From Nannocystis bainbridge (lineage in GTDB: Bacteria > Myxococcota_A > Polyangia > Nannocystales > Nannocystaceae), in assembly GCF_028368995.1 (NCBI RefSeq), contig NZ_JAQNDL010000002.1, positions 609,724 through 673,723 of the forward strand: a stretch of DNA of 64,000 nt, given 5' to 3'. The notes under the pieces are model-generated. The model saw only the letters and a list, made by a program, of their open reading frames with translations. It was not told the origin of the DNA and did not search any database. The translations under genes and the position numbers were made by a program. Shown piece after piece: positions 1 to 64,000 of this stretch. Positions within the stretch are counted from its first letter, which is position 1. Each line of letters begins with the position of its first letter.

Positions 1-2047
1 CCTCTACTATCCGCGCCGGCACTACCTCCTGGCCGACGAGTTGGCTGGTCTTCAGGACAGGTTGTCCGACGACGGCCTGCGCGCCGCGGCCCGCGAGCTG
101 CGGCGCCAGCTCGGTCTGCCGACCTCGGGGGTGATCAAGCAGATCGCGCCGGCCGACCCGCTGCTGGCCTATCCGACCCAGCTGCGCCGGCTCGAGGCGG
201 CCCAGGGCGGCGGCGTCGGGCTGCGCGACGGGCACTTCGTGGCCGAGGACCAGCACGCGCTGGTGATGCTGGCGACCCGCGGCTCGCCGTTCGACGCCAC
301 CGAGCAGGGGCCGCTGCAGGCGGCGATCGAGGCCGCGTTCGCCGAGGTCGACGCGCAGTCGGGCGGGCGCCTGGCGCTCGAGCAGTCGGGCGTGGCCCGC
401 TTCGCCCTCGCCGCCGAGACCAGCATGCGCGCCGACATCGGCCGGATCTCGACGGTCTCGCTGGTCGGCATCATCGCCCTGTTCCTGCTGATGTTCCGCT
501 CGCCGCGGCTGGTGCTGCTGTCGCTGGCGCCGCTGGCGGCCGGGGTGACGGCGGCCCTGGCGGCCTGCCTGGCGCTGTTCGGGGCGGTCCACGGGTTGAC
601 GCTGGCGTTCGGGGCGACGCTCATCGGCGTGTGCATCGACTACTCGGTGCACCTGTTCAACCACCACATGCTCGACCCGCCGCGCGGCGGGCCGCGGGAG
701 AGCGCGCGCCGGATCTGGCCGGGGCTGCTGCTCGGGGCGCTGACGACCGTGGCGGGCTTCGCCGGGCTGGCGTGGACCAGCTTCCCGGGGCTGCGCGAGG
801 TGGCGCTGTTCGCCTCGATCGGGGTGCTGGTGGCCGCCCTGGCGACGCGCTACTGGCTACCTGACCTTTTGCCCATGGCCCCAAAGCCAGGTTGGTTGCA
901 GCGGCGGGCGGCGGCCGGGCTGGCGCGCATGGTGGCGGCGATGCGACGGCGACGCTCGGCGGTGGCGGTGCTGCCGGCGGCGGCGCTGGGGCTGTGCGTG
1001 GTCGGGCTGCCGCAGATCGAGTGGTCCGACGACGTGCGGCTGCTGACGGCGCTCGACCCGGGCATGCTGGCCGAGGACGAGCGGGTGCGGGGGCGGGTGT
1101 CGCGGATGGACGGCGGCCGGTTCGTGGTCGCGTTCGGGGCCGACGACGAGGCGGCGCTGGCCGGCAACGACGCGGTCGCGGTCCGCCTGCGCGCGGCCCA
1201 GGCGGCCGGCGAGATCGAGGCGTTCCGCAGCCTGCACGCGCTGGTGTGGTCGACGGCGCTGCAGCGAGACAACGCGACGGCGCTGGCCGACCCGAGCCTG
1301 CCGGCCCGGCTCGACGCGGCGTTCGTGGCCGAGGGCTTCCGCGCCGGCTCGTTCGCCAAGTTCTTCGCGGACATGTCCCATGGGCCAGACGTGATGCGGC
1401 CGGCCGACCTGGTCGGGACGCCGCTGGCCGAAGCGGCGCGCACGTTCCGGGCCGAGATCGAGGGCGGCGAGGTGGCCCTCGTGACGCTGCTGCGCGGGGT
1501 CGGCGACGCGACGGCGCTGCAGGCCCGCCTGGCCGATCTGCCGCAGGTGCGCTACTTCGACCAGCAGGGCATGATGCAGGCGGCGTTCGGCCGCTACCGC
1601 GCGCGCACGCTCGAGCTGGTGGGGTTCGGGCTGTTCGCGGTGCTGGCGATGGTGTGGCTCCGCTACCGCAAGCTGGGGCTGGCGCTGGCGGCGTTCACCC
1701 CGGCGGTGCTGGCGGCCGCGACGGCGCTGGCGGTGGTGGCCCTGTCGGGGGTGACGATCGGGATCCTCCACGTGGTGGCGCTGCTGCTGGTGCTCAGCAT
1801 GGGCGTCGACTACGGGGTGTTCCTGGCCGAGAGCCGGCGCGACCCGGGCGGCTTCGACGCGACGGTGCTCAGCGTGCTGCTGGCGTGCCTCTCGACGGTG
1901 CTGGCGTTCGGCCTGCTGGCGATGTCGCAGAGCCCGGCGCTGCAGGCGATCGGGGTCACGGTCGGGCTCGGGGTGCTGCTCAGCCTGGTGCTGGCCCCGG
2001 CCGCGCTGGTGCTGGCGGGCGCGGGCGAGGAGAAGGATCGGGGATGA
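1..2047 (+). CDS. RND superfamily / MMPL-type membrane exporter, 5'-truncated (gene continues upstream of window; ORF table starts at a TTG at 41 but the frame is open to position 2)
   Basis: Long hydrophobic ORF with two 6-TM blocks (..ALFLLMFRSPRLVLLSLAPL.., ..VVALLLVLSMGVDYGVFLAE..) typical of RND/MMPL exporters. Coherent non-low-complexity protein in this frame, unlike the Arg/Pro-rich antisense ORF 857..2059. Confidence 0.6.
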   Translation, partial: LYYPRRHYLLADELAGLQDRLSDDGLRAAARELRRQLGLPTSGVIKQIAPADPLLAYPTQLRRLEAAQGGGVGLRDGHFVAEDQHALVMLATRGSPFDATEQGPLQAAIEAAFAEVDAQSGGRLALEQSGVARFALAAETSMRADIGRISTVSLVGIIALFLLMFRSPRLVLLSLAPLAAGVTAALAACLALFGAVHGLTLAFGATLIGVCIDYSVHLFNHHMLDPPRGGPRESARRIWPGLLLGALTTVAGFAGLAWTSFPGLREVALFASIGVLVAALATRYWLPDLLPMAPKPGWLQRRAAAGLARMVAAMRRRRSAVAVLPAAALGLCVVGLPQIEWSDDVRLLTALDPGMLAEDERVRGRVSRMDGGRFVVAFGADDEAALAGNDAVAVRLRAAQAAGEIEAFRSLHALVWSTALQRDNATALADPSLPARLDAAFVAEGFRAGSFAKFFADMSHGPDVMRPADLVGTPLAEAARTFRAEIEGGEVALVTLLRGVGDATALQARLADLPQVRYFDQQGMMQAAFGRYRARTLELVGFGLFAVLAMVWLRYRKLGLALAAFTPAVLAAATALAVVALSGVTIGILHVVALLLVLSMGVDYGVFLAESRRDPGGFDATVLSVLLACLSTVLAFGLLAMSQSPALQAIGVTVGLGVLLSLVLAPAALVLAGAGEEKDRG

Positions 2048-2688
2048 ATCTTCGGACATGGTCGATCGGGCATGTCTTATGGGCCATGCTCATCGGGGCC
2101 TGCGCGAAGGGACAGGCGAGCGGGTCGGCCGCGCCGCCCGAGCTGAAGGACGCCGACTACCCGGGGGCGCTGGCGACGACGCTGGCCGGGCCCGACTTCA
2201 TGGCCCGCCAGCGGCTGCGCGGGACCGCCCGCGGGCGCGAGTTCGGCGGCGAGGTGGTGCTGCAGAAGCAGGGCGACGGGCTGACGCTGATCGGGCTGAC
2301 GCCGTTCTCGACCAAGGCGTTCGTGGCCAAGCAGCAGGGCGCCGCGGTGCAGGTCGACGTGTTCGCGCCGGAGGGCAAGCTGCCGTTCCCGCCGCGCTTC
2401 ATGCTGCTCGACGTGCATCGGGTCCAGTTCCTCGGGCTGCCGGGGGCGCCGCTGGCCGACGGGACCCACGCGGGCGAGGTCGGCGAGGAGGCGGTGACCG
2501 AGGTGTGGCAGGGCGGGGCGCTGCTCGAGCGCCGCTTCGAGCGCAAGGACGGCAAGCCGGCCGGGACGATCGTGGTGACCTACGAGGGCGGGATGAAGGA
2601 CGGCGCGCTGCCGGCCCGGCTGAAGCTGGTCAACGGGTGGTTCGGCTACGAGATCGCGGTCGAGACGCTGCAGTGGCAGCCGCTGTGA
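2044..2688 (+). CDS. Lipoprotein paired with the exporter (LolA/DUF3261-like); start ATG overlaps upstream stop (ATGA)
   Basis: N-terminal signal peptide with lipobox-like LIGAC. 4-nt start/stop overlap with the exporter suggests translational coupling. Real start is internal to six-frame ORF 892..2688. Confidence 0.55.
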   Translation: MNLRTWSIGHVLWAMLIGACAKGQASGSAAPPELKDADYPGALATTLAGPDFMARQRLRGTARGREFGGEVVLQKQGDGLTLIGLTPFSTKAFVAKQQGAAVQVDVFAPEGKLPFPPRFMLLDVHRVQFLGLPGAPLADGTHAGEVGEEAVTEVWQGGALLERRFERKDGKPAGTIVVTYEGGMKDGALPARLKLVNGWFGYEIAVETLQWQPL

Positions 2689-2749
2689 GGCGGGGACAGC
2701 GGCGCGCCGACGTTATCGAGGCGGCCGAGACACCGCGCGGCGTGAACCG

Positions 2750-2830
2750 CGGTGCTCGAAGAGCATGTCCCAAAGGGCATGTTCGTTGCGACATGTGAAA
2801 ACGGCCATGTCCTTGGGGACATGGCCGAAG
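2750..2830. repeat. REP-like hairpin repeats (CATGTCC-N4-GGGCATG / CATGTCC-TTGG-GGACATG)
   Basis: gagcatgtcccaaagggcatgttcg...ggccatgtccttggggacatggcc: perfect 7-bp inverted arms around 4-nt loops. Confidence 0.6.
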
Positions 2831-2870
2831 AGGCTGGCACGATCGGCGCCGGGGGGAGCGGCGCCGGGGC

Positions 2871-3230
2871 TCAGCGGTTCTCGAGCTTGAAGCCGGTCAG
2901 GCAGCGCTCGCCGCCGTTGCCGGCCTTGTAGGTCGGGGTCACCTCGACCTGCTTGCGGGCGCGCATGGCCTCGAACAGCAGGTTGATCCCGCTGGCGCTG
3001 ACGTCGCGGCCAGGGCACAGCGAGCCGCCCCACTTGTAGTCGCGCTTCTGTCCGGTCTTCTCCTTGAGGGTGACCGAGCCGTTGAACATGGCGTGGTTGT
3101 CGCTGCTGCTCTCGTAGAGGGTGACGGCTTCGACGTTGCCGGCGACTCCGTTGGAGTCGGCGAAGGCGACGGCGGGGAGCAGGAGCGCCGACAGGGCGGC
3201 GATCAGGGACAGGCGGGGACGGTGCGACAT
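2871..3230 (-). CDS. Small secreted protein, hypothetical
   Basis: 119-aa ORF with N-terminal signal peptide (LIAALSALLLPAVAFA). GGAGAA RBS about 8 nt upstream of ATG at 3230. Non-repetitive composition. Confidence 0.5.
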   Translation of the reverse strand: MSHRPRLSLIAALSALLLPAVAFADSNGVAGNVEAVTLYESSSDNHAMFNGSVTLKEKTGQKRDYKWGGSLCPGRDVSASGINLLFEAMRARKQVEVTPTYKAGNGGERCLTGFKLENR

Positions 3231-3399
3231 GGTGATTCTCCTGGGGGGTGACCCGTGGGTGCGGGTCGGATTGCGGGGGCAAGAGTCCTATTTGCGTCCT
3301 CGACCTGCAACACCTCGTGCGCCGACGATCTGCGCGGGATCATGCGCCAGGGCGCGTGAGCGCCCGTTGCGGGCGAGCGGCGACAGGTCCGGCCTGGAG

Positions 3400-3720
3400 A
3401 CAGAGATGTCTCTCGGGACATGTCGATGAAACGCGTTCCAGGGACAGGTGACCGGGCTCCGAGAAGGACGTGTCTCTCGGGACATGTCGAAGCATCACGG
3501 GTCTGGGACAGGTGACCGGGCCGGAGAACCATGTGTCTCTCGGGACAGGTCGAAGGCGCGCGCTCCGGGGCCGGGCGGCGCCGAGAGCGGCATGTCCTCG
3601 GGGACATGTCGATGGAGCGCGGTCCGGGGACAGGTGGCCGTCCGGAGCGGCGGGATGGCTCCCGGGACATGTCAAACGCGACATGCCCCGAGGGACAGGT
3701 CTAGCCGCGCTGACGCAGGG
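3400..3720. repeat. Tandem array of REP-like GGGACATGTC / GGGACAGGTG hairpin repeats with 63-66 bp higher-order unit (3 copies)
   Basis: Repeated blocks gtctctcgggacatgtcga[a/t]g ... gggacaggtgaccgggc[c/t]..gagaa ... gtg seen three times, plus further single copies up to 3710. Confidence 0.75.
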
Positions 3721-4621
3721 CACCGCGCAGCTTGACGAGGGTGTCGTCGAGGCGCGAGGCGGGCACGCTGACGCGCGTCGGCATGCCGCCGCCGAGGCCG
3801 AGCAGAGTGACGAAATCGAGGCCGCTCTCGAAGCCGGCGGCGATGTTGAGGGTCTGGCCGTCGATGACCACGGCGATGGTGGCGCGCTGCTGGCCGAGCA
3901 GCAGCAGCTCGGTCTTGTCGAACGGGCGCGGGTTCGCGGGCACGCGCACGAGCGCGACGCCGTCCTCGACGACGTAGGCGCGGGCGAGCGCGGCGGCCTC
4001 GGCGGCCATGGCGTCGAAGTCGGCGGCGGCGGCGGCGATCGCCTCCTGCTCGGCGCCGCGCGGGCGACCGGCGACCAGCCAGCGCACGATCTTGATCAGG
4101 AGGACGGTGTCCTCGTAGTGGGCGCGCAGGGCCTTGTCGACGAGGGCGCCGATCGGGCCGACTTCGCCGGTGCGGGTGTCGACGGCGCGGGCGTCGGCGT
4201 CGGCGCCGGGGTAGGGCTCGACGCCGCCGAGCAGCCACTTGGCGGCGGAGTAGAGGCCGTCGAGGTCGAAGTGGGCGACGATGGTGTCGACCGGACCTGT
4301 CTCCTGGACCATCTGCGGCGTGATGATCTCGGGGCAGGCGCCGTGCTCGGCCTTGGTGTGGAGCACGAAGCGAGCGTCACCGCGGAACTGCGCGTGGCGC
4401 TCGTGATCGTGGTGATCGACCCACCGGGCCAGGCGCGGGCCGAGGCCGTGGAGGAACTTGCCGGTGATCTTCTCGAAGCCGCTGCCGATGCCCTCGGCCG
4501 CAAAGGCGACGTCGAGCACGACGACGCGGCCGCGCAGGCTGGCCGGCTTCGGCAGCCGCCGCGGGCTGGCGAACACCAGGTCGATCGCGGCGGCGTGGGC
4601 GAGGTCGGGCGTGGCCTTCAA
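3701..4621 (-). CDS. Hypothetical protein (contains VDHHDHERH motif; possible DHH-like phosphoesterase, uncertain)
   Basis: 306-aa ORF with balanced composition. 4-nt overlap with the downstream TPR gene suggests an operon. Confidence 0.4.
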   Translation of the reverse strand: MKATPDLAHAAAIDLVFASPRRLPKPASLRGRVVVLDVAFAAEGIGSGFEKITGKFLHGLGPRLARWVDHHDHERHAQFRGDARFVLHTKAEHGACPEIITPQMVQETGPVDTIVAHFDLDGLYSAAKWLLGGVEPYPGADADARAVDTRTGEVGPIGALVDKALRAHYEDTVLLIKIVRWLVAGRPRGAEQEAIAAAAADFDAMAAEAAALARAYVVEDGVALVRVPANPRPFDKTELLLLGQQRATIAVVIDGQTLNIAAGFESGLDFVTLLGLGGGMPTRVSVPASRLDDTLVKLRGALRQRG

Positions 4622-4929
4622 CCTTCCAGCCCGGCGCGAGCGGACTCGAGCTCGCCGAGCGCGTGCGAGTCGCCGGCCTGGCGGGCGATCTCGACGCCGG
4701 CGTCGAGGACCGCCCGCGCGCCCGCGGGATCGCCGGCCTCGAGGAACGTGTTGCCGGCCATCAGGTAGGTGGGCACGTATCCGGGGACGCGCGCGATGAG
4801 CTCCTGGAACTCGGCGATCGCCTCGGCGAGCTGCCCGCGACGCTTGAGCTCCATGGCCAGGCCGTAGCGCGGGAACGCCTCACCTGGCTTCTGGGCCACG
4901 AACTGTCGGAGCATCTCGAGGCGATCCAC
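4618..4929 (-). CDS. TPR-repeat protein
   Basis: 103 aa with tetratricopeptide-like helices (..AEAIAEFQELIARVPGYVPTYLMAGNTFLEAGDPAGA..). Confidence 0.5.
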   Translation of the reverse strand: MDRLEMLRQFVAQKPGEAFPRYGLAMELKRRGQLAEAIAEFQELIARVPGYVPTYLMAGNTFLEAGDPAGARAVLDAGVEIARQAGDSHALGELESARAGLEG

Positions 4930-4936
4930 GCGGACC

Positions 4937-5495
4937 TCAGGAGGCGGCCTGCTGACGCATGCGCGGCTTGTAGGTCTGCTTGTGCTTCTCGATGTACTCG
5001 CCGGCGGCCGCGTCCTCGACGCCGAGGGCCTTGAGGACCTCGGGGGTCTGGTCGAACACCGGCGTGTCCTGCAGGTGGCCGATCAGCAGCAGGTAGCTGG
5101 CGACGTGGGCCGGCGGGTACTTCTTGAGCAGCTCGGCGACGCCCTCGCGCAGCTTCTCGGGCGGGTTGGTGACGCAGAAATCCTCGTCGGTCTCGCCCAT
5201 GGTGTGCTTGACGCCGAGGAAATCGAGGTAGTCGACCAGCATCTGGCGGTGGTGACGCATCAGCCACTCGAGCAGGAGCGCGAGCGCGAGGTTGTCGTTG
5301 CCGCCCGTGAGCTCGGCGTCGAAGCGGCGGCGCCACGCGCGGCGGCGGGCGGCCTGGGTGTACGCGGTCGGGGGGACGTTGACGCTGCAGCCGCCGGCCT
5401 TGAGCACTTCGCGGACTTCCTTGCCGGAGAGCTCGTCGTAGTACGCGTCGATGTGGCCTTGGCCCAGGTGTTGACAGATCTCGATCGGCTTCACA
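4937..5495 (-). CDS. Hypothetical protein (real gene is the C-terminal ~186 aa of six-frame ORF 4937..6016; GTG start preceded by AGAGGGAAG RBS)
   Basis: N-terminal 170 aa of the long ORF are Arg/Gln/Pro low-complexity (antisense artefact). Coherent sequence begins VKPIEICQHLGQGHIDAYYDEL. Confidence 0.45.
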
Positions 5496-5587
5496 GCGCT
5501 TCCCTCTGGAGGGCGGCACCCTAACCGCCCTGCCGGTTCCGCGCAACCCGGACGCGCCGCGAACGCCGTGCGGGCGCGGGCCGGCTG

Positions 5588-8494
<2,907 letters not shown>

Positions 8495-8625
8495 GCGGCG
8501 GGATGTCTTCGAGGGCATGTCCCGATGGACATGTCTTGGAGAGAATGTCCTCGGGGACATGTCGATGTGAGCATGTCATTCGGGACATGTTCTTGAGGGC
8601 GTGATACGCAGCACGGCCGTGGTTT
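8495..8625. repeat. REP-like CATGTCC/GGACATG repeat cluster
   Basis: gggatgtcttcgagggcatgtcccgatggacatgtcttggagagaatgtcctcggggacatgtcgatgtgagcatgtcattcgggacatgttc. Confidence 0.65.
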
Positions 8626-8646
8626 GCGTGGTGAGGGCCGCCGGGC

Positions 8647-9504
8647 ATGCCTGAAGACAGGGTGGCGATGCGAGTGAGGGATTGTCCCAGGCGGCGCGGA
8701 CGCGGAGCGGTGGTGGCCCTGGCGCTGCTGGGTTGCCCGGCGGGCGAGGTCGCGGAGCTCGAGGGGGAGGAGCCGGCCTGCGCGCGGCCGGGCGGGCGCG
8801 GGTTCGCATTCTCGGGGGCGCCCGAGACGTTCGTGGTGCCCGAGTGCGTGACGAGGCTGACGGTCGAGCTGTGGGGCGCGCAGGGCGGGCCGAGCCGCTG
8901 CGGGACCGACGAGGGGTCTGCTCTGCCGGACCTGCAGATGGACGGCGGACGCGGCGGCTGGCTGCGCGCCGAGGTGCCGGTCCGCCCGGGCGAGGTGGTG
9001 CTGGTGCGCGTGGGCGGGCGCGGCGGCCTCGACGGCGCGCCGGGCTGGAACGGCGGCGGGCGCGGGGGCCGGTGGGCCGGCGGGGGCGGCGGTGGATCGG
9101 ACTTCCGGATCGGCGGGGCGAGCTTGATCGATCGCGCGCTGGTGGCCGGCGGCGGAGGCGGCGGTTCGTGCGGCTTTCCGGACCACGGGGCGGGCGGCGC
9201 CGGCGGCGGGCTGGTGGGCGAGGACGGGACTGTCGGCGAGGCGCCCTGGATCGCGGGCGGTGGCGGCCGACAGCTCGCGGGCGGCGAGGCAGGTTCAGCG
9301 CCGGGGCAGGCGGGGGTGTTCGGGCTCGGCGGCGGGGCAGCCCGCTACCACGTGGCCGGCGGCGGGGGCGGCTGGTACGGGGGTGGCGGGGCGTACGGGG
9401 CGGGCGGCGGCGGCGGTTCGTCGCACGCGAGCGGGGAGGCGAGCGCGGTGGAGAGCGAGGCGGGGGCGCGCGGCGGAGACGGGGCGGCGCAGATCTACTG
9501 GTGA
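8647..9504 (+). CDS. Glycine-rich secreted protein/lipoprotein (Gly_rich-like family); start possibly ATG at 8671
   Basis: Signal peptide with LLGC lipobox, an ordered N-terminal region (FVVPECVTRLTVELWGAQGG), then GGGGG-rich repeats. Composition differs from antisense artefacts (Tyr/Trp/Phe present). Confidence 0.45.
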   Translation: MPEDRVAMRVRDCPRRRGRGAVVALALLGCPAGEVAELEGEEPACARPGGRGFAFSGAPETFVVPECVTRLTVELWGAQGGPSRCGTDEGSALPDLQMDGGRGGWLRAEVPVRPGEVVLVRVGGRGGLDGAPGWNGGGRGGRWAGGGGGGSDFRIGGASLIDRALVAGGGGGGSCGFPDHGAGGAGGGLVGEDGTVGEAPWIAGGGGRQLAGGEAGSAPGQAGVFGLGGGAARYHVAGGGGGWYGGGGAYGAGGGGGSSHASGEASAVESEAGARGGDGAAQIYW

Positions 9505-9524
9505 GACCGAAGGGAAGACGGGCG

Positions 9525-9725
9525 TCGAGGCGTGGGGGCGATGGAGATGTCCGAGAGGACATGTCGAGATCGGCGAGCGCATCGGGTCATCGCGGTGGAT
9601 GATGGTGTCTTTGGGGACATGTCCATGGGGACATGTTTCGAGCGGGTGGGTCGGGGCGCGTCGCCGAGGATGTGTTTCGGACATGTCTCGAAGGACATGA
9701 CAAAAGCTCGCGGGTGACGGGGGAC
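9525..9725. repeat. REP-like CATGTCC/GGACATG repeat cluster
   Basis: gagatgtccgagaggacatgtcgag ... ggggacatgtccatggggacatgtttcgag ... gtttcggacatgtctcgaaggacatgac. Confidence 0.65.
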
Positions 9726-9978
9726 ACAGCGTGGTTTGCGTGCCCGCCTGCTGCGCTTCATGCCTACAGAGCGCAGGGGTGGCCGTGCGGAGCGTGTTCG
9801 AAGGTCGAGGGTCGGGGGTGCTCCCGAGCGTCGGCCCATCCCGGCTGCCGGGGCGACGGCGGCGGTAGATCCTGCGGCTGAAACAGACCTCCACTCGACC
9901 CGCCGGCCCGGCTTCCCCCCTCTGTCGCGGCCGGCGGGTTTTCTTTTGCCGGGGTCGTGGGGCATCCTCGCGGCGCGC

Positions 9979-10860
9979 ATGTCCGCCCCCGATCGCTGCA
10001 TCTTCGCCGCCGATGGCACCCGTGTGGTCTACCGCCGCGAGGGCGAGGGGCCGGCGCTGCTGCTCTGCAATGGGATCACGACCTCGGGGTTCTTCTGGAC
10101 CCATCTGGTGCCGCGGTGGGCCCGGCGGTTCACGGTGATCACGTGGGACCTCAAGGGCCACGGGCGCAGCGAGCCGGCCCGGTCGGCGGCGGGCGTCGAG
10201 ATCCCGGCGCTGGCGCGCGACGCGTTGCAGATCCTCGACGCCGAGGGGCTGGCCGACGCGGTGCCGGTGGGGTTCTCGATGGGCTGTCAGGTGGCGCTCG
10301 AGATCTATCGCGCGGCGCCGCAGCGGGTGCGCGGGCTGGTGCTGCTGCTCGGGTCGTCGGGGCGGGTGTTCGACACGGCGCTCGGGCCGGTCGGGCCGGC
10401 GCTGCACGGGCTCATCGCCCGGCTGTCGCGGCCGGGCTTTCGCGTGGCGTTCGGCGGGCTGCGCCGGATCGTGGGCATGCCGGGCGGTCGGCGGCTCGGC
10501 CGGCTGCTCGGGCTCGTCGGCCCCGCGGCCGAGCCGGCCGACGTGCAGCTGTTCATCGACCACTTCGTGCGCGAGCTCGACCCGGGTACGCTCGCGGCGA
10601 TGGCGCTGGCGGCCCAGCGGCACAGCGCGGCCGACCTGCTGCCGCGTATCGCGGTGCCGTCGCTGGTGGTGGCCGGCGACCGCGACGTGTTCGCGCCGGC
10701 GCTCCGGGTGGGGCTGCCGCTGCATCGCGCGATCCCGGGCAGCCAGCTGCTCCGCCTGGCCGAAGGGACGCACACCAGCCTGTTCGAACACCACGAAGAG
10801 ATCGGGGCGGCGGTCGAACGGTTCTGCGAGGGCCTCACGGGGCGCCGCGAGGTCGGGTAA
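9979..10860 (+). CDS. Alpha/beta hydrolase fold protein
   Basis: HGxP-like oxyanion region (LLLCNGITTSGFFW), nucleophile elbow GFSMGC, C-terminal Asp/His region. Real start MSAPDRCIF is internal to ORF 9736..10860. Confidence 0.7.
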   Translation: MSAPDRCIFAADGTRVVYRREGEGPALLLCNGITTSGFFWTHLVPRWARRFTVITWDLKGHGRSEPARSAAGVEIPALARDALQILDAEGLADAVPVGFSMGCQVALEIYRAAPQRVRGLVLLLGSSGRVFDTALGPVGPALHGLIARLSRPGFRVAFGGLRRIVGMPGGRRLGRLLGLVGPAAEPADVQLFIDHFVRELDPGTLAAMALAAQRHSAADLLPRIAVPSLVVAGDRDVFAPALRVGLPLHRAIPGSQLLRLAEGTHTSLFEHHEEIGAAVERFCEGLTGRREVG

Positions 10861-10869
10861 AACGGCGGC

Positions 10870-12156
10870 ATGCGCCGCTTCGCCTCGCTTACTCTCCTCC
10901 TCGCCGCCTGCAGCACCGCTGCGGCCACCACCGGCCCCGATCCGAGCGCCGGGGGCACCGACAGCTCGGACTCGCAGAGCGGCTCGACGACGCTCGACGA
11001 CCTGACGGCGCCCGGCGGCACGACCGGAGGCTCCGGGGTGCCGACCACCGGCGAGGGGACCGACACGCTCGATCCGAACGCCACGGGCACCACCAGCGGC
11101 GGCGCCGAGCAGGACTACGAGGCGCCCGGGCCGGCGCCGGTCGGCAACGCGACGTTCTCGGTGGTCGCCGGCGATCGCACGCTGCTCGTGGAGGCGTGGT
11201 ACCCGGCCGACGCGTCGGCGCAGGCGGCCGCCGAGGCCGGGCACCCGATCGCGGAGTTCGTGCCGGAGGGCCCGCAGCGCGACGAGATGGTGGCGCTGCT
11301 GGGCCAGCTGTCGGAGCACGGGCAGGTCGGCGTGCGCGAGCAGACCCGCTCGGCCCGCGGGGCGGCGTCGGCGGGCGCGGGGCCGTACCCGCTGGTGATG
11401 TTCTCGCACTGCCACGGCTGCGTGCGCTTCTCGATGTTCACGATCGCCGAGCGCCTGGCTAGCCACGGGTTCGTGGTGGTCGCGCCCGATCACACGGGCA
11501 ACACCCTGTTCGACGAGCCGCAGGCGCCGCTCGACGAGGCGTTCCTGCAGGTCCGCGTGGCTGACCAGCGCGCGGTGCTCGACGCGGTGCTTGACGCCGG
11601 CAACTCGGCGGTCCCGGAGGCGATCCGCGGGGCCATCGATGCGACCCGGATCGGGGCGATGGGGCACAGCTACGGGGCGGCGACGGCGGGGCGGCTGGCG
11701 CAGGAGGACGACCGGATCGTGGCCGCGCTGCCGATCGCGGCGCCGGTGCAGAACCCGATCTTCTCCGGCACCAAGCTGGCCGAGATCGTCGAGCCGCAGC
11801 TGTTCGTGCTGGCGGTCGAGGACAACAGCATCGGCAAGATCGGCAACCAGCTGATCGAGTCGAACTTCGACGCCGCGGCGACGCCGACCTACCTGGTGCG
11901 GATGAAGGACACCGGCCACTGGGGCCCGACCGACATCTGCGGGCTGGCCGAGCAATTCGACGCGGGCTGCGGGCCCGGCACGCGCCAGACCGACGGCAGC
12001 GAGTTCGTGTACCTGGCGCCGGTCGAGGCGCGGGCGATCGTGGCGAGCTACGCGGTCGCGTTCTTCGACCACCACCTGCGCGGCAACGCGGAGGCGCAGG
12101 CGTTCCTGCAGACGGCGACGCCGCCCGAGGTGGTCGAGGTCGAGGCGCGGCTGTAG
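10870..12156 (+). CDS. Secreted lipoprotein alpha/beta hydrolase (lipase / PAF-acetylhydrolase-like)
   Basis: Signal peptide with LAAC lipobox, Thr/Gly/Ser-rich linker, GHSYGA nucleophile elbow, PDHTGNT motif. Confidence 0.6.
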   Translation: MRRFASLTLLLAACSTAAATTGPDPSAGGTDSSDSQSGSTTLDDLTAPGGTTGGSGVPTTGEGTDTLDPNATGTTSGGAEQDYEAPGPAPVGNATFSVVAGDRTLLVEAWYPADASAQAAAEAGHPIAEFVPEGPQRDEMVALLGQLSEHGQVGVREQTRSARGAASAGAGPYPLVMFSHCHGCVRFSMFTIAERLASHGFVVVAPDHTGNTLFDEPQAPLDEAFLQVRVADQRAVLDAVLDAGNSAVPEAIRGAIDATRIGAMGHSYGAATAGRLAQEDDRIVAALPIAAPVQNPIFSGTKLAEIVEPQLFVLAVEDNSIGKIGNQLIESNFDAAATPTYLVRMKDTGHWGPTDICGLAEQFDAGCGPGTRQTDGSEFVYLAPVEARAIVASYAVAFFDHHLRGNAEAQAFLQTATPPEVVEVEARL

Positions 12157-12254
12157 CGGAATCATCTGGCTAAAAGGACAGCTAGCGATCGGGCTCACGC
12201 GGCGAGCGGACGCGCGGGCCAATTGATCGCGGGTCCAAAGTCACCGACCCTTCG

Positions 12255-13991
12255 ATGTCGTCCGACGCACCGCTCATTCACCAGCTCCTGGAGCAGCTCG
12301 AGCTCGAGGGGATCACGCACGTCTTCGGGGTGCCGGGCGGGCCGCTCAGCGCGCTGTTCGAGGCGCTCAAGGCCCGCGGACGCATGCGCTTCGTGCTGGC
12401 GCGGCACGAGGCGGGCGCGGCGTTCATGGCCAACGCGTACGCGCGGGTCCGCGGCGAGCCGGCGGTCTGCTGCGTGACCTCGGGGCCGGGGGCGACCAAT
12501 GCGCTGACGGGGGTGGCCTCGGCGCACGCGGACTCGCTGCCGGTCCTCTACCTGACGGGGCAAGTGGCGACGGGGATGTTCGGGCTGGGGGCGATCCAGG
12601 AGAGCACGTGGCACGGGGTCGACGTGGTCGAGATCCTGCGGCCGGTGACGAAGCTTTCGACGATGGTGGTGACGGCGCAGATGGGGATGCGGCTGCTGCG
12701 GCACGCGCTGCGCACGGCGACGACGGGCCGCCCTGGGCCGGTCCACCTCAACATCCCGGCCGACCTGGCGCGGGTGAAGGTGCCGTACGAGGTGCGCGAG
12801 CCGGGCAGCTACCGCCCGCCGTGCGTGTCGGTGGCGCGGGCCGAGGACGTCGAGCACGCGGCGCGGCTGCTGGCAGGCGCGCGCAGGCCGACGCTGTTCG
12901 CCGGCCACGGGGTCGCGCTGGCGAGAGCCGAGCCGGCGCTGCGGCGGCTGGCAGAGCGGCTGCAGGCGCCGGTGGTGACGTCGCCGAAGGGCAAGTCGGT
13001 GTTCCCCGAGGATCACCCGCTGTCGCTCGGCGTGTTCGGGATGGGCGGCCACACGCGAGCGGACCGCTGGCTCGAGGACGACGACGTGATCCTGGTGATC
13101 GGCTCGAGCCTCGGCGAGTTCGCGTCGAGCGCGTGGAGTCAGCGGCTGCGCGCGCCGGTGGCGTTCGTGCAGGTCGACGTCGATCCGCTGCAGATCGGCA
13201 AGAACTACCCGGTGACGCTCGGCCTGGTCGGTGACGCGCGCGCGACCGTGGAGGCGATCACGGCGGCGCTGCCGGGGGGTCCGTCGCGGCCGGCGTCGGA
13301 GGCGGTGGCGAAGCTGAAGCGCGAGGTGCCGCGGTGGGAGCAGCCGGAGCAGCGCAGCGCGGAGGCGTCGCCGCTCTCGCCGCCGCGGGTGATCACCGAG
13401 CTGCGCGCGGCGCTGCCCGATGACGGGCTGCTGTTCGTCGACACCGGCAATTCGAGCCTGTGGGCCGGCCATCACTTCGAGGCGCGGCGGCCGGGCACGT
13501 ACTTCATCGACATGGGATTGGCGGCGATGGGCAGCGCGGTGGCAGGGGCGATCGGCGGGGCGCTGGCGGCCCCGGGGCAGCGGGTGGTGGTGCTGACCGG
13601 CGACGCCGCGTTCGCGATGCACGGCTTCGAGGTCCACACCGCGGTCGAGCTCGGGCTGCCGGTGACGTGGGTGGTGCTCGACAACGCGGGTCACGGGATG
13701 ATCCAGCAGGGCGAGCAGCTGGCGTTCGGCGGCGACGCGGGCTTCTACGGGTTCCGTCACCGGATCGACGCGGCGATGGTGGCGCGTGGGTTCGGGGCGG
13801 TCGGGGTCGAGGTCGAGGACGTGAAATCACTGCGGTCGGCGCTGCGCGAGGCGCTGGCGGGATCGCGGCCGACGGTGATCAACGTGCGCGTCGACCCGAC
13901 GGTGATGGCGCCGACGCTGGCCCGCCGCGCCAGCGCGGTGGCAGAGTTCTTCGGCACGGCGCGCGCGCTCGGCCCGGCAGGTGCGGCGTGA
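12255..13991 (+). CDS. Thiamine-diphosphate-dependent enzyme, acetolactate synthase large-subunit family (possible acyloin synthase)
   Basis: N-terminal Pyr domain (GITHVFGVPGGPLSALFEAL ... AFMANAYARVRGEPAVCCVTSGPGATN), central domain, C-terminal ThDP-binding motif (VVVLTGDAAFAMHGFEVHTAVELGLPVTWVVLDNAGHGMI). Confidence 0.8.
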   Translation: MSSDAPLIHQLLEQLELEGITHVFGVPGGPLSALFEALKARGRMRFVLARHEAGAAFMANAYARVRGEPAVCCVTSGPGATNALTGVASAHADSLPVLYLTGQVATGMFGLGAIQESTWHGVDVVEILRPVTKLSTMVVTAQMGMRLLRHALRTATTGRPGPVHLNIPADLARVKVPYEVREPGSYRPPCVSVARAEDVEHAARLLAGARRPTLFAGHGVALARAEPALRRLAERLQAPVVTSPKGKSVFPEDHPLSLGVFGMGGHTRADRWLEDDDVILVIGSSLGEFASSAWSQRLRAPVAFVQVDVDPLQIGKNYPVTLGLVGDARATVEAITAALPGGPSRPASEAVAKLKREVPRWEQPEQRSAEASPLSPPRVITELRAALPDDGLLFVDTGNSSLWAGHHFEARRPGTYFIDMGLAAMGSAVAGAIGGALAAPGQRVVVLTGDAAFAMHGFEVHTAVELGLPVTWVVLDNAGHGMIQQGEQLAFGGDAGFYGFRHRIDAAMVARGFGAVGVEVEDVKSLRSALREALAGSRPTVINVRVDPTVMAPTLARRASAVAEFFGTARALGPAGAA

Positions 13992-14944
13992 TCGGCGAGG
14001 TCGGGATCCTCGGCTTCGGCCACGCGCTGCCGGACTGCATCCGTCACAACGACGATCCGCTGTTCGCCGCGCTGCCGCCGGCGGGGCCGTTCACCGGGTT
14101 CCGCGAGCGCCGGGTGCTGGCCGCGGGCGAGCGCGTCGAGACGCTCGGGGTGCGCGCGGCCCGGGCCGCGCTGGCGGACGCGGGCGTGGCGGCGGGGGCG
14201 ATCGATCGCCTGTACGGCGCGGTGTCGCCGTCGGAGCACCTGCTGCCGAGCGGGCTGTTCGCGCTGCACGCCGAGCTCGGGCTGCGCAGCGACGCGACGG
14301 TGGTGCCGATCGGCGGCGAGTTCGTCAACTTCGTGGTCGCGCTGACGAGCGCGTGTGAGGCGGTGGCGGCCGGCCGCTGCGAGCGGGCGCTGGTGGTGGT
14401 GGCGGCCGGCTGGAGCCGCGTGGTCGACTACGGCGACGCGGGCGCGTTCGGGGTCGGCGACGGGGCCGGGGCGGTGGTGGTCGGCCGCGGCGGATCGCTG
14501 CGCTTCGTCGACGAGATCGGCGAGACGCACGGGGCGCTGCACGCGGCGATGACGGTGCAATTGCGGGCGCCGCGGCACGCCGAGCCGGGCGCAGGGCCGC
14601 GGCCGACGTTCGTGTTCGAGGCGGCGGCCCGCCGCGTGTACGCCGAGCTTTCGACGGCCGCGCCGGCGCGGCTGTGGGGCGCCTTGCTGGCGCGTCACGG
14701 GCTCGTGCCGGCCGAGGTCGCGCTCGTGACCCATCAGCCGAATCAGCCGGCGCTGGCGGCCTGGCAGCAGCAGCTCGGGCCGGGCGAGCTGCCGAGCGTG
14801 GTCGAGACGCTCGGCAACTGCACGCTGGCGACGTCGGCGATCGTGCTGTCGCTGCACGCCCGCACGCTGCGCTGCCGCCACGTGGTGGTGCTGGGGCTGG
14901 GGATCGGCCAGAACTTCTCGGCGCTGCTGTTGCGGCGAGAGTGA
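13988..14944 (+). CDS. 3-oxoacyl-ACP synthase III (KAS III / FabH-like) family protein; GTG start overlapping upstream stop
   Basis: FabH-like fold signatures (active-site Cys in ALTSACEAVAAG, His/Asn region ..VTHQPNQP.., ..TLGNCTLATSAIVL..). The first ~175 aa of ORF 13460..14944 are Arg/Gly low-complexity (not coding). Confidence 0.75.
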   Translation: MIGEVGILGFGHALPDCIRHNDDPLFAALPPAGPFTGFRERRVLAAGERVETLGVRAARAALADAGVAAGAIDRLYGAVSPSEHLLPSGLFALHAELGLRSDATVVPIGGEFVNFVVALTSACEAVAAGRCERALVVVAAGWSRVVDYGDAGAFGVGDGAGAVVVGRGGSLRFVDEIGETHGALHAAMTVQLRAPRHAEPGAGPRPTFVFEAAARRVYAELSTAAPARLWGALLARHGLVPAEVALVTHQPNQPALAAWQQQLGPGELPSVVETLGNCTLATSAIVLSLHARTLRCRHVVVLGLGIGQNFSALLLRRE

Positions 14945-14984
14945 AGAGATGGCCCGAAGGACAGGTCGAGGGCGCGGACGCGGC

Positions 14985-15115
14985 GGGGAGTCCGGAGCTC
15001 GCCGTAAGAGCGGGGCATGTCCTCGTGGGCATGTCCTCGCGGGCATGCCTTGAAGGACATGTCTTCATAGACATGCCGAAACGGGCATGTCCCCGGGGAC
15101 ATGCTCAGCGGCGCA
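14985..15115. repeat. REP-like repeat cluster (GCATGTCC-TCGY-GGGCATG iterated about 6x with a ~14-bp period)
   Basis: ggggcatgtcctcgtgggcatgtcctcgcgggcatgccttgaaggacatgtcttcatagacatgccgaaacgggcatgtccccggggacatgctc. Confidence 0.7.
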
Positions 15116-16440
15116 GCAGGGCCCGGCGCAGGACGCTCGGGTGGAACAGGGCGTGGCTCGGGCGCATCAGGTGCAGCACCTCGACCAGGCGCAGGTGGAT
15201 CTCGGGCGAGCGGGTCGCCGCGGCGAAGATCCGGTCGACGAGGCGGTGCATGAGCTTGAGGCCGGGCGAGACCTTGCCGGTGGTGCCGGGCCAGCGCAGG
15301 TCGTCGCTGCTGGCGGTCATGAAGGCGGCCAGGTTGCCGGCGGCGAGGCGCTTCTGGAAGCGCAGGCCGAGCGGCTGCTCCGGGCGCGCGCGCAGGGCGG
15401 CGTCGAGCACGGTGGCGGCGACGGCGGCGACGCTCATGCCCTGGCCGTAGACGGGGTTGAGGGCGCAGGCGGCGTCGCCGAGCACGACCAGGCCGGCGGG
15501 CCAGCGGCGCAGCTTCTCGTAGTGACGCAGGCGGTTCTCGGTCTTGCGGTAGCCGTGGATCGCCGAGCACGGGACCGCGCCGACGAGGGCGTCGCGCAGG
15601 GCCGGGGTCTCGAGCGCGCCGGCGAACTCGAGGAAGCCGGCCTCGTCGACGGGCGGGAAGGTGCCGCCGTAGCCGACGAGGGTGACGATGTGGCGGCCGC
15701 CCTCGACCGGATAGACGACGCCGCCGCGCGGGTTCTTGCCCGGCTTGCCCATGGCGTAGAGGACCTTCCAGTCGGGCCGCGCGGTCAGCTCGTAGAGCCG
15801 GGTGGCGTAGCCGAGCTGGGCGTCGATGACGGTCTCGGGCGGCTCGGGGTAGCCGAGCGCGGCCAGCCAGGTCGGGGCCTTCGAGGCGCGGCCGCTGGCG
15901 TCGACGACGAGGTCGGCCCGCAGGTCGTCGTCGGCGAGCTCGGGGGCGCCGCTGCGGCGGTGGACCTGGACGCCGACGATGCGCTCGCCCTGCGCCTGCA
16001 GGCCGGTGACCTCGACGCCCGAATGGACGCGCACGCGGGCGTCGGCGATCAGGGCCTCGCGCGCGAGGTACTCGAGCAAACCGCGGGTGCAGGCGCGCGA
16101 GCGCAGCTGCGAGGGCACGCGCGGGGCCTCGCCGAACGGGGTGTGCCAGGCGACGTCGTCGAGCCAGTCGATCTCGTGGGCGCCGGCGGCGGCGAGGGCC
16201 GGGCCGAGGTCGGGGAACAGCTCGCTCATGATCCGCCAGCCGCGGGTCAGGAGGACGTGCACGTGGTGGCTCTGCGGGGCGCCGGCGCGCGGGTCGGGCC
16301 CGGCCGGCAAGAGGTCGCGGTCGAGGATGGTGACGCGCTCGAAGTGACGCGTGAGCACGCGGGCGGCGAGGAGGCCGGCGATGCCGCCGCCGACCACGAT
16401 CGCGCGGCGCCGGGCCGGCGCGGAGCCTGAGGTGGACATG
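15105..16440 (-). CDS. FAD-dependent oxidoreductase / flavin monooxygenase
   Basis: N-terminal Rossmann GxGxxG (AIVVGGGIAGLLAARVL). About 445 aa with coherent sequence. The upstream part of six-frame ORF 15105..18206 is artefact. ATG at complement 16440. Confidence 0.75.
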
Positions 16441-16559
16441 GCGCAGTGATACGACAGGGGGGCGACGGCCGGAAGCGGGCGGGACCCGCGTCGATGGTCG
16501 GGGCGTGTGCGCGAGGCCCAGCTCCGCGCGGCGGTGAGAAGGACCGCGCGCGGACGGGC

Positions 16560-16730
16560 GCGATCGCCCGCGGGGCGTGCTGGTCGAAGGGACAGGTGGC
16601 GCGGGGCTCGAAGGCGCGGGTGATGCCGGGTTCGAGCCGCGTCGATGTCATCTGGCCGAAGAGACAGGTCCGCGGCGGGCGAGCGATGGATGTCCGAAGG
16701 GACAGGTCGTCGATAAGCCGCGGCCTCGCG
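16560..16730. repeat. REP-like repeat cluster, GGGACAGGTS variant
   Basis: gaagggacaggtggcg ... gaagagacaggtccgcg ... gaagggacaggtcgtcg. Confidence 0.6.
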
Positions 16731-17027
16731 CTGTGATCGCAATCGCAAGCGGCGCGGGCGTCGGCATTCACGGGTCTGCACCTCGGAGGTTCCGCACGGG
16801 CCTTCGCCTTGACCGCCCACCGGACCGCGTGTATCCCCAAATCGATGCTCCGGCGCGCCACCACCGCGACTACCACGACCACCCTTTCGGGTGGGGTCGG
16901 TCGCGTGCGCGTGCGCTGAGAGCCTTCTCGTCACGTCCTGCGAAGCCCCGCCCGAACCGGCGGGGCTTTGGCGCGCCTGGTGGCGTCGCTCCGTCCGGTC
17001 GGCCCTTTCGACCCGGAGAACGCCGTC

Positions 17028-18248
17028 ATGAGCCACGAACACAGCCCCCATTCCGTCCTCGACGCCCACGATCACCGCGCCCTCGGTCCGCGCCTCGGCC
17101 TGTTTCATCTGCAGGAAGAGGCGCCGGCGATGGTGTTCTGGCACCCCCGCGGGCTGGTCCTCGCCCGCGCGCTCGAAGACGCGGCCCGCCGCCGCGCCCG
17201 CGCCGATGGCTATCAAGAGGTGCGCACGCCGCAATTGCTGCGACAGCCGATCTGGGAGAAGAGCGGCCACTGGCAGCATTTCCGCCAGGGAATGTTCGCA
17301 GTCGCGGACGAGGGCTGCGGGGCGGCGCTGAAGCCGGTGAGCTGCCCGGGCCACATCCAGATCGCGCAGCGCCAGGCGCTCTCGTACCGCGACCTGCCGC
17401 TTCGCCTGTGCGAGTTCGGGCTGTGCCACCGCGACGAGCCGAGCGGGACGCTGCACGGGCTGTTCCGGCTGCGGCAGTTCACGCAGGACGACGGGCACGT
17501 GTTCTGCGCGGAGGACCAGATCGCGGCCGAGATCGTGCGCTTCTGCCAGGGCGCCCGCCAGTTCTATGCGGGCTTCGGATTCGACGAATTCGCGGTGGGG
17601 CTCTCGACGCGCCCGCCGGAGCGGGTCGGCGACGATGCGCTGTGGGACCGCGCAGAGGCGCAGCTGGCGGCGGCAGCCCGCGAGGCGGGGCTGGAGTTCA
17701 ATGTGCAGCCAGGCGAGGGCGCGTTCTACGGGCCGAAGCTCGAGTTCTCGCTGCGCGACCGCCTGGGCCGATCGTGGCAATGCGGGACGATCCAGCTCGA
17801 CTTCAACCTGCCAGAGCGGTTCGGGCTGCACTACATCGACGAGGCAGGCCAGCGCCGCCGGCCGGCGATGCTGCACCGGGCGATCTACGGCAGCCTCGAG
17901 CGGTTCCTGGCGATCGTGCTCGAGCAACACGCAGGGTCGCTGCCAGCCTGGCTGGCGCCGGTGCAGGTGGTGGTGGCGCCGGTCGGTCCGGAGCAACAGG
18001 CGGCGGCGGCGGCGGCGGTGGCGGAGATGGCGGCGGCGGGGATCCGCGCGGAGCTGGACGACCGCCGCGAGACGCTGGCCCGCCGGGTGGCAGAAGCCCA
18101 CGCGCACGGGGTGCCGATGATCGCGGTGATCGGGGCGCGCGAGGCGAGCAGCGAATCGCTGACGCTGAGGGTCGGGGCGGCGCAGCAGGTGCTGCCGCGC
18201 ATGCAAGCGGTGGCGCAGATCGCGAGGGACTGCGCGCCGCCGGTGTGA
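17028..18248 (+). CDS. Threonyl-tRNA synthetase paralog: catalytic core plus anticodon-binding domain only (lacks N-terminal TGS/editing domains)
   Basis: Class II aaRS/ThrRS motifs: QLLRQPIWEKSGHWQHFRQGMF, zinc-site CPGHIQI, motif 2 ..RLCEFGLCHRDEPSGTLHGLFRLRQFTQDDGHVF.., motif 3 ..GAFYGPKLEF... C-terminal anticodon-binding-like alpha/beta domain. Start ATG 17028 with GGAGAA RBS. Confidence 0.75.
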   Translation: MSHEHSPHSVLDAHDHRALGPRLGLFHLQEEAPAMVFWHPRGLVLARALEDAARRRARADGYQEVRTPQLLRQPIWEKSGHWQHFRQGMFAVADEGCGAALKPVSCPGHIQIAQRQALSYRDLPLRLCEFGLCHRDEPSGTLHGLFRLRQFTQDDGHVFCAEDQIAAEIVRFCQGARQFYAGFGFDEFAVGLSTRPPERVGDDALWDRAEAQLAAAAREAGLEFNVQPGEGAFYGPKLEFSLRDRLGRSWQCGTIQLDFNLPERFGLHYIDEAGQRRRPAMLHRAIYGSLERFLAIVLEQHAGSLPAWLAPVQVVVAPVGPEQQAAAAAAVAEMAAAGIRAELDDRRETLARRVAEAHAHGVPMIAVIGAREASSESLTLRVGAAQQVLPRMQAVAQIARDCAPPV

Positions 18249-18385
18249 TGGCGGATGCCGCCGCCCGCGCAGAGCGGGCGGCGGCTGCTCTGCAAGAGCC
18301 TGCTCGTCGGTAGGCCGAAATCCTGCGAGGGAGCGCCCAAGAGCGAGTTCAAGGAAGGCTGCTCGTCGCTACCGAAACGTCCTTC

Positions 18386-19726
18386 TTGAAGGTGCGAGAC
18401 GGGCGGCGGTGCCTGGCCGCCAGGATGCCGACGTGGTACGGAAGAGCGGTGCAGATCCGCGACATCGAGCTCACGAACTTCCGCGGCTTCGAGACGCTCA
18501 AGTGTGAGCTCAACCCCGAGTGCACACTGTTCGTGGGGATCAACGGATCTGGCAAGACCAGTGTACTTGATGCGATCGCGGCGCTGCTATCGATGTGGAT
18601 GCGTGCTGTGGCCGGTCGATTGGATGGGGGGAGGCTCGAGCCCGACGACCGGCGGCTAGTCCGGCGGATCATCAAGGGGGTCCCGAGCCTTGAGGTTGCG
18701 GGGCCCGTGGTCGTCCATGGAACCATCTCTGGAAGAGAGGGTGAATCGCACCTTGAACGCGTGTCGTTGGACGGCACAGATTTTGTAAACAGTTCCCTCC
18801 TGTCGGAAGGGTATCGCACTGTCGAATCGGTCAGTGCAGGAGCGCAGGAAGAACTGCCGCTCTTCGCTTACTACTGCACCGGTAGACTGTGGCAAACGAG
18901 CGATGTGCAGGGAAACCTGAGGTTGCAAAGCGTGTTCGATGGCTACCGTGATTGTCTGCGCGCGGCTGTTAACCATCAGCTTCTTCAGAGCTGGATGTCG
19001 TGGCGGGAATCCGTCCGCCTGCAGGAGATCGGTCTCGCCGTGGAAAGCGGCCAGGAAATCAGGTCGGTACGAGAACCGCTGCTCGAGGTAGTTGCAAACG
19101 CAGTTACCGATTGTGTGGAAGGGGCAAAGCGGTTCTACTATTCCGTAAACCACGAGGAGCTTCGGGTCGACTTCAAGGACGGGCGAACGCTGCCCTTCCG
19201 CATGTTGTCGGACGGGTACCGCAACTTGCTGGCGCTCGTCGGCGACATCGCCTGGCGCGCCGCGCGGCTCAATCCTCATCACGGGGTAGATGCGGCCAAG
19301 GAGACCGCAGGCGTGGTGCTGATCGACGAGCTCGATCTTCACCTGCACCCGAGCTGGCAGCGGAGCGTGCTGCCGAACTTGCGGCGGGTCTTCCCGAAGA
19401 TCCAGTTCATCGCCACGACCCACTCGCCGCAAGTGCTGTCCACGGCCGAGCCGGCGTGGATCCGCGTGCTCCATCCGGACGGCAGCGTGGGCACCGTCGA
19501 GCATACGCACGGACGTGACTCCAACAGCCTGCTCGAGGACGTGTTTGGCGTCCCCGAGCGGCCCGTCGAGACGCGCGACGACATCCGGCGGCTGTTCGAC
19601 CTCATCGATCGCGGCGCGTTCGACGAGGCCGAAGCGTTGCGGGAGAAGTTGCAGGAGGACCTCGGTCCGGACGACCCTGACATCGTGCGGGCTCGAACCG
19701 CGATCGATCTCGAGAGGAATCTATGA
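18386..19726 (+). CDS. AAA/ABC-type ATPase, PtuA-like (Septu-type defence ATPase); true start possibly ATG 18425
   Basis: RecF/SMC-like Walker A (FVGINGSGKTSVLDAI), Walker B/D-loop (VVLIDELDLHLHP), H-loop (IATTHSP). GC content about 55-62%, well below flanks. Confidence 0.65.
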   Translation: MKVRDGRRCLAARMPTWYGRAVQIRDIELTNFRGFETLKCELNPECTLFVGINGSGKTSVLDAIAALLSMWMRAVAGRLDGGRLEPDDRRLVRRIIKGVPSLEVAGPVVVHGTISGREGESHLERVSLDGTDFVNSSLLSEGYRTVESVSAGAQEELPLFAYYCTGRLWQTSDVQGNLRLQSVFDGYRDCLRAAVNHQLLQSWMSWRESVRLQEIGLAVESGQEIRSVREPLLEVVANAVTDCVEGAKRFYYSVNHEELRVDFKDGRTLPFRMLSDGYRNLLALVGDIAWRAARLNPHHGVDAAKETAGVVLIDELDLHLHPSWQRSVLPNLRRVFPKIQFIATTHSPQVLSTAEPAWIRVLHPDGSVGTVEHTHGRDSNSLLEDVFGVPERPVETRDDIRRLFDLIDRGAFDEAEALREKLQEDLGPDDPDIVRARTAIDLERNL

Positions 19727-20349
19727 TCTCGGCCCCAAAGGGGAGCGCGCCGTCCTGTCTCACCACGCTGGCCGCCACGCCGGGGGCCGACTGGGACAGC
19801 GTGTACGGCGACCAGAAGCAATCGATGCGGGATGCGCTCGTGCGTGACCAGGGGTCGCTCTGCGCGTACTGTCAGCGGCGAGTGAAGGCGACCGAGGCCG
19901 ACATGCGCATCGATCACTGGCACCCGCGCGAGCGCGGCGGAGGTGTGTTCCAGTGGAACAACCTCGTCGGCTCGTGCGCCGATCGTGTGACCTGCGACGC
20001 GGCGAAGCAGGAGACCCGGCTGTTCCTTCATCCTGCGCGCGGGCTGGGGCCCGATCCGCGGCAGTTCCTGCGCTACACCGGCTCGGGCGAGGTGGTCGCC
20101 GACGACGAGCGGGCGCGTGCCGACACGCGTACGCTCGGTCTCAACGACGATCGCCTGGTCCGGGCCCGGCGGGCGGTGCTGGACGCCCTCCGCGGATGGA
20201 TCGCGCGGCGCGAGCGGTCAACGGCAGAGCTCCAGCGACAGATCGTGCTCCTGGAGTCGCCTGCAGGCGAGGCCCCGGAGTATGCGGCGACTCGTGCCTA
20301 CTATTTCCGCAAATGGTCGAGGGCGCGGGGAGCAGCCGTGGAGCGGTGA
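19723..20349 (+). CDS. HNH endonuclease, PtuB-like partner of the ATPase
   Basis: CAYCQRR ... DHWHPRERGGG ... WNNLVGSC = Cys-rich HNH/His-Me finger. ATGA overlap with upstream ATPase. Confidence 0.6.
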   Translation: MISAPKGSAPSCLTTLAATPGADWDSVYGDQKQSMRDALVRDQGSLCAYCQRRVKATEADMRIDHWHPRERGGGVFQWNNLVGSCADRVTCDAAKQETRLFLHPARGLGPDPRQFLRYTGSGEVVADDERARADTRTLGLNDDRLVRARRAVLDALRGWIARRERSTAELQRQIVLLESPAGEAPEYAATRAYYFRKWSRARGAAVER

Positions 20350-20674
20350 CAGCATTCGCTCGTAGCAAGGCGAGCAGACGCGGCTGCGCTCCACCGCGGG
20401 GAGCCGTGAGACCGCCGACGATCTGCGTTACGCCGATGCGCCCGCAATTGCTGCGAGACAATTTCGCTGCGCTCGTCTCCATGCCAGCACGTCGTCCCGA
20501 CTTGGCGAGCGTGTGGCGAGCTGGAGGATCTGCAGTGGATCCCCGACGCCTGCGACCGTGGTCGTGCCGAGGAGATCGCGTCTTGCGTCTTGGTCAGGCG
20601 CGGCGCTCGTTCCGCCTGCCACTCTTGTAAACTGGCCTGGGGGGCCGTAGCCGCGGGTCTGGCTCGGGGCGTTG

Positions 20675-20699
20675 GGCGAAAACGCGCGCTGTTTTCGCC
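20675..20699. promoter_or_regulatory. Inverted repeat GGCGAAAAC-N7-GTTTTCGCC upstream of the O-methyltransferase gene (operator or terminator candidate)
   Basis: Perfect 9-bp inverted arms about 55 bp upstream of ATG 20754. Confidence 0.3.
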
Positions 20700-20753
20700 G
20701 GACTGTGCCACTCGTCGGCGGGGCCGGGGTGAGCGAAAGTCTGGGCCGCCGGC

Positions 20754-21824
20754 ATGACCGTCAACGTCCCCAAGCCCATCACCGCGCTCGAGGCGCTGGA
20801 GCGCGCGCAGTGGATCGCGTTCGCTCCGTTCGTGTTTCAGGCCGCCCGCGTGCTGCGCGACCGCGGGATCCTCTTCGCCATCGAACGCAGTCGGGACGGG
20901 CTCACGCTCGAGGAGGTCGCGGCGGCGGCGGAGCTGCCGATCTACGGGACGCGGGTGGTGCTCGAGGCGGGGCTGGGGATCGGGCTCGTGACCGAGGTCG
21001 AGGGCCGCTATCGCATCACCAAGACCGGCGTGTACGTGCAGCACGATGCGATGACGCGCGCCAACTTCGACTTCACGCGCGACGTGAACTACCACGGGAT
21101 CGCGGGGCTCGACGCGGCGGTGGCGTCGGGCAAGCCGGAGGGGCTGAAGGTGTTCGGCGAGTGGCCGACGGTGTACGCCGGGCTGTCGCAGCTGCCGGAG
21201 TCGGTGCGCAAGTCGTGGTTCCAGTTCGACCACTACTACTCCGACGGGGCGTTCGGCGCGGCGCTGCCGCTGGTGTTCGCAGGCAAGCCGAAGCGGCTGC
21301 TCGACATCGGCGGCAACACGGGCAAGTGGGCGACCGCGTGCATGAAGCACGACCCCGACGTCGAGGTGACGCTGATGGACCTGCCGGGGCAGCTGCGCAA
21401 CGCGGAGCAGAACCTGCGCGCGGCGGGGCTGCTGGCGCGGGCGCGCTTCCACGAGGCGGACCTGCTCGACGACGCCACGGCGATCCCGGGCGAGTTCGAC
21501 GCGATCTGGATGAGCCAGTTCCTCGACTGCTTCTCGGAGGCCGAGATCGTGTCGATCCTGCGCCGCTGCGTGGCGGCGGCCGGGCCCAATTGCAAGATCT
21601 ACATCCTCGAGGCGTTCTGGGACCGTCAGCGCTTCGAGGCCGCCAGCTTCTGCCTGCAGATGACTTCGCTGTACTTCACGGCGATCGCCAACGGCACCAG
21701 CCAGATGTACCGCTCGACGACGTTCCTCGCGTGCGTGCACGCGGCCGGCCTCGAGGTCGAGCGCGAGTACGACGAGCTCGGGGTCAGTCACACGCTGCTG
21801 GTGTGCCGGCCACGCGCGATGTGA
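20754..21824 (+). CDS. Class I SAM-dependent O-methyltransferase (family 2, with N-terminal dimerisation domain)
   Basis: SAM motif LLDIGGNTGKW, MDLP, and a C-terminal region typical of plant/bacterial small-molecule O-MTs. Confidence 0.8.
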   Translation: MTVNVPKPITALEALERAQWIAFAPFVFQAARVLRDRGILFAIERSRDGLTLEEVAAAAELPIYGTRVVLEAGLGIGLVTEVEGRYRITKTGVYVQHDAMTRANFDFTRDVNYHGIAGLDAAVASGKPEGLKVFGEWPTVYAGLSQLPESVRKSWFQFDHYYSDGAFGAALPLVFAGKPKRLLDIGGNTGKWATACMKHDPDVEVTLMDLPGQLRNAEQNLRAAGLLARARFHEADLLDDATAIPGEFDAIWMSQFLDCFSEAEIVSILRRCVAAAGPNCKIYILEAFWDRQRFEAASFCLQMTSLYFTAIANGTSQMYRSTTFLACVHAAGLEVEREYDELGVSHTLLVCRPRAM

Positions 21825-21883
21825 GCGACGCGGCCCGCGGGTGAAGAAGGGTCGCCGGGTCCGATCGGCGACCGCGGCGCCGC

Positions 21884-23203
21884 GTGGCGAGCGTACGCTA
21901 CGTTGGCACGATGCTCGCCGCCGTGCTCGCGCTGCTCGCCGCCCCGATCGTGACGCCGGGCCAGGACGCGCACTACTGGCTGAGCAACGGGCTCGAGGTG
22001 ATCCTGCGCCACGATCGGCGGGCGCCGCTGGTGGCGGTGCGGCTGCGGATCCACGCCGGCAGCGTCGACGATCCGCGCGGTCTCGGCGGGCTGGCCCACG
22101 TGGTCGAGCACGTGGCCCACGAGGGCTCGCGGCACGTCGACCGCGAGCGCCGCGAGACGCTCGAGTACATGCTGTCGGCCCACGCCAACAACGCGGAGAC
22201 CGGGTTCTACGCGACGGAGTACTACTACACGGCGCCGGCGCAGGCGACCGAACACGTGCTGTGGTTCGAGGCCGATCGCCTGGGCTTCGTGCGCGGGCAA
22301 CACGGGGCGCCGACGCTGGCCAACGTGCGGCGGATCGTGGTCAACGAGCGACGCGAGCGGGCCGAGCAAGATCCGCTGGCGCGGCTCGAGATCCAGGCGC
22401 TGGCGGCGTTGTTCCCTGCGGGGCACCCGTACCACGCGGCGATCATCGGCACCGCGGAGGAGCTGGCGGCGGCGACGATCGCCGATGTCGACGCGTTCGT
22501 GGGCGAGTGGATGCACCCGGGCAACGCGACGCTGGTGATGGTCGGCGATCTGCCGGCCGAGACGCCGGGGTGGATCGAGCGTCAATTCGGCAACCTGCCA
22601 GCGACGCCGCGACCGCCGGCCCGCGCGGTGCCGATAGTGACCCGAACGAGCGAGCTGCGATTGAGCGCCGAGCGACCGGTGGGCGCTGCACCGGCGGTGC
22701 TGCTGGCGTGGCCATCGCCAGCGCTCGACGCCGACGGTGACGCGGCCGCCGATGTGCTGGCGGAGGCGCTGGAGCGCGGTGGATTCGCCCGGCTGGCACG
22801 GTCCGGGGTGCCGACGGAGACGGCCGAATTCCAGGCGGTCCAGCGCAGCTTGCCGAACCAGTCGGTGTTCTTCGTGCGGGCGCTCGGGCGCGTCGGCGGC
22901 GATCCGACGCGGCTGCTGGCGGAGGTCGATCGGGTGCTGGGACGCGTGGCCGCGGGGGCGCTGGACGAGGCCGCGGTGCGTCGCGCGCGGCTGCGGATCG
23001 CGCGAGCGCATCGCAGCGCGCAGCAGGATCTGCAGGACCGCGCGGAGCTGCTGGCGAGCGAGGCGGCGGCCGGCAAGCCGCTCGGTGGTTCGCAAGATGT
23101 CGCGGAGTGGTCGGCGGTGACGCCCGCGGCGGTGGCCCGGTTCGCGCGCGAGGTGCTGCGGCCCGACGCGCGTGTGGCAGTGCTGGCGGAGGGCGAGCGA
23201 TGA
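21884..23203 (+). CDS. M16 family zinc peptidase, active subunit (HxxEH)
   Basis: HVVEHVAHEGS inverted zinc-binding motif, downstream Glu region, signal-like N-terminus. Confidence 0.75.
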   Translation: MASVRYVGTMLAAVLALLAAPIVTPGQDAHYWLSNGLEVILRHDRRAPLVAVRLRIHAGSVDDPRGLGGLAHVVEHVAHEGSRHVDRERRETLEYMLSAHANNAETGFYATEYYYTAPAQATEHVLWFEADRLGFVRGQHGAPTLANVRRIVVNERRERAEQDPLARLEIQALAALFPAGHPYHAAIIGTAEELAAATIADVDAFVGEWMHPGNATLVMVGDLPAETPGWIERQFGNLPATPRPPARAVPIVTRTSELRLSAERPVGAAPAVLLAWPSPALDADGDAAADVLAEALERGGFARLARSGVPTETAEFQAVQRSLPNQSVFFVRALGRVGGDPTRLLAEVDRVLGRVAAGALDEAAVRRARLRIARAHRSAQQDLQDRAELLASEAAAGKPLGGSQDVAEWSAVTPAAVARFAREVLRPDARVAVLAEGER

Positions 23204-24666
23204 AGACCGCGAGAGGCAGCGGCGGGTCGTCGCGTGCGGGCGACGCCGCGAAAGACGGCGCGAAGGTTGCTGGGCCGAGGCGCGGCGGAGACGGACCCGT
23301 GCGAGCGGCTCGTGAGGCGATGCGAGGGCCGCGAGCGTGGTGGTTGGCGCTGGGGCTGGTGAGCGCGTGCGCGGGCAATCAGTCGTGGCGAGACTCGGGG
23401 CCGCCGCTGCCGACGACGGCGCCGTCGGTGGTGGCGCCGCGGATCGAGCAGCTCGGGCCGTCGCTGCTTCAGGTGCGGCGGGCGGGCCCGACGACGGCGA
23501 TCGGCCTGGTCTTGCGGACAGGTCCGGAGGTCGACGCGCCGCTGGCCAGCTTCACGCTCGAGCTGCTGGCGCGCGGGCCCGATCGCGCGGTCGAGGACGC
23601 GCTCGGCGAGCTCGGCGGGGCGATCGAGGTGGTGTGGCTCGGCGACGCGGCGCTGCTGTGCGTCGAGGTCGAGGCGACGCGGTGGCGCGAGGCGCTGGCG
23701 ATCGTGACGGGGGCGGTGCGCGGGGCCGAAATTACGGAGGAGGACGTCGCGCAGCTGCGACGCGAGCGACTCGCGGCCCTGCAGCGGCGCGACGGCGATC
23801 CTGCCGCGCGTGGGCGTCATGTGCTGACGCGCAGGCTGGCGCCCGGGCTCGATGCGCTGGGCCAATCGCACAGGGTCGAGAGCTGGTCGATCGAACATGT
23901 GCGAAAGGCACAGCAGCAGTGGCTGGGCGGGGACCGGCCGACGCTGGTGGTGGTGGGCGCGGCGCCGCGGGCCGAATTGCAGAGGGCGGCCGCGGACGCG
24001 CTGGCGGGCTGGCAGACAGTGTCGGCGCCGCGCTGGCCTGCGCCTGGGCCCGTCGAGCCGCGCGGCGAGGTGCTGGTGGTGCCGCGGGTCGGGCTGGCGC
24101 AGACGGCGATCGTGGTCGGCCGGGCGATCCCCGGCGACGCCGACGCGCTGGCGCTGGAGCTGGCCTCGGCGGTGGTCGGCTCGGCCCTGCGCGAGGTGCT
24201 GCGGCGCGATCGCGGCGACACGTACAGCGTGGCGGTCGGTCACGCGCCGGCCCGCGGCGGCGGTCTGCTGACCATCGAGACCCAGGTCGACGCGGCCGCC
24301 ACCGGCGCGTCGCTGAAGGCGATGTTCTCGCAGCTGCACGCGCTGCAGGGCCGGTTCCTGAGCGGCGACGTGCTGCGCCTGCTCGGCCGCGCGTTCCAGG
24401 TCGAACGCATGCTCGAGCACCAGCGGCTGGCGGCGGTGGTCGAGGCGGTGGCGCGAGTGCCGGCGGGGGGCCGGCCCGAAGGCGCGCTGGCGGCCGAGCT
24501 GCGCCGGCTCGGCGCCGTCCGCGACGACGACCTCGAACAGGCGCTGGCGCGGTGGTTCGCGCCTGCCGAGCTGCAGGTGGTGCTGGTCGGAGACCCCGCG
24601 GCGATCCGCGCCCAGGTCGAGCCGCTCGGGCTCGGTCCGATCAAGGTGATCGACGACCAGCGCTGA
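23200..24666 (+). CDS. M16 family peptidase, non-catalytic partner subunit
   Basis: M16 C-terminal-domain-like architecture without HxxEH. ATGA overlap with the preceding active subunit. Signal/lipobox-like SAC. Confidence 0.6.
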   Translation: MKTARGSGGSSRAGDAAKDGAKVAGPRRGGDGPVRAAREAMRGPRAWWLALGLVSACAGNQSWRDSGPPLPTTAPSVVAPRIEQLGPSLLQVRRAGPTTAIGLVLRTGPEVDAPLASFTLELLARGPDRAVEDALGELGGAIEVVWLGDAALLCVEVEATRWREALAIVTGAVRGAEITEEDVAQLRRERLAALQRRDGDPAARGRHVLTRRLAPGLDALGQSHRVESWSIEHVRKAQQQWLGGDRPTLVVVGAAPRAELQRAAADALAGWQTVSAPRWPAPGPVEPRGEVLVVPRVGLAQTAIVVGRAIPGDADALALELASAVVGSALREVLRRDRGDTYSVAVGHAPARGGGLLTIETQVDAAATGASLKAMFSQLHALQGRFLSGDVLRLLGRAFQVERMLEHQRLAAVVEAVARVPAGGRPEGALAAELRRLGAVRDDDLEQALARWFAPAELQVVLVGDPAAIRAQVEPLGLGPIKVIDDQR

Positions 24667-24780
24667 CGAAAATGTCTCATTGGACATGTTTGTTTGAACA
24701 TGTCCTTATGCGTCTGTCGTCGAATCGTCGAGGACATGTTCATAAGAACATGTCCGATTGAACATGCGTCAGGGCGGGCG
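24660..24780. repeat. REP-like repeat cluster (AT-richer variant)
   Basis: tcattggacatgtttgtttgaacatgtccttatg ... gaggacatgttcataagaacatgtccgattgaacatgcg. Confidence 0.6.
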
Positions 24781-24789
24781 CTCCGGGGC

Positions 24790-26130
24790 TCACGACTTGG
24801 GCGGCAGCACGCGCAGGGCGATCCGGCGGTTGTGGGCCCGGCCCTGCTCGGTGTCGTTGGCGGCCACCGGGTGCTGCTCGCCGTAGCCCTCGGTCTCGAT
24901 GTGGTCGCCGGGCACGCCGCGCTCGACCAGCGCCTTCTTGACGTTGTCGGCGCGCTCCTGCGACAGCTTGAGGTTCGCCTCGGGGTTGCCGGTGTTGTCG
25001 GTGTACCCGCCGATCTTGACGTGGATGGCGGGGTAGGCGTTGAGGATCGCGGCCAGGTTCTCGAGCTGCTCGTGCGAGCTCGCGGCCAGCGTCTGCTTGT
25101 TGGTGTCGAACACGAGGCGGTCGAACTCGAACCAGGTCTTGTCGTCGGCCTTGGCGCCCCTGTCGCGCAGGAACGCCAGCAGCTTGGCCTCGATGCCGGT
25201 GTCGGCGAACCGCAGCTCGCGGTTGACCTCGGCCACGTGGACCGACTTCATCGGCGCCGCGGCCTGGGTCGGCGCGGTCGCGGGGGACGGGGTCCCGGGT
25301 GTCGGGGAGGTCGCGGGGGCGGTCGCGGGCGCGGGCGGCCTGGCGGGTGCGGGCTTGCTCGCGGGCGGAGGGGTGCGCGTGGCGACGGCCGCCGGGGTCT
25401 CGTGGCGCGCGGCGGTCGTGTCGAGCTGCTTCTCGGGTCGGCGGTCGCCGAGGAACCACCAGGCGAGCAGCGCCAGCGGCAGCAGGGCCAGCGGGATCGC
25501 CCACCAGGGCGGTCGCTTGGCCGCGAGGACAGACGGGTGCGCGAGGTGGGGCAGGTGCGCCTGGCCCTCGCGGACGACGTCGTAGATCTGGGCCCGGCCG
25601 ACGATGTTGGCCAGCGGCGCGGGCACGGCGTTCATGATCTCGCTCTGGTGACCGAGCAGCGTCTGGCCGAGCGAGGCGACGGTGACGCCGCCGCCGCGCA
25701 CCAGACCGCCGAGCGCCCGCAGCACCAGCGGCGCCGCCAGGCCCATCAGCGACGCGGCCGCGGTGGTGCCGACGTCGGCGTGACGCGCGAGCGCGGCGAT
25801 GATGTCGTCGGTGCGCCCGCCGAACAGCGTCGAGATCGCGTGGGTGCCGAGCTCGCGGGCGCGCACGGCCTCGGCGGTGCCGCCGAGCAGACGGGCGGGA
25901 TCGTCGAGCGCGGCGCTGCCGAGCGCGGGGTCCTGGACCATGTCGAAGACTTCGCCGAGCGCCAGCGGATCGCGGGCCTTGTTGGTCAGCGCCGCCAGCA
26001 TGGCCGAGCCCGCGGCCCCCATGGCCTTCGAGGCCGACGCGGCCGAGATCCCGAGGGCGGACGCCGCTCCATGGACGATGCCGCCGGAGGTCAGCGCGTC
26101 GCGCACTGTGTCTGTCAGGGAGAATGTCAT
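24790..26130 (-). CDS. DUF937 (YidB-like) N-terminal domain / Pro-rich linker / OmpA-family C-terminal domain protein
   Basis: C-terminal OmpA/MotB peptidoglycan-binding motifs (..HVKIGGYTDNTGNPEANLKLSQERADNV ... NRRIALRV), central TM segment, Pro/Ala/Thr linker. Confidence 0.65.
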   Translation of the reverse strand: MTFSLTDTVRDALTSGGIVHGAASALGISAASASKAMGAAGSAMLAALTNKARDPLALGEVFDMVQDPALGSAALDDPARLLGGTAEAVRARELGTHAISTLFGGRTDDIIAALARHADVGTTAAASLMGLAAPLVLRALGGLVRGGGVTVASLGQTLLGHQSEIMNAVPAPLANIVGRAQIYDVVREGQAHLPHLAHPSVLAAKRPPWWAIPLALLPLALLAWWFLGDRRPEKQLDTTAARHETPAAVATRTPPPASKPAPARPPAPATAPATSPTPGTPSPATAPTQAAAPMKSVHVAEVNRELRFADTGIEAKLLAFLRDRGAKADDKTWFEFDRLVFDTNKQTLAASSHEQLENLAAILNAYPAIHVKIGGYTDNTGNPEANLKLSQERADNVKKALVERGVPGDHIETEGYGEQHPVAANDTEQGRAHNRRIALRVLPPKS

Positions 26131-26249
26131 CGTGTTCCTTTCGAGTCCGCGCAAAGAGTAATCAGGTCGCGCGCGGCGACAAGCCGCGGCTGCTGCCGTC
26201 CGCCGCCCGCACGAGCGCCGGCGGTCGCGCCGCTTCGAGGCGGGTCACG

Positions 26250-26350
26250 AGAATGACCTCAAGGACATGTCCTGAAGGGAATGTCCGTGGTCGCTCGCTC
26301 GCTCGCTCGCGGTCATGAACGCTCGGGACATGTTCGAGAGGACATGTCCC
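26250..26350. repeat. REP-like repeat cluster
   Basis: aaggacatgtcctgaagggaatgtccgtgg ... gggacatgttcgagaggacatgtcccgtg. Confidence 0.6.
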
Positions 26351-26392
26351 GTGCGTCGAGCTCGCTGCGACTCAGCGGTCGGCCGCTCGCGT

Positions 26393-28699
26393 TCACGCGG
26401 CCGTGGGCGCGCCGTCGAGGATCCGCCGCACCAGGGCGACGAGGGCGTCGCCGGTGAACGGCTTGGCGATGAAGCTGGCGCCGACCTCGAGCTCGGCGGC
26501 GGCCTGCACCGCGCGCTCGGGCGAGCCGCTGGTGAACAGCACGCGCAGCTCGGGGCAGCGGGCGGCGAGTCGCTGGGCCAGGTTGACGCCGGTGGTCCAC
26601 GGCATCACCAGGTCGGTGACGAGCAGGTCGATCGCGCCGCCGTTGCGCTCGCACAGCAGCAGGGCCTCGGCCGCGTCGACGGCCGTGAGCACGCGATAGC
26701 CGGCCGCCCCGAGCACGCGCAGCACGAGGCGTCGCACCGGCTCGCTGTCTTCGACCAGCAGGATGAGCTCGCCGCCCGGCTCGCGCGGCAGCGGAGCGGG
26801 CGCCGGCGGGTGACGGCGCGGCAGCGGCTCCTGGTCGCGCGGGAAGTAGATGCGGAAGCTCGTGCCGCGGCCCGGGTGGCTGTCGACGACGATCGCGCCG
26901 CCGGCTTGACGGATGATGCCGTAGACGATCGCCAGCCCCATGCCGGTGCCGAAGCCGGGCGGCTTGGTGGTGAAGAACGGCTCGAAGATCCGCGCCCGTG
27001 TCGCCTCGTCCATGCCGCTGCCGTCGTCGCGCACGGTCATGACGACGCGCGGACCGGGCGGCAGATCGAGGTAGTGACCGTCGTCGTCGCCGGCCGCGAG
27101 CGTGGCGGTGGTGATGACGATGCGGCCGCCGGCGCGGGTGGCGTCGCGGGCGTTGATGACGAGGTTGACGAGCAACTGATCGATGTGACCGGGACCGATC
27201 CGCACCGGGCACGGCGCGCCGGCCAGCGAGACCGTCAGGCTGCGCTCCTCGCCGAGCAGGCGGACGAGCATGCCGCGGAGCTCGCGGACCTTGGCGCCGA
27301 GGTCGATGACCTCGGGGGCGACGATGTCGCGCCGGCCGAAGCCCAGGAGCTGCTGCGTGAGCGCGGCGGCCCGCTCGCCGGCCTTGCGGATCTCGCCGAG
27401 GTCGGCGACGTCGCCGCTGGCCGCGTCGGCGGTGATGCTCTTCTCGAGCATGCCGGTGTAGCTGAGGATCACGGTGAGGAGGTTGTTGAAGTCGTGGGCG
27501 ACGCCGGCGGCCATGCGCCCGAGCACCTCCATCTTTTGCGCCTCCTGGAAGCGCCGCTCGAGCTGGCGCTCGCGGGTGACCTCGACGACGTGGGTGAGCA
27601 CGAGGTCGGGCGGGATGAAGCCGAGCGAGACGACGTAGATCGCGGGCAGGCCGGCGGACGTGGGGACCTCGACCTCGCGGCGCAGGGCCGACTCGGTGGC
27701 GGCGCAGGTCCGCATGGCGTCGACGAGCTCGGGGCGGTCGGGCAGCAGCTCGACGAGCTCGCGGCCGACCCACGCGGGCACGTGGCCGTCGCTGAGGATG
27801 AAGGCGGAGCGGTTGTGAGCGACGAGCACGAAGGCGTCGCCGCGCTGCTGCCATACGACGGTGGCGATCGGCAGGTGCTCGTAGAGCTCGCGGGCGTGGA
27901 TCTCGCTGGTCCGCAGCGCCTCGACGATGTCGGCTCGCTCGACCAGGGCGCCGATCCGGCCGGCGACGGCGTCGAGCAGCTCCTGCTCCTCGCGCAAGAA
28001 ATAGCGGGCGCACGGGACGGAGGAGTCGGCGATCCGGCACACCTCGAGCACACCCGCGAGTCGGTCGCCGACGCGGATCGGTGCGGTCTGGCGGCAGCGA
28101 TCGGCGGCGAACCGCGGCGAGCTGTAGAGCCGCTCGCCGAGCTGGATCTGGGCCGCGACCTCCGGCGGGTAGGTGTAGCCGCGCGGGATCCGCTCGGCGA
28201 TCTGCCACAGCGCCTCGTCGAGCGTGAGGTCGTCGCTCACGATCGACGAGACCTCGTAGAGCACCTCGATCTCTTTGACCCGCTCGCGCAGGTCGTGCTC
28301 GGCCCGCCGCAGCGGCGTGATGTCGGTGACGAAGCCCTCGAGCAGGGCGCCGCTGCCCTCGCCGCGCAGCAGCCGACCGCGCTCCCACACGTGCTTGGTG
28401 CGGCCGGCGCGATCGCGGATCCGGTACTCGACGGTGAACGACTGGCCGGCGGCCACGGCCGACTCGACGGCCGCCTCGACCGCGCGGCGATCCATGGGCA
28501 GGATGAGATCGGCGTAGGCGCGGCGCTCGCCGGCCAGCAATTCGTCCGGGCGAAAGCCGGTGAGCTCGAGGGCGCCGGCGCTGACGAAGTCGAGCGTCCA
28601 GGCGCGATCGGCCCGGCAGCGATAGACCATACCCGGCAAGCTGTCGATCAGCGCGGCGAGGTCGTGTGGAGTGCAGGCAGCTCCCTCGGACTCGGGCAT
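26393..28699 (-). CDS. Hybrid sensor histidine kinase / response regulator with PAS domains (start uncertain, 28699 or 28783)
   Basis: PAS signatures, HisKA H-box ([15 protein letters not shown]), HATPase N/G boxes ([27 protein letters not shown]), C-terminal REC ([12 protein letters not shown] ... [10 protein letters not shown]). Confidence 0.75.
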
Positions 28700-28894
28700 A
28701 CGCGGTTCAGCATAGCGGACCGACTGCGCATATTCCCGGTCGCGCGATAGTTGACGACGTTCGCGGCGCGGCGGCCGCGGCACCTGCTGCGAAAGATCGG
28801 CGCCTCGCCGCGACTGTGGTCATTGACCCGTCTCGACCGTCGAGCGCGCGGAGGTCCGCGCCGGTCCCCACCTGGGGGCCGCGCTCCTCTCCTG

Positions 28895-28945
28895 GCACAG
28901 CCATCAATGGCTTTTTGGACATGTCGACGAGGACATGTCCCGGAG
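28895..28945. repeat. REP-like repeat pair
   Basis: tttttggacatgtcgacgaggacatgtcccggaggtc. Confidence 0.55.
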
Positions 28946-28946
28946 G

Positions 28947-29972
<1,026 letters not shown>

Positions 29973-30027
29973 CGGCGCGACTCTACCTCGCTTGCGCGCG
30001 CGCGTGCGCCGGCCTACCGTCGCGGCC

Positions 30028-30651
30028 ATGGGCACCTGGGACGACGGCCTCTACGACAATGACTCCGCGCTCGACCTCGTCGGCAGGCTCGTGAAGCTGC
30101 CAGCGCTCGACGCCCCACCGAGCGAGTTGGTGGTGGGCATCGGCCTGGTGGCGTGGCTGCAGCCGGTGGTGTTGAAGCTGCGCGGGGCGGGCCACGTGGA
30201 GGCCGCGCTGGCCCACGGCGAGGCGCTGCCGGCCGACGCGCGCGAGGTGCTGGCCGGGCTCGCGCGCGATCTCGAGGGCGGGCTCGCGGTGCGCTCGCGC
30301 AGCGCGGCCGCGAAGGCGGCGCTCGGCGGCTACAACAACGGGACGCGGTTCGACGCGCTGCTGCGCGTGCCCGGCGGGCAGGCGGGCATTGACGCGCTCG
30401 GCGAGCGCGCGGGCGAGGTCCTCGATGGCGCCGACGACGGCGATCTTTACGAGGCCGCGGGCGACTTCGCGGCGCTCGGCGTGATCGTCGAGCTGGTCGA
30501 CGCCGGGCTGTGGAAGCCCGCACCGGCGCGCGTGGCCGAGTGGCGGGCCCGGTTCGAGCGCGCCGACGCGGGCTCGCGCGAGGAGCGGGAATTCTGGGAC
30601 AGCTACGCCGCGCGCGTGCGCCTCGGCTTCGACCTCGTCTCGCGCGCGTGA
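30028..30651 (+). CDS. Hypothetical protein (DUF4259-like)
   Basis: Coherent 207-aa ORF beginning MGTWDDGLYDNDSALD. Confidence 0.45.
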   Translation: MGTWDDGLYDNDSALDLVGRLVKLPALDAPPSELVVGIGLVAWLQPVVLKLRGAGHVEAALAHGEALPADAREVLAGLARDLEGGLAVRSRSAAAKAALGGYNNGTRFDALLRVPGGQAGIDALGERAGEVLDGADDGDLYEAAGDFAALGVIVELVDAGLWKPAPARVAEWRARFERADAGSREEREFWDSYAARVRLGFDLVSRA

Positions 30652-30752
30652 GCGCGCCTGCGCGATCGTGAGGCGCGGCCGCGGGGCTGCCGTCGCGCTG
30701 CATCGGCTCGTATTCTCGGGGCCCGCGACTTCGCCGTCGCGACAGGAGCCCC

Positions 30753-38532: not shown

Positions 38533-40215
38533 ATGCGGACGCCGTCGTTTTTCGCCTTTGGCTCGGCTCATGGCGGGGTGGGCCGCACGCTGGCGGTGTG
38601 GGGCGTCGGACGCGTGCTGGCGGCGCAGGGGCTGCGGGTGCTGCTCGTCGACCTGGACCTCGAGTCGCCGGGGCTGACGCGGCTCGTGGAGGCGCAGGGC
38701 GAGGGGATCGTCGAGGCGGGGGCCGATGCGGTGTGGCTGACGATCGCGGAGGGGTTGCGGGTGCTGCCGGCGGGGCGGCTCGATGCGGCGTACTGGGATC
38801 GGCTCGATGCGTGGACGGCGAGCGAGCAGGCGGCCGCGTGGGGCGAGTTGCGGCGGAGCATTGCGGCTGTCGACGATGTCGATATGGTGCTCGTCGACGT
38901 CGGAGCGGGCTCGTCGCGGGCGACCGAGCGGGCGCTGCGGGCGCTGGCCGAGCGAGTGGTGCTTTTTACGGCGCTGAATCGCCAGCACGTGGCGGGCACG
39001 GCCGAGCTGGTGCGGCGGTGCGAGGCGGCCGGGCTGGCGACGCGGGTGGTGGGCAGCCTGCTGCCGCTCGGCGAGGACGAGTTGACGGCGGCGCGCGAGG
39101 CGGCGGCGCGCGAGGCAGGGATCGAGCTGTCGCTGGCATTCGGGCAGCACCCCCGGGTGTCGCTGGACGAGCGGGCGAGCGAGCGCGGGCCGGTGCTGGC
39201 AGGGCACGTCGAGCTGGCGCGGCTGGTGCTGCGCGAGGCGGGCTTCGAGGTGGGGACGATCCTGCGGGCGATGGCGGCGGCGATCGCCGAGGGGGCGTGG
39301 TCGCGGGTGCTGTCGCTGGTGCGGGTGGCGAAGGTGGTGGAGCCGGAGGGTGCGTCGTTGACGAGCACGCTGGGGTGGCTGCGCGAGCACGCGACGCCCG
39401 ATGCCGCGAGCGATCCGGTGTTCGCGGCGCTGGTCCAGGCGCTGCCGGCCGATTCGCCGGTGCATGCGAGCTTCGCGACGGCGCTGCACCGGGCCGGCAA
39501 TGCGTTGGCGCGCGGGTTCTACGAGCAATTTTTGAAAGAAGTGCCGGACCACGCGGACATGCTCGGCAACTTCGCGGCGCTGCTCAGCGACGTGTGCGGC
39601 GAGCACGACCTGGCCGAGGACTACTATCAACGGGCGCTGGCGGCCGACGACGAGGACGCGGATCATCGCGGCAACTTCGCCAACTTCCTGGCGCTGGTGC
39701 GCGGCGATCGGGCGCGCGCCGACGCGTGTTATCGCGAGACGATCGCGCGGGCGCCGGAGGACGCGCATCACCTCGGCAACTACGCGAACTTTCGCATCAG
39801 TGCGTTCGCCGATTCGGCCGGCGCGGAGGCGCTGTACCGCCGGGCGCTGGCGGTGGAGCCGGACGATGCGAACTTGCTCGGCAACTTCGCCCGGTTGCTG
39901 CTGGCGGAGGGGCGGGCGGAGGATGGTCGCGCGCTGCTGGGGCGAGCGCTGGCGGGGTCGGAGGCCGGTTCGGCGCTGCGCTGCGAGCTGTGCTTCTACG
40001 CGCTGGCGCACGCGCCCGAGCTGTGCCCCGACGCGATGACGCAGCTGCTCGCAATGCTGGAAGACGGGGTGCGCTCGCCGGGCTGGGACCTGCGTGCGAA
40101 CGTGGCGCGGGCGCGAAGCGACGGGCATCCGCGGCCGGAGCTGCTGGAGGCGCTGGCAGCCGTGATCGCCGACGAGGCGCCGCTGGCCGCGCTCGACGTG
40201 TTCCAGCTCGGGTGA
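38533..40215 (+). CDS. ParA/MinD-like P-loop ATPase domain fused to C-terminal TPR repeats
   Basis: Deviant Walker A-like FGSAHGGVGRT, Walker B-like VLLVDLDLESPGL, C-terminal repeated HLGNYANF / LLGNFARLL / MLGNFAALL / HRGNFANFL TPR motifs. Confidence 0.55.
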   Translation: MRTPSFFAFGSAHGGVGRTLAVWGVGRVLAAQGLRVLLVDLDLESPGLTRLVEAQGEGIVEAGADAVWLTIAEGLRVLPAGRLDAAYWDRLDAWTASEQAAAWGELRRSIAAVDDVDMVLVDVGAGSSRATERALRALAERVVLFTALNRQHVAGTAELVRRCEAAGLATRVVGSLLPLGEDELTAAREAAAREAGIELSLAFGQHPRVSLDERASERGPVLAGHVELARLVLREAGFEVGTILRAMAAAIAEGAWSRVLSLVRVAKVVEPEGASLTSTLGWLREHATPDAASDPVFAALVQALPADSPVHASFATALHRAGNALARGFYEQFLKEVPDHADMLGNFAALLSDVCGEHDLAEDYYQRALAADDEDADHRGNFANFLALVRGDRARADACYRETIARAPEDAHHLGNYANFRISAFADSAGAEALYRRALAVEPDDANLLGNFARLLLAEGRAEDGRALLGRALAGSEAGSALRCELCFYALAHAPELCPDAMTQLLAMLEDGVRSPGWDLRANVARARSDGHPRPELLEALAAVIADEAPLAALDVFQLG

Positions 40216-40221
40216 GGGCGT

Positions 40222-40644
40222 TCACAGATACGCGGTGATCTCAGGCGGGCGGTCCTGGCGGTCGCGCTTGCCGTCCTCGTAGATGATCGGCGCTGCCGCC
40301 AGCTCCACCTCGCTGGCGTCGTCGAGGCAGGCGACGTTGACCGCCCAGAAGTCGCCGCCCATCTCCTTCTCGAGGTAGCCGCGCGAGAACACGTGCGCGC
40401 CGCAGGTGCCGCAGTGATAGTGGTTGATGTCGCCGGGCGGCCAGTGCAGGGGCGTCGGCTGGTAGTCCTTCATGACTTCGCGGCCGGCGGTGATGCGCAG
40501 GGCTTCGTAGGGGATGAGCGCCTTGCGGTAGCCGAGCTTCAAGCAGAAGCTGCAGTTGCAGCGGCGGATCCCGGCGCCGAGGTCGATGTCGGCGTCGAAG
40601 CGAATGGCGCCGCAGTGGCAGCTGCCGCGGTAGGTCTTGGGCAT
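40222..40644 (-). CDS. GFA family protein (glutathione-dependent formaldehyde-activating enzyme / CENP-V-like zinc protein)
   Basis: CHCGAIRF ... CNCSFCLKLGY ... CGTCGAHVF cysteine pattern. ATG at complement 40644. The upstream part of ORF 40222..40968 is artefact. Confidence 0.7.
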   Translation of the reverse strand: MPKTYRGSCHCGAIRFDADIDLGAGIRRCNCSFCLKLGYRKALIPYEALRITAGREVMKDYQPTPLHWPPGDINHYHCGTCGAHVFSRGYLEKEMGGDFWAVNVACLDDASEVELAAAPIIYEDGKRDRQDRPPEITAYL

Positions 40645-40777
40645 GGTCGGGTCTCCGCGGGCAGCATGGGCGAGGCCGCGCCGGGGCGCCAGTCGTGGGC
40701 CCGTGCGTGTCACAGACGCGCGAGGACCCGCGGGCCGGAGCGCGCGGGTCCTCGAGGTGGCCGAATCAACCTGTCTC

Positions 40778-42196
40778 TCAGGCCAGGAGCTCGGCGAACT
40801 CGCCTTGCTCGAGGCCAGCGCGGCCGAACTGGGTGATCGGGGCGCCATTGTCGGTGCAGCCGACGGCGTTGAGCAGGGTGATGAGCAGGCGGTTGTGCGG
40901 GTGGGTCTGGACCCACGGGTCCTGGCCGTTGATGAGGTCGATGTAGTGGCCCTGCTTGAGGTAGCCACCGGCGCCGCCGGCGATCACGACCGGGAGGTCG
41001 AGGTACGAGTGGTCCTTGCCGTCGGACAGCTCGTTGAACCAGACGACGGCGCTATTGTCGAGCACGGTGCCGTCACCCTCGCTGTACGAAGCGAGGCGGT
41101 CGAGCAGGTGGCGGTACTGCTCGGCGTGCCAGCGATCGATCTGGGTCAGCATCTCGTGATAGCCGGCGACCTCTTCGCCCGAGTTGTCGTCCTTGGTGTT
41201 GCCGTGCGACAGCTTGTGGTGGTTGAACTCGTGGTTCATGCCGTCCCACTTGTAGATCGGGCCGCCCGAGCCGGAGCCCCACTGGATGCTGCCGGCGCTG
41301 GTGGCCCCGCAGGCGATCGCCATGGCGAGGATGTCGAGCTGCATCAGGCCGATGGTCTTGAACTGCCAGTCCTCCATGACGGAGTCAGGGTCGATGGCCT
41401 CGATCTCGGCGGCGCGCGCCGGGTCGAGGGCGCACTCGATGAGGCCGTTGCCGACCATGCCGACCTCGAGGTCGCGGATCGAGTCGGCGTGCATCTCGAG
41501 CTTCTGCGCGTCGGCCTGGCTGAGGTTCTTGGCCTTGAGCGACTTGAACTCGTCCTCGACCAGATCGAGCACGCTCTGGCGGCGCGCGGCGATCTGCATC
41601 TTGACCATCTCGTCGAGGCCGCCCAAACCCATGAGGTCCTGGTAGGTCAACCACGGGTTGCCCTCGGGCGTGACGGGGGTGTTGTTGCCGGAGTACGAGA
41701 TGTGGCCGAGCCAGTTGCTGTGGCGCCAGCCGACCGAGAGCGTCATGGCCGGGCCGCCGTCCGCGTTGAGCTTCTGGGCCGCGAACTGGTCGACCGAGAT
41801 GCCGCGCGCGTAGAGGGTGCCGGGATCGAGGGCCTCGGCGGTGAGCTTGTGGCCCATGCCCTTGGCGTGATCGTCCCCGGGGGTGTCGGCGTCCTGGCCC
41901 CAACCCTTGGGCACCATGTGCATGCCGCGAGGGATGAGCAGCTTGCTCGCGTAGTCGGCGATCGGCTCGAGGCTGGTGCCCATCAGCGAGGCCGCGGTCA
42001 GCGGGCCGGCGGCGGCGGGGAAGAAGGTCTCCATGTTGACGCCGTTGCACATGAAGAACACGACCAGCCGCTTGCCGCCCGGATCGGCGGCGCGGGCGGT
42101 CTTGATGAAGCGCCGCCAGCCCAGCGACTCGAGGAAGGGCAGGGCGACCGCGACGCCGCACGCGCCACGCAGGAAGTTGCGCCGTCTCATGGTCAT
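40778..42196 (-). CDS. DUF1552 family protein with twin-arginine (Tat) signal
   Basis: MTMRRRNFLRGACGVAVALPF Tat motif. GGAGGAG RBS. Pairs with the upstream DUF1592-type gene as in Planctomycetes/Myxococcota. Confidence 0.7.
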   Translation of the reverse strand: MTMRRRNFLRGACGVAVALPFLESLGWRRFIKTARAADPGGKRLVVFFMCNGVNMETFFPAAAGPLTAASLMGTSLEPIADYASKLLIPRGMHMVPKGWGQDADTPGDDHAKGMGHKLTAEALDPGTLYARGISVDQFAAQKLNADGGPAMTLSVGWRHSNWLGHISYSGNNTPVTPEGNPWLTYQDLMGLGGLDEMVKMQIAARRQSVLDLVEDEFKSLKAKNLSQADAQKLEMHADSIRDLEVGMVGNGLIECALDPARAAEIEAIDPDSVMEDWQFKTIGLMQLDILAMAIACGATSAGSIQWGSGSGGPIYKWDGMNHEFNHHKLSHGNTKDDNSGEEVAGYHEMLTQIDRWHAEQYRHLLDRLASYSEGDGTVLDNSAVVWFNELSDGKDHSYLDLPVVIAGGAGGYLKQGHYIDLINGQDPWVQTHPHNRLLITLLNAVGCTDNGAPITQFGRAGLEQGEFAELLA

Positions 42197-43965
42197 CACT
42201 CCTCCACCGCGCGGAAGCGGAAGGTTCGGGTCAGGGTGAGGGACACCAGCAGCTCCTTGATGTTGTAGCCGGAGGCGGCGAGCTCGGCGTCGAGGGCGTC
42301 GATCGTGCAACGATCGATCGGGGCGACGTCGCGGCCGTAGCCGTAGCGGAACCAGTTGGTGAGGTAGCAGCGGGTGCCGTTGGCGGACTCGCCGATCTGG
42401 CCGACCATGTCGACGGCGTCGGTGAACGCGAACACCCACGCGCCGGAGACGGACTCGCCGCTGGCGTCGACAGGAGCGCCGTTGTCGAGGTCGCGCCACT
42501 TGCCGAGCGCGTCGTAGTGCTCGAAGGCGAAGCCGGGCGGGTTGATGACGCTCTTGTGACAGCCGGCGCAGTACGGATCCTGCTCGGTGTGGGCCTCGAC
42601 CTGGTCGCGGGTGGTGACGATGTCGTCGCTCGGCGCGGGCAGGTTGGGGTCGATGCCGCCGGGCGGGGGCGGGGGCGGGGTGCAGAGGATCTGCTTCTGC
42701 ATGAAGGCGCCGCGGAAGATCGGCGAGGACGAGCTCTGGTAGGCGTGGGTGGCGAGGAAGCTGGGCTGGGTGAGGATGCCGGCGCGCTTCTGCGGGTCGA
42801 GGGCGGCCTCGGTGAACTCGGCGCCGTACTGGCCCTCGAGGCCGTAGAGGGCGGCGAGCTCGGCGTTGACGAAGGTGACGGGGGCGGTGAGCAAAGCGGC
42901 GTAGTCGCCCTCGAGCTCGAACACGACGTGCCGCACGAACCGCTGGGTCTCCTCGCGCATGGCGCCGGCGAGGGCCTTGTTGAACTCGGGGTAGAGGTCG
43001 CCGTTTTTCTGGAGGTTGTCGACCTTGTCGAGCTCGAGCCACTGACGATGGAAATCGGCGACGGGAGCCTCGGCCTTGGGGCTGTCGAGGAGGCGGCGGG
43101 CGTGCGCCTCGACGCCCTCGGGCGTGTCGAGCTCGCCGGCCCCGGCGGCGGTGAGCAGGAGGTCGTCGGGCATGCTGCCCCACAACAAGTAGGAGAGGCG
43201 CGAGGCGAGCTCGTAGCCGCCGAGCGGGATGACCTGGTCGCTGTCGGCGCTGTCGCTCAGCTCGACGCGGTAGAGGAAATGACCCGACTGCAGCATGGCC
43301 TCGATGATGAAGCGAATGCCCTGCTCGAACGCGGTGCCCTCGGGGTAGAGGCCGGGGCCCTGGGTGAACAGGCCGCTGTAGGTGGTCTGCTCGGCGGGCG
43401 TGAGCGGGCGACGGAAGGCGCGGCGGCCGAACTCGGCGACGAACTGGGCGGCGCACTGCGAGCCGTCACCCTCGGGCTGGCACGGCAAGATGGCGGCGAG
43501 GGCCGCGGGCGCGACGGCCTCGGCGGCGAGGCGCTCGGCGGCGCGGCGGTAGTCGCGACCGAGGCGGTCCTTGACGACCATCTGCGCGGCGTTGTTGTCG
43601 AAGCCAGCGACCGCGGGATCGGCGAGGAACTCGGCCGAGGGCAGCGGGTCGAGGTTCAACTTCAGGAGGTCGGCGACGGTGAGGTCGTACTGCTGGTGGG
43701 TGAGCCGCACGAGCCGCGGCATCGGCCCCGGCTGCGGGCCTTCGTCGCACTTGACGGGCTCGCCGCCGTCAGTCGGATCGGCGCTGGTGTCGGTGCCACC
43801 CTCGGTCGGATCGCTGGTGTCGGTGCCGGCAGAACCCTCGCTCGGACCGGGGTTCTCCGTGCCGGCGGTGGGACCATCGGTGCCGCCGCCGCCGCCGCCG
43901 CCGCAGGCGATCGCGGGCGCGATCAGGGCCAGCGCGGCCAGGTATCGTGGTAGGTGTCGTGACAC
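42196..43965 (-). CDS. DUF1592/DUF1595/DUF1585-family secreted protein with a CxxCH motif
   Basis: Signal peptide/lipobox-like AIAC, Thr/Gly/Asp linker, conserved LSYLLWGSMPDD, DPYCAGCHKS haem-binding-like motif. Confidence 0.65.
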   Translation of the reverse strand: MSRHLPRYLAALALIAPAIACGGGGGGGTDGPTAGTENPGPSEGSAGTDTSDPTEGGTDTSADPTDGGEPVKCDEGPQPGPMPRLVRLTHQQYDLTVADLLKLNLDPLPSAEFLADPAVAGFDNNAAQMVVKDRLGRDYRRAAERLAAEAVAPAALAAILPCQPEGDGSQCAAQFVAEFGRRAFRRPLTPAEQTTYSGLFTQGPGLYPEGTAFEQGIRFIIEAMLQSGHFLYRVELSDSADSDQVIPLGGYELASRLSYLLWGSMPDDLLLTAAGAGELDTPEGVEAHARRLLDSPKAEAPVADFHRQWLELDKVDNLQKNGDLYPEFNKALAGAMREETQRFVRHVVFELEGDYAALLTAPVTFVNAELAALYGLEGQYGAEFTEAALDPQKRAGILTQPSFLATHAYQSSSSPIFRGAFMQKQILCTPPPPPPGGIDPNLPAPSDDIVTTRDQVEAHTEQDPYCAGCHKSVINPPGFAFEHYDALGKWRDLDNGAPVDASGESVSGAWVFAFTDAVDMVGQIGESANGTRCYLTNWFRYGYGRDVAPIDRCTIDALDAELAASGYNIKELLVSLTLTRTFRFRAVEE

Positions 43966-44107
43966 TCCGTCGCCTCCTCGGAAGCCACGGTAAAAGCCGG
44001 CCAGAGGGCTTGCAACGCGGAATCCGCGGGGGGCCCGAGGCCCCGCCCGGAGCCGCCCGAGGGCCAGCGACGCGGCCCCGCGGCCACGGACGCGCTATGG
44101 TCGGCGC

Positions 44108-44518
44108 ATGTCCGACCGAGAGGTGACCAAGACCGACGCGGAGTGGCAAGCGACGCTGACCCCGGAGCAGTACCGGGTGCTGCGCCAGGCGGGGACCGAG
44201 CGCGCGTTCACGGGCGCGTACTGGGACGAGAAGGCGCCGGGCAAGTACCGCTGCGCCGGCTGCGGGGCGCTGCTGTTCGACGCGACCACCAAGTTCGACT
44301 CGGGCTGCGGCTGGCCGAGCTTCTTCGACGCGGTCGACCGCGAGGCGATCGAGGAGCGGGCCGACACCAGCCACGGGATGCGCCGCGTCGAGGTCGTGTG
44401 TCGCCGCTGCGGCGGTCACCTGGGGCACGTGTTCCCCGATGGTCCGCAGCCGACACGTCTGCGTTATTGCATCAACTCGCTCAGCCTCGAGTTCGATCGC
44501 CAGGACGGATCGAAGTAG
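44108..44518 (+). CDS. msrB: Peptide-methionine (R)-S-oxide reductase
   Basis: Canonical MsrB: two CxxC zinc motifs ([17 protein letters not shown]) and RYCINS active-site Cys. Confidence 0.9.
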
Positions 44519-44529
44519 ACGATCCCGGC

Positions 44530-45123
44530 TCAGTCGCTCAGCCAGTGGCTGCGAAAGCGCGCGCCGTCCCAGTAGAGGAGCGCGCTCGAGGACTCGAGCT
44601 TCATCATGACGATGCCGTCGCCCTGGAGCGCGGGCGGCTTGCCGCCGGGCCCGCCGGGCACGGAGGTGCCGCGGTCGTGGACGTACCAGGCGTCGCGCGC
44701 GGGCAGGGTGAGGCCGGCCTTGGCGTCGTCGTCGAGCCAGACGGCCGGGCGCCCGCCGCCGCGCAGCACGACCAGCCGCGGCAGCGCGCCGGCGCCGAGC
44801 TTGGGCACGACGCTGACGAGGTAGTCGGGCGCGGCGTCGCCGTCGAAATCGCCGCGCAAGTAGAAGGGGTTGATGCCGCGATCGATGGCGTGCTCGGCCC
44901 AGATCTTGGCGGCGGCGCCCCGCTCGAGCAGCTCGGGCGGGGTGTTGGCGTCGCCGAGGCGATCGGCGAGGGCGGCGTCGTCCTGGGCCGGCGGCGGCGG
45001 CGGTAAGGGCGTTGCGGCAGGCGGCTCGGCCTTCGCGGGCGCGGGCGCGGGCGTCGCCGCGGGCGCGGAGCAGGCGAAGGCGGACAGGCCGAGGGTGACG
45101 AGGAGGTCGATGCGGACGCTCAT
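44530..45123 (-). CDS. Secreted protein/lipoprotein, hypothetical
   Basis: Signal peptide MSVRIDLLVTLGLSAFAC, Pro/Ala linker. The upstream part of ORF 44530..45648 is repeat DNA (not coding). Confidence 0.45.
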   Translation of the reverse strand: MSVRIDLLVTLGLSAFACSAPAATPAPAPAKAEPPAATPLPPPPPAQDDAALADRLGDANTPPELLERGAAAKIWAEHAIDRGINPFYLRGDFDGDAAPDYLVSVVPKLGAGALPRLVVLRGGGRPAVWLDDDAKAGLTLPARDAWYVHDRGTSVPGGPGGKPPALQGDGIVMMKLESSSALLYWDGARFRSHWLSD

Positions 45124-45334
45124 GGGAGGGTGCGGAGCGGGGCGACAACGGCGAGGGCCGGCGGCGCATTCCGTCGCGCGACGGGATAGCACGCACGCCG
45201 GCGGCGCCCAGCCCCGAGGGCGGCCGCGGGGGCGCAGGCGGGCCGGCGAGGCGCGCGCCCGGAGCCGCGCGGATGGCGGCGGGCGGGCTCGGCCGGGCTG
45301 GCGTGGGGCGATCGCCGAGGGTGATGCATGGGCC

Positions 45335-45660
45335 ATGGCGGGAGGGACATGGGCTTTGGGACATGTCGGTCGGGCCAGAGGCGGGATGTCAGGGGGGACA
45401 TGTTGGACCTGGTGAAGCGGGCGCGTCATGCTCCGGCACGAGGCATGTGGCGCGAGAGACATGTCCCGATCCACATGCTCGATTCGACATGTCCTGATCG
45501 ACATTCCTGAATGGACATGTTGGGCCTGGTGGAGCGTGCGCGGCCATGCGCTGTTACGAGCCATGCAGCGCGAGAGATGTCCCGATTGACATGCTCTATT
45601 CGACATGTCTGGATCGACATGTCTCGATAGACATGTCTCCGCGGACATGTCCCGCGGCGC
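45335..45660. repeat. Large REP-like repeat array (about 20 CATG-core units)
   Basis: gggacatgggctttgggacatgtcggtcgggc ... gggggacatgttggacctgg ... gagacatgtcccgatccacatgctcgattcgacatgtcctgatcgacattcctgaatggacatgttggg ... gacatgctctattcgacatgtctggatcgacatgtctcgatagacatgtctccgcggacatgtcccgcgg. Confidence 0.75.
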
Positions 45661-45667
45661 GACGGCC

Positions 45668-46642
45668 TCAGCGCGGGCGCGAGATGCCGGGGCCGGGGTC
45701 GGGGCCGATCGGGGCGGGCTTGGGCGAAGGGTCGGGCGGGGGCGGTTCGGGAGGGGCCTGCGGGGTCGTGGCGGCGGTGCCGAGCTCGGTCTCGGCGCTG
45801 ACGTCCTCCGGCAGCACGGGCGCGTCGTAGGGGCGGAAGCGGGTCTTGCCGGCGCGGCCGGCGTTGAGGCGCTCCAGCTCCGCGTCGGTGAACGCCTGCG
45901 GGGTGCCGTACGGCGCGACCTGGCGGACGAAGGCCTCGATCTTGGCGCGGGCGGTGCGGGCGACCTCGAGGCGCATGCGATCGACCTCGGTGCGGCGGTT
46001 GGTGGTCGGGTCCTCGCACTCCTCCCAGCGCTCGAAGATCCGCCGCTTGCGCTCGGCGAGCGGCAGCTTGGCGTCGCGCCACACCTCGGTGAGCTGGCCG
46101 CCGAGGTCGGCGAGCTCGCTGCGCAGGCGCTGCCGGTACCAGGCGTTGGCGAGGTGGAAGCGCAGCTGCTCGGTGGCGATCATGAACGCCTGCTTGGCGC
46201 TCTTGTGGCGGTTCTTGCGGCGGCCGTCGGCGAGGCCGCCGAAGCGGGCGCCGAAGCCGGCGAGGATCGGGGCGGCGCCGAACGGGGCGGCGCGGCGCGG
46301 GTACACGGCCTCGTCGATCACGCCCATGAACCACGGCGGGTGACGCTCGGGCTCGGGCTCGCGGAGGCGACGGCGCCACAGGTCGAGGCCGAGGAAGTTG
46401 ATGTCGGCGGTGCCGCCGTGGTCGCGGAACTCGACCGAACCGTCGGGGTAGATGACGGCGGTGAAGCCGTCGCCGCGGTGCTTGAGGCGGCCGGCGCTGT
46501 CGGGCTCGAGGTCGACGGAGGGCCGCGGGATGTCGGGCGGGAGCTTGGCCGGGGCGGCGTGCAGCGCGGGCGCGACGGCCAGGCCCAGCACGACCGCGCT
46601 CGCGCGCACGAGACGGGAGCTGAGCGAGGAGCGCGGGCGCAT
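45668..46642 (-). CDS. Secreted hypothetical protein
   Basis: Signal peptide (VVLGLAVAPALHAAPA), coherent 324-aa sequence with a Pro-rich C-terminus. Confidence 0.45.
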   Translation of the reverse strand: MRPRSSLSSRLVRASAVVLGLAVAPALHAAPAKLPPDIPRPSVDLEPDSAGRLKHRGDGFTAVIYPDGSVEFRDHGGTADINFLGLDLWRRRLREPEPERHPPWFMGVIDEAVYPRRAAPFGAAPILAGFGARFGGLADGRRKNRHKSAKQAFMIATEQLRFHLANAWYRQRLRSELADLGGQLTEVWRDAKLPLAERKRRIFERWEECEDPTTNRRTEVDRMRLEVARTARAKIEAFVRQVAPYGTPQAFTDAELERLNAGRAGKTRFRPYDAPVLPEDVSAETELGTAATTPQAPPEPPPPDPSPKPAPIGPDPGPGISRPR

Positions 46643-46796
46643 GGACGGGGTTCCGGCACAACCCGGCGGGCCGGACCGACATTTCCGGGCCGCGTGGGGC
46701 CTTCAGTTCATCGCTGAACGCGGTGGCTGTAAAGCGGCGCGGCGATCGCTGGCGACGCGGGCGGGGCTCGGCCGAGTTGCCGGGGTCGCGGCGAAA

Positions 46797-47909
46797 TCAG
46801 TCGCCCTGGCCGCGGCTGCGCGGGTCCCTGTAAAAGGCGCGCAGAGACCGGTGGTCGGCCTTGCGGGCGCGGTTTCGCGCGGCGGTCTCGCGGTCCTTGG
46901 CCAGCGAGGCGAGCTCGGCGACCAGCTTGCGGTAGCTGTCGAGGCGCTCGGGCTCGATCGTGCCGGCGGCGGCGGCGGCGACCACGGCGCAGCCGGGCTC
47001 GTGGGCGTGGGTGCAGTCGCGGAAGCGGCAGTTCTCGGCGACCGCGGCGATGTCGGCGAAGGCCTCGGGCACGCTCTCGTCGGCGTTCCACAGCCCGAGC
47101 TCGCGCATGCCGGGGGTGTCGATGACGAGGCCGCCGCGTGGCAACACCAGCAGCTCGCGGTGGGTGGTGGTGTGGCGGCCCTTGCCGTCGTCGCGCAGCT
47201 CGCCGGTGAGGAGCCGCTCCTCGCCGAGCCAGCGGTTGATGAGCGTGCTCTTGCCGACGCCCGAGGCGCCGATCAGGGCGGTGGTCTGCGGGCGGGCGAT
47301 GTAGGCGTCGAGCTCGTCGAGGCCCTGGCCGCTGACGCTCGAGAGGACGTGGATCGGGACCGGGCGCTCGCCAGCGACGCGGGCGAGCAGCGGGCGGATG
47401 GCTGAAAGCACAGGTTCGGCGGTCTCGACCAGATCGGCCTTCGTCAGGGCGAGCACGGGGGCGGCGCCGCTGGCGAGGGTGATGGCGAGGTAGCGCTCGA
47501 GCCGGCGCAGGTTGGGGGCCTGGTCGAGCGGGTGGACGATGAAGACGCTGTCGACGTCGGCGGCGACGATCTGCGGGGCGGCGGCGCCACGGCCGGCGGC
47601 GCGGCGGGTGAGCACGGTCTTGCGCGGCAGGACGGTGTGGATGGTGGCGGTGCCGAGCGCGGCGTGGATGTCGAGCGCGACCCAGTCGCCGACAGCCGGC
47701 TTCTGCATGGCGTCCTTGGCCGCGGCCTTGCGCAGCCTGCCGGCCAGCTCGCCGCGAAACTCGCCGGCGGCGGCGAGCACGACGTAGCCGCCGCGGTGCT
47801 CGGCGGCGACGCGACCGGGCAGGTTGCCGTCGCCGCGGTGGGCCGCCCAGGCGCCGGCGGCGTGCTCGTCCCAGCCGAGTCGCGCCAGCGGGTCGGGGGC
47901 GTCGCTCAT
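46797..47909 (-). CDS. rsgA: Ribosome small-subunit-dependent GTPase A
   Basis: Circularly permuted GTPase motifs (..LTKADLV.., ALIGASGVGKSTLINRWLG, DTPGMRELG) and C-terminal zinc knuckle CRFRDCTHAHEPGC. Confidence 0.85.
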   Translation of the reverse strand: MSDAPDPLARLGWDEHAAGAWAAHRGDGNLPGRVAAEHRGGYVVLAAAGEFRGELAGRLRKAAAKDAMQKPAVGDWVALDIHAALGTATIHTVLPRKTVLTRRAAGRGAAAPQIVAADVDSVFIVHPLDQAPNLRRLERYLAITLASGAAPVLALTKADLVETAEPVLSAIRPLLARVAGERPVPIHVLSSVSGQGLDELDAYIARPQTTALIGASGVGKSTLINRWLGEERLLTGELRDDGKGRHTTTHRELLVLPRGGLVIDTPGMRELGLWNADESVPEAFADIAAVAENCRFRDCTHAHEPGCAVVAAAAAGTIEPERLDSYRKLVAELASLAKDRETAARNRARKADHRSLRAFYRDPRSRGQGD

Positions 47910-49393
47910 GGTTTTTTGCTCATGTTGATGATGACCTTCCGCGAGCCGGTATGGACCACGGGGCGCGGGTCGGCGAACTTGCGCACGCAGGCGACGCCGT
48001 CGCCGAACGGGCCGGCGCCCTCGTAGATGGGCTCGATGACGATGCGGCCGCTGCGGTCGATGAAGCCCCAGCGGTGATCGACGCGCACGGCGGCGAGGCC
48101 CTCGCTGAAGCTCTGGGCCAGGTCGAAGCGCGGGTCGATGACCATGCGGCCCTCGCGGTCGATGAAGCCCGTCTTGGCGCCGACGCCGACCGGGGCCAGG
48201 CCCTCGGCGAAGTTGCCGGCGCGGAGGAAGCGGTAGTCGATCACGGCGGTGCCGCTGCGATCGCTGTAGCCGTACTGGCCGCTGTCGCCGACGGCGGCGA
48301 GGCCGTCGTGAAAATCACCGGCGTCGGTGAAGCGCGGCTCGATGGCCCAGGCGCCGCTGGTGTCGATGAAGCCGAACAGGTCGTCCTGCTGGACGCAGGC
48401 GAGGCCCTCGCAGAACTCGCCGGCGTAGTCGAAGCCGGCGGGCACGACGACCTGGCCGGCGCGATCGATGTAGCCCCACGCGGGCACGCCCATGCGCGAC
48501 AGGGCGCGGAACGGGGCCCGGCCCTCGGCGAACCGGCCGAGCTGCGAGGCCTGCGGCGGGGCGGCGACGAACTCGCCGGCGCGGTCGCAGTAGCCGGTGT
48601 GATCGCCGAGCTGCACGCAGGCGAGGCCGTCGGCGAAGCTGGCGGCGGCGACGAAGCGGGCCGGGATGACGAGCTCGCCGCGGACGTCGATGAAGCCCCA
48701 GCCGCCGTCGAGCTTGACGGCGGCGAGGCCCTCGCTGAAGCCGAGCGTGAGCGCGTAGGCCGGGGCGAGCGCGACCTCGCCGTCCGGGCGGACGAAGCCG
48801 AAGCGGTCGCCGTCGCGGACCGGCAGCAGGCCGCTGGCGTGGGGCAGGGCGAACCGCAGCGCCGAGGCGGCCAGCACCTGGCCGCGCGGATCGATCAGCT
48901 GGAACGCGCCGGGCTCGCCGTGCGGGTTGACGTAAGGGAAGTCGATGTTGCGCAGCAGGGCGCCCATCAGCGCGTCGGCCGACTCGGACAGGTCGGCGCC
49001 GGACTCGACGCGGCTGGCGAGGCGGTCGAGCAGGGCGACGACCTCCTTCATGCCGATCGGCGCGTCGCCGAGGTAGGTGCCGAACTCGTGGCCGAGCCGC
49101 AAGGTGCAGCGCGACTTCTTCTTCGGCCCCTCGAGCACCTCGATCTCGTGCTGGTAGTCGGCCATGGCGTCGCCGTGCAGGCCGGTCGCGGCCTTGAAGC
49201 CGTACTGCGCGAGGCGGCCGAGGATGTCGCCGTAGACGTCGGGTGGCAGCTGGACCTCGCACTGCCGACCCTGCGAGCTCCACGTGGCCCGACCGTCGGG
49301 CTCGAGCGTCAGCGTGTCGACCTCGCTCGAGTGACGGGAGCCGACGCGATAGACGATCTGGGTCGCGCGGCTGAGGGTGCCGGTGGCGTTCAT
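47906..49393 (-). CDS. WG-repeat (KWG/Leptospira-type beta-propeller repeat) protein
   Basis: Many repeats of GxxGFIDxxGxxVIxPxFxxAxxFxEGLAxV. 4-nt overlap with rsgA. Confidence 0.7.
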   Translation of the reverse strand: MNATGTLSRATQIVYRVGSRHSSEVDTLTLEPDGRATWSSQGRQCEVQLPPDVYGDILGRLAQYGFKAATGLHGDAMADYQHEIEVLEGPKKKSRCTLRLGHEFGTYLGDAPIGMKEVVALLDRLASRVESGADLSESADALMGALLRNIDFPYVNPHGEPGAFQLIDPRGQVLAASALRFALPHASGLLPVRDGDRFGFVRPDGEVALAPAYALTLGFSEGLAAVKLDGGWGFIDVRGELVIPARFVAAASFADGLACVQLGDHTGYCDRAGEFVAAPPQASQLGRFAEGRAPFRALSRMGVPAWGYIDRAGQVVVPAGFDYAGEFCEGLACVQQDDLFGFIDTSGAWAIEPRFTDAGDFHDGLAAVGDSGQYGYSDRSGTAVIDYRFLRAGNFAEGLAPVGVGAKTGFIDREGRMVIDPRFDLAQSFSEGLAAVRVDHRWGFIDRSGRIVIEPIYEGAGPFGDGVACVRKFADPRPVVHTGSRKVIINMSKKP

Positions 49394-49478
49394 CTCGGGG
49401 GACCTCGGGGGGCCCGACTATAGCGCGGCGATCGGGCGCGGGAGGCCGCCGCGCCGGCGCTCGCGCCGACGCGCGCGC

Positions 49479-50132
49479 TCACGAGCCGGTCGCGGCCGGG
49501 TCGCCGTCGTCGCGGTCGAGGGCGCGGCGGATGCTGGCGGCCCAGCCCTCGAGGTCGGTGAGGGTGGCCTGGAGCTCGGCCGGCGAGCGGGCCAGCTCGG
49601 CGAGGCGGGCCCGCAGCTGGTCCTTGCCGAGCCGCAGGCGCCCGCGCACGGTGCCCTCGGGCACGCTGAGCAGCTCGCTGATCTCGCGCCCCGAGAGGCC
49701 CTCGAAGATGTTGAGCTCGAGCACGATTTGCTGGTCGAGCGGGATCTCTCGCAGCGCCAGCACCAGCAATTGGGCCTCGCGCCGGCGCATGACGATCGAG
49801 CTCATCGACGACGGCGACAGGTCCTTGACGCACAGCGCCCCGAAGTCGAGCGCCTCGCCCTGGCGCTTGTGCTTGGTGCGGATGTAGAGCCGGAGGACGT
49901 TGAGGGCGATGGCGAAGACGAACCGCTTGAAGCTGGTCTCGCCGCGGAAGCCGTCCTTCGCCTTGGTACACTCGAGGAAGGTCTGACTGACGAGGTCGGC
50001 GGCGTCGTGCTCGCTCGAGACCTTGTTGCGGAAGAAGCGGGCGATCGCGCCGAAGTGTCGCTTCACCAGCCGCTCCCCCGCGCCGCGGTCGCCGGCCCGC
50101 CAGGCCGAGAGCAGTTCCCAGTCGGGGTCCAT
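49479..50132 (-). CDS. ECF-type RNA polymerase sigma factor (sigma-70 regions 2 and 4)
   Basis: Region 2 (..DLVSQTFLECTKAKDGFRGETSFKRFVFAIALNVLRLYIR..) and region 4 HTH (..LSGREISELLSVPEGTVRGRL..). Confidence 0.75.
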   Translation of the reverse strand: MDPDWELLSAWRAGDRGAGERLVKRHFGAIARFFRNKVSSEHDAADLVSQTFLECTKAKDGFRGETSFKRFVFAIALNVLRLYIRTKHKRQGEALDFGALCVKDLSPSSMSSIVMRRREAQLLVLALREIPLDQQIVLELNIFEGLSGREISELLSVPEGTVRGRLRLGKDQLRARLAELARSPAELQATLTDLEGWAASIRRALDRDDGDPAATGS

Positions 50133-50206
50133 GGCGCCTCGATCTTACCTCGACCTGCGCCGCCCGCGGGGCCGCGTCGCCTGTTATCTTCTCCGCCCCT
50201 CCGACG

Positions 50207-53200
50207 ATGTCGACGCCGCCCGACACGCCGCCCGACACGAAGGCCGCCCGCGGTGCAGGTGCGGGCACGTGGGCCGACGTCGACGTCCATCGTCTCCATG
50301 CGCGCGTGATGGGCCGGCTGTTCGGCGAGCCGGCCGCGCCCACCATGATCGGCAGGTTCCATGTCGAGCGCCGGCTGGGGTCGGGGGCCATGGGCGTCGT
50401 CTATGCGGCCGTCGACGCCCAGCTCAATCGCCGGGTCGCCATCAAGCTGCTGCACCCGCACCTGCAGGGCGACGAGCAAGGCCGCGCTCGACTGCTGCGC
50501 GAGGCCCGGGCGATGGCCCGCCTCGAGCACGATCACGTGGTGCGGATCTACGAGGTCGGCGCGTGGGGCGACCAGATCTACATCGCCATGGAGCTGATCG
50601 AGGGGGTGACCCTCGACGCGTGGCTGCGCGAGCGCCCGCGGGCCTGGCAGGCGGTGCTGACGGTGTACCTGCAAGCGGGGCGGGCGCTGGCGGCGGCCCA
50701 CCACGCGGGGCTGCTGCACCGCGACTTCAAGCCCGAGAACGTGCTCGTCGACCACCGCGACCGCGCCCGCGTCCTCGACTTCGGGCTGACGTGCGCGCTC
50801 GATGCCGGCGAGGCGCTCGACGACGAGCTGATGCCGCTGACCCGCACCGGCAGCATCCTCGGCACGCCGGCGTACATGGCCCCCGAGCAGCAGCGCACCG
50901 GCAACGCGGAGCCGCGCTCCGACCAATTCAGCTTCTGCGTGGCGCTGTTCGAAGGTTTGTTCGGTCTGCGGCCGTTCGGCTCGGTTCCGCGCTTCGGTCA
51001 GGTCGAGATCGCGCCCATTCCGCGGGAAAGTCGCGTCCCTTTGCGCATCCGCCGCGCGATCTTTCGCGGCCTGTCCGAAAAGCCAGATGCGCGCTGGCCG
51101 GGCATGGACGACCTGCTGGCGGCCTTGCAGGCGCCGCGCCGGTTCGTCGGCGGGCCCGAGGACGGGCGGGCGCGGCCGTGGCTGCTGGCGGGCGGAGTGA
51201 CGCTCGCGGCCGCGGGGCTGGTGGCGCTCGGCGTGTCGCTGGCGCAGCCGGAGACGGGCGATGCGGTGGCGGAGGGGCCAGAGCCGGGGCCGCTCGCGAG
51301 CGCGCCCGACGAGGCGCAGGCCGACGCGCTGGCGACCGAGCGCGCGGCCGCCGAACGCCAGGCCCACGCGCTGCGGGTCCGCGACGCCGCGCTGTCGCTG
51401 CTGCCCCGCGATCCGACGACGGCGGCGCTGCTGCTGCGCGAGCTCGACGATCCCGGAGCGCTGGCCCAGCGGGTGCTGGCGGAGCCGATCAGCGCGGCGA
51501 TCCTGCGCGGCCACGACGGGCCGGTGGTGGCGGTGCGCTGGATCGAGGCTGTCCCGGGGGACAGGGGCGCGGTGCCGGGGGCGGCGAGCGAGGCTGTCCC
51601 GAGGGACAGGTCGCATGGCGCGCCGGCAGGGTCCGCGAGCGCGGCGGTGCTGGCGAGCGGTTCTGTCCGTGCGGGCAGCGGCGGGGCTGTCCTCCGGGAC
51701 AGGTCGGGCGGCGAGGCGGCGCTCCTTGGGAGCGGGTCGATGCCGCACGACATGGCTGTCCTCGGGGACAGGTCACGAGTGAGCGGTACGGCTGGCCTTT
51801 CGGACAGTTCACGCGCGCGTGAGCCGATCGAAAAGACTGTCCTTCGGGACATGTCGCGAGCGAGCGGAGCGGCGGTGCTGGCGAGCGGCGTCGGCTCACC
51901 TGTCCCGGGGGACAGTTTGGCGTCGCCTGTCCCGCAGGACAGCTCGAGAACACCGCCGGCGGAGCTGCGCGGCGCGGTCGAGACCGTCGACGCCTCCGGG
52001 CACGTGCGTCGGTTCGCGATCGCCGGCGGGCCGCCGACCCCCGGCGCGGGCAGCTTCGGCGCCGACCCGCGCCGCGGCCCTGCGGGCGAGGAGCTGCGGG
52101 TCGACGCTCGCGGCGGCGTGTCGCTGGTCGCCGGCGAGCGCGTGACGGCCCTGCGCGGCGTCGTCGGCCCGCTCGCGGCGGTCGCCTGGAGCCCCGACGG
52201 CCAGGAAATCGCCGCGGCCGGCCCGCGCGGCGAAGTGTGGCGGATCGCCGGGGGGCGCCCGATCGCCGTCGGCGAGCGCGGCGCGGCCGTCGGCGCGCTG
52301 GCGTGGGACCGCGGCGGGCGGCACCTCGCGATCGGCCGCGACGACGGCGGGGTCGAGGTGTGGCGTATCGACGGCGCGGCGCGGCGGATAGCGGCGGTGG
52401 TCGGCGACGGCGGCGTCACCGGCCTGGCTCTCGGGACAGGTTGGTTCGCCAGCGGCAGCGACGACGGCAGCGCGCGGGTGTGGCGGATCGGCGGGGTCGG
52501 GCGGCCCTTCGTGCTGCGTGGTCACACCGGGCCGGTTCGGGCGCTGGCGTTCGCGCCCGGCGGTGTCCGCCTGATCACCGGCAGCGACGACGGCAGCGCG
52601 CGGGTGTGGCGGCTCAGCCCGGCGGCGGTGCGCGAGCACGACCTCGGCGCGGTCGTGCACGCGCTCGCCTGGAGCCCCGACGGCACCGCGCTGGCGGCCG
52701 CCGGGGCGCGCAGCGTGTGGCTGCTGCCGACCGACGGCGGGCCGGTGCGCCGGCGCGACCACGCCGGCACCGCGCTGGCGCTGGCCTGGCGCGGCGACGG
52801 TCAGGAGCTGGCGGTCGCCGACGACGGCGGCGCGATCACGTGGATCCCCCGCGGCGAGGGCGAGCCGCGGCGGGCCAGCGTCGACCGCCGCCCGCTACCC
52901 GCGCTGGCCTGGGATCCTCGGTCCTCGCGCCTGGCCGCCGGCGGCAGCGACGGCGCGTTCTTCATCTGGCCTTCAGGACATGACTTCAAGGACATGGCCG
53001 ATCCGACCCGCGCGCCGCAGGGCCGCGGGGCCATCGCCGCGCTGGCCTGGTCGCCGGTCGACGATCGACTGGCGGCCGTCACCGCGTCCGGCTACGTGCT
53101 CGTGCGCACCGAGCAGACCGTGTTCATCGAGCTCGGCCAGCCGCTGCGCGGGCTGGCGTGGAGCCCCGCCGGCGACGCCCTGGCGATCGTCGGCGACAAT

Positions 53201-53623
53201 CGGGCGCTGGTGCGCATCGCCGCGGCCACTGGCGTGCGTACCGAGCTGGGGCGGGCCGCGGCGGCGCTGACGAGCGTCGCCTGGGACCCGCGCGATCGCT
53301 GGATCGTCGCCGGCGCGGCCGACGGCGGGCTGCTCCACTGGTCGCTGCAGAGCGAGGGCGGGCCCGAGCTGCTCGTGGGCCACGGCGGCGGCATTCATGC
53401 CCTGGCGTTCGACACCGCCGGTGACCGCTTCGCCTCGGCGGGCGGCGACGGCCGCGTCGTCGTCTGGCCGCGCCCGGGCGAGGGCCTGCGCGCGCGCATC
53501 GCCGACGCCACGCGCGCCTGCCTGCAGCCTGCGGATCGCCGGCGTCATCTCGGTGAATCGCAGGACATCGCCGACGCAGGAGCCGCGGCTTGCGAGCGAT
53601 CATTTGGTAATGTGGATTACTAA
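50207..53623 (+). CDS. Serine/threonine protein kinase with disordered repeat linker and C-terminal WD40 beta-propeller
   Basis: Hanks kinase subdomains (GSGAMGVVY, AIK, HRDFKPEN, DFG, APE), then a linker encoded by REP-like repeats (51545-51950), then WD40 repeats (GHDGPVVAVRW, GHTGPVRALAF ... GSDDGSARVWR). Confidence 0.8.
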   Translation: MSTPPDTPPDTKAARGAGAGTWADVDVHRLHARVMGRLFGEPAAPTMIGRFHVERRLGSGAMGVVYAAVDAQLNRRVAIKLLHPHLQGDEQGRARLLREARAMARLEHDHVVRIYEVGAWGDQIYIAMELIEGVTLDAWLRERPRAWQAVLTVYLQAGRALAAAHHAGLLHRDFKPENVLVDHRDRARVLDFGLTCALDAGEALDDELMPLTRTGSILGTPAYMAPEQQRTGNAEPRSDQFSFCVALFEGLFGLRPFGSVPRFGQVEIAPIPRESRVPLRIRRAIFRGLSEKPDARWPGMDDLLAALQAPRRFVGGPEDGRARPWLLAGGVTLAAAGLVALGVSLAQPETGDAVAEGPEPGPLASAPDEAQADALATERAAAERQAHALRVRDAALSLLPRDPTTAALLLRELDDPGALAQRVLAEPISAAILRGHDGPVVAVRWIEAVPGDRGAVPGAASEAVPRDRSHGAPAGSASAAVLASGSVRAGSGGAVLRDRSGGEAALLGSGSMPHDMAVLGDRSRVSGTAGLSDSSRAREPIEKTVLRDMSRASGAAVLASGVGSPVPGDSLASPVPQDSSRTPPAELRGAVETVDASGHVRRFAIAGGPPTPGAGSFGADPRRGPAGEELRVDARGGVSLVAGERVTALRGVVGPLAAVAWSPDGQEIAAAGPRGEVWRIAGGRPIAVGERGAAVGALAWDRGGRHLAIGRDDGGVEVWRIDGAARRIAAVVGDGGVTGLALGTGWFASGSDDGSARVWRIGGVGRPFVLRGHTGPVRALAFAPGGVRLITGSDDGSARVWRLSPAAVREHDLGAVVHALAWSPDGTALAAAGARSVWLLPTDGGPVRRRDHAGTALALAWRGDGQELAVADDGGAITWIPRGEGEPRRASVDRRPLPALAWDPRSSRLAAGGSDGAFFIWPSGHDFKDMADPTRAPQGRGAIAALAWSPVDDRLAAVTASGYVLVRTEQTVFIELGQPLRGLAWSPAGDALAIVGDNRALVRIAAATGVRTELGRAAAALTSVAWDPRDRWIVAGAADGGLLHWSLQSEGGPELLVGHGGGIHALAFDTAGDRFASAGGDGRVVVWPRPGEGLRARIADATRACLQPADRRRHLGESQDIADAGAAACERSFGNVDY

Positions 53624-53944
53624 ATGATCGAATGAGGCTCACCGCGAGCCGCAATGCGCATAGGCGATCGCATGGCGGCCCGCGGCCCCCAGGTCCGGCC
53701 TCGACCGGGGCAGCCGCGCGCGGTCGGCGGCAAACCGCTGGTCATACATCTGTTACGACGCTTTCGAGAATTTTTTGTCGGTGACGGTGATCGATCGGGC
53801 GGGCCTCGTTACTCGAGGGACAGGTCGGGTCTCGCGGTCGTCGCGGTGATCCCGCCCATGCGCCACGGATGGTGCTCTGCCACGGAGGCTGTCTCTCAGG
53901 CCAGGATGGCCACATCTATTCCTCGCGGTCCGTCAGGCCGTCGC

Positions 53945-53964
53945 CAGCCTTGCATGTGCATGCA
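53945..53964. promoter_or_regulatory. 20-bp palindrome CCTTGCATG-TG-CATGCAAGG about 70 bp upstream of gene 54035 (operator candidate)
   Basis: Perfect 9-bp inverted arms with CATG cores in a 410-bp intergenic region that also carries an AT-rich patch (gaattttttgtcg). Confidence 0.35.
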
Positions 53965-54034
53965 AGGCCGGCCTGTTGGACAGCATCGTCGCCGCGCGTC
54001 GCGCTTCGCGGCCGCGGCCCTCTAAGGAGAGCAC

Positions 54035-55027
54035 ATGTCGACAGTACGATCGCAGGGGCGCCGTTCGCTCCTGAAGGTGGGGATCGCATTGTCCCTGGTG
54101 GTTCCGGCGCCCGCGTGGGCCGCCCAGCCTGGGGAATCCTCGAGCGGATGGAAGACTGAATCGGCCGCGTCGGCGGACGGCGACACCGTCGTCCTCGACG
54201 ACTCGCCCGAGCCGGCCAAGCGCAGCAAGAGCAGCGGCAAGAAGAAGGCCCCCAAGGCCCAGCCGCGCGAGGCGATGATCAAGGCTCAGGTCGAAAAGGC
54301 CGAAGCCGAGCGCGCGCCGCTGCAAGATCAGGCGCAGCAGCTGTCCGACGCCGGCAACCTCGAGGGGGCCGTCGGCCTGCTCGCGGGCGGCGCCGAGGCG
54401 CTGCGCGATCCGGTGCTGCACCTCGCGGCCGCCGACGCCCGGCAGAAGCTCGCGCGCAAGCGCAGCGCCGATCAGGCCAAGGCCGAGTGGGAGGCCAGCC
54501 TGCGCCACATCGACCGCGCCGACGCGCTGCTCGCCGCCAACAGCGGCGGGGCCGTCGACGGCCTGCGCGTCAACCCGGACGACCTCGAGACCATGCACGC
54601 GTGGAGCGTCGAGCTGCGCGGCGCCGCCGATGGCGCGCTGCCGGACCTCGTGCGGCGCACCAACCCGGTCCGTCGCAACGCCCGCGGCGAGCTGATCGCC
54701 GGCTCGATCTTCCTCGCCGGCGGCCTCGCGGCGCTCGGCGTCATGGGCGGCGGCATCTACCTCAGCAAGTCGGCCGACCGCGAGCTGCCCAAGGCCGATG
54801 GCAACCCCGAGTACCTCGCCCCGCTCGAGGCGCAGAAGAAGCAGGGCGACACCATGATCGCCGCGGGCGCGGTCGCGGGCGTCCTCGGCGTCGCGCTCGG
54901 CGTCACTCTGGTGGCGCTCGGCGCCACCGACTTCAAGAAGGCGCGCCAGGAGCAATTGGCGCGCCTCCGCGTCGCGCCCGCCGTCTCGCCGACGTTCGGC
55001 GGCCTGTTCCTGTCCGCTCGCTTCTGA
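54035..55027 (+). CDS. Secreted/membrane-anchored hypothetical protein
   Basis: Signal peptide (SLLKVGIALSLVVPAPAWAAQP), Lys-rich segment, C-terminal TM helices. Confidence 0.45.
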   Translation: MSTVRSQGRRSLLKVGIALSLVVPAPAWAAQPGESSSGWKTESAASADGDTVVLDDSPEPAKRSKSSGKKKAPKAQPREAMIKAQVEKAEAERAPLQDQAQQLSDAGNLEGAVGLLAGGAEALRDPVLHLAAADARQKLARKRSADQAKAEWEASLRHIDRADALLAANSGGAVDGLRVNPDDLETMHAWSVELRGAADGALPDLVRRTNPVRRNARGELIAGSIFLAGGLAALGVMGGGIYLSKSADRELPKADGNPEYLAPLEAQKKQGDTMIAAGAVAGVLGVALGVTLVALGATDFKKARQEQLARLRVAPAVSPTFGGLFLSARF

Positions 55028-55121
55028 CCCCCCGGCCTGAGGGCCGCGATCGTCGCCCTGGCCCGGGCCCCGCGATCCCCACCTGTCCTACGGGCCACTT
55101 CTTTCAGGAGCACCTACGACC

Positions 55122-56963
55122 ATGTCTCAGCGATTCTCTTCATCGATCCCGCTCGTCACCGCCGCCGCGCTCGCGCTGCTGGCCGGCGGCGCTTGCAAGA
55201 CCGTCGTCCTGCCCGGCAACGACAGCGGCGACGAGACCGAGGGCACCAGCGGCGGCACCAGTGCGGGCGGCACCGAGGGCGGCAGCAGCACCGGCAACGA
55301 CGGCGAGCAGGGCACGGCCAACTGCGGCGAGCTGTCGGCGCAGACCGTCAACATCCTCGACAAGAACTGCAAGCAGTGTCACGGGGCCGACAGCGCGGCG
55401 CTCGGCAGCATCAACTACATCACCAACCTCGACGCGCTGATCTCGAACGGCAAGGTCGTGCCGGGCGAGCCGAACAACTCGGCGATCTACCGCCGCATGG
55501 CCGCCACCATGGCGCCGATGCCCCCCGAGGGTCAGGAGCCGCGGCCGACCGAGGACGACATCCGCGCGGTCGAGCAGTGGATCGGCGAGTGTGCCGGCGT
55601 GACCGGGTGTGACGCGAACCCGTGGATGACGCGCACGCAGGTGATCGACCTGATCCGCAACGACCTCCTCAACACGCAGGAGATCTCGGCGGACGCGCGG
55701 CCCTTCATCCGCTACTTCAGCCTGGTCCACCTCTACAACTACGGCTGGTGCGACGACCAGATCGAGGTCTACCGCCACGCGCTGTCGAAGCTGGCCAACA
55801 GCCTGTCGAACGAGATCAAGGTCGTGGCGCCGGTCCCGATCGACAAGGACAAGCTGGTCTTCCGCATCGACATCCGCGACTACGACTGGGACGCGCCGGG
55901 CCGCGTGCTCGACCCGGTGTCGAACACCTTCGTCGAGGAGTTCCGCGACACCTGGGAGCTCATCGCCAACAAGGACCCGTACGCGATCGAGTTCATCGGC
56001 GACAGCGCCGAGGACGTGAAGCAGGCCACCAACACCAGCTTCTTCCTGCTGCAGGCCGACGCGTTCGTCGAGGTGTCGGCCCAGCCGCCGCTCTACCACG
56101 ACATCCTGCGCATCCCGGCGACCCGCTTCGAGCTCGAGCAGAGCTTCGGCATCGACGTCGACGCCAACGTCACCGAGGAGGTCGAGACCAACCCGAACCG
56201 GGTCGCGCGCGCCGCGTTCCACGAGTCGGGCGTGTCCGAGAACCACCGCGTGATCGAGCGTCACGACTTCCCGAACGCCAGCAACCGCGTCTACTGGATC
56301 AGCTACGACTTCCAGAGCAACGCCGGCGACGCCAACGTGTTCGTCGACCCGTTCAACTTCGTCGAGGACGGCAGCGAGATCATCTACAGCCTGCCGAACG
56401 GCCTCCAGGGCTACATGATCGTCGATGCCGTCGGCTTCCGCATCGACGACGCGCCGATCCAGATCGTGCAGGACAAGAACGCTCCGGACGGGGTGGTCCG
56501 CAACGGCAAGTCGTGCATGGGCTGCCACAGCGTCGGCATGATCAACAAGGAGGACGACCTGCGCTGGGAGGTCGACGCGAACCTCGGCGAGGGCGACTTC
56601 GACGACAACGAGCTCGACGCCATCCGCGCCCTGTATCCGCAGCGCGACGACTACAACGGCCTGCTCGCGCTCGACGCCGACCGCTTCAACCTCGCGGTCA
56701 AGGCCGCGGGCGTCCCGATCGGCGGCGACAAGGAGCCGATCGTCACCGCGTTCAACGCCTTCGACGAGGACGTCGAGATCCGCCGCGCCGCCGCCGAGCT
56801 GTGGACCACCGAGACGACCCTGCGCGAGAAGCTCGGGCAGCTGAGCCCAGATCTCGACGATCTCGGCAAGAGCCAGACCGGCGTCCGCCGCGACGTGTTC
56901 ACCGCCGCCTACGCCGACGCCGTCTGCCAGCTCAAGGTCGGTATCACCAAGGCCTGCAAGTAA
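55122..56963 (+). CDS. Secreted c-type cytochrome-like lipoprotein (two CxxCH motifs)
   Basis: Signal peptide plus Cys (LAGGAC), Thr/Gly/Ser linker, CKQCHG and CMGCHS haem-binding motifs. Confidence 0.55.
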   Translation: MSQRFSSSIPLVTAAALALLAGGACKTVVLPGNDSGDETEGTSGGTSAGGTEGGSSTGNDGEQGTANCGELSAQTVNILDKNCKQCHGADSAALGSINYITNLDALISNGKVVPGEPNNSAIYRRMAATMAPMPPEGQEPRPTEDDIRAVEQWIGECAGVTGCDANPWMTRTQVIDLIRNDLLNTQEISADARPFIRYFSLVHLYNYGWCDDQIEVYRHALSKLANSLSNEIKVVAPVPIDKDKLVFRIDIRDYDWDAPGRVLDPVSNTFVEEFRDTWELIANKDPYAIEFIGDSAEDVKQATNTSFFLLQADAFVEVSAQPPLYHDILRIPATRFELEQSFGIDVDANVTEEVETNPNRVARAAFHESGVSENHRVIERHDFPNASNRVYWISYDFQSNAGDANVFVDPFNFVEDGSEIIYSLPNGLQGYMIVDAVGFRIDDAPIQIVQDKNAPDGVVRNGKSCMGCHSVGMINKEDDLRWEVDANLGEGDFDDNELDAIRALYPQRDDYNGLLALDADRFNLAVKAAGVPIGGDKEPIVTAFNAFDEDVEIRRAAAELWTTETTLREKLGQLSPDLDDLGKSQTGVRRDVFTAAYADAVCQLKVGITKACK

Positions 56964-57177
56964 TCCTCACCCACCAGACCGCCCGGGCAGATCTGGCGAC
57001 CTGCCCGGGCGGTCGTCTGTCTTGCGTTCGACCTGTCTGAAAAGACATCTTGCGCGCGGCCGCGGCGGCGCGGTCCCCGGGCCGCGCGTGGCCCGGCGCA
57101 CGGCGGAGTGGGGCATGCGCGCCCGTGCGCGATAGCGTCCTCGATCGAGGGCCATAGGTCGTGTACCGTGGTCGGCG

Positions 57178-60048
57178 GTGGGAGCCCGCTCGCCCGACGA
57201 CGTGTGCTCCGGGCCCTCCGGCCCGGACCTGCTCGCGACCACCGACGCGAAGTCGCCGGCGCTGGACGTCACCGCCCGCGCCGGCGCCAGCCCGATCGAG
57301 AAGACGGTCCTTGCAGCACCTGTCCGCAAGGACAGCACGCCGCACGTGAGCGCCGGCGTCAGCCTGCGCGCCGCGATCGCGCTCGACGACTCGCTGCTCC
57401 GGCAGTCGCGGCGGATCGGTCGCTACGCGATCCTGAGCGAGCTCGGCGAGGGCGGCATGGGCGTGGTCCTGTCGGGCTACGACGAGGTGCTCGAGCGCCG
57501 CGTCGCCATCAAGGTGCTGCGCTCGCACAACCGCCAGGACGGGCGCCTGCAGGCCCGCCTGCTGCGCGAGGCGCAGGCGCTGGCCCGCCTGTCGCACCCC
57601 AACGTGGTCCAGGTCTACGAGGCCGGGGCGCTCGGCGACGAGCTGTTCATCGCCATGGAGTTCGTCCGCGGCGTCACGCTCTCGGCGTGGCTGGCCGACC
57701 GCGCGCGCACGCAGCAGGAGATCCTCGCGGTGTTCGCCGAGGCCGGGCGCGGGCTGGCGGCGGCCCACCGCGTCGGCCTCACGCACCGCGACTTCAAGCC
57801 CGGCAACGTGCTCGTCGACCTCGAAGGCCGCGTGCGCGTGGTCGATTTCGGCCTGGCCGCGCTCGCCGAGCAGGCCGAGCGGCCCACCAGCGAGGAGCTG
57901 GCCGGCGTCGGCGTCGAGCGCACCGGCGTGCTCGCCGGCACGCCGGCGTACATGGCCCCCGAGCAGTGGCTCGGCGAGCAGGTCGACGCCCGCACCGATC
58001 AGTTCAGCTTCTGCGTCGCGCTGTGGGAGGCGCTGGTCGGCGCCCGGCCGTTCACCGGCGACAGCGTCGACGAGCTGCGCGACCAGGTCCTGGTCGCCGA
58101 TCTGCCCGAGCGCGTGCACGTCGGCCCGCGGATCGGCAAGCGGCTCTACCGGGTGCTCGCGCGGGGCCTCGCGCGGGTCCCCGACGGCCGCTATCCCAGC
58201 ATGGACGCGCTGCTGGCCGACCTCGCCGGCCCGCAGGTGCGCGCCCGCCATGCGGTGCTCGGGCTCGGGCTCGGCGCCGTGATCGGCCTGGCCGCGGCCG
58301 CGTGGAGCTTCCAGGACGAGGGCCGCTGCCTCGGCGCCGAGGCCCGGCTCGTCGGCGTGTGGGACCCGGCCCGCCGCGACGCCGCCGCCGACGCCTTCGA
58401 GGCCGCCGGGGTCGGGTTCGCCGACGAGGCGTGGACGCAGGTCGCCGGCCGCCTCGACGCCCGCGCCGACGCGATCGTGGCCATGCACCGCCACGCCTGC
58501 GAGGCCCACGCCCGCGGCGAGCAGTCCGAGCACCTGCTCGACCTGCGCATGGCCTGTCTTTCGCGCCATGTCCATGAGGTCAGGGCCGTCACCGACCTGC
58601 TGGTGGCCGCCGACGCCGGCGTGGTCGAGCGGGCCGTCGACGCCGTGGCCGCGCTGCCGCCGATCGAGCGCTGCGCCGACGTCGCGCTGCTGACCGCCGA
58701 GGTCGCGCCGCCGGCCGATCCGGCCACCGCGCTGGCCGTCGACAACGTCCGCCGCGCGCTCGCCAACGTCGCCGCGCTCGAGCACACCGGCCGCTACGAG
58801 GCCGGCCGGCTCGGCGCCGAGCAGGCCGTCGCCGCCGCCGAGGCCACCGCCTACGCCCCGGCCGTCGCCGAGGCCCAGCTCGCGCGCGGCCGCTTGCTCG
58901 CGCTCGTGCAGCGCGACGGCGAGGCCGAGACCAGCCTGCGCGCCGCCTTCACCACCGCCACCGCCAGCCACCAGGACGCGGTCGCCCGCGACGCCGCCGC
59001 CGCGCTCGTCGAGACCCTCAACACCCTCGGCCGCCTCGACCACGCCCAGGTCTGGCTCGAGATCGCCGCCGCCGCCCAGGCCCGCGCGCCCGACGACGGC
59101 GCCGCCGCTTTCCTCGATCTCGCGCGCAGCAAGCTGCTGTGGTCGCTCGGGCGCTACGCCGAGTCCGAGGCCGCCATCGAGCGCAGCGTCGCCGCCTACG
59201 ACGCCCTCCACGGCCCCGACAACCCCGCCACCGCGCGCGCGCGCCAGTGGTTCGGCACCGCGCTGTGGGCCCGCCAGGAGTTCGCTCGCTCCAAGGCTGT
59301 CCTTCCGGACAGCCGCGCCCGCCTCGAGCGCCTCTACGGCCCCGAGCACCCCGAGGTCGCCGCCGCCCTGCGCTTCGAGGGCAACCTCTACTTCGCGCTC
59401 ACCGACTTCGACGCCGCCCTCGCGACCTGGCGCCGCGGCCTCGACATCATCCTCCGCACCCGCGGCGAGGACGACCCGCTGGTGGTCGTGCTGCAGGGCA
59501 ACATCGCCGCCGCGCTGGCCCGCGCGCGCCGCCCCGTCGACGCCGTCGCCGCCTTCGAGGCCGTCGTGCGCACGCTCGAGCGCCGCCACGGCCCCGACCA
59601 CATCGAGCTGTGCACCCAGCTCGACAACCTCGGCGCGTCCTACCTCGAGGCCGGCCAGCTCGGCCCCTCGCGCCTGGCCATCGACCGCTCGCTGGCGATC
59701 CGCCGCCGCGTCCTCGGCGAGGGCCACGCCGAGGTCGCGCGCTCGCTGCTCGGCCTCGGCGAGTGGGGCCTGCACGCCCGCGACTACGCCACCGCCATCC
59801 CCGCGTTCGAGCGCGCCCTGGCGATCCGCGCCGGCACCGACGTGCACGCCCTCCTGCGCGGCCGCGCCGAGTACGGCCTGGCCCGCGCGCTGTGGCTGTC
59901 GGACCGCGACCGCGGCCGCGCCCGCGCCCTCATCGATCAGGCCGTCGCCACCTTCACCTCGCTCGGCCAGGCCGGCTCGCTCGACCTGAACGAGGCGACG
60001 GCCTGGCGCACCGAGAACGTGCCGCCCGCGGTCGCGCCGAAGCGCTGA
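57178..60048 (+). CDS. Serine/threonine protein kinase with C-terminal TPR repeats (start uncertain, possibly near 57300)
   Basis: Hanks kinase subdomains (GEGGMGVV, AIKVL, HRDFKPGN, DFG, APEQ) followed by many TPR-like helices. Confidence 0.75.
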   Translation: MGARSPDDVCSGPSGPDLLATTDAKSPALDVTARAGASPIEKTVLAAPVRKDSTPHVSAGVSLRAAIALDDSLLRQSRRIGRYAILSELGEGGMGVVLSGYDEVLERRVAIKVLRSHNRQDGRLQARLLREAQALARLSHPNVVQVYEAGALGDELFIAMEFVRGVTLSAWLADRARTQQEILAVFAEAGRGLAAAHRVGLTHRDFKPGNVLVDLEGRVRVVDFGLAALAEQAERPTSEELAGVGVERTGVLAGTPAYMAPEQWLGEQVDARTDQFSFCVALWEALVGARPFTGDSVDELRDQVLVADLPERVHVGPRIGKRLYRVLARGLARVPDGRYPSMDALLADLAGPQVRARHAVLGLGLGAVIGLAAAAWSFQDEGRCLGAEARLVGVWDPARRDAAADAFEAAGVGFADEAWTQVAGRLDARADAIVAMHRHACEAHARGEQSEHLLDLRMACLSRHVHEVRAVTDLLVAADAGVVERAVDAVAALPPIERCADVALLTAEVAPPADPATALAVDNVRRALANVAALEHTGRYEAGRLGAEQAVAAAEATAYAPAVAEAQLARGRLLALVQRDGEAETSLRAAFTTATASHQDAVARDAAAALVETLNTLGRLDHAQVWLEIAAAAQARAPDDGAAAFLDLARSKLLWSLGRYAESEAAIERSVAAYDALHGPDNPATARARQWFGTALWARQEFARSKAVLPDSRARLERLYGPEHPEVAAALRFEGNLYFALTDFDAALATWRRGLDIILRTRGEDDPLVVVLQGNIAAALARARRPVDAVAAFEAVVRTLERRHGPDHIELCTQLDNLGASYLEAGQLGPSRLAIDRSLAIRRRVLGEGHAEVARSLLGLGEWGLHARDYATAIPAFERALAIRAGTDVHALLRGRAEYGLARALWLSDRDRGRARALIDQAVATFTSLGQAGSLDLNEATAWRTENVPPAVAPKR

Positions 60049-60108
60049 CGTCCGGCGCGCCACCATCGCCGCTGGCGCCTGGCCACGCGGGCGCGCTACG
60101 TTCCGCGC

Positions 60109-60852
60109 ATGCGCCACGCCATCGTCTTCGGGGCCACCTCTGCCATCGCCGCCGAGGTGTGCGCGCGCTGGGCCGCGCGCGGCGATCGGCTCCACCTGGT
60201 CGGGCGTGACTCCGACAAGCTCGCGGCCGTGGCCGCCCGCTGCGGCGCCGCCGAGGTCACCACCGCCGCGGGCGATTTCACCGACCTCGCGCGCGCCGAG
60301 GCCCTCGCGCACGAGGCTGTCGCCGCGCTCGGCGGCCGCGTCGACGTCGTCCTCGTCGCCCACGGCGACCTCGGCGATCAGCAGCGCAGCGAGCACGACG
60401 TCGCCGAGGCCGCGCGCATCGTCCAGACCAACTTCCTCTCGGTCGTCGCTCTGCTGGTCCCGCTGGCGAACGTGCTCGAGCGCCAGCGCAGCGGTACGCT
60501 CGCCGTCATCACCTCCGTCGCCGGCGAGCGCGGCCGCCCGCGCAACTACACCTACGGGGCCGCCAAGGGCGCCCTGCACGTGTACCTGCAGGGGCTGCGC
60601 AGCCGCCTCTACCCCGCGGGCGTCACCGTCACCACCCTCAAGCTCGGCCCGGTCGACACCCCCATGACCGTCGGCCACCCCCGGAACGCCCTGTTCGCCA
60701 CCCCGCAGCGGGCCGCCCGCGACATCGATCGCGCCATCGCTCGCCGGGCCGTCGTCGCCTTCGTCCCGTGGTACTGGCGCCCGATCCTGTTCGTCGTCCG
60801 CCACACCCCCGAGCCGCTGTTCCAGCGCCTCGGCTTTCTCTCCGGCCGCTGA
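60109..60852 (+). CDS. SDR-family short-chain dehydrogenase/reductase
   Basis: Cofactor-binding region VFGATSAIAAEV, NFLS, catalytic YxxxK (YTYGAAKGAL). Confidence 0.8.
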   Translation: MRHAIVFGATSAIAAEVCARWAARGDRLHLVGRDSDKLAAVAARCGAAEVTTAAGDFTDLARAEALAHEAVAALGGRVDVVLVAHGDLGDQQRSEHDVAEAARIVQTNFLSVVALLVPLANVLERQRSGTLAVITSVAGERGRPRNYTYGAAKGALHVYLQGLRSRLYPAGVTVTTLKLGPVDTPMTVGHPRNALFATPQRAARDIDRAIARRAVVAFVPWYWRPILFVVRHTPEPLFQRLGFLSGR

Positions 60853-60894
60853 CCGGCCCGCGCCGCGCCGCTCCGCGCGGTCACCGACCGCGGC

Positions 60895-61010
60895 GATCTA
60901 TCGATCGTCGTCTTGGAGACATGTACCGAAGGTCATGCCCCAAAGGTCATGCCTGTATGGACATGCTCGATCGAGCATGCCTCGTCGACCATGTCGTCTC
61001 AGCCGAGCTC
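60895..61010. repeat. REP-like repeat cluster (CATG/CCATG variant)
   Basis: ggagacatgtaccgaaggtcatgccccaaaggtcatgcctgtatggacatgctcgatcgagcatgcctcgtcgaccatgtcgtc. Confidence 0.55.
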
Positions 61011-62864
61011 GCCCCAGCGGACGATCGTGCCGTCCTCCGAGCTGCTCCACAGCGCCCCGTCGGCCCACGTCAGCGCCCGCACCGCGTCGGTGTGAAAGCG
61101 CAGCGTCGCCACCGTCGCCCCGTCGGCGACCCGGTGCTGCACGATCGGCCCGGCGGGGTGGCCGACGAACAGCCAGCGCCCCGCGTCGTCGAAGCAGAGG
61201 CAGCGGTGGAATTCCGGCTCGCCGTCCAGCTCGGCCGCCAGTTCGACGGTCGTCCCCGCGGCCACGTCGACGAGCCGCGGGCGATCGACGCCGATCACGC
61301 CCACGTGCGCGCCGTCGCGGCTGATCGCCACGCTCAAGGCGTTCGTCGGCAGCGTCAGCGACTGCAGCGGCTTGCCCTTGGCAAGACCCACCACCACCAG
61401 CGCGGCGCCGACGGCCACCGCCGCCGCGGAGTCGCACAGGGCGATGCGAGGGAAGCGGCCGGGCAACTTGAGGTTCTTGGCCCATTTCGTCGCTCCGAAC
61501 GCGCGCCACTGGGCCTGTGCCGTCGGCTCCGTCATCCGCGACGCCGGGTAGTTGGACGAAGTCACGCCCCAGGTCCGGCCGTCGGGCGCCAGCGCCAGCT
61601 CGCCGGCGCGGCGCTGGACCTCGAGCAACTCGCCCGGTTGGCCGGCGGCGTCGAACTGGGTCACCTTCAGCGGCTGGAGCGGGTAGGACTCGTGGAACAC
61701 CAGCAGGCGCTGCCCGTCGGCGGTCGTGGCGATGTCGTGGACCTCGCGCACGTCCAGCAGCTTCCGCGCGCCGCTGCCGAGCTCGAGCTTCACCACCGAC
61801 GGCCTCGAGTTGGCCGGCTGACACGACTGCAGCGTCAACCTCTCGCCGTGGACGAACAGTCGCTGCGCGCCGGGGCTGTAGCCGGTGATCGTAGCGAGCG
61901 GCTGCTCCGGCCGATCGACGCGCCAGATCCTCACCGTCGCGGTCGCGTGATCGATGGCCGCGACGTGGCCCGCGCTTGCGGCCGCAGCCTGGCCGGCCCA
62001 GCCCGACATCTGCCCGGTGGCGCTCTCCAGCTCGACGCTGAAGACCACCCGCTGCTCGGCGACGTCCCACACCTGCACCGCGCCCTGGATGGCGTGGAGG
62101 GCGATCCGGCTGCGGTCGTACGCGATCGACCCGCCGTCGGCTCGGCGGGGCAGGTCGCCCTGCCGCACGATCGCGCCGTCGACGAACGCGACCCGCTCGC
62201 CGCTCTTACCCACCATCCCGCGGGCGTCGGCGAAGAACGGCTTGAAGGCGCCGAAGAACGGCGCGTCGTCGAGCGCCTCGAGCCGCCCGTCGGGATGGAC
62301 CGCCACCATCGCGTCGCCCCGCAGGTACACCACCCCGTCGGGACGCACCGCCAGCCACAGCGCCTCCGCGACCTCCGGCGGCAGCGCCACCTCGCGGAGG
62401 GGCGCCCCCGTCGCCGCGTCGACGAAGCACAGCGCCGGAGACGGGCCCTCGCGCCGCCACACCAGCTGCGCGCCGTCGGGTGAGACGGCGCCGCAGAAGT
62501 GCTCGCCGAATGGTTCGCTCGCCAGCAGCTCGACCACGCGTCCGGTCGCCGGCCACACCCGCGCGACGACGCGACCGCTCGCGCCGTGGGCCCACGCCAG
62601 CACCGATTCGCCGTCAGGGTGCGCGACCATCCACGCCACGCCGACCACAGCGACGCTCGCCCGCGGCGGTGACGGTGCCGACGGATCGTGCAGCGTGATC
62701 CCGTGGCTGCCGCCGACCACCAGCGACCCGTCGGCGAGGAACGCCAGCGCGTGCGGCTTGCCGGCGAAGATCCGCAGCGAAGGCGCGCGCGGGGCAGGGG
62801 GCAGGTGGACGATCGGGGCCGAGGGGAGCGGATTCCAGGTCATGACGGGCAGCGCAACCTCCAT
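60999..62864 (-). CDS. Beta-propeller (WD40/PQQ-like) repeat protein, hypothetical
   Basis: 621-aa coherent ORF with repeated ..DG..L..GS.DG.I.VW.. strands. Ends ..EDGTIVRWGELG. Confidence 0.5.
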   Translation of the reverse strand: MEVALPVMTWNPLPSAPIVHLPPAPRAPSLRIFAGKPHALAFLADGSLVVGGSHGITLHDPSAPSPPRASVAVVGVAWMVAHPDGESVLAWAHGASGRVVARVWPATGRVVELLASEPFGEHFCGAVSPDGAQLVWRREGPSPALCFVDAATGAPLREVALPPEVAEALWLAVRPDGVVYLRGDAMVAVHPDGRLEALDDAPFFGAFKPFFADARGMVGKSGERVAFVDGAIVRQGDLPRRADGGSIAYDRSRIALHAIQGAVQVWDVAEQRVVFSVELESATGQMSGWAGQAAAASAGHVAAIDHATATVRIWRVDRPEQPLATITGYSPGAQRLFVHGERLTLQSCQPANSRPSVVKLELGSGARKLLDVREVHDIATTADGQRLLVFHESYPLQPLKVTQFDAAGQPGELLEVQRRAGELALAPDGRTWGVTSSNYPASRMTEPTAQAQWRAFGATKWAKNLKLPGRFPRIALCDSAAAVAVGAALVVVGLAKGKPLQSLTLPTNALSVAISRDGAHVGVIGVDRPRLVDVAAGTTVELAAELDGEPEFHRCLCFDDAGRWLFVGHPAGPIVQHRVADGATVATLRFHTDAVRALTWADGALWSSSEDGTIVRWGELG

Positions 62865-62924
62865 AGCAGCGCGCGGGTCGCGTCCGCAAGCGCCCCCGAC
62901 GCGTGCCCCCTGATAGGAACGAAA

Positions 62925-62990
62925 GACAGGACGCGAGGGACATTCTCACGAGATGTCCCTTCAGACATGTCCCCAAGAACACCCGCTCAG
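62925..62990. repeat. REP-like repeat cluster
   Basis: gagggacattctcacgagatgtcccttcagacatgtccccaag. Confidence 0.55.
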
Positions 62991-63994
62991 TACAGCCGCA
63001 GCACCACCACGCACGCGTCCCACACCACGTGGCAGACCAGCACCGCGAACAGGCTGCGGGTCTTGAGCCCGAGCCAGGCCCAGAAGAACCCCGCGCCCGC
63101 GGCCGCCACCACCAACGCTGGCACCCCGAGGCTCACGTGGGCCACCGCGAACGCGGCCGCCGACGCCGCCGCGCCCCACCACGGGCCCGCGCGCGACGCC
63201 ACCGCGAACGCCACCGCCCCGCGCCACACCACCTCCTCCGCCGCCGCGATCAGCGGCAGCAGCACCGCCGCCGCGCCGGCCGGAAGCAGGTAGACCCAGC
63301 CGTACACCGCGGCCACCTGGACCCGCGCCTCCGGCGTCACCGCGAACAGCACCTGGCTCCCGATCCACCCGGCCACCAGCAGCGCCGCCGCGGCGACGAT
63401 CCCCCGGGCCAGCCCGCGCAGGCTCGGCCGCCACAGCTCCCGCCACGGCAGCCGCACCAGCGCCAGGCACAGCGGCACCAGCACCACGTTGGCCGCCAGC
63501 ATCCGCCACCACACGTGCGGCGTCAGCGACCCGAGCGCCCAGATCAGCCCCACCGCCAGCGGCACCAGCCAGGCCAGGTGGACAGCGCCTTTGGAACATG
63601 TCTTGAAGAACATGTCCTCATCGCCACGTCGCAGCCGCAGCGACAGCCCCAGCCACGGTTCGACCCCCGCCGCCAGCTCCACGATCCGGGCCTCCGTCAG
63701 CGGCTGCGTCACCACCCCCAGCTCGGCCGCCGCCGGCCCCGGATCGCCGACCAGGCCGTGCGTCAGCAGCCCGAGCTGCGAGCGCGTCAGCAGCGGAGCC
63801 GGCAGCTTCTCGAGCCCCGCCACCGCGACTGCCAGCAGCGGCGCAGGGCAGGGGATGAGCGTCACCGGCAGCCCCAGCGCGTCGGCCACTCGCTGCACCA
63901 CCGCGCGCAGCGTCAGCACCTCCGGCCCTACAACGTCGTAGCAGCGCCCGATCGCCGCCGGCCGCTCCAGCGCCGCCGCGACCGCCCGCGCCAC
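62987..63994 (-). CDS. Continuous ORF: NAD(P)-binding NDUFA9/NmrA-like C-terminal region (continuing beyond the window end) joined without a stop to a CPBP-family (CAAX) intramembrane protease domain; a REP-like repeat lies at the junction
   Basis: CPBP motifs EEVVWRG (EExxxR), FAVAHV, HVVWDA in the last 200 aa. Upstream part YDVVGPEVLTLRAVVQRVADALGLPVTLIP..PLLTRSQLGLLT resembles the C-terminus of NDUFA9-like epimerases. Junction ..RRGDEDMFFKTCSKG.. is encoded by the repeat at 63580-63620. Confidence 0.45.
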   Translation of the reverse strand: MARAVAAALERPAAIGRCYDVVGPEVLTLRAVVQRVADALGLPVTLIPCPAPLLAVAVAGLEKLPAPLLTRSQLGLLTHGLVGDPGPAAAELGVVTQPLTEARIVELAAGVEPWLGLSLRLRRGDEDMFFKTCSKGAVHLAWLVPLAVGLIWALGSLTPHVWWRMLAANVVLVPLCLALVRLPWRELWRPSLRGLARGIVAAAALLVAGWIGSQVLFAVTPEARVQVAAVYGWVYLLPAGAAAVLLPLIAAAEEVVWRGAVAFAVASRAGPWWGAAASAAAFAVAHVSLGVPALVVAAAGAGFFWAWLGLKTRSLFAVLVCHVVWDACVVVLRLY

Positions 63995-64000
63995 GTCCTC

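What the first reader, a model, noticed from the sequence alone, without database searches (positions are those of the whole stretch)
45335..45660. Largest repeat array (~20 CATG-core units) in the leader region of a lipoprotein gene
A 325-bp stretch is almost entirely composed of GACATGTC / GGACATG units. It lies between the stop of gene 45668..46642 and the start of gene 44530..45123, both on the minus strand. Its composition is GC-poorer than the flanks (many ATTCGACATG units). The six-frame ORF 44530..45648 runs through it and is an artefact. A leader made of about 20 potential hairpins is likely to control read-through or translation of the downstream lipoprotein gene. It could alternatively be a hotspot for repeat expansion.
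Basis: seen in the sequence. Interest (0 to 1): 0.55.

Follow-up and report, generated by a model that had tools for sequence, protein, structure and literature searches.

The report
Gene-end palindromic repeat array in Nannocystis
The repeat array is real, but it is one locally expanded copy of a repeat family found across the genus Nannocystis, built from the 8-bp palindrome GACATGTC every 14 bp and placed just after the stop codons of genes, so it marks the end of the upstream gene and is not a special leader for the downstream lipoprotein gene.

Summary
Window 45335-45660 holds 15-17 units (not ~20) of the palindrome (G)GACATGTC(C) on a strict 14-bp period, plus a 116-bp tandem duplication. 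It is GC-poor and non-coding.

The array is not unique. The same units fill at least 12 other intergenic gaps in this Nannocystis bainbridge window and occur in every Nannocystis genome examined.

Units are strongly biased to gene 3' ends. Densities are 12-14 per kb in convergent gaps, 4-8 per kb in tandem gaps, about 0 in divergent (promoter) gaps and 0.4 per kb in coding DNA. In tandem gaps the first unit lies a median of 24 bp after the upstream stop codon.

In six Nannocystis genomes the orthologous gap always carries units, but the arrays do not align between species. A separate block next to the downstream start codon is conserved.

Spacers resemble each other within an array but are random between arrays. 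Cores change less than spacers. There is no strand asymmetry of the kind expected for RNA-level selection.

Best reading: a REP/BIME-like (or mycobacterial TRIT-like) gene-end element, recognised in a sequence-specific way and grown here by local duplication. Two neighbouring units form the canonical PadR operator, ATGT-N8-ACAT. The leader hypothesis is not supported. The "expansion hotspot" alternative is supported.

The parts
45335..45660 (.). The whole array: 15-17 units of (G)GACATGTC(C) at a 14-bp period, GC 0.61, non-coding
45574..45651 (.). Run of six units in one 14-bp register. Units at 45574 (GAGATGTC) and 45588 (GACATGCT) are degenerate. Units at 45602, 45616, 45630 and 45644 are exact. 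The run ends 16 bp from the stop codon of 45668..46642(-).
   Evidence: TRF rows 45577-45639 and 45630-45657
45458..45521 (.). Run of five units in one register (45458, 45472, 45486, 45500, 45514), alternating strong and degenerate units (28-bp super-period)
   Evidence: TRF 45458-45520, periods 14 and 28
45396..45628 (.). Tandem duplication of a 116-bp module: one unit, about 52 bp of non-unit palindromic filler, then four units. 1.9 copies, 82% identity.
   Evidence: TRF score 313; pairwise alignment
45346..45404 (.). Two degenerate unit pairs (45346/45360 and 45383/45397) at the end of the array nearest the promoter
45143..45194 (-). Conserved block (GCGTGCTATCCCG..GCGCGACGGAATGC..GCCGTTGTCG) upstream of the ATG at 45123. 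Probably the downstream gene's own promoter or 5' UTR. It is separate from the array.
   Evidence: four-species DNA alignment; also aligns in N. exedens and N. pusilla CP185339
45668..46642 (-). Upstream gene: 324-aa hypothetical protein found only in Nannocystis, no Pfam domain. The array sits at its 3' end.
   Evidence: 100% identical to N. bainbridge WP_272087753.1
44530..45123 (-). Downstream gene: 197-aa putative lipoprotein (signal peptide ending ...LSAFAC), no Pfam domain. The true start is the ATG at 45123.
3382..3701 (.). Sister array of the same family (11 units with <=1 mismatch, 64-bp higher-order repeat), abutting the stop of 3701..4621(-)
14945..15104 (.). Sister array filling a convergent gap. 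Other convergent gaps with arrays: 2689-2870, 24667-24789, 60853-60998.
8503..8591 (.). Sister array 9 bp after the stop of 5588..8494(+). Further arrays lie at 9544-9701, 26251-26348, 28918-28939, 34877-34925, 38140-38435 and 62950-62971.

Best explanation
The array is a locally expanded member of a repeat family found across Nannocystaceae. The unit is the 8-10-bp perfect palindrome (G)GACATGTC(C), repeated every 14 bp with a variable 4-6-nt spacer.

**Shown**
- The family sits at the 3' ends of transcription units, directly after stop codons and throughout convergent gaps. It is absent from divergent promoter gaps and is at background level in coding DNA.
- Arrays persist in the same gaps across species but turn over internally.
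- Arrays grow by local tandem duplication of 14-, 28- and 64-190-bp segments.
- The palindromic core is kept while the spacers drift.

**Inferred**
- The core and its phase are maintained because a sequence-specific factor recognises them, most likely a dimeric DNA-binding protein. Each pair of neighbouring units spells ATGT-N8-ACAT, the canonical PadR-type operator.
- A pair can also extrude a hairpin or cruciform with an 8-10-bp stem.
- The arrays act as boundary elements at gene ends, in the way proposed for E. coli REP/BIME and mycobacterial TRIT. Possible roles are a bidirectional termination or roadblock, or a handling site for supercoiling.

On this reading the array at 45335-45660 belongs to the 3' flank of gene 45668..46642. 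Its large size reflects a recent expansion specific to N. bainbridge, not a dedicated leader for the lipoprotein gene.
For: **Family and periodicity**
- 91 matches against 19 +/- 4 expected. 25 of the gaps between consecutive hits are exactly 14 bp and 7 are 28 bp.
- There are arrays in at least 12 other gaps of the window.

**Location**
- Over 27 Nannocystaceae sequences: convergent gaps 13.9 units per kb (21 of 32 gaps have >=2 units), tandem 4.3, divergent 0.22 (0 of 26 gaps), coding 0.39.
- In tandem gaps the first unit lies a median 24 bp after the upstream stop. The last unit lies a median 163 bp before the next start.
- In sequences not selected for arrays: 12.0, 7.7, 0 and 0.46 units per kb.
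- Some arrays touch or overlap the stop codon, or are the only content of a convergent gap of about 45 bp.

**Taxonomy**
- A triple-unit pattern with 24 specified bases occurs in only 41 stretches among 185,579 species. 23 of them are in Nannocystaceae.

**Orthologous gaps**
- Units are present in all six genomes, but the arrays are not alignable. The promoter-proximal block is conserved.
- A second gap (TPR/HTTM) behaves the same way, while four other gaps lack units in all species.

**Local growth and core constraint**
- Spacers share 3.1 of 6 positions within arrays and 1.75 of 6 between arrays (p = 7e-13).
- In orthologous arrays of close strains, core changes are 1 of 48 and spacer changes 5 of 24 (p = 0.014).

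**DNA level rather than RNA level**
- On the sense strand there are 28 G.U against 24 A.C mismatches (p = 0.68).
- Covariation between neighbouring units is weak.

**Protein-site geometry**
- The canonical PadR motif is ATGT-N8-ACAT (PMC3506622, PMC5428041).
- The identical triple-unit array lies between a PadR-family gene and an RPE65-family gene in five actinobacterial loci.

**Hairpin potential**
- Unit pairs fold at -8 to -16 kcal/mol. The whole array has z = -4.6.
Against: - No binding protein was identified. No PadR-like ORF lies near any array in the window or the Nannocystaceae loci screened, though the local HMM used was narrow.
- There are no transcript data, so termination or insulation is inferred from position alone.
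- Gene-end location is also what purifying selection against insertions in promoters and genes would leave behind.
- The core-versus-spacer substitution test rests on only 72 aligned bases.
- One locus (L018) has a canonical hairpin-plus-T-run terminator in front of the array. Arrays are therefore not always the only terminator-like structure.
- For the closest analogue, TRIT, Term-seq found little overlap with real 3' ends (bioRxiv 10.1101/2022.06.01.494293).
- Most loci in the large location statistic were selected for carrying a perfect triple unit. The unselected subset gives the same picture.
Confidence: 0.55

Rival explanations
1. RNA-level element. Neighbouring units pair in the transcript of the upstream gene to give stable hairpins. 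These act as U-tract-less intrinsic terminators or as 3'-end stabilisers against exonucleases, and work in both directions in convergent gaps.
For: - Arrays lie immediately after stop codons and in convergent gaps.
- Unit pairs fold at -8 to -16 kcal/mol. The array has z = -4.6.
- There are a few compensatory pairs, for example GACATGTT..AACATGTC and GACATGCC..GGCATGTC, with z = 3-4 at the two outer stem positions.
- REPs are thought to act this way (PMC3733652).
Against: - There is no G.U-over-A.C excess on the sense strand (28 against 24).
- There is no T-run: 0 terminator-like sites, and the flank test was confounded by degenerate units.
- A hairpin alone would not require the same stem sequence at every locus.
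- The spacers show no extended pairing.
Confidence: 0.2
2. Selfish or neutral repeat DNA. The units spread or arise by slippage, gene conversion or an unidentified transposase (REP/RAYT-like). They are simply tolerated only in 3' intergenic DNA and have no host function.
For: - Copy number and arrangement differ between species, and the expansion here is lineage-specific.
- There is clear local tandem duplication.
- REP families show the same distribution and are thought to be mobile (PMC3733652, PMC2817692).
Against: - Spacers between arrays are at random-level identity (1.75 of 6), so multi-unit copies are not being pasted around.
- Cores change less than spacers in orthologous arrays.
- There is no GTAG or CGTC tag and there are no conserved ends.
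- Arrays hug the stop codon and are not spread evenly over the 3' part of gaps.
Confidence: 0.17
3. One reading: a hairpin-rich leader or attenuator that specifically controls translation of, or read-through into, the downstream lipoprotein gene 44530..45123.
For: - The array lies upstream of that gene on the same strand and folds strongly.
- Any gene-end element would incidentally reduce read-through.
Against: - The same arrays occupy convergent gaps with no downstream gene and are absent from divergent promoter gaps.
- The array is 16 bp from the upstream stop and about 210 bp from the downstream start. A conserved promoter-proximal block lies in that interval.
- The array is not conserved in sequence or size among orthologous loci, whereas the gene and its proximal upstream block are.
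- No Rfam family matches.
Confidence: 0.05
4. Ordinary operator sites of a PadR-family repressor that regulates the flanking genes.
For: - The geometry is exactly ATGT-N8-ACAT (PMC5428041, PMC3506622).
- The same triple array is the likely operator next to PadR genes in Actinomycetota.
Against: - The location is wrong for an operator: gene ends, convergent gaps, none in divergent promoter gaps.
- There are far too many sites, in at least 13 gaps per 64 kb.
- No PadR-like ORF lies nearby.
Confidence: 0.03

Closest known systems
REP / BIME elements (repetitive extragenic palindromes of Enterobacteria, Pseudomonas, Stenotrophomonas; PMC3733652, PMC2817692)
   Same: - High-copy, lineage-specific extragenic palindromes, clustered in regularly spaced arrays.
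- Located downstream of ORFs in unidirectional and convergent gaps, and rare between divergent genes.
- Copy number varies between related genomes.
- Proposed roles in termination, mRNA stability and supercoiling.
   Different: - The unit is a perfect 8-10-bp palindrome, not a 20-40-bp imperfect one.
- The period is a strict 14 bp, with spacers that are unrelated between loci.
- There is no GTAG or CGTC tag.
- No RAYT transposase link could be examined.
TRIT, the 'Tuberculosis Rho-independent terminator' motif of Mycobacterium (PMC3152330)
   Same: - A genus-restricted palindromic motif conserved in sequence as well as structure.
- Tightly associated with stop codons and bidirectional.
- Its authors also inferred an extra factor recognising the sequence.
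   Different: - TRIT is a single, longer stem-loop present in about 147 copies, centred about 8 nt before the stop.
- Here there are short units in tandem arrays of 2-17, far more copies, and a median start 24 bp after the stop.
- No sequence similarity was tested.
PadR-family operators (ATGT-N8-ACAT; PMC3506622, PMC5428041)
   Same: - Two neighbouring units reproduce the canonical inverted repeat and spacing exactly.
- Identical triple arrays lie next to PadR genes in Mycobacterium, Rhizohabitans and another Actinomycetota genome.
   Different: - Operators sit in promoters, as 1-3 sites per regulon member.
- These arrays sit at gene ends, in hundreds to thousands of copies by extrapolation, with no PadR gene nearby.
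Paired DNA uptake sequences in Neisseria terminators, and HIP1 of cyanobacteria (from general knowledge)
   Same: A short, abundant, lineage-specific motif that often forms inverted pairs behind genes.
   Different: DUS, USS and HIP1 are also enriched inside genes. GACATGTC is at background level in coding DNA (0.39-0.46 per kb, against about 0.30 per kb in shuffles).

Membership tests
REP/BIME | High-copy palindromic repeat dispersed in extragenic DNA | tested here: met
   91 matches against 19 +/- 4 expected. Arrays lie in at least 13 gaps of 64 kb and in all Nannocystis loci examined.
REP/BIME | Unit of 20-40 bp forming an imperfect stem-loop on its own | tested here: inconclusive
   A single unit is an 8-10-bp perfect palindrome and cannot fold alone. 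Two units (22-24 bp) fold at -8 to -16 kcal/mol.
REP/BIME | GTAG or CGTC tetranucleotide tag at one end (PMC3733652) | tested here: not met
   The position weight matrix of 59 units shows no conserved flank beyond G at -1 and C at +9.
REP/BIME | Preferential location downstream of ORFs, in unidirectional and convergent gaps | tested here: met
   Convergent 12-14 units per kb, tandem 4-8, divergent 0-0.2. Median 24 bp after the stop.
REP/BIME | Cognate RAYT (Y1 transposase) gene flanked by the repeats | not testable with these tools
   No whole Nannocystis genome could be scanned.
TRIT-like conserved terminator motif | Genus-restricted, sequence-conserved palindrome tied to gene termini and bidirectional | tested here: met
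   23 of 41 triple-unit stretches are in Nannocystaceae. Gene-end bias is shown. The unit is palindromic.
TRIT-like conserved terminator motif | Coincides with mapped transcript 3' ends | not testable with these tools
   No transcriptome data were available.
Canonical intrinsic (Rho-independent) terminator | GC-rich hairpin followed by a T/U run | tested here: not met
   Hairpins are present. There were 0 terminator-like sites in 44400-46800 and no T-run after the arrays.
PadR-type operator | Inverted repeat ATGT-N8-ACAT | tested here: met
   GACATGTC-N6-GACATGTC contains ATGT-(C N6 G)-ACAT. Motif taken from PMC3506622 and PMC5428041.
PadR-type operator | Lies in the promoter of the regulated gene, usually next to the PadR gene | tested here: not met
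   0 of 26 divergent gaps carry arrays. No PadR-like ORF was found in the window or the Nannocystaceae loci. By contrast, five actinobacterial loci do meet this feature.
PadR-type operator | Bound by a PadR-family protein | not testable with these tools
   Needs EMSA, ChIP or pull-down. A homologue search returned only mycobacterial proteins.
Known RNA families (Rfam 15) | Match to a curated covariance model | tested here: not met
   0 hits at gathering score in the window. 0 hits at E <= 1 in 45000-45800.
DNA uptake sequence / HIP1-type iterated motif | Over-representation inside coding DNA as well | tested here: not met
   Coding density is 0.39-0.46 per kb, against about 0.30 per kb in shuffles.

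The most novel reading that the evidence does not exclude
Nannocystis may mark the 3' boundaries of most transcription units with phased arrays of binding sites for one sequence-specific dimeric DNA-binding protein, possibly a PadR-family wHTH protein recruited from ordinary repressor duty. These sites would act as protein roadblocks, bidirectional terminators or topological insulators. This would be a genome-wide, protein-dependent gene-end code, with thousands of sites per 12-13-Mb genome by extrapolation from this window.
Probability: 0.15. Interest if true: 0.75.

Novelty: new variant of a known kind. Interest (0 to 1): 0.4.

Why it matters
Myxobacteria with 11-13-Mb, >70% GC genomes lack obvious canonical terminators, and how their transcription units are delimited is poorly known.

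This family is a genus-specific motif that sits just after stop codons in many gaps between same-direction genes and fills most convergent gaps. Its core is kept while its spacers drift. It therefore gives a concrete, testable handle on gene-end definition in this group: Term-seq, or a pull-down with a GACATGTC x3 probe.

It is also a clean natural example of arrays that grow by local duplication, which makes them useful as strain markers.

The exact match to PadR operator geometry suggests a candidate class for the recognising factor.

For the specific finding, the practical message is that the lipoprotein gene has no special leader. Annotation pipelines should not extend its ORF through the array.

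Tried and rejected
- **Rfam.** A whole-window search at gathering score and a search of 45000-45800 at E <= 1 gave no hits.
- **Consensus promoter/terminator scan** of 44400-46800 found nothing.
- **Exact look-up of the flanking protein** failed. The source species was identified later through cluster members. A look-up of P0156 also failed.
- **Literature searches** for REP plus myxobacteria, Nannocystis plus palindromic plus intergenic, and GACATGTC plus bacteria found nothing relevant.
- **PadR link in Nannocystis.** A local HMM built from five actinobacterial PadRs found no ORF in the window or any Nannocystaceae or Rhodobacteraceae locus. A database search with the L012 PadR listed only close mycobacterial relatives. 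Both are uninformative, not negative.
- **Rhodobacteraceae triple arrays.** Their neighbours are unrelated housekeeping genes (enolase, amidohydrolase, ABC transporter and others), with no shared regulator.
- **Covariation between neighbouring units** was only weak, confined to the outer two positions and partly inflated by duplicated modules.
- **T-run test after the last unit** was confounded by degenerate flanking units.
- **Rejected readings.** Coding sequence (GC3, orthologue starts), CRISPR (6-nt spacers), MITE (no conserved ends), plasmid iterons or centromere (dispersed chromosomal location), uptake sequence or HIP1 (no coding enrichment).

Full report
**Source and setting**

The window comes from Nannocystis bainbridge (Myxococcota, Nannocystaceae). 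The protein encoded at 45668..46642(-) is 100% identical to WP_272087753.1 of that species. The species description is PMC10435759. The DNA is about 73% GC.

The finding lies in the 544-bp gap between two minus-strand genes. The upstream gene is 45668..46642, encoding a 324-aa protein found only in Nannocystis with no Pfam domain. The downstream gene is 44530..45123, encoding a 197-aa putative lipoprotein, also with no Pfam domain.

**The observation**

The repeat is real.
- In 45335-45660 there are 16 CATG (49 per kb, against 3.8 per kb in the window).
- There are 7 exact GACATGTC, 10 copies with <=1 mismatch and 15 with <=2 mismatches.
- GC is 0.61.
- Units sit in strict 14-bp registers. One run of six lies at 45574-45651, whose last four units are perfect. 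One run of five lies at 45458-45521.
- Tandem Repeats Finder also reports a 116-bp higher-order repeat (45396-45620, 1.9 copies, 82% identity). An alignment of the two copies confirms it.

"Almost entirely composed" is overstated, because the 8-mers cover 37% of the bases.

The long ORF 44530..45648 is an artefact. Its extension has GC3 of 0.56-0.68 against 0.96 in the gene. The ATG at 45123 and the N-terminus are conserved in four species.

**It is one of many**

GACATGTC with <=1 mismatch occurs 91 times in the window, against 19 +/- 4 in shuffles. Of the distances between consecutive hits, 25 are exactly 14 bp and 7 are 28 bp.

Clusters lie in at least 12 other intergenic gaps:
- 2760-2825
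- 3382-3701
- 8503-8591
- 9544-9701
- 14960-15104
- 24670-24775
- 26251-26348
- 28918-28939
- 34877-34925
- 38140-38435
- 60917-60995
- 62950-62971

The unit consensus from 59 phased copies is G-GACATGTC-C followed by four variable bases. No Rfam family matches.

**Where the arrays sit**

I called genes by GC3 in the window and 26 Nannocystaceae loci and counted units per kb.

| Region | 27 sequences | Unselected: window + three syntenic loci |
|---|---|---|
| Convergent gaps | 13.9 (21 of 32 gaps with >=2 units) | 12.0 |
| Tandem gaps | 4.3 | 7.7 |
| Divergent gaps | 0.22 (0 of 26 gaps) | 0 |
| Coding DNA | 0.39 | 0.46 |

- In tandem gaps the first unit lies a median 24 bp after the upstream stop. 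The last unit lies a median 163 bp before the downstream start.
- In the window, four of the five convergent gaps longer than 20 bp carry two or more units with <=1 mismatch. The fifth (60853-60998) carries a degenerate array. None of the four divergent gaps carries any.
- In other species, arrays touch or overlap the stop codon. Some are the sole content of a 45-bp convergent gap, as in the orthologous loci L006 and L040.
- The focal array fits the pattern. It ends 16 bp from the stop of 45668..46642 and about 210 bp from the start of the lipoprotein gene.

**Comparison across species**

I recovered syntenic loci for Nannocystis sp. RBIL2, N. punicea, N. pusilla (two assemblies) and N. exedens.

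- The orthologous gap is 392-927 bp long and always holds units of this family. The number, arrangement and filler sequences differ, and the arrays cannot be aligned.
- The four perfect units and the 116-bp duplication are specific to N. bainbridge. N. exedens, whose flanking protein is 91% identical, has only 6 units with <=1 mismatch there.
- In contrast, a block at about 45143-45194 next to the start codon is conserved in all of them. This is the likely promoter or 5' UTR of the lipoprotein gene, and it is separate from the array.
- A second gap (TPR/HTTM genes, window 38082-38532) behaves the same way. Four other gaps lack units in all species.
- Arrays are therefore long-term residents of particular gene ends, with fast internal turnover.

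**How arrays grow and what is constrained**

- Spacers within an array share 3.1 of 6 positions. Spacers from different arrays share 1.75 of 6, which is about random (p = 7e-13).
- Arrays therefore expand by local duplication of 14-, 28- or 64-190-bp segments. Multi-unit blocks are not copied between loci.
- The 8-bp core is nevertheless the same everywhere.
- In arrays that are orthologous between close strains, cores changed at 1 of 48 positions and spacers at 5 of 24 (Fisher p = 0.014). This points to constraint on the core sequence and on the 14-bp phase. The sample is small.

**RNA or DNA?**

- Neighbouring units can pair into hairpins with 8-10-bp stems, at -8 to -16 kcal/mol. The whole array folds better than shuffles, z = -4.6.
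- Covariation between neighbours is weak, with z = 3-4 only at the two outer stem positions.
- On the sense strand, G.U mismatches (28) are no commoner than A.C mismatches (24; p = 0.68).
- No T-run follows the arrays.
- A structural requirement alone would not fix one stem sequence genome-wide.
- This favours sequence-specific recognition, most simply at the DNA level.

**A lead on the recognising factor**

A scan of one genome for each of 185,579 species for three GACATGTC units at a 14-bp period (24 specified bases) found only 41 stretches.
- 23 are in Nannocystaceae: N. punicea, N. pusilla, N. exedens, N. radixulma, RBIL2 and three MAGs.
- 9 are in Rhodobacteraceae.
- 6 are in Actinomycetota.
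- 3 are singletons.

In five actinobacterial loci the triple unit lies in the divergent gap between a PadR-family regulator gene (PF03551 plus PF10400) and an RPE65-family oxygenase gene. The canonical PadR operator is ATGT-N8-ACAT (PMC3506622, PMC5428041). Two units 14 bp apart spell exactly ATGT-(C N6 G)-ACAT. The array geometry is therefore that of a genuine class of protein-binding sites.

In Nannocystis, however, the location is wrong for an operator, and no PadR-like ORF lies near any array (narrow HMM). A database search for Nannocystis homologues was uninformative. The link stays a lead.

**Comparison with known systems**

- **REP/BIME.** The distribution (downstream of ORFs, in unidirectional and convergent gaps, clustered and regularly spaced, copy number varying between relatives) is that of REP/BIME elements (PMC3733652, PMC2817692). 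The defining GTAG or CGTC tag is absent. The unit is much shorter than a REP. A RAYT transposase link could not be examined.
- **TRIT.** The mycobacterial TRIT motif (PMC3152330) is a close functional analogue. It is a genus-restricted palindrome conserved in sequence, tied to stop codons and bidirectional. Its authors also inferred an extra recognising factor. Later Term-seq found little overlap between TRITs and real 3' ends (bioRxiv 10.1101/2022.06.01.494293), which is a caution for the terminator reading here.
- **Others.** Canonical intrinsic terminators (no U-tract), uptake sequences or HIP1 (no enrichment in coding DNA), CRISPR, MITEs and iterons were considered and rejected.

**Verdict**

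The array is a lineage-specific expansion of a gene-end palindromic repeat family found across the genus. It belongs to the 3' flank of 45668..46642. The leader hypothesis is not supported.

The most likely mechanism is inferred, not shown. A sequence-specific factor recognises phased GACATGTC pairs at the ends of transcription units, with a boundary role in termination, roadblock or topology.

This is a new variant of a known kind of element. Interest is moderate, and higher if the protein-dependent gene-end code reading proves true.

Noticed in passing
window 18386-20349 (+): A low-GC island (0.58-0.68) carries a Septu-type defence pair: PtuA ATPase at 18386..19726 (E = 2e-117) and PtuB HNH at 19723..20349 (E = 4e-37). 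The island contains no GACATGTC units, which is consistent with recent acquisition.
   Followed up: yes
window 53624-54034 (+); L001:2494-2906, L002:2625-3039, L003:2849-3257: A 411-bp gap upstream of 54035..55027 is very highly conserved in four Nannocystis species, especially about 53790-53990. It has no repeat units and no Rfam hit, and it ends in an AAGGAGA ribosome-binding site. It contains the hairpin GGCCGGCCTTGCATG..CATGCAAGGCTGGC. It is a candidate long structured 5' leader or sRNA. Four sequences give too little covariation to judge.
   Followed up: partly
L005, L007, L023, L027 (Roseovarius MAG); L030, L035, L039 (Sulfitobacter DFL-14); L036 (Sulfitobacter EhC04); L032: Some Roseobacter-group genomes carry exactly three GACATGTC units at a 14-bp period, with A/T-rich spacers. 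They lie at several unlinked intergenic sites next to unrelated housekeeping genes, including upstream of enolase in two Sulfitobacter species. This looks like the regulon of an unidentified global regulator, or a second dispersed family.
   Followed up: partly
L008, L012, L013, L019, L041 (Mycobacterium, Mycolicibacterium, Rhizohabitans, an Actinomycetota MAG): A conserved divergent gene pair, a PadR-family regulator (PadR plus Vir_act_alpha_C) and an RPE65/carotenoid-oxygenase-family gene, is separated by a triple GACATGTC array. This is the probable operator of that PadR subfamily.
   Followed up: partly
L018:2390-2440: In a Nannocystis MAG, a canonical terminator (GC hairpin plus a T-run, AAAGAGGCGCCCCCGGGCGCCTCTTCTTTTTT) directly precedes a triple-unit array in a convergent gap. 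Arrays and ordinary terminators can therefore coexist.
   Followed up: no
window 8647-9504 (+): A glycine-rich secreted or lipoprotein gene (285 aa, long GGGG runs, GC about 0.79) was missed by simple GC2/GC3 gene calling. It is flanked on both sides by unit arrays that each follow a stop codon.
   Followed up: partly
window ~53000-55000: Cumulative GC skew rises steadily from 1 to about 53 kb and then falls to the end of the window. This is a strand-composition switch that could mark a replication landmark or just a change in gene orientation.
   Followed up: no

Follow-up and report, generated by a model that had tools for sequence, protein, structure and literature searches.

A translated palindromic repeat array as the probable source of a strain-variable loop in a Nannocystis Ser/Thr kinase

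A low-complexity segment within a Ser/Thr kinase of Nannocystis bainbridge is probably a translated, in-frame tandem array whose unit bears a clade-specific REP-like palindrome. The gene lies in a 64-kb stretch of DNA, analysed in full and referred to here as the window, and its product runs from a kinase domain (Pfam Pkinase, residues 51-258) through a hydrophobic, membrane-helix-like stretch, read by eye, and a helical region to a WD40 beta-propeller, with WD40/propeller families matching from about residue 654. The product is 100% identical to an N. bainbridge protein. Its gene neighbours are an ECF sigma gene, a WG_beta_rep gene and RsgA, and synteny is preserved at every orthologue locus. 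The outcome is a loop of up to 200 residues, differing between strains, in a propeller blade of this signalling kinase, which suggests that very small hairpin repeats from outside genes can turn into protein sequence in a large, free-living genome.

Table 1. Coordinates of the kinase gene, its insert and the palindromic repeats in the window.
Feature	Position	Strand	Remarks
Ser/Thr kinase gene	50207..53623	+	1138 aa; ORF and Pfam
Lineage-specific in-frame insert	51548..51973	+	about aa 448-589; translated Gly/Ser/Arg/Asp/Ala/Val-rich loop, predicted disordered
Hairpin copy 1, exact	51549..51564	+	CTGTCCCGGGGGACAG (EAVPGDRG); orthologous copy in L001, L004, L005 and L006 (long-insert Nannocystis)
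Hairpin copy 2, exact	51594..51609	+	CTGTCCCGAGGGACAG with GTCG tail (EAVPRDRS); RNA hairpin -10.8 kcal/mol
Exact 20-nt direct repeat, first copy	51641..51660	+	GCGGCGGTGCTGGCGAGCGG (AAVLASG)
Degenerate copy, one mismatch	51663..51678	+	CTGTCCGTGCGGGCAG (GSVRAGSG)
Hairpin copy, exact	51687..51702	+	CTGTCCTCCGGGACAG with GTCG tail (GAVLRDRS)
Hairpin copy, exact	51756..51771	+	CTGTCCTCGGGGACAG with GTC tail (MAVLGDRS)
Degenerate copy, one mismatch	51792..51807	+	CTGGCCTTTCGGACAG (TAGLSDSS)
Copy with intergenic-type 3' arm, one mismatch	51837..51852	+	CTGTCCTTCGGGACATGTCG (KTVLRDMS)
20-nt AAVLASG module, second copy	51869..51888	+	
Hairpin copy, exact	51900..51915	+	CTGTCCCGGGGGACAG (SPVPGDSL); orthologous copy in L001, L004, L005 and L006
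Hairpin copy, exact	51927..51942	+	CTGTCCCGCAGGACAG (SPVPQDSS); orthologous copy in L001, L004, L005 and L006
Exact hairpin, second kinase	57320..57335	+	disordered N-terminus (APVRKDS); no indel; orthologues have one-mismatch form CTGGCCGAAGGGACAG
Exact hairpin, 8-bp stem, second kinase	59297..59312	+	TPR region (KAVLPDS; GCT GTC CTT CCG GAC AGC); -16 kcal/mol
Parent-family example: GGACA[T/G]GTC hairpin array	3407..3700	.	period about 63 nt; adjoins 3' end of gene 3701-4621(-)
Further intergenic arrays	2766-2822, 8518-8590, 9548-9700, 14949-15102, 16580-16705		
Further intergenic arrays	24673-24765, 26254-26345, 28922-28950, 45387-45650, 62954-62982		

An earlier note on this DNA had located the repeats between the kinase domain and the propeller; they do follow the kinase domain, but they actually lie inside the first propeller blade, directly after ...GHDGPVVAVRW. 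Disorder of the linker, which that note proposed as a check, is predicted by AlphaFold2, in whose model the segment forms a disordered loop joining two consecutive strands of the blade (pLDDT about 23-26 over residues 448-587 and about 87 in the bounding strands, 440-446 and 590-595).

Alignment with insert-lacking orthologues shows the segment to be derived, by all appearances gained in the Nannocystis lineage: it is missing from L003 and L108, two orthologues in conserved synteny from beyond the cultured Nannocystis species, the L003 junction reads ...RFLETDVETVDAAG..., and more distant orthologues are likewise without the insert. The AVRW-ETVDA distance is 146 aa in N. bainbridge vs 5 aa in L003, and in five other Nannocystis genomes it amounts to 200 aa (N. 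exedens), 133, 142 and 171 aa (N. pusilla L004, L005 and L006, respectively) and 41 aa (L002, also labelled N. pusilla, whose linker holds three hairpin copies only). The length polymorphism for which the earlier note suggested looking thus spans 41-200 aa among Nannocystis genomes, always with the frame held, and the copy-number variation among strains that is characteristic of coding VNTRs is seen in the three N. pusilla assemblies and L002; the linker would be a handy strain-typing locus. An identical linker in distant relatives, named beforehand as the outcome that would speak against repeat insertion, was not found. The description of L003 as palindrome-free was dropped, since L003 comprises no more than about 1.5 kb of intergenic sequence and L108, also without the insert, does have CTGTCC-N4-GGACAG hairpins.

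The reading frame is open across the segment in six of six genomes, at six differing lengths. This bears on the reading in which the kinase and the propeller are two genes split by an intergenic REP array and the open frame is a by-product of 73% G+C. Codon-position GC is indeed flat in the segment (.72/.67/.79 in 51545-51950 vs.80/.52/.92 upstream), and the genome has many long chance-open frames, but such a split is extremely unlikely given a frame kept through all six lengths, the closure of the two remaining + frames within the segment (ORFs end at 51782 and 51822) and the fact that the strands before and after the insert belong to one blade and directly adjoin each other in L003 and distant orthologues. 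Flat codon statistics in segments of this kind do not equate to non-coding DNA, and software for repeat masking or gene calling has to reckon with the palindrome family within real Nannocystis genes.

Between 51549 and 51942 the insert contains six exact CTGTCC-N4-GGACAG copies and three with one mismatch (Table 1), against an exact-copy expectation, from dinucleotide shuffles, of 0.02 for the entire 64 kb. Of the pattern CTGTCC-N4-GGACAG[G/T]TC given earlier, the [G/T]TC tail is present on only four of the nine copies (51594, 51687, 51756, 51837); all seven quoted strings are present, and the in-frame reading and quoted peptides, AVPGDR and SHGAPAGSASAAVLASGSVR among those encoded by the linker, are correct. 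Start-to-start spacings of 45, 93, 69, 81, 63 and 27 nt are each divisible by 3, the codon phase is uniformly xxT GTC CNN NNG GAC Axx in ORF 50207-53623, and all 44 linker copies across the six genomes share that one phase, with only V and D fixed in the encoded peptide.

Judged by its units, the kinase array is an in-frame tandem-repeat array (36/39-bp and 78/84-bp), seemingly amplified locally, rather than the set of separate colonisations that had been proposed, and local amplification would account for the single codon phase. The N. exedens linker comprises five 39-bp units and the linkers of N. pusilla strains 36-, 78- and 84-bp units; head-to-tail units with lengths divisible by 3, another trait of coding VNTRs, are thus clear in the sister species. 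Within the 78/84-bp unit, AAVLASG forms the second module, which reads REVVLASG in N. exedens and N. pusilla. Tandem Repeats Finder, run on 51300-52200, reported no tandem repeat in the insert and only two short rows upstream, at 51310-51354; tandem growth of the array in the window is inferred from the sister species, since the window units are too degenerate for that program.

The parent family has the full form (C)GACATGTCC-N4-GGACATGTCG, with core TGTCC-N4-GGACA and intergenic consensus (t)CGACATGTCC-N4-GGACATGTCG(a). Linker hairpins and intergenic family have in common both the core and a 3' GTCG(A) extension, and since the extension lies outside the search pattern, it argues that the linker hairpins belong to the family. 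The top over-represented 8-mer is GACATGTC (57-fold). In a census sample of about 0.5 Mb, partly motif-selected (8-kb loci were picked for containing the motif) and with genes in the additional loci called by a crude GC3 rule, 99 kb of intergenic sequence contain 146 copies of it and 395 kb of CDS contain 26, a density 22-fold higher outside genes. Convergent spacers carry 3.9 copies per kb, tandem spacers 1.6 and divergent spacers 0.35, and 79% of the copies in tandem spacers are closer to the upstream stop codon. A motif scan of the genome collection covered at least 99 loci, and among the matches listed, several copies per 8-kb locus occur in Nannocystis and relatives only. The family therefore shows the REP traits of a small stem-loop palindrome (20-40 bp), as in the intergenic copy at 3588-3612 with its 10-bp stem (-16.1 kcal/mol), and of high copy number in extragenic positions downstream of ORFs, in convergent or unidirectional spacers. 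Rfam at gathering thresholds gave no match over the whole window, and a literature search by title and abstract found nothing relevant on a palindromic or REP family in Nannocystis or myxobacteria. Readings of GACATGTC as a restriction site and of the hairpins, which no T-run follows, as terminators were considered as well.

The linker repeats behave as DNA-level objects, with stems invariant between species and loops, spacers and encoded residues that vary. The third-position T and first-position A of the stem never change, and the residues encoded there range over A/P/D/N/S/T and R/M/T/S/K, respectively. The cost in codon choice is systematic, GCT making up 17% of Ala codons in linkers vs 2% outside and AGG 34% of Arg codons vs 1%. 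That the segment is simply a low-complexity peptide repeat of the usual sort, maintained for AVPxDRS and with incidental palindromes, is on these grounds very improbable. The motif V-[PLR]-x-D-[RMST]-S does recur and interdomain linkers are often repetitive, but around V and D the residues change freely where the stem-completing T and A stay fixed, the codons chosen are consistently rare ones, the genome's commonest intergenic repeat has this very nucleotide motif and tail, and functional orthologues exist without the segment; the peptide-repeat explanation can be regarded as largely refuted already.

A different matter is whether the hairpins themselves are selected, as a clade-specific protein site, an RNA-stability or ribosome-pausing element or a recombination site, with the peptide as passenger, which we consider unlikely. 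In its favour are the invariant stems amid changing loops, spacers and residues, the retention of disfavoured T-ending and A-starting codons, the synonymous stem sites of three orthologous copies (all invariant vs a 56% background; rough P about 0.001), a second-kinase hairpin, at 59297, that is nucleotide-identical in six Nannocystis genomes, linker RNA folding far stronger than in shuffles (z = -6.15) and the location of the family at gene 3' ends, like functional RNA hairpins. However, the stems are invariable and so yield no covariation; the conservation may equally mean concerted evolution of tandem copies or stem-based copy finding; decay is plain at some CDS copies, namely 37224 and the TFVRWDL site of HTTM in N. 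bainbridge; and neither a candidate partner protein nor an Rfam match is available.

Copies in other coding sequences behave differently from the array. Single copies reported earlier in the VWA, HTTM, M16-partner and second-kinase genes do exist but are weaker, the match being exact only at 57320, with one mismatch at 37224, two each at 6206, 6233, 23506 and 36282, and merely CTGTCC...GACAG with an 18-nt gap at 37040-37080; the exact copy at 59297, whose identity across genomes includes GCT and CTT and involves no indel, had been overlooked. CDS near-matches total 19 vs 1.86 expected (about 10-fold), and phases 2, 1 and 0 in other genes stand at 15 : 11 : 2, the Cys-Pro frame being depleted. 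Orthologues have the same length at the tested sites of the second kinase, HTTM and VWA genes, so these single copies are not insertions and, unlike intragenic elements proper, are not segments absent from orthologues. The claim that hairpin repeats colonised ORFs as insertions thus survives for the kinase linker, whose segment is absent in orthologues and whose element is also intergenic, with frame kept and loop placement predicted, and falls for the single copies in those three genes. The window gene 60999-62945 was set aside as a counterpart of the hairpin-bearing epimerase of L001 and L002, the genes not being orthologous.

Because single CDS copies elsewhere arise without length change, the kinase array may have begun with an overwrite and not with an insertion. 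That the array was seeded by length-neutral overwriting (for instance with another copy as donor in ectopic gene conversion or template switching) and then expanded by slippage is a possibility that we rate as less likely than not. All tested single CDS copies align to orthologues without indel, exact 19-20-nt canonical copies stand in HTTM orthologues in place of unrelated codons of equal length, near-matches are in excess, and the VWA copy at 6206 is identical at 19 of 21 positions to intergenic copy 16652. Against this, the sites are a handful, insertion with compensating deletion in variable loops could yield the same picture, the mechanism is hypothetical in the Nannocystis clade, and the kinase segment is a genuine length gain. 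A bolder and rather doubtful proposition is that a 16-20-nt palindrome is actively written onto the DNA of Nannocystis and relatives, coding sequences included, in a length-neutral manner, and kept for a DNA or RNA role; the many copies in the genome could serve as donors, through ectopic conversion or template switching. If so, a nucleic-acid signal would shape protein loops, and the kinase loop would be a written copy expanded into a hypervariable array. If general, the length-neutral arrival of exact copies in conserved genes would constitute a little-studied route by which selfish or regulatory motifs alter proteins.

Returning to the translated tandem array as the favoured reading, one or a few hairpin copies would have settled in the propeller loop of a Nannocystis ancestor (L002 retaining three), copies would then have been amplified or contracted through replication slippage or unequal recombination between repeats, and the survivors would be those changes that kept the frame and avoided harmful residues, the segment being presumably tolerated by the protein as a flexible loop. 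Such a filter on frame and residues could explain both the single phase (V-x-x-D) and the CDS-specific shift from ...CATGTCC/GGACATG... to ...GCTGTCC/GGACAGG..., which replaces His/Asn/Asp/Tyr by Ala/Pro/Ser/Thr and Met by Arg. No transposase, target-site duplication or nucleotide-resolution pair of empty and filled sites was found for the repeat family at the loci compared.

In-frame translated palindromic repeats are already known from Rickettsia and other REP families, and the Nannocystis case is a variant thereof; the earlier description of the mode as rare gives way to intragenic REPs and RPEs, including clusters encoding 43-82 aa, that have already been described (PMC3733652, PMC10969869). 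Intragenic REPs belong to families of small palindromes that chiefly follow ORFs in convergent or unidirectional spacers; some copies and clusters sit in ORFs and are translated (the 43-82-aa clusters in Thauera and R. conorii), and these are argued to occupy flexible linkers or loops (Di Nocera, De Gregorio and Rocco 2013, PMC3733652). The Nannocystis palindromes resemble them in lying mostly downstream of ORFs, in forming clusters in ORFs and, by prediction, in loop placement. Unlike REPs, they have no unpaired GTAG or CGTC tag, the 12 nt on each side of 115 intergenic copies showing just the GAC/GTCGA extension of the palindrome. A RAYT (Y1 transposase) gene flanked by repeats is a further REP trait (PMC3733652); no such gene caught the eye in the window, and the Nannocystis family is compared by its repeats alone. 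Relative to intragenic REPs, moreover, the kinase array attains a greater length (up to 200 aa), is built of in-frame tandem units and varies between strains, and single CDS copies overlay coding sequence without length change.

Rickettsial palindromic elements (RPEs) are palindromic, occur between genes and in frame within unrelated protein genes with a peptide compatible with the host fold, and measure about 100-150 bp, with one copy per site and a conserved peptide (Ogata et al. 2000 via PMC10969869, PMC3184786). The Nannocystis palindrome is alike in being both intergenic and in frame within protein genes; unlike an RPE proper, it is a 14-24-nt hairpin, tandem-amplified, with only V and D fixed. 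Its host also differs, being a free-living bacterium (complete-genome contigs of related Nannocystis reach 11-13 Mb) rather than a reduced intracellular genome.

Uptake sequences of Pasteurellaceae and Neisseriaceae (USS/DUS) are short over-represented motifs that form inverted pairs after genes and also occur within genes, in preferred frames and without indels. The Nannocystis motif shares the shortness, the over-representation, the position after genes and the preferred frames without indels of its intragenic copies, but differs in being itself palindromic and in a CDS density 22-fold below the intergenic one, not similar to it; we know of no link between this palindrome and competence. Coding minisatellites or VNTRs of bacterial surface and sensor proteins have multiple-of-3 units, strain-variable copy number and a disordered low-complexity product, slipped-strand mispairing or unequal recombination being their likely motor. 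In contrast to these, the Nannocystis unit is built on a genome-wide extragenic palindrome, and it is the nucleotide stem, not the peptide, that is conserved. Against the favoured reading, such strict conservation of the stem suits a selected or homogenised insert better than a merely tolerated, decaying one.

Pattern searching of the window places six exact copies of CTGTCC-N4-GGACAG in the Ser/Thr kinase gene (50207..53623, +), at 51549, 51594, 51687, 51756, 51900 and 51927, and three further one-mismatch copies at 51663, 51792 and 51837, against 0.02 exact matches expected in the 64-kb window under dinucleotide-preserving shuffles. Their start-to-start spacings (45, 93, 69, 81, 63 and 27 nt) are each divisible by 3, and every copy therefore falls in one phase of the reading frame, read as xxT GTC CNN NNG GAC Axx. 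The copies described in the earlier note are thus real, read in frame, and translated there into the right peptides, while the [G/T]TC tail ascribed to them is carried by four of the nine and is missing from the remainder. The observation as a whole is confirmed; of its interpretation, that hairpin repeats colonised reading frames as tolerated insertions, a derived in-frame loop insert built from the repeat family is supported, and independent colonisations and single-copy insertions are not.

The kinase is 100% identical to a Nannocystis bainbridge protein and has Pfam matches to a protein kinase domain (residues 51-258) and, from about residue 654, to WD40/beta-propeller families; a hydrophobic stretch after the kinase domain, WLLAGGVTLAAAGLVALGVSLA, is read as a putative membrane helix. 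Syntenic orthologue loci were compared from N. exedens (L001), three N. pusilla assemblies (L004-L006), a more divergent assembly also labelled N. pusilla (L002), a metagenomic relative (L003) and a more distant relative (L108), and the upstream ECF sigma gene, the WG_beta_rep gene and RsgA are kept in all orthologue loci fetched. The stretch between the conserved motifs AVRW and ETVDA, which bound the insert, varies widely among the six Nannocystis genomes, including the three N. pusilla strains, and shrinks to 5 aa in L003 (Table); the insert is also missing from the more distant orthologues compared. The insert is therefore derived and, of the orthologues compared, only those of Nannocystis carry it; it is always in frame and is polymorphic in length across both species and strains. 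Within 51545-51950, codon-position GC is flat (.72/.67/.79 vs.80/.52/.92 upstream).

When modelled by AlphaFold2 from the orthologue alignment, residues 448-587 receive pLDDT ~23-26 and the flanking strands (428-434/440-446 and 590-595/600-604) ~87; the insert is thus predicted to be a disordered loop joining one strand of the first propeller blade to the next, rather than the linker between kinase domain and propeller assumed in the earlier note. The checks proposed there, namely alignment with insert-free orthologues, length polymorphism and predicted disorder, all support a gain of sequence at this site. In L006 (N. pusilla Na p29, GCA_026626665.1), several genes that the other genomes have intact are split, probably by assembly frameshifts, namely adh_short, WG_beta_rep and the kinase at its 3' end; the linker itself is in frame. 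The ECF-type sigma factor gene (49479-50132, -) divergently adjoins the kinase in every orthologue locus, a pairing suggesting that the kinase may signal to it.

Lengths of the AVRW-ETVDA stretch, and positions of intergenic arrays and of exact copies in HTTM orthologues
Feature	Location	Length or context
AVRW-ETVDA stretch	window (N. bainbridge)	146 aa
AVRW-ETVDA stretch	L001	200 aa
AVRW-ETVDA stretch	L002	41 aa
AVRW-ETVDA stretch	L004	133 aa
AVRW-ETVDA stretch	L005	142 aa
AVRW-ETVDA stretch	L006	171 aa
AVRW-ETVDA stretch	L003	5 aa
GACATGTC palindrome arrays	2766-2822, 3407-3700, 8518-8590, 9548-9700, 14949-15102, 16580-16705	
GACATGTC palindrome arrays (rest)	24673-24765, 26254-26345, 28922-28950, 45387-45650, 62954-62982	
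Exact canonical 19-20-nt palindrome copies	L106:1673-1692, L107:2489-2507	HTTM orthologues of window 35658-38081

Across the six Nannocystis linkers, 44 copies are found at <=1 mismatch, 44/44 in one phase, with invariant stem bases and more than 20 forms of the 4-nt loop. The codon preceding GTC always ends in T (residue A, P, D, N, S or T) and that following GAC always begins with A (R, M, T, S or K), so that the fixed T and A of the stem force rare codons: GCT supplies 17% of Ala codons in linkers vs 2% elsewhere in the gene, and AGG 34% of Arg codons vs 1%. In the three copies orthologous across genomes (the first and last two), synonymous-type stem sites are 100% invariant, compared with 56% of the 4-fold sites found elsewhere in the gene (rough P ~0.001). 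This codon evidence contradicts a repeat kept at the peptide level; the repeat is an object of the DNA instead. Two separate genes with an intergenic array between them are likewise contradicted, by a frame that holds across six lengths, by stops that close both remaining forward frames and by the propeller blade that the insert splits. It is possible that the hairpins have a functional nucleic-acid role, as stem conservation, the linker RNA fold (z = -6.15) and the location of the family at gene 3' ends would suggest, although the stems show no covariation and have no known partner.

Outside genes, the parent palindrome is abundant. The TGTCC-N4-GGACA core has 54 matches in the window at <=1 mismatch, including 10 exact copies within the 19% not called coding; intergenic copies, of the form (C)GACATGTCC-N4-GGACATGTCG(A), are grouped in arrays, and their hairpin folds with a 10-bp stem (-16.1 kcal/mol). 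The window, 45 pattern-scan loci of 8 kb and the orthologue loci together give ~0.5 Mb of Nannocystis DNA, in which GACATGTC is the top over-represented 8-mer (57-fold), with 146 occurrences in 99 kb of intergenic DNA vs 26 in 395 kb of CDS. Its density is 3.9/kb in convergent, 1.6/kb in tandem and 0.35/kb in divergent spacers, and 79% of copies in tandem spacers lie closer to the upstream stop codon (median 71 nt), a distribution that matches the one described for REPs (PMC3733652). With one genome per species and among the matches listed, Nannocystis/Nannocystaceae have 2-6 copies per 8-kb locus and other taxa single ones; a literature search found no description of the family in Nannocystis or myxobacteria. 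In the window, dense GACATGTC arrays (hairpins ATGTCC-N4-GGACAT) occupy most gene-3'-end spacers (Table). The array at 3360-3700 has a period of ~63 nt, each unit combining GGGACAGGTGACC with a TGTCTCTCGGGACATGTCGA hairpin, so higher-order tandem units occur outside genes too. Arrays also lie on either side of a glycine-rich ORF at 8680-9504 (runs of GGGG/GxGG; not called as a gene by the GC3 rule). A further ~2.5 kb at 18250-20750, with G+C 0.66 vs 0.73 and no ORF passing the GC3 criterion, could be foreign or non-coding DNA.

Linker and intergenic copies share a 3' extension, G-T-C-G(-A), that lies outside the search pattern (79/72/77/69% in linkers vs 83/78/76/59% in intergenic copies, the latter somewhat inflated because each copy was oriented to maximise its GTC tail), so the linker hairpins belong to the same family. 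The core-flanking positions differ, being A...T (giving CATG) in intergenic and C...G in CDS copies; in gene phases this replaces His/Asn/Asp/Tyr with Ala/Pro/Ser/Thr, Met with Arg or Leu, and Cys with Gly, the kind of change that would be expected if an exposed, translated loop is under selection. No frame of the element's conserved part contains a stop codon, and 28 other CDS copies fall in phases 15 : 11 : 2, the frame forcing Cys-Pro being depleted. In L108, which lacks the kinase insert, a perfect 9-bp-stem hairpin (GAGCTGTCC-GCAA-GGACAGCTC; L108:6262-6283) stands between convergent genes, which makes the CTGTCC/GGACAG core older than the CATG-type expansion in Nannocystis.

The array shows signs of local growth: the N. 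exedens linker contains five nearly identical 39-bp units, and the N. pusilla strains have 36-bp units together with 78/84-bp units (hairpin plus REVVLASG module). In the window, where TRF found no array in the linker, the two-module unit is still recognisable in degenerate form, with an exact 20-nt AAVLASG repeat at 51641 and 51869; L002 has only three copies in its 41 aa. On the simplest reading, one or a few copies would have taken hold in this loop in the ancestor of Nannocystis and then expanded and contracted by slippage or unequal recombination, frame-preserving length changes surviving. Tandem duplication would account for the single phase, and the repeated colonisation proposed in the earlier note is not needed.

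In the second kinase, HTTM and VWA genes, where the earlier note took single copies for insertions, the copies leave gene length unchanged. Neither exact copy of the second kinase (57320 and 59297) has an indel relative to orthologues (other species have a one-mismatch form of the first, and the 18 nt GCT GTC CTT CCG GAC AGC of the second are identical in six genomes), nor do orthologue alignments change length at the HTTM sites 36282, 36718, 37040-37080 and 37224 or the VWA sites 6206 and 6233. These copies are not chance matches: under a codon-permutation null, the exact core is observed twice vs 0.02 expected per 51 kb of CDS (P = 0.001), and the 16-mer at <=2 mismatches 19 times vs 1.86. 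Many have an extra GGT tail and rare codons (e.g. ACA GGT), and the VWA copy at 6206 is identical at 19/21 positions to the intergenic copy at 16652. Exact canonical copies in HTTM orthologues stand at positions that other species fill with different codons of equal length, as in N. exedens (ATGTCCGCTGGGACATGTCG, TYVRWDMS, vs TFVRWDL in the window and YARLDWH in outgroups) and L107 (CTGTCCGCGGGGACATGTC, WLSAGTCL), which suggests overwriting of the gene by the motif, not insertion. The L106 and L107 copies lie within conserved, partly membrane-helix CDS without indels relative to other species. Distant loci without the insert also have such hairpins, after a gene and within kinase CDS. In a later WD40 blade (52424-52439), Nannocystis has LALGTG, encoded by CTGGCTCTCGGGACAGGT, in place of the usual ...SPDG(R/Q)x... 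loop; this motif-like patch has the rare codons GCT, ACA and GGT and is 2 aa shorter than in outgroups.

In-frame palindromic elements in genes are established as RPEs in Rickettsia (Ogata 2000, as cited in PMC10969869 and PMC3184786), as BRE and pneumococcal repeats (PMC3184786), and as intragenic GTAG/CGTC REPs, some of them in clusters that encode 43-82 aa (PMC3733652). The Nannocystis case works like these elements, but the lack of a GTAG or CGTC tag places the family outside the tagged REP superfamilies. It differs further in that the element is very small, has multiplied in frame to give a VNTR of as many as 200 aa, lies within a propeller blade, and appears in genes as single copies that leave length unchanged.
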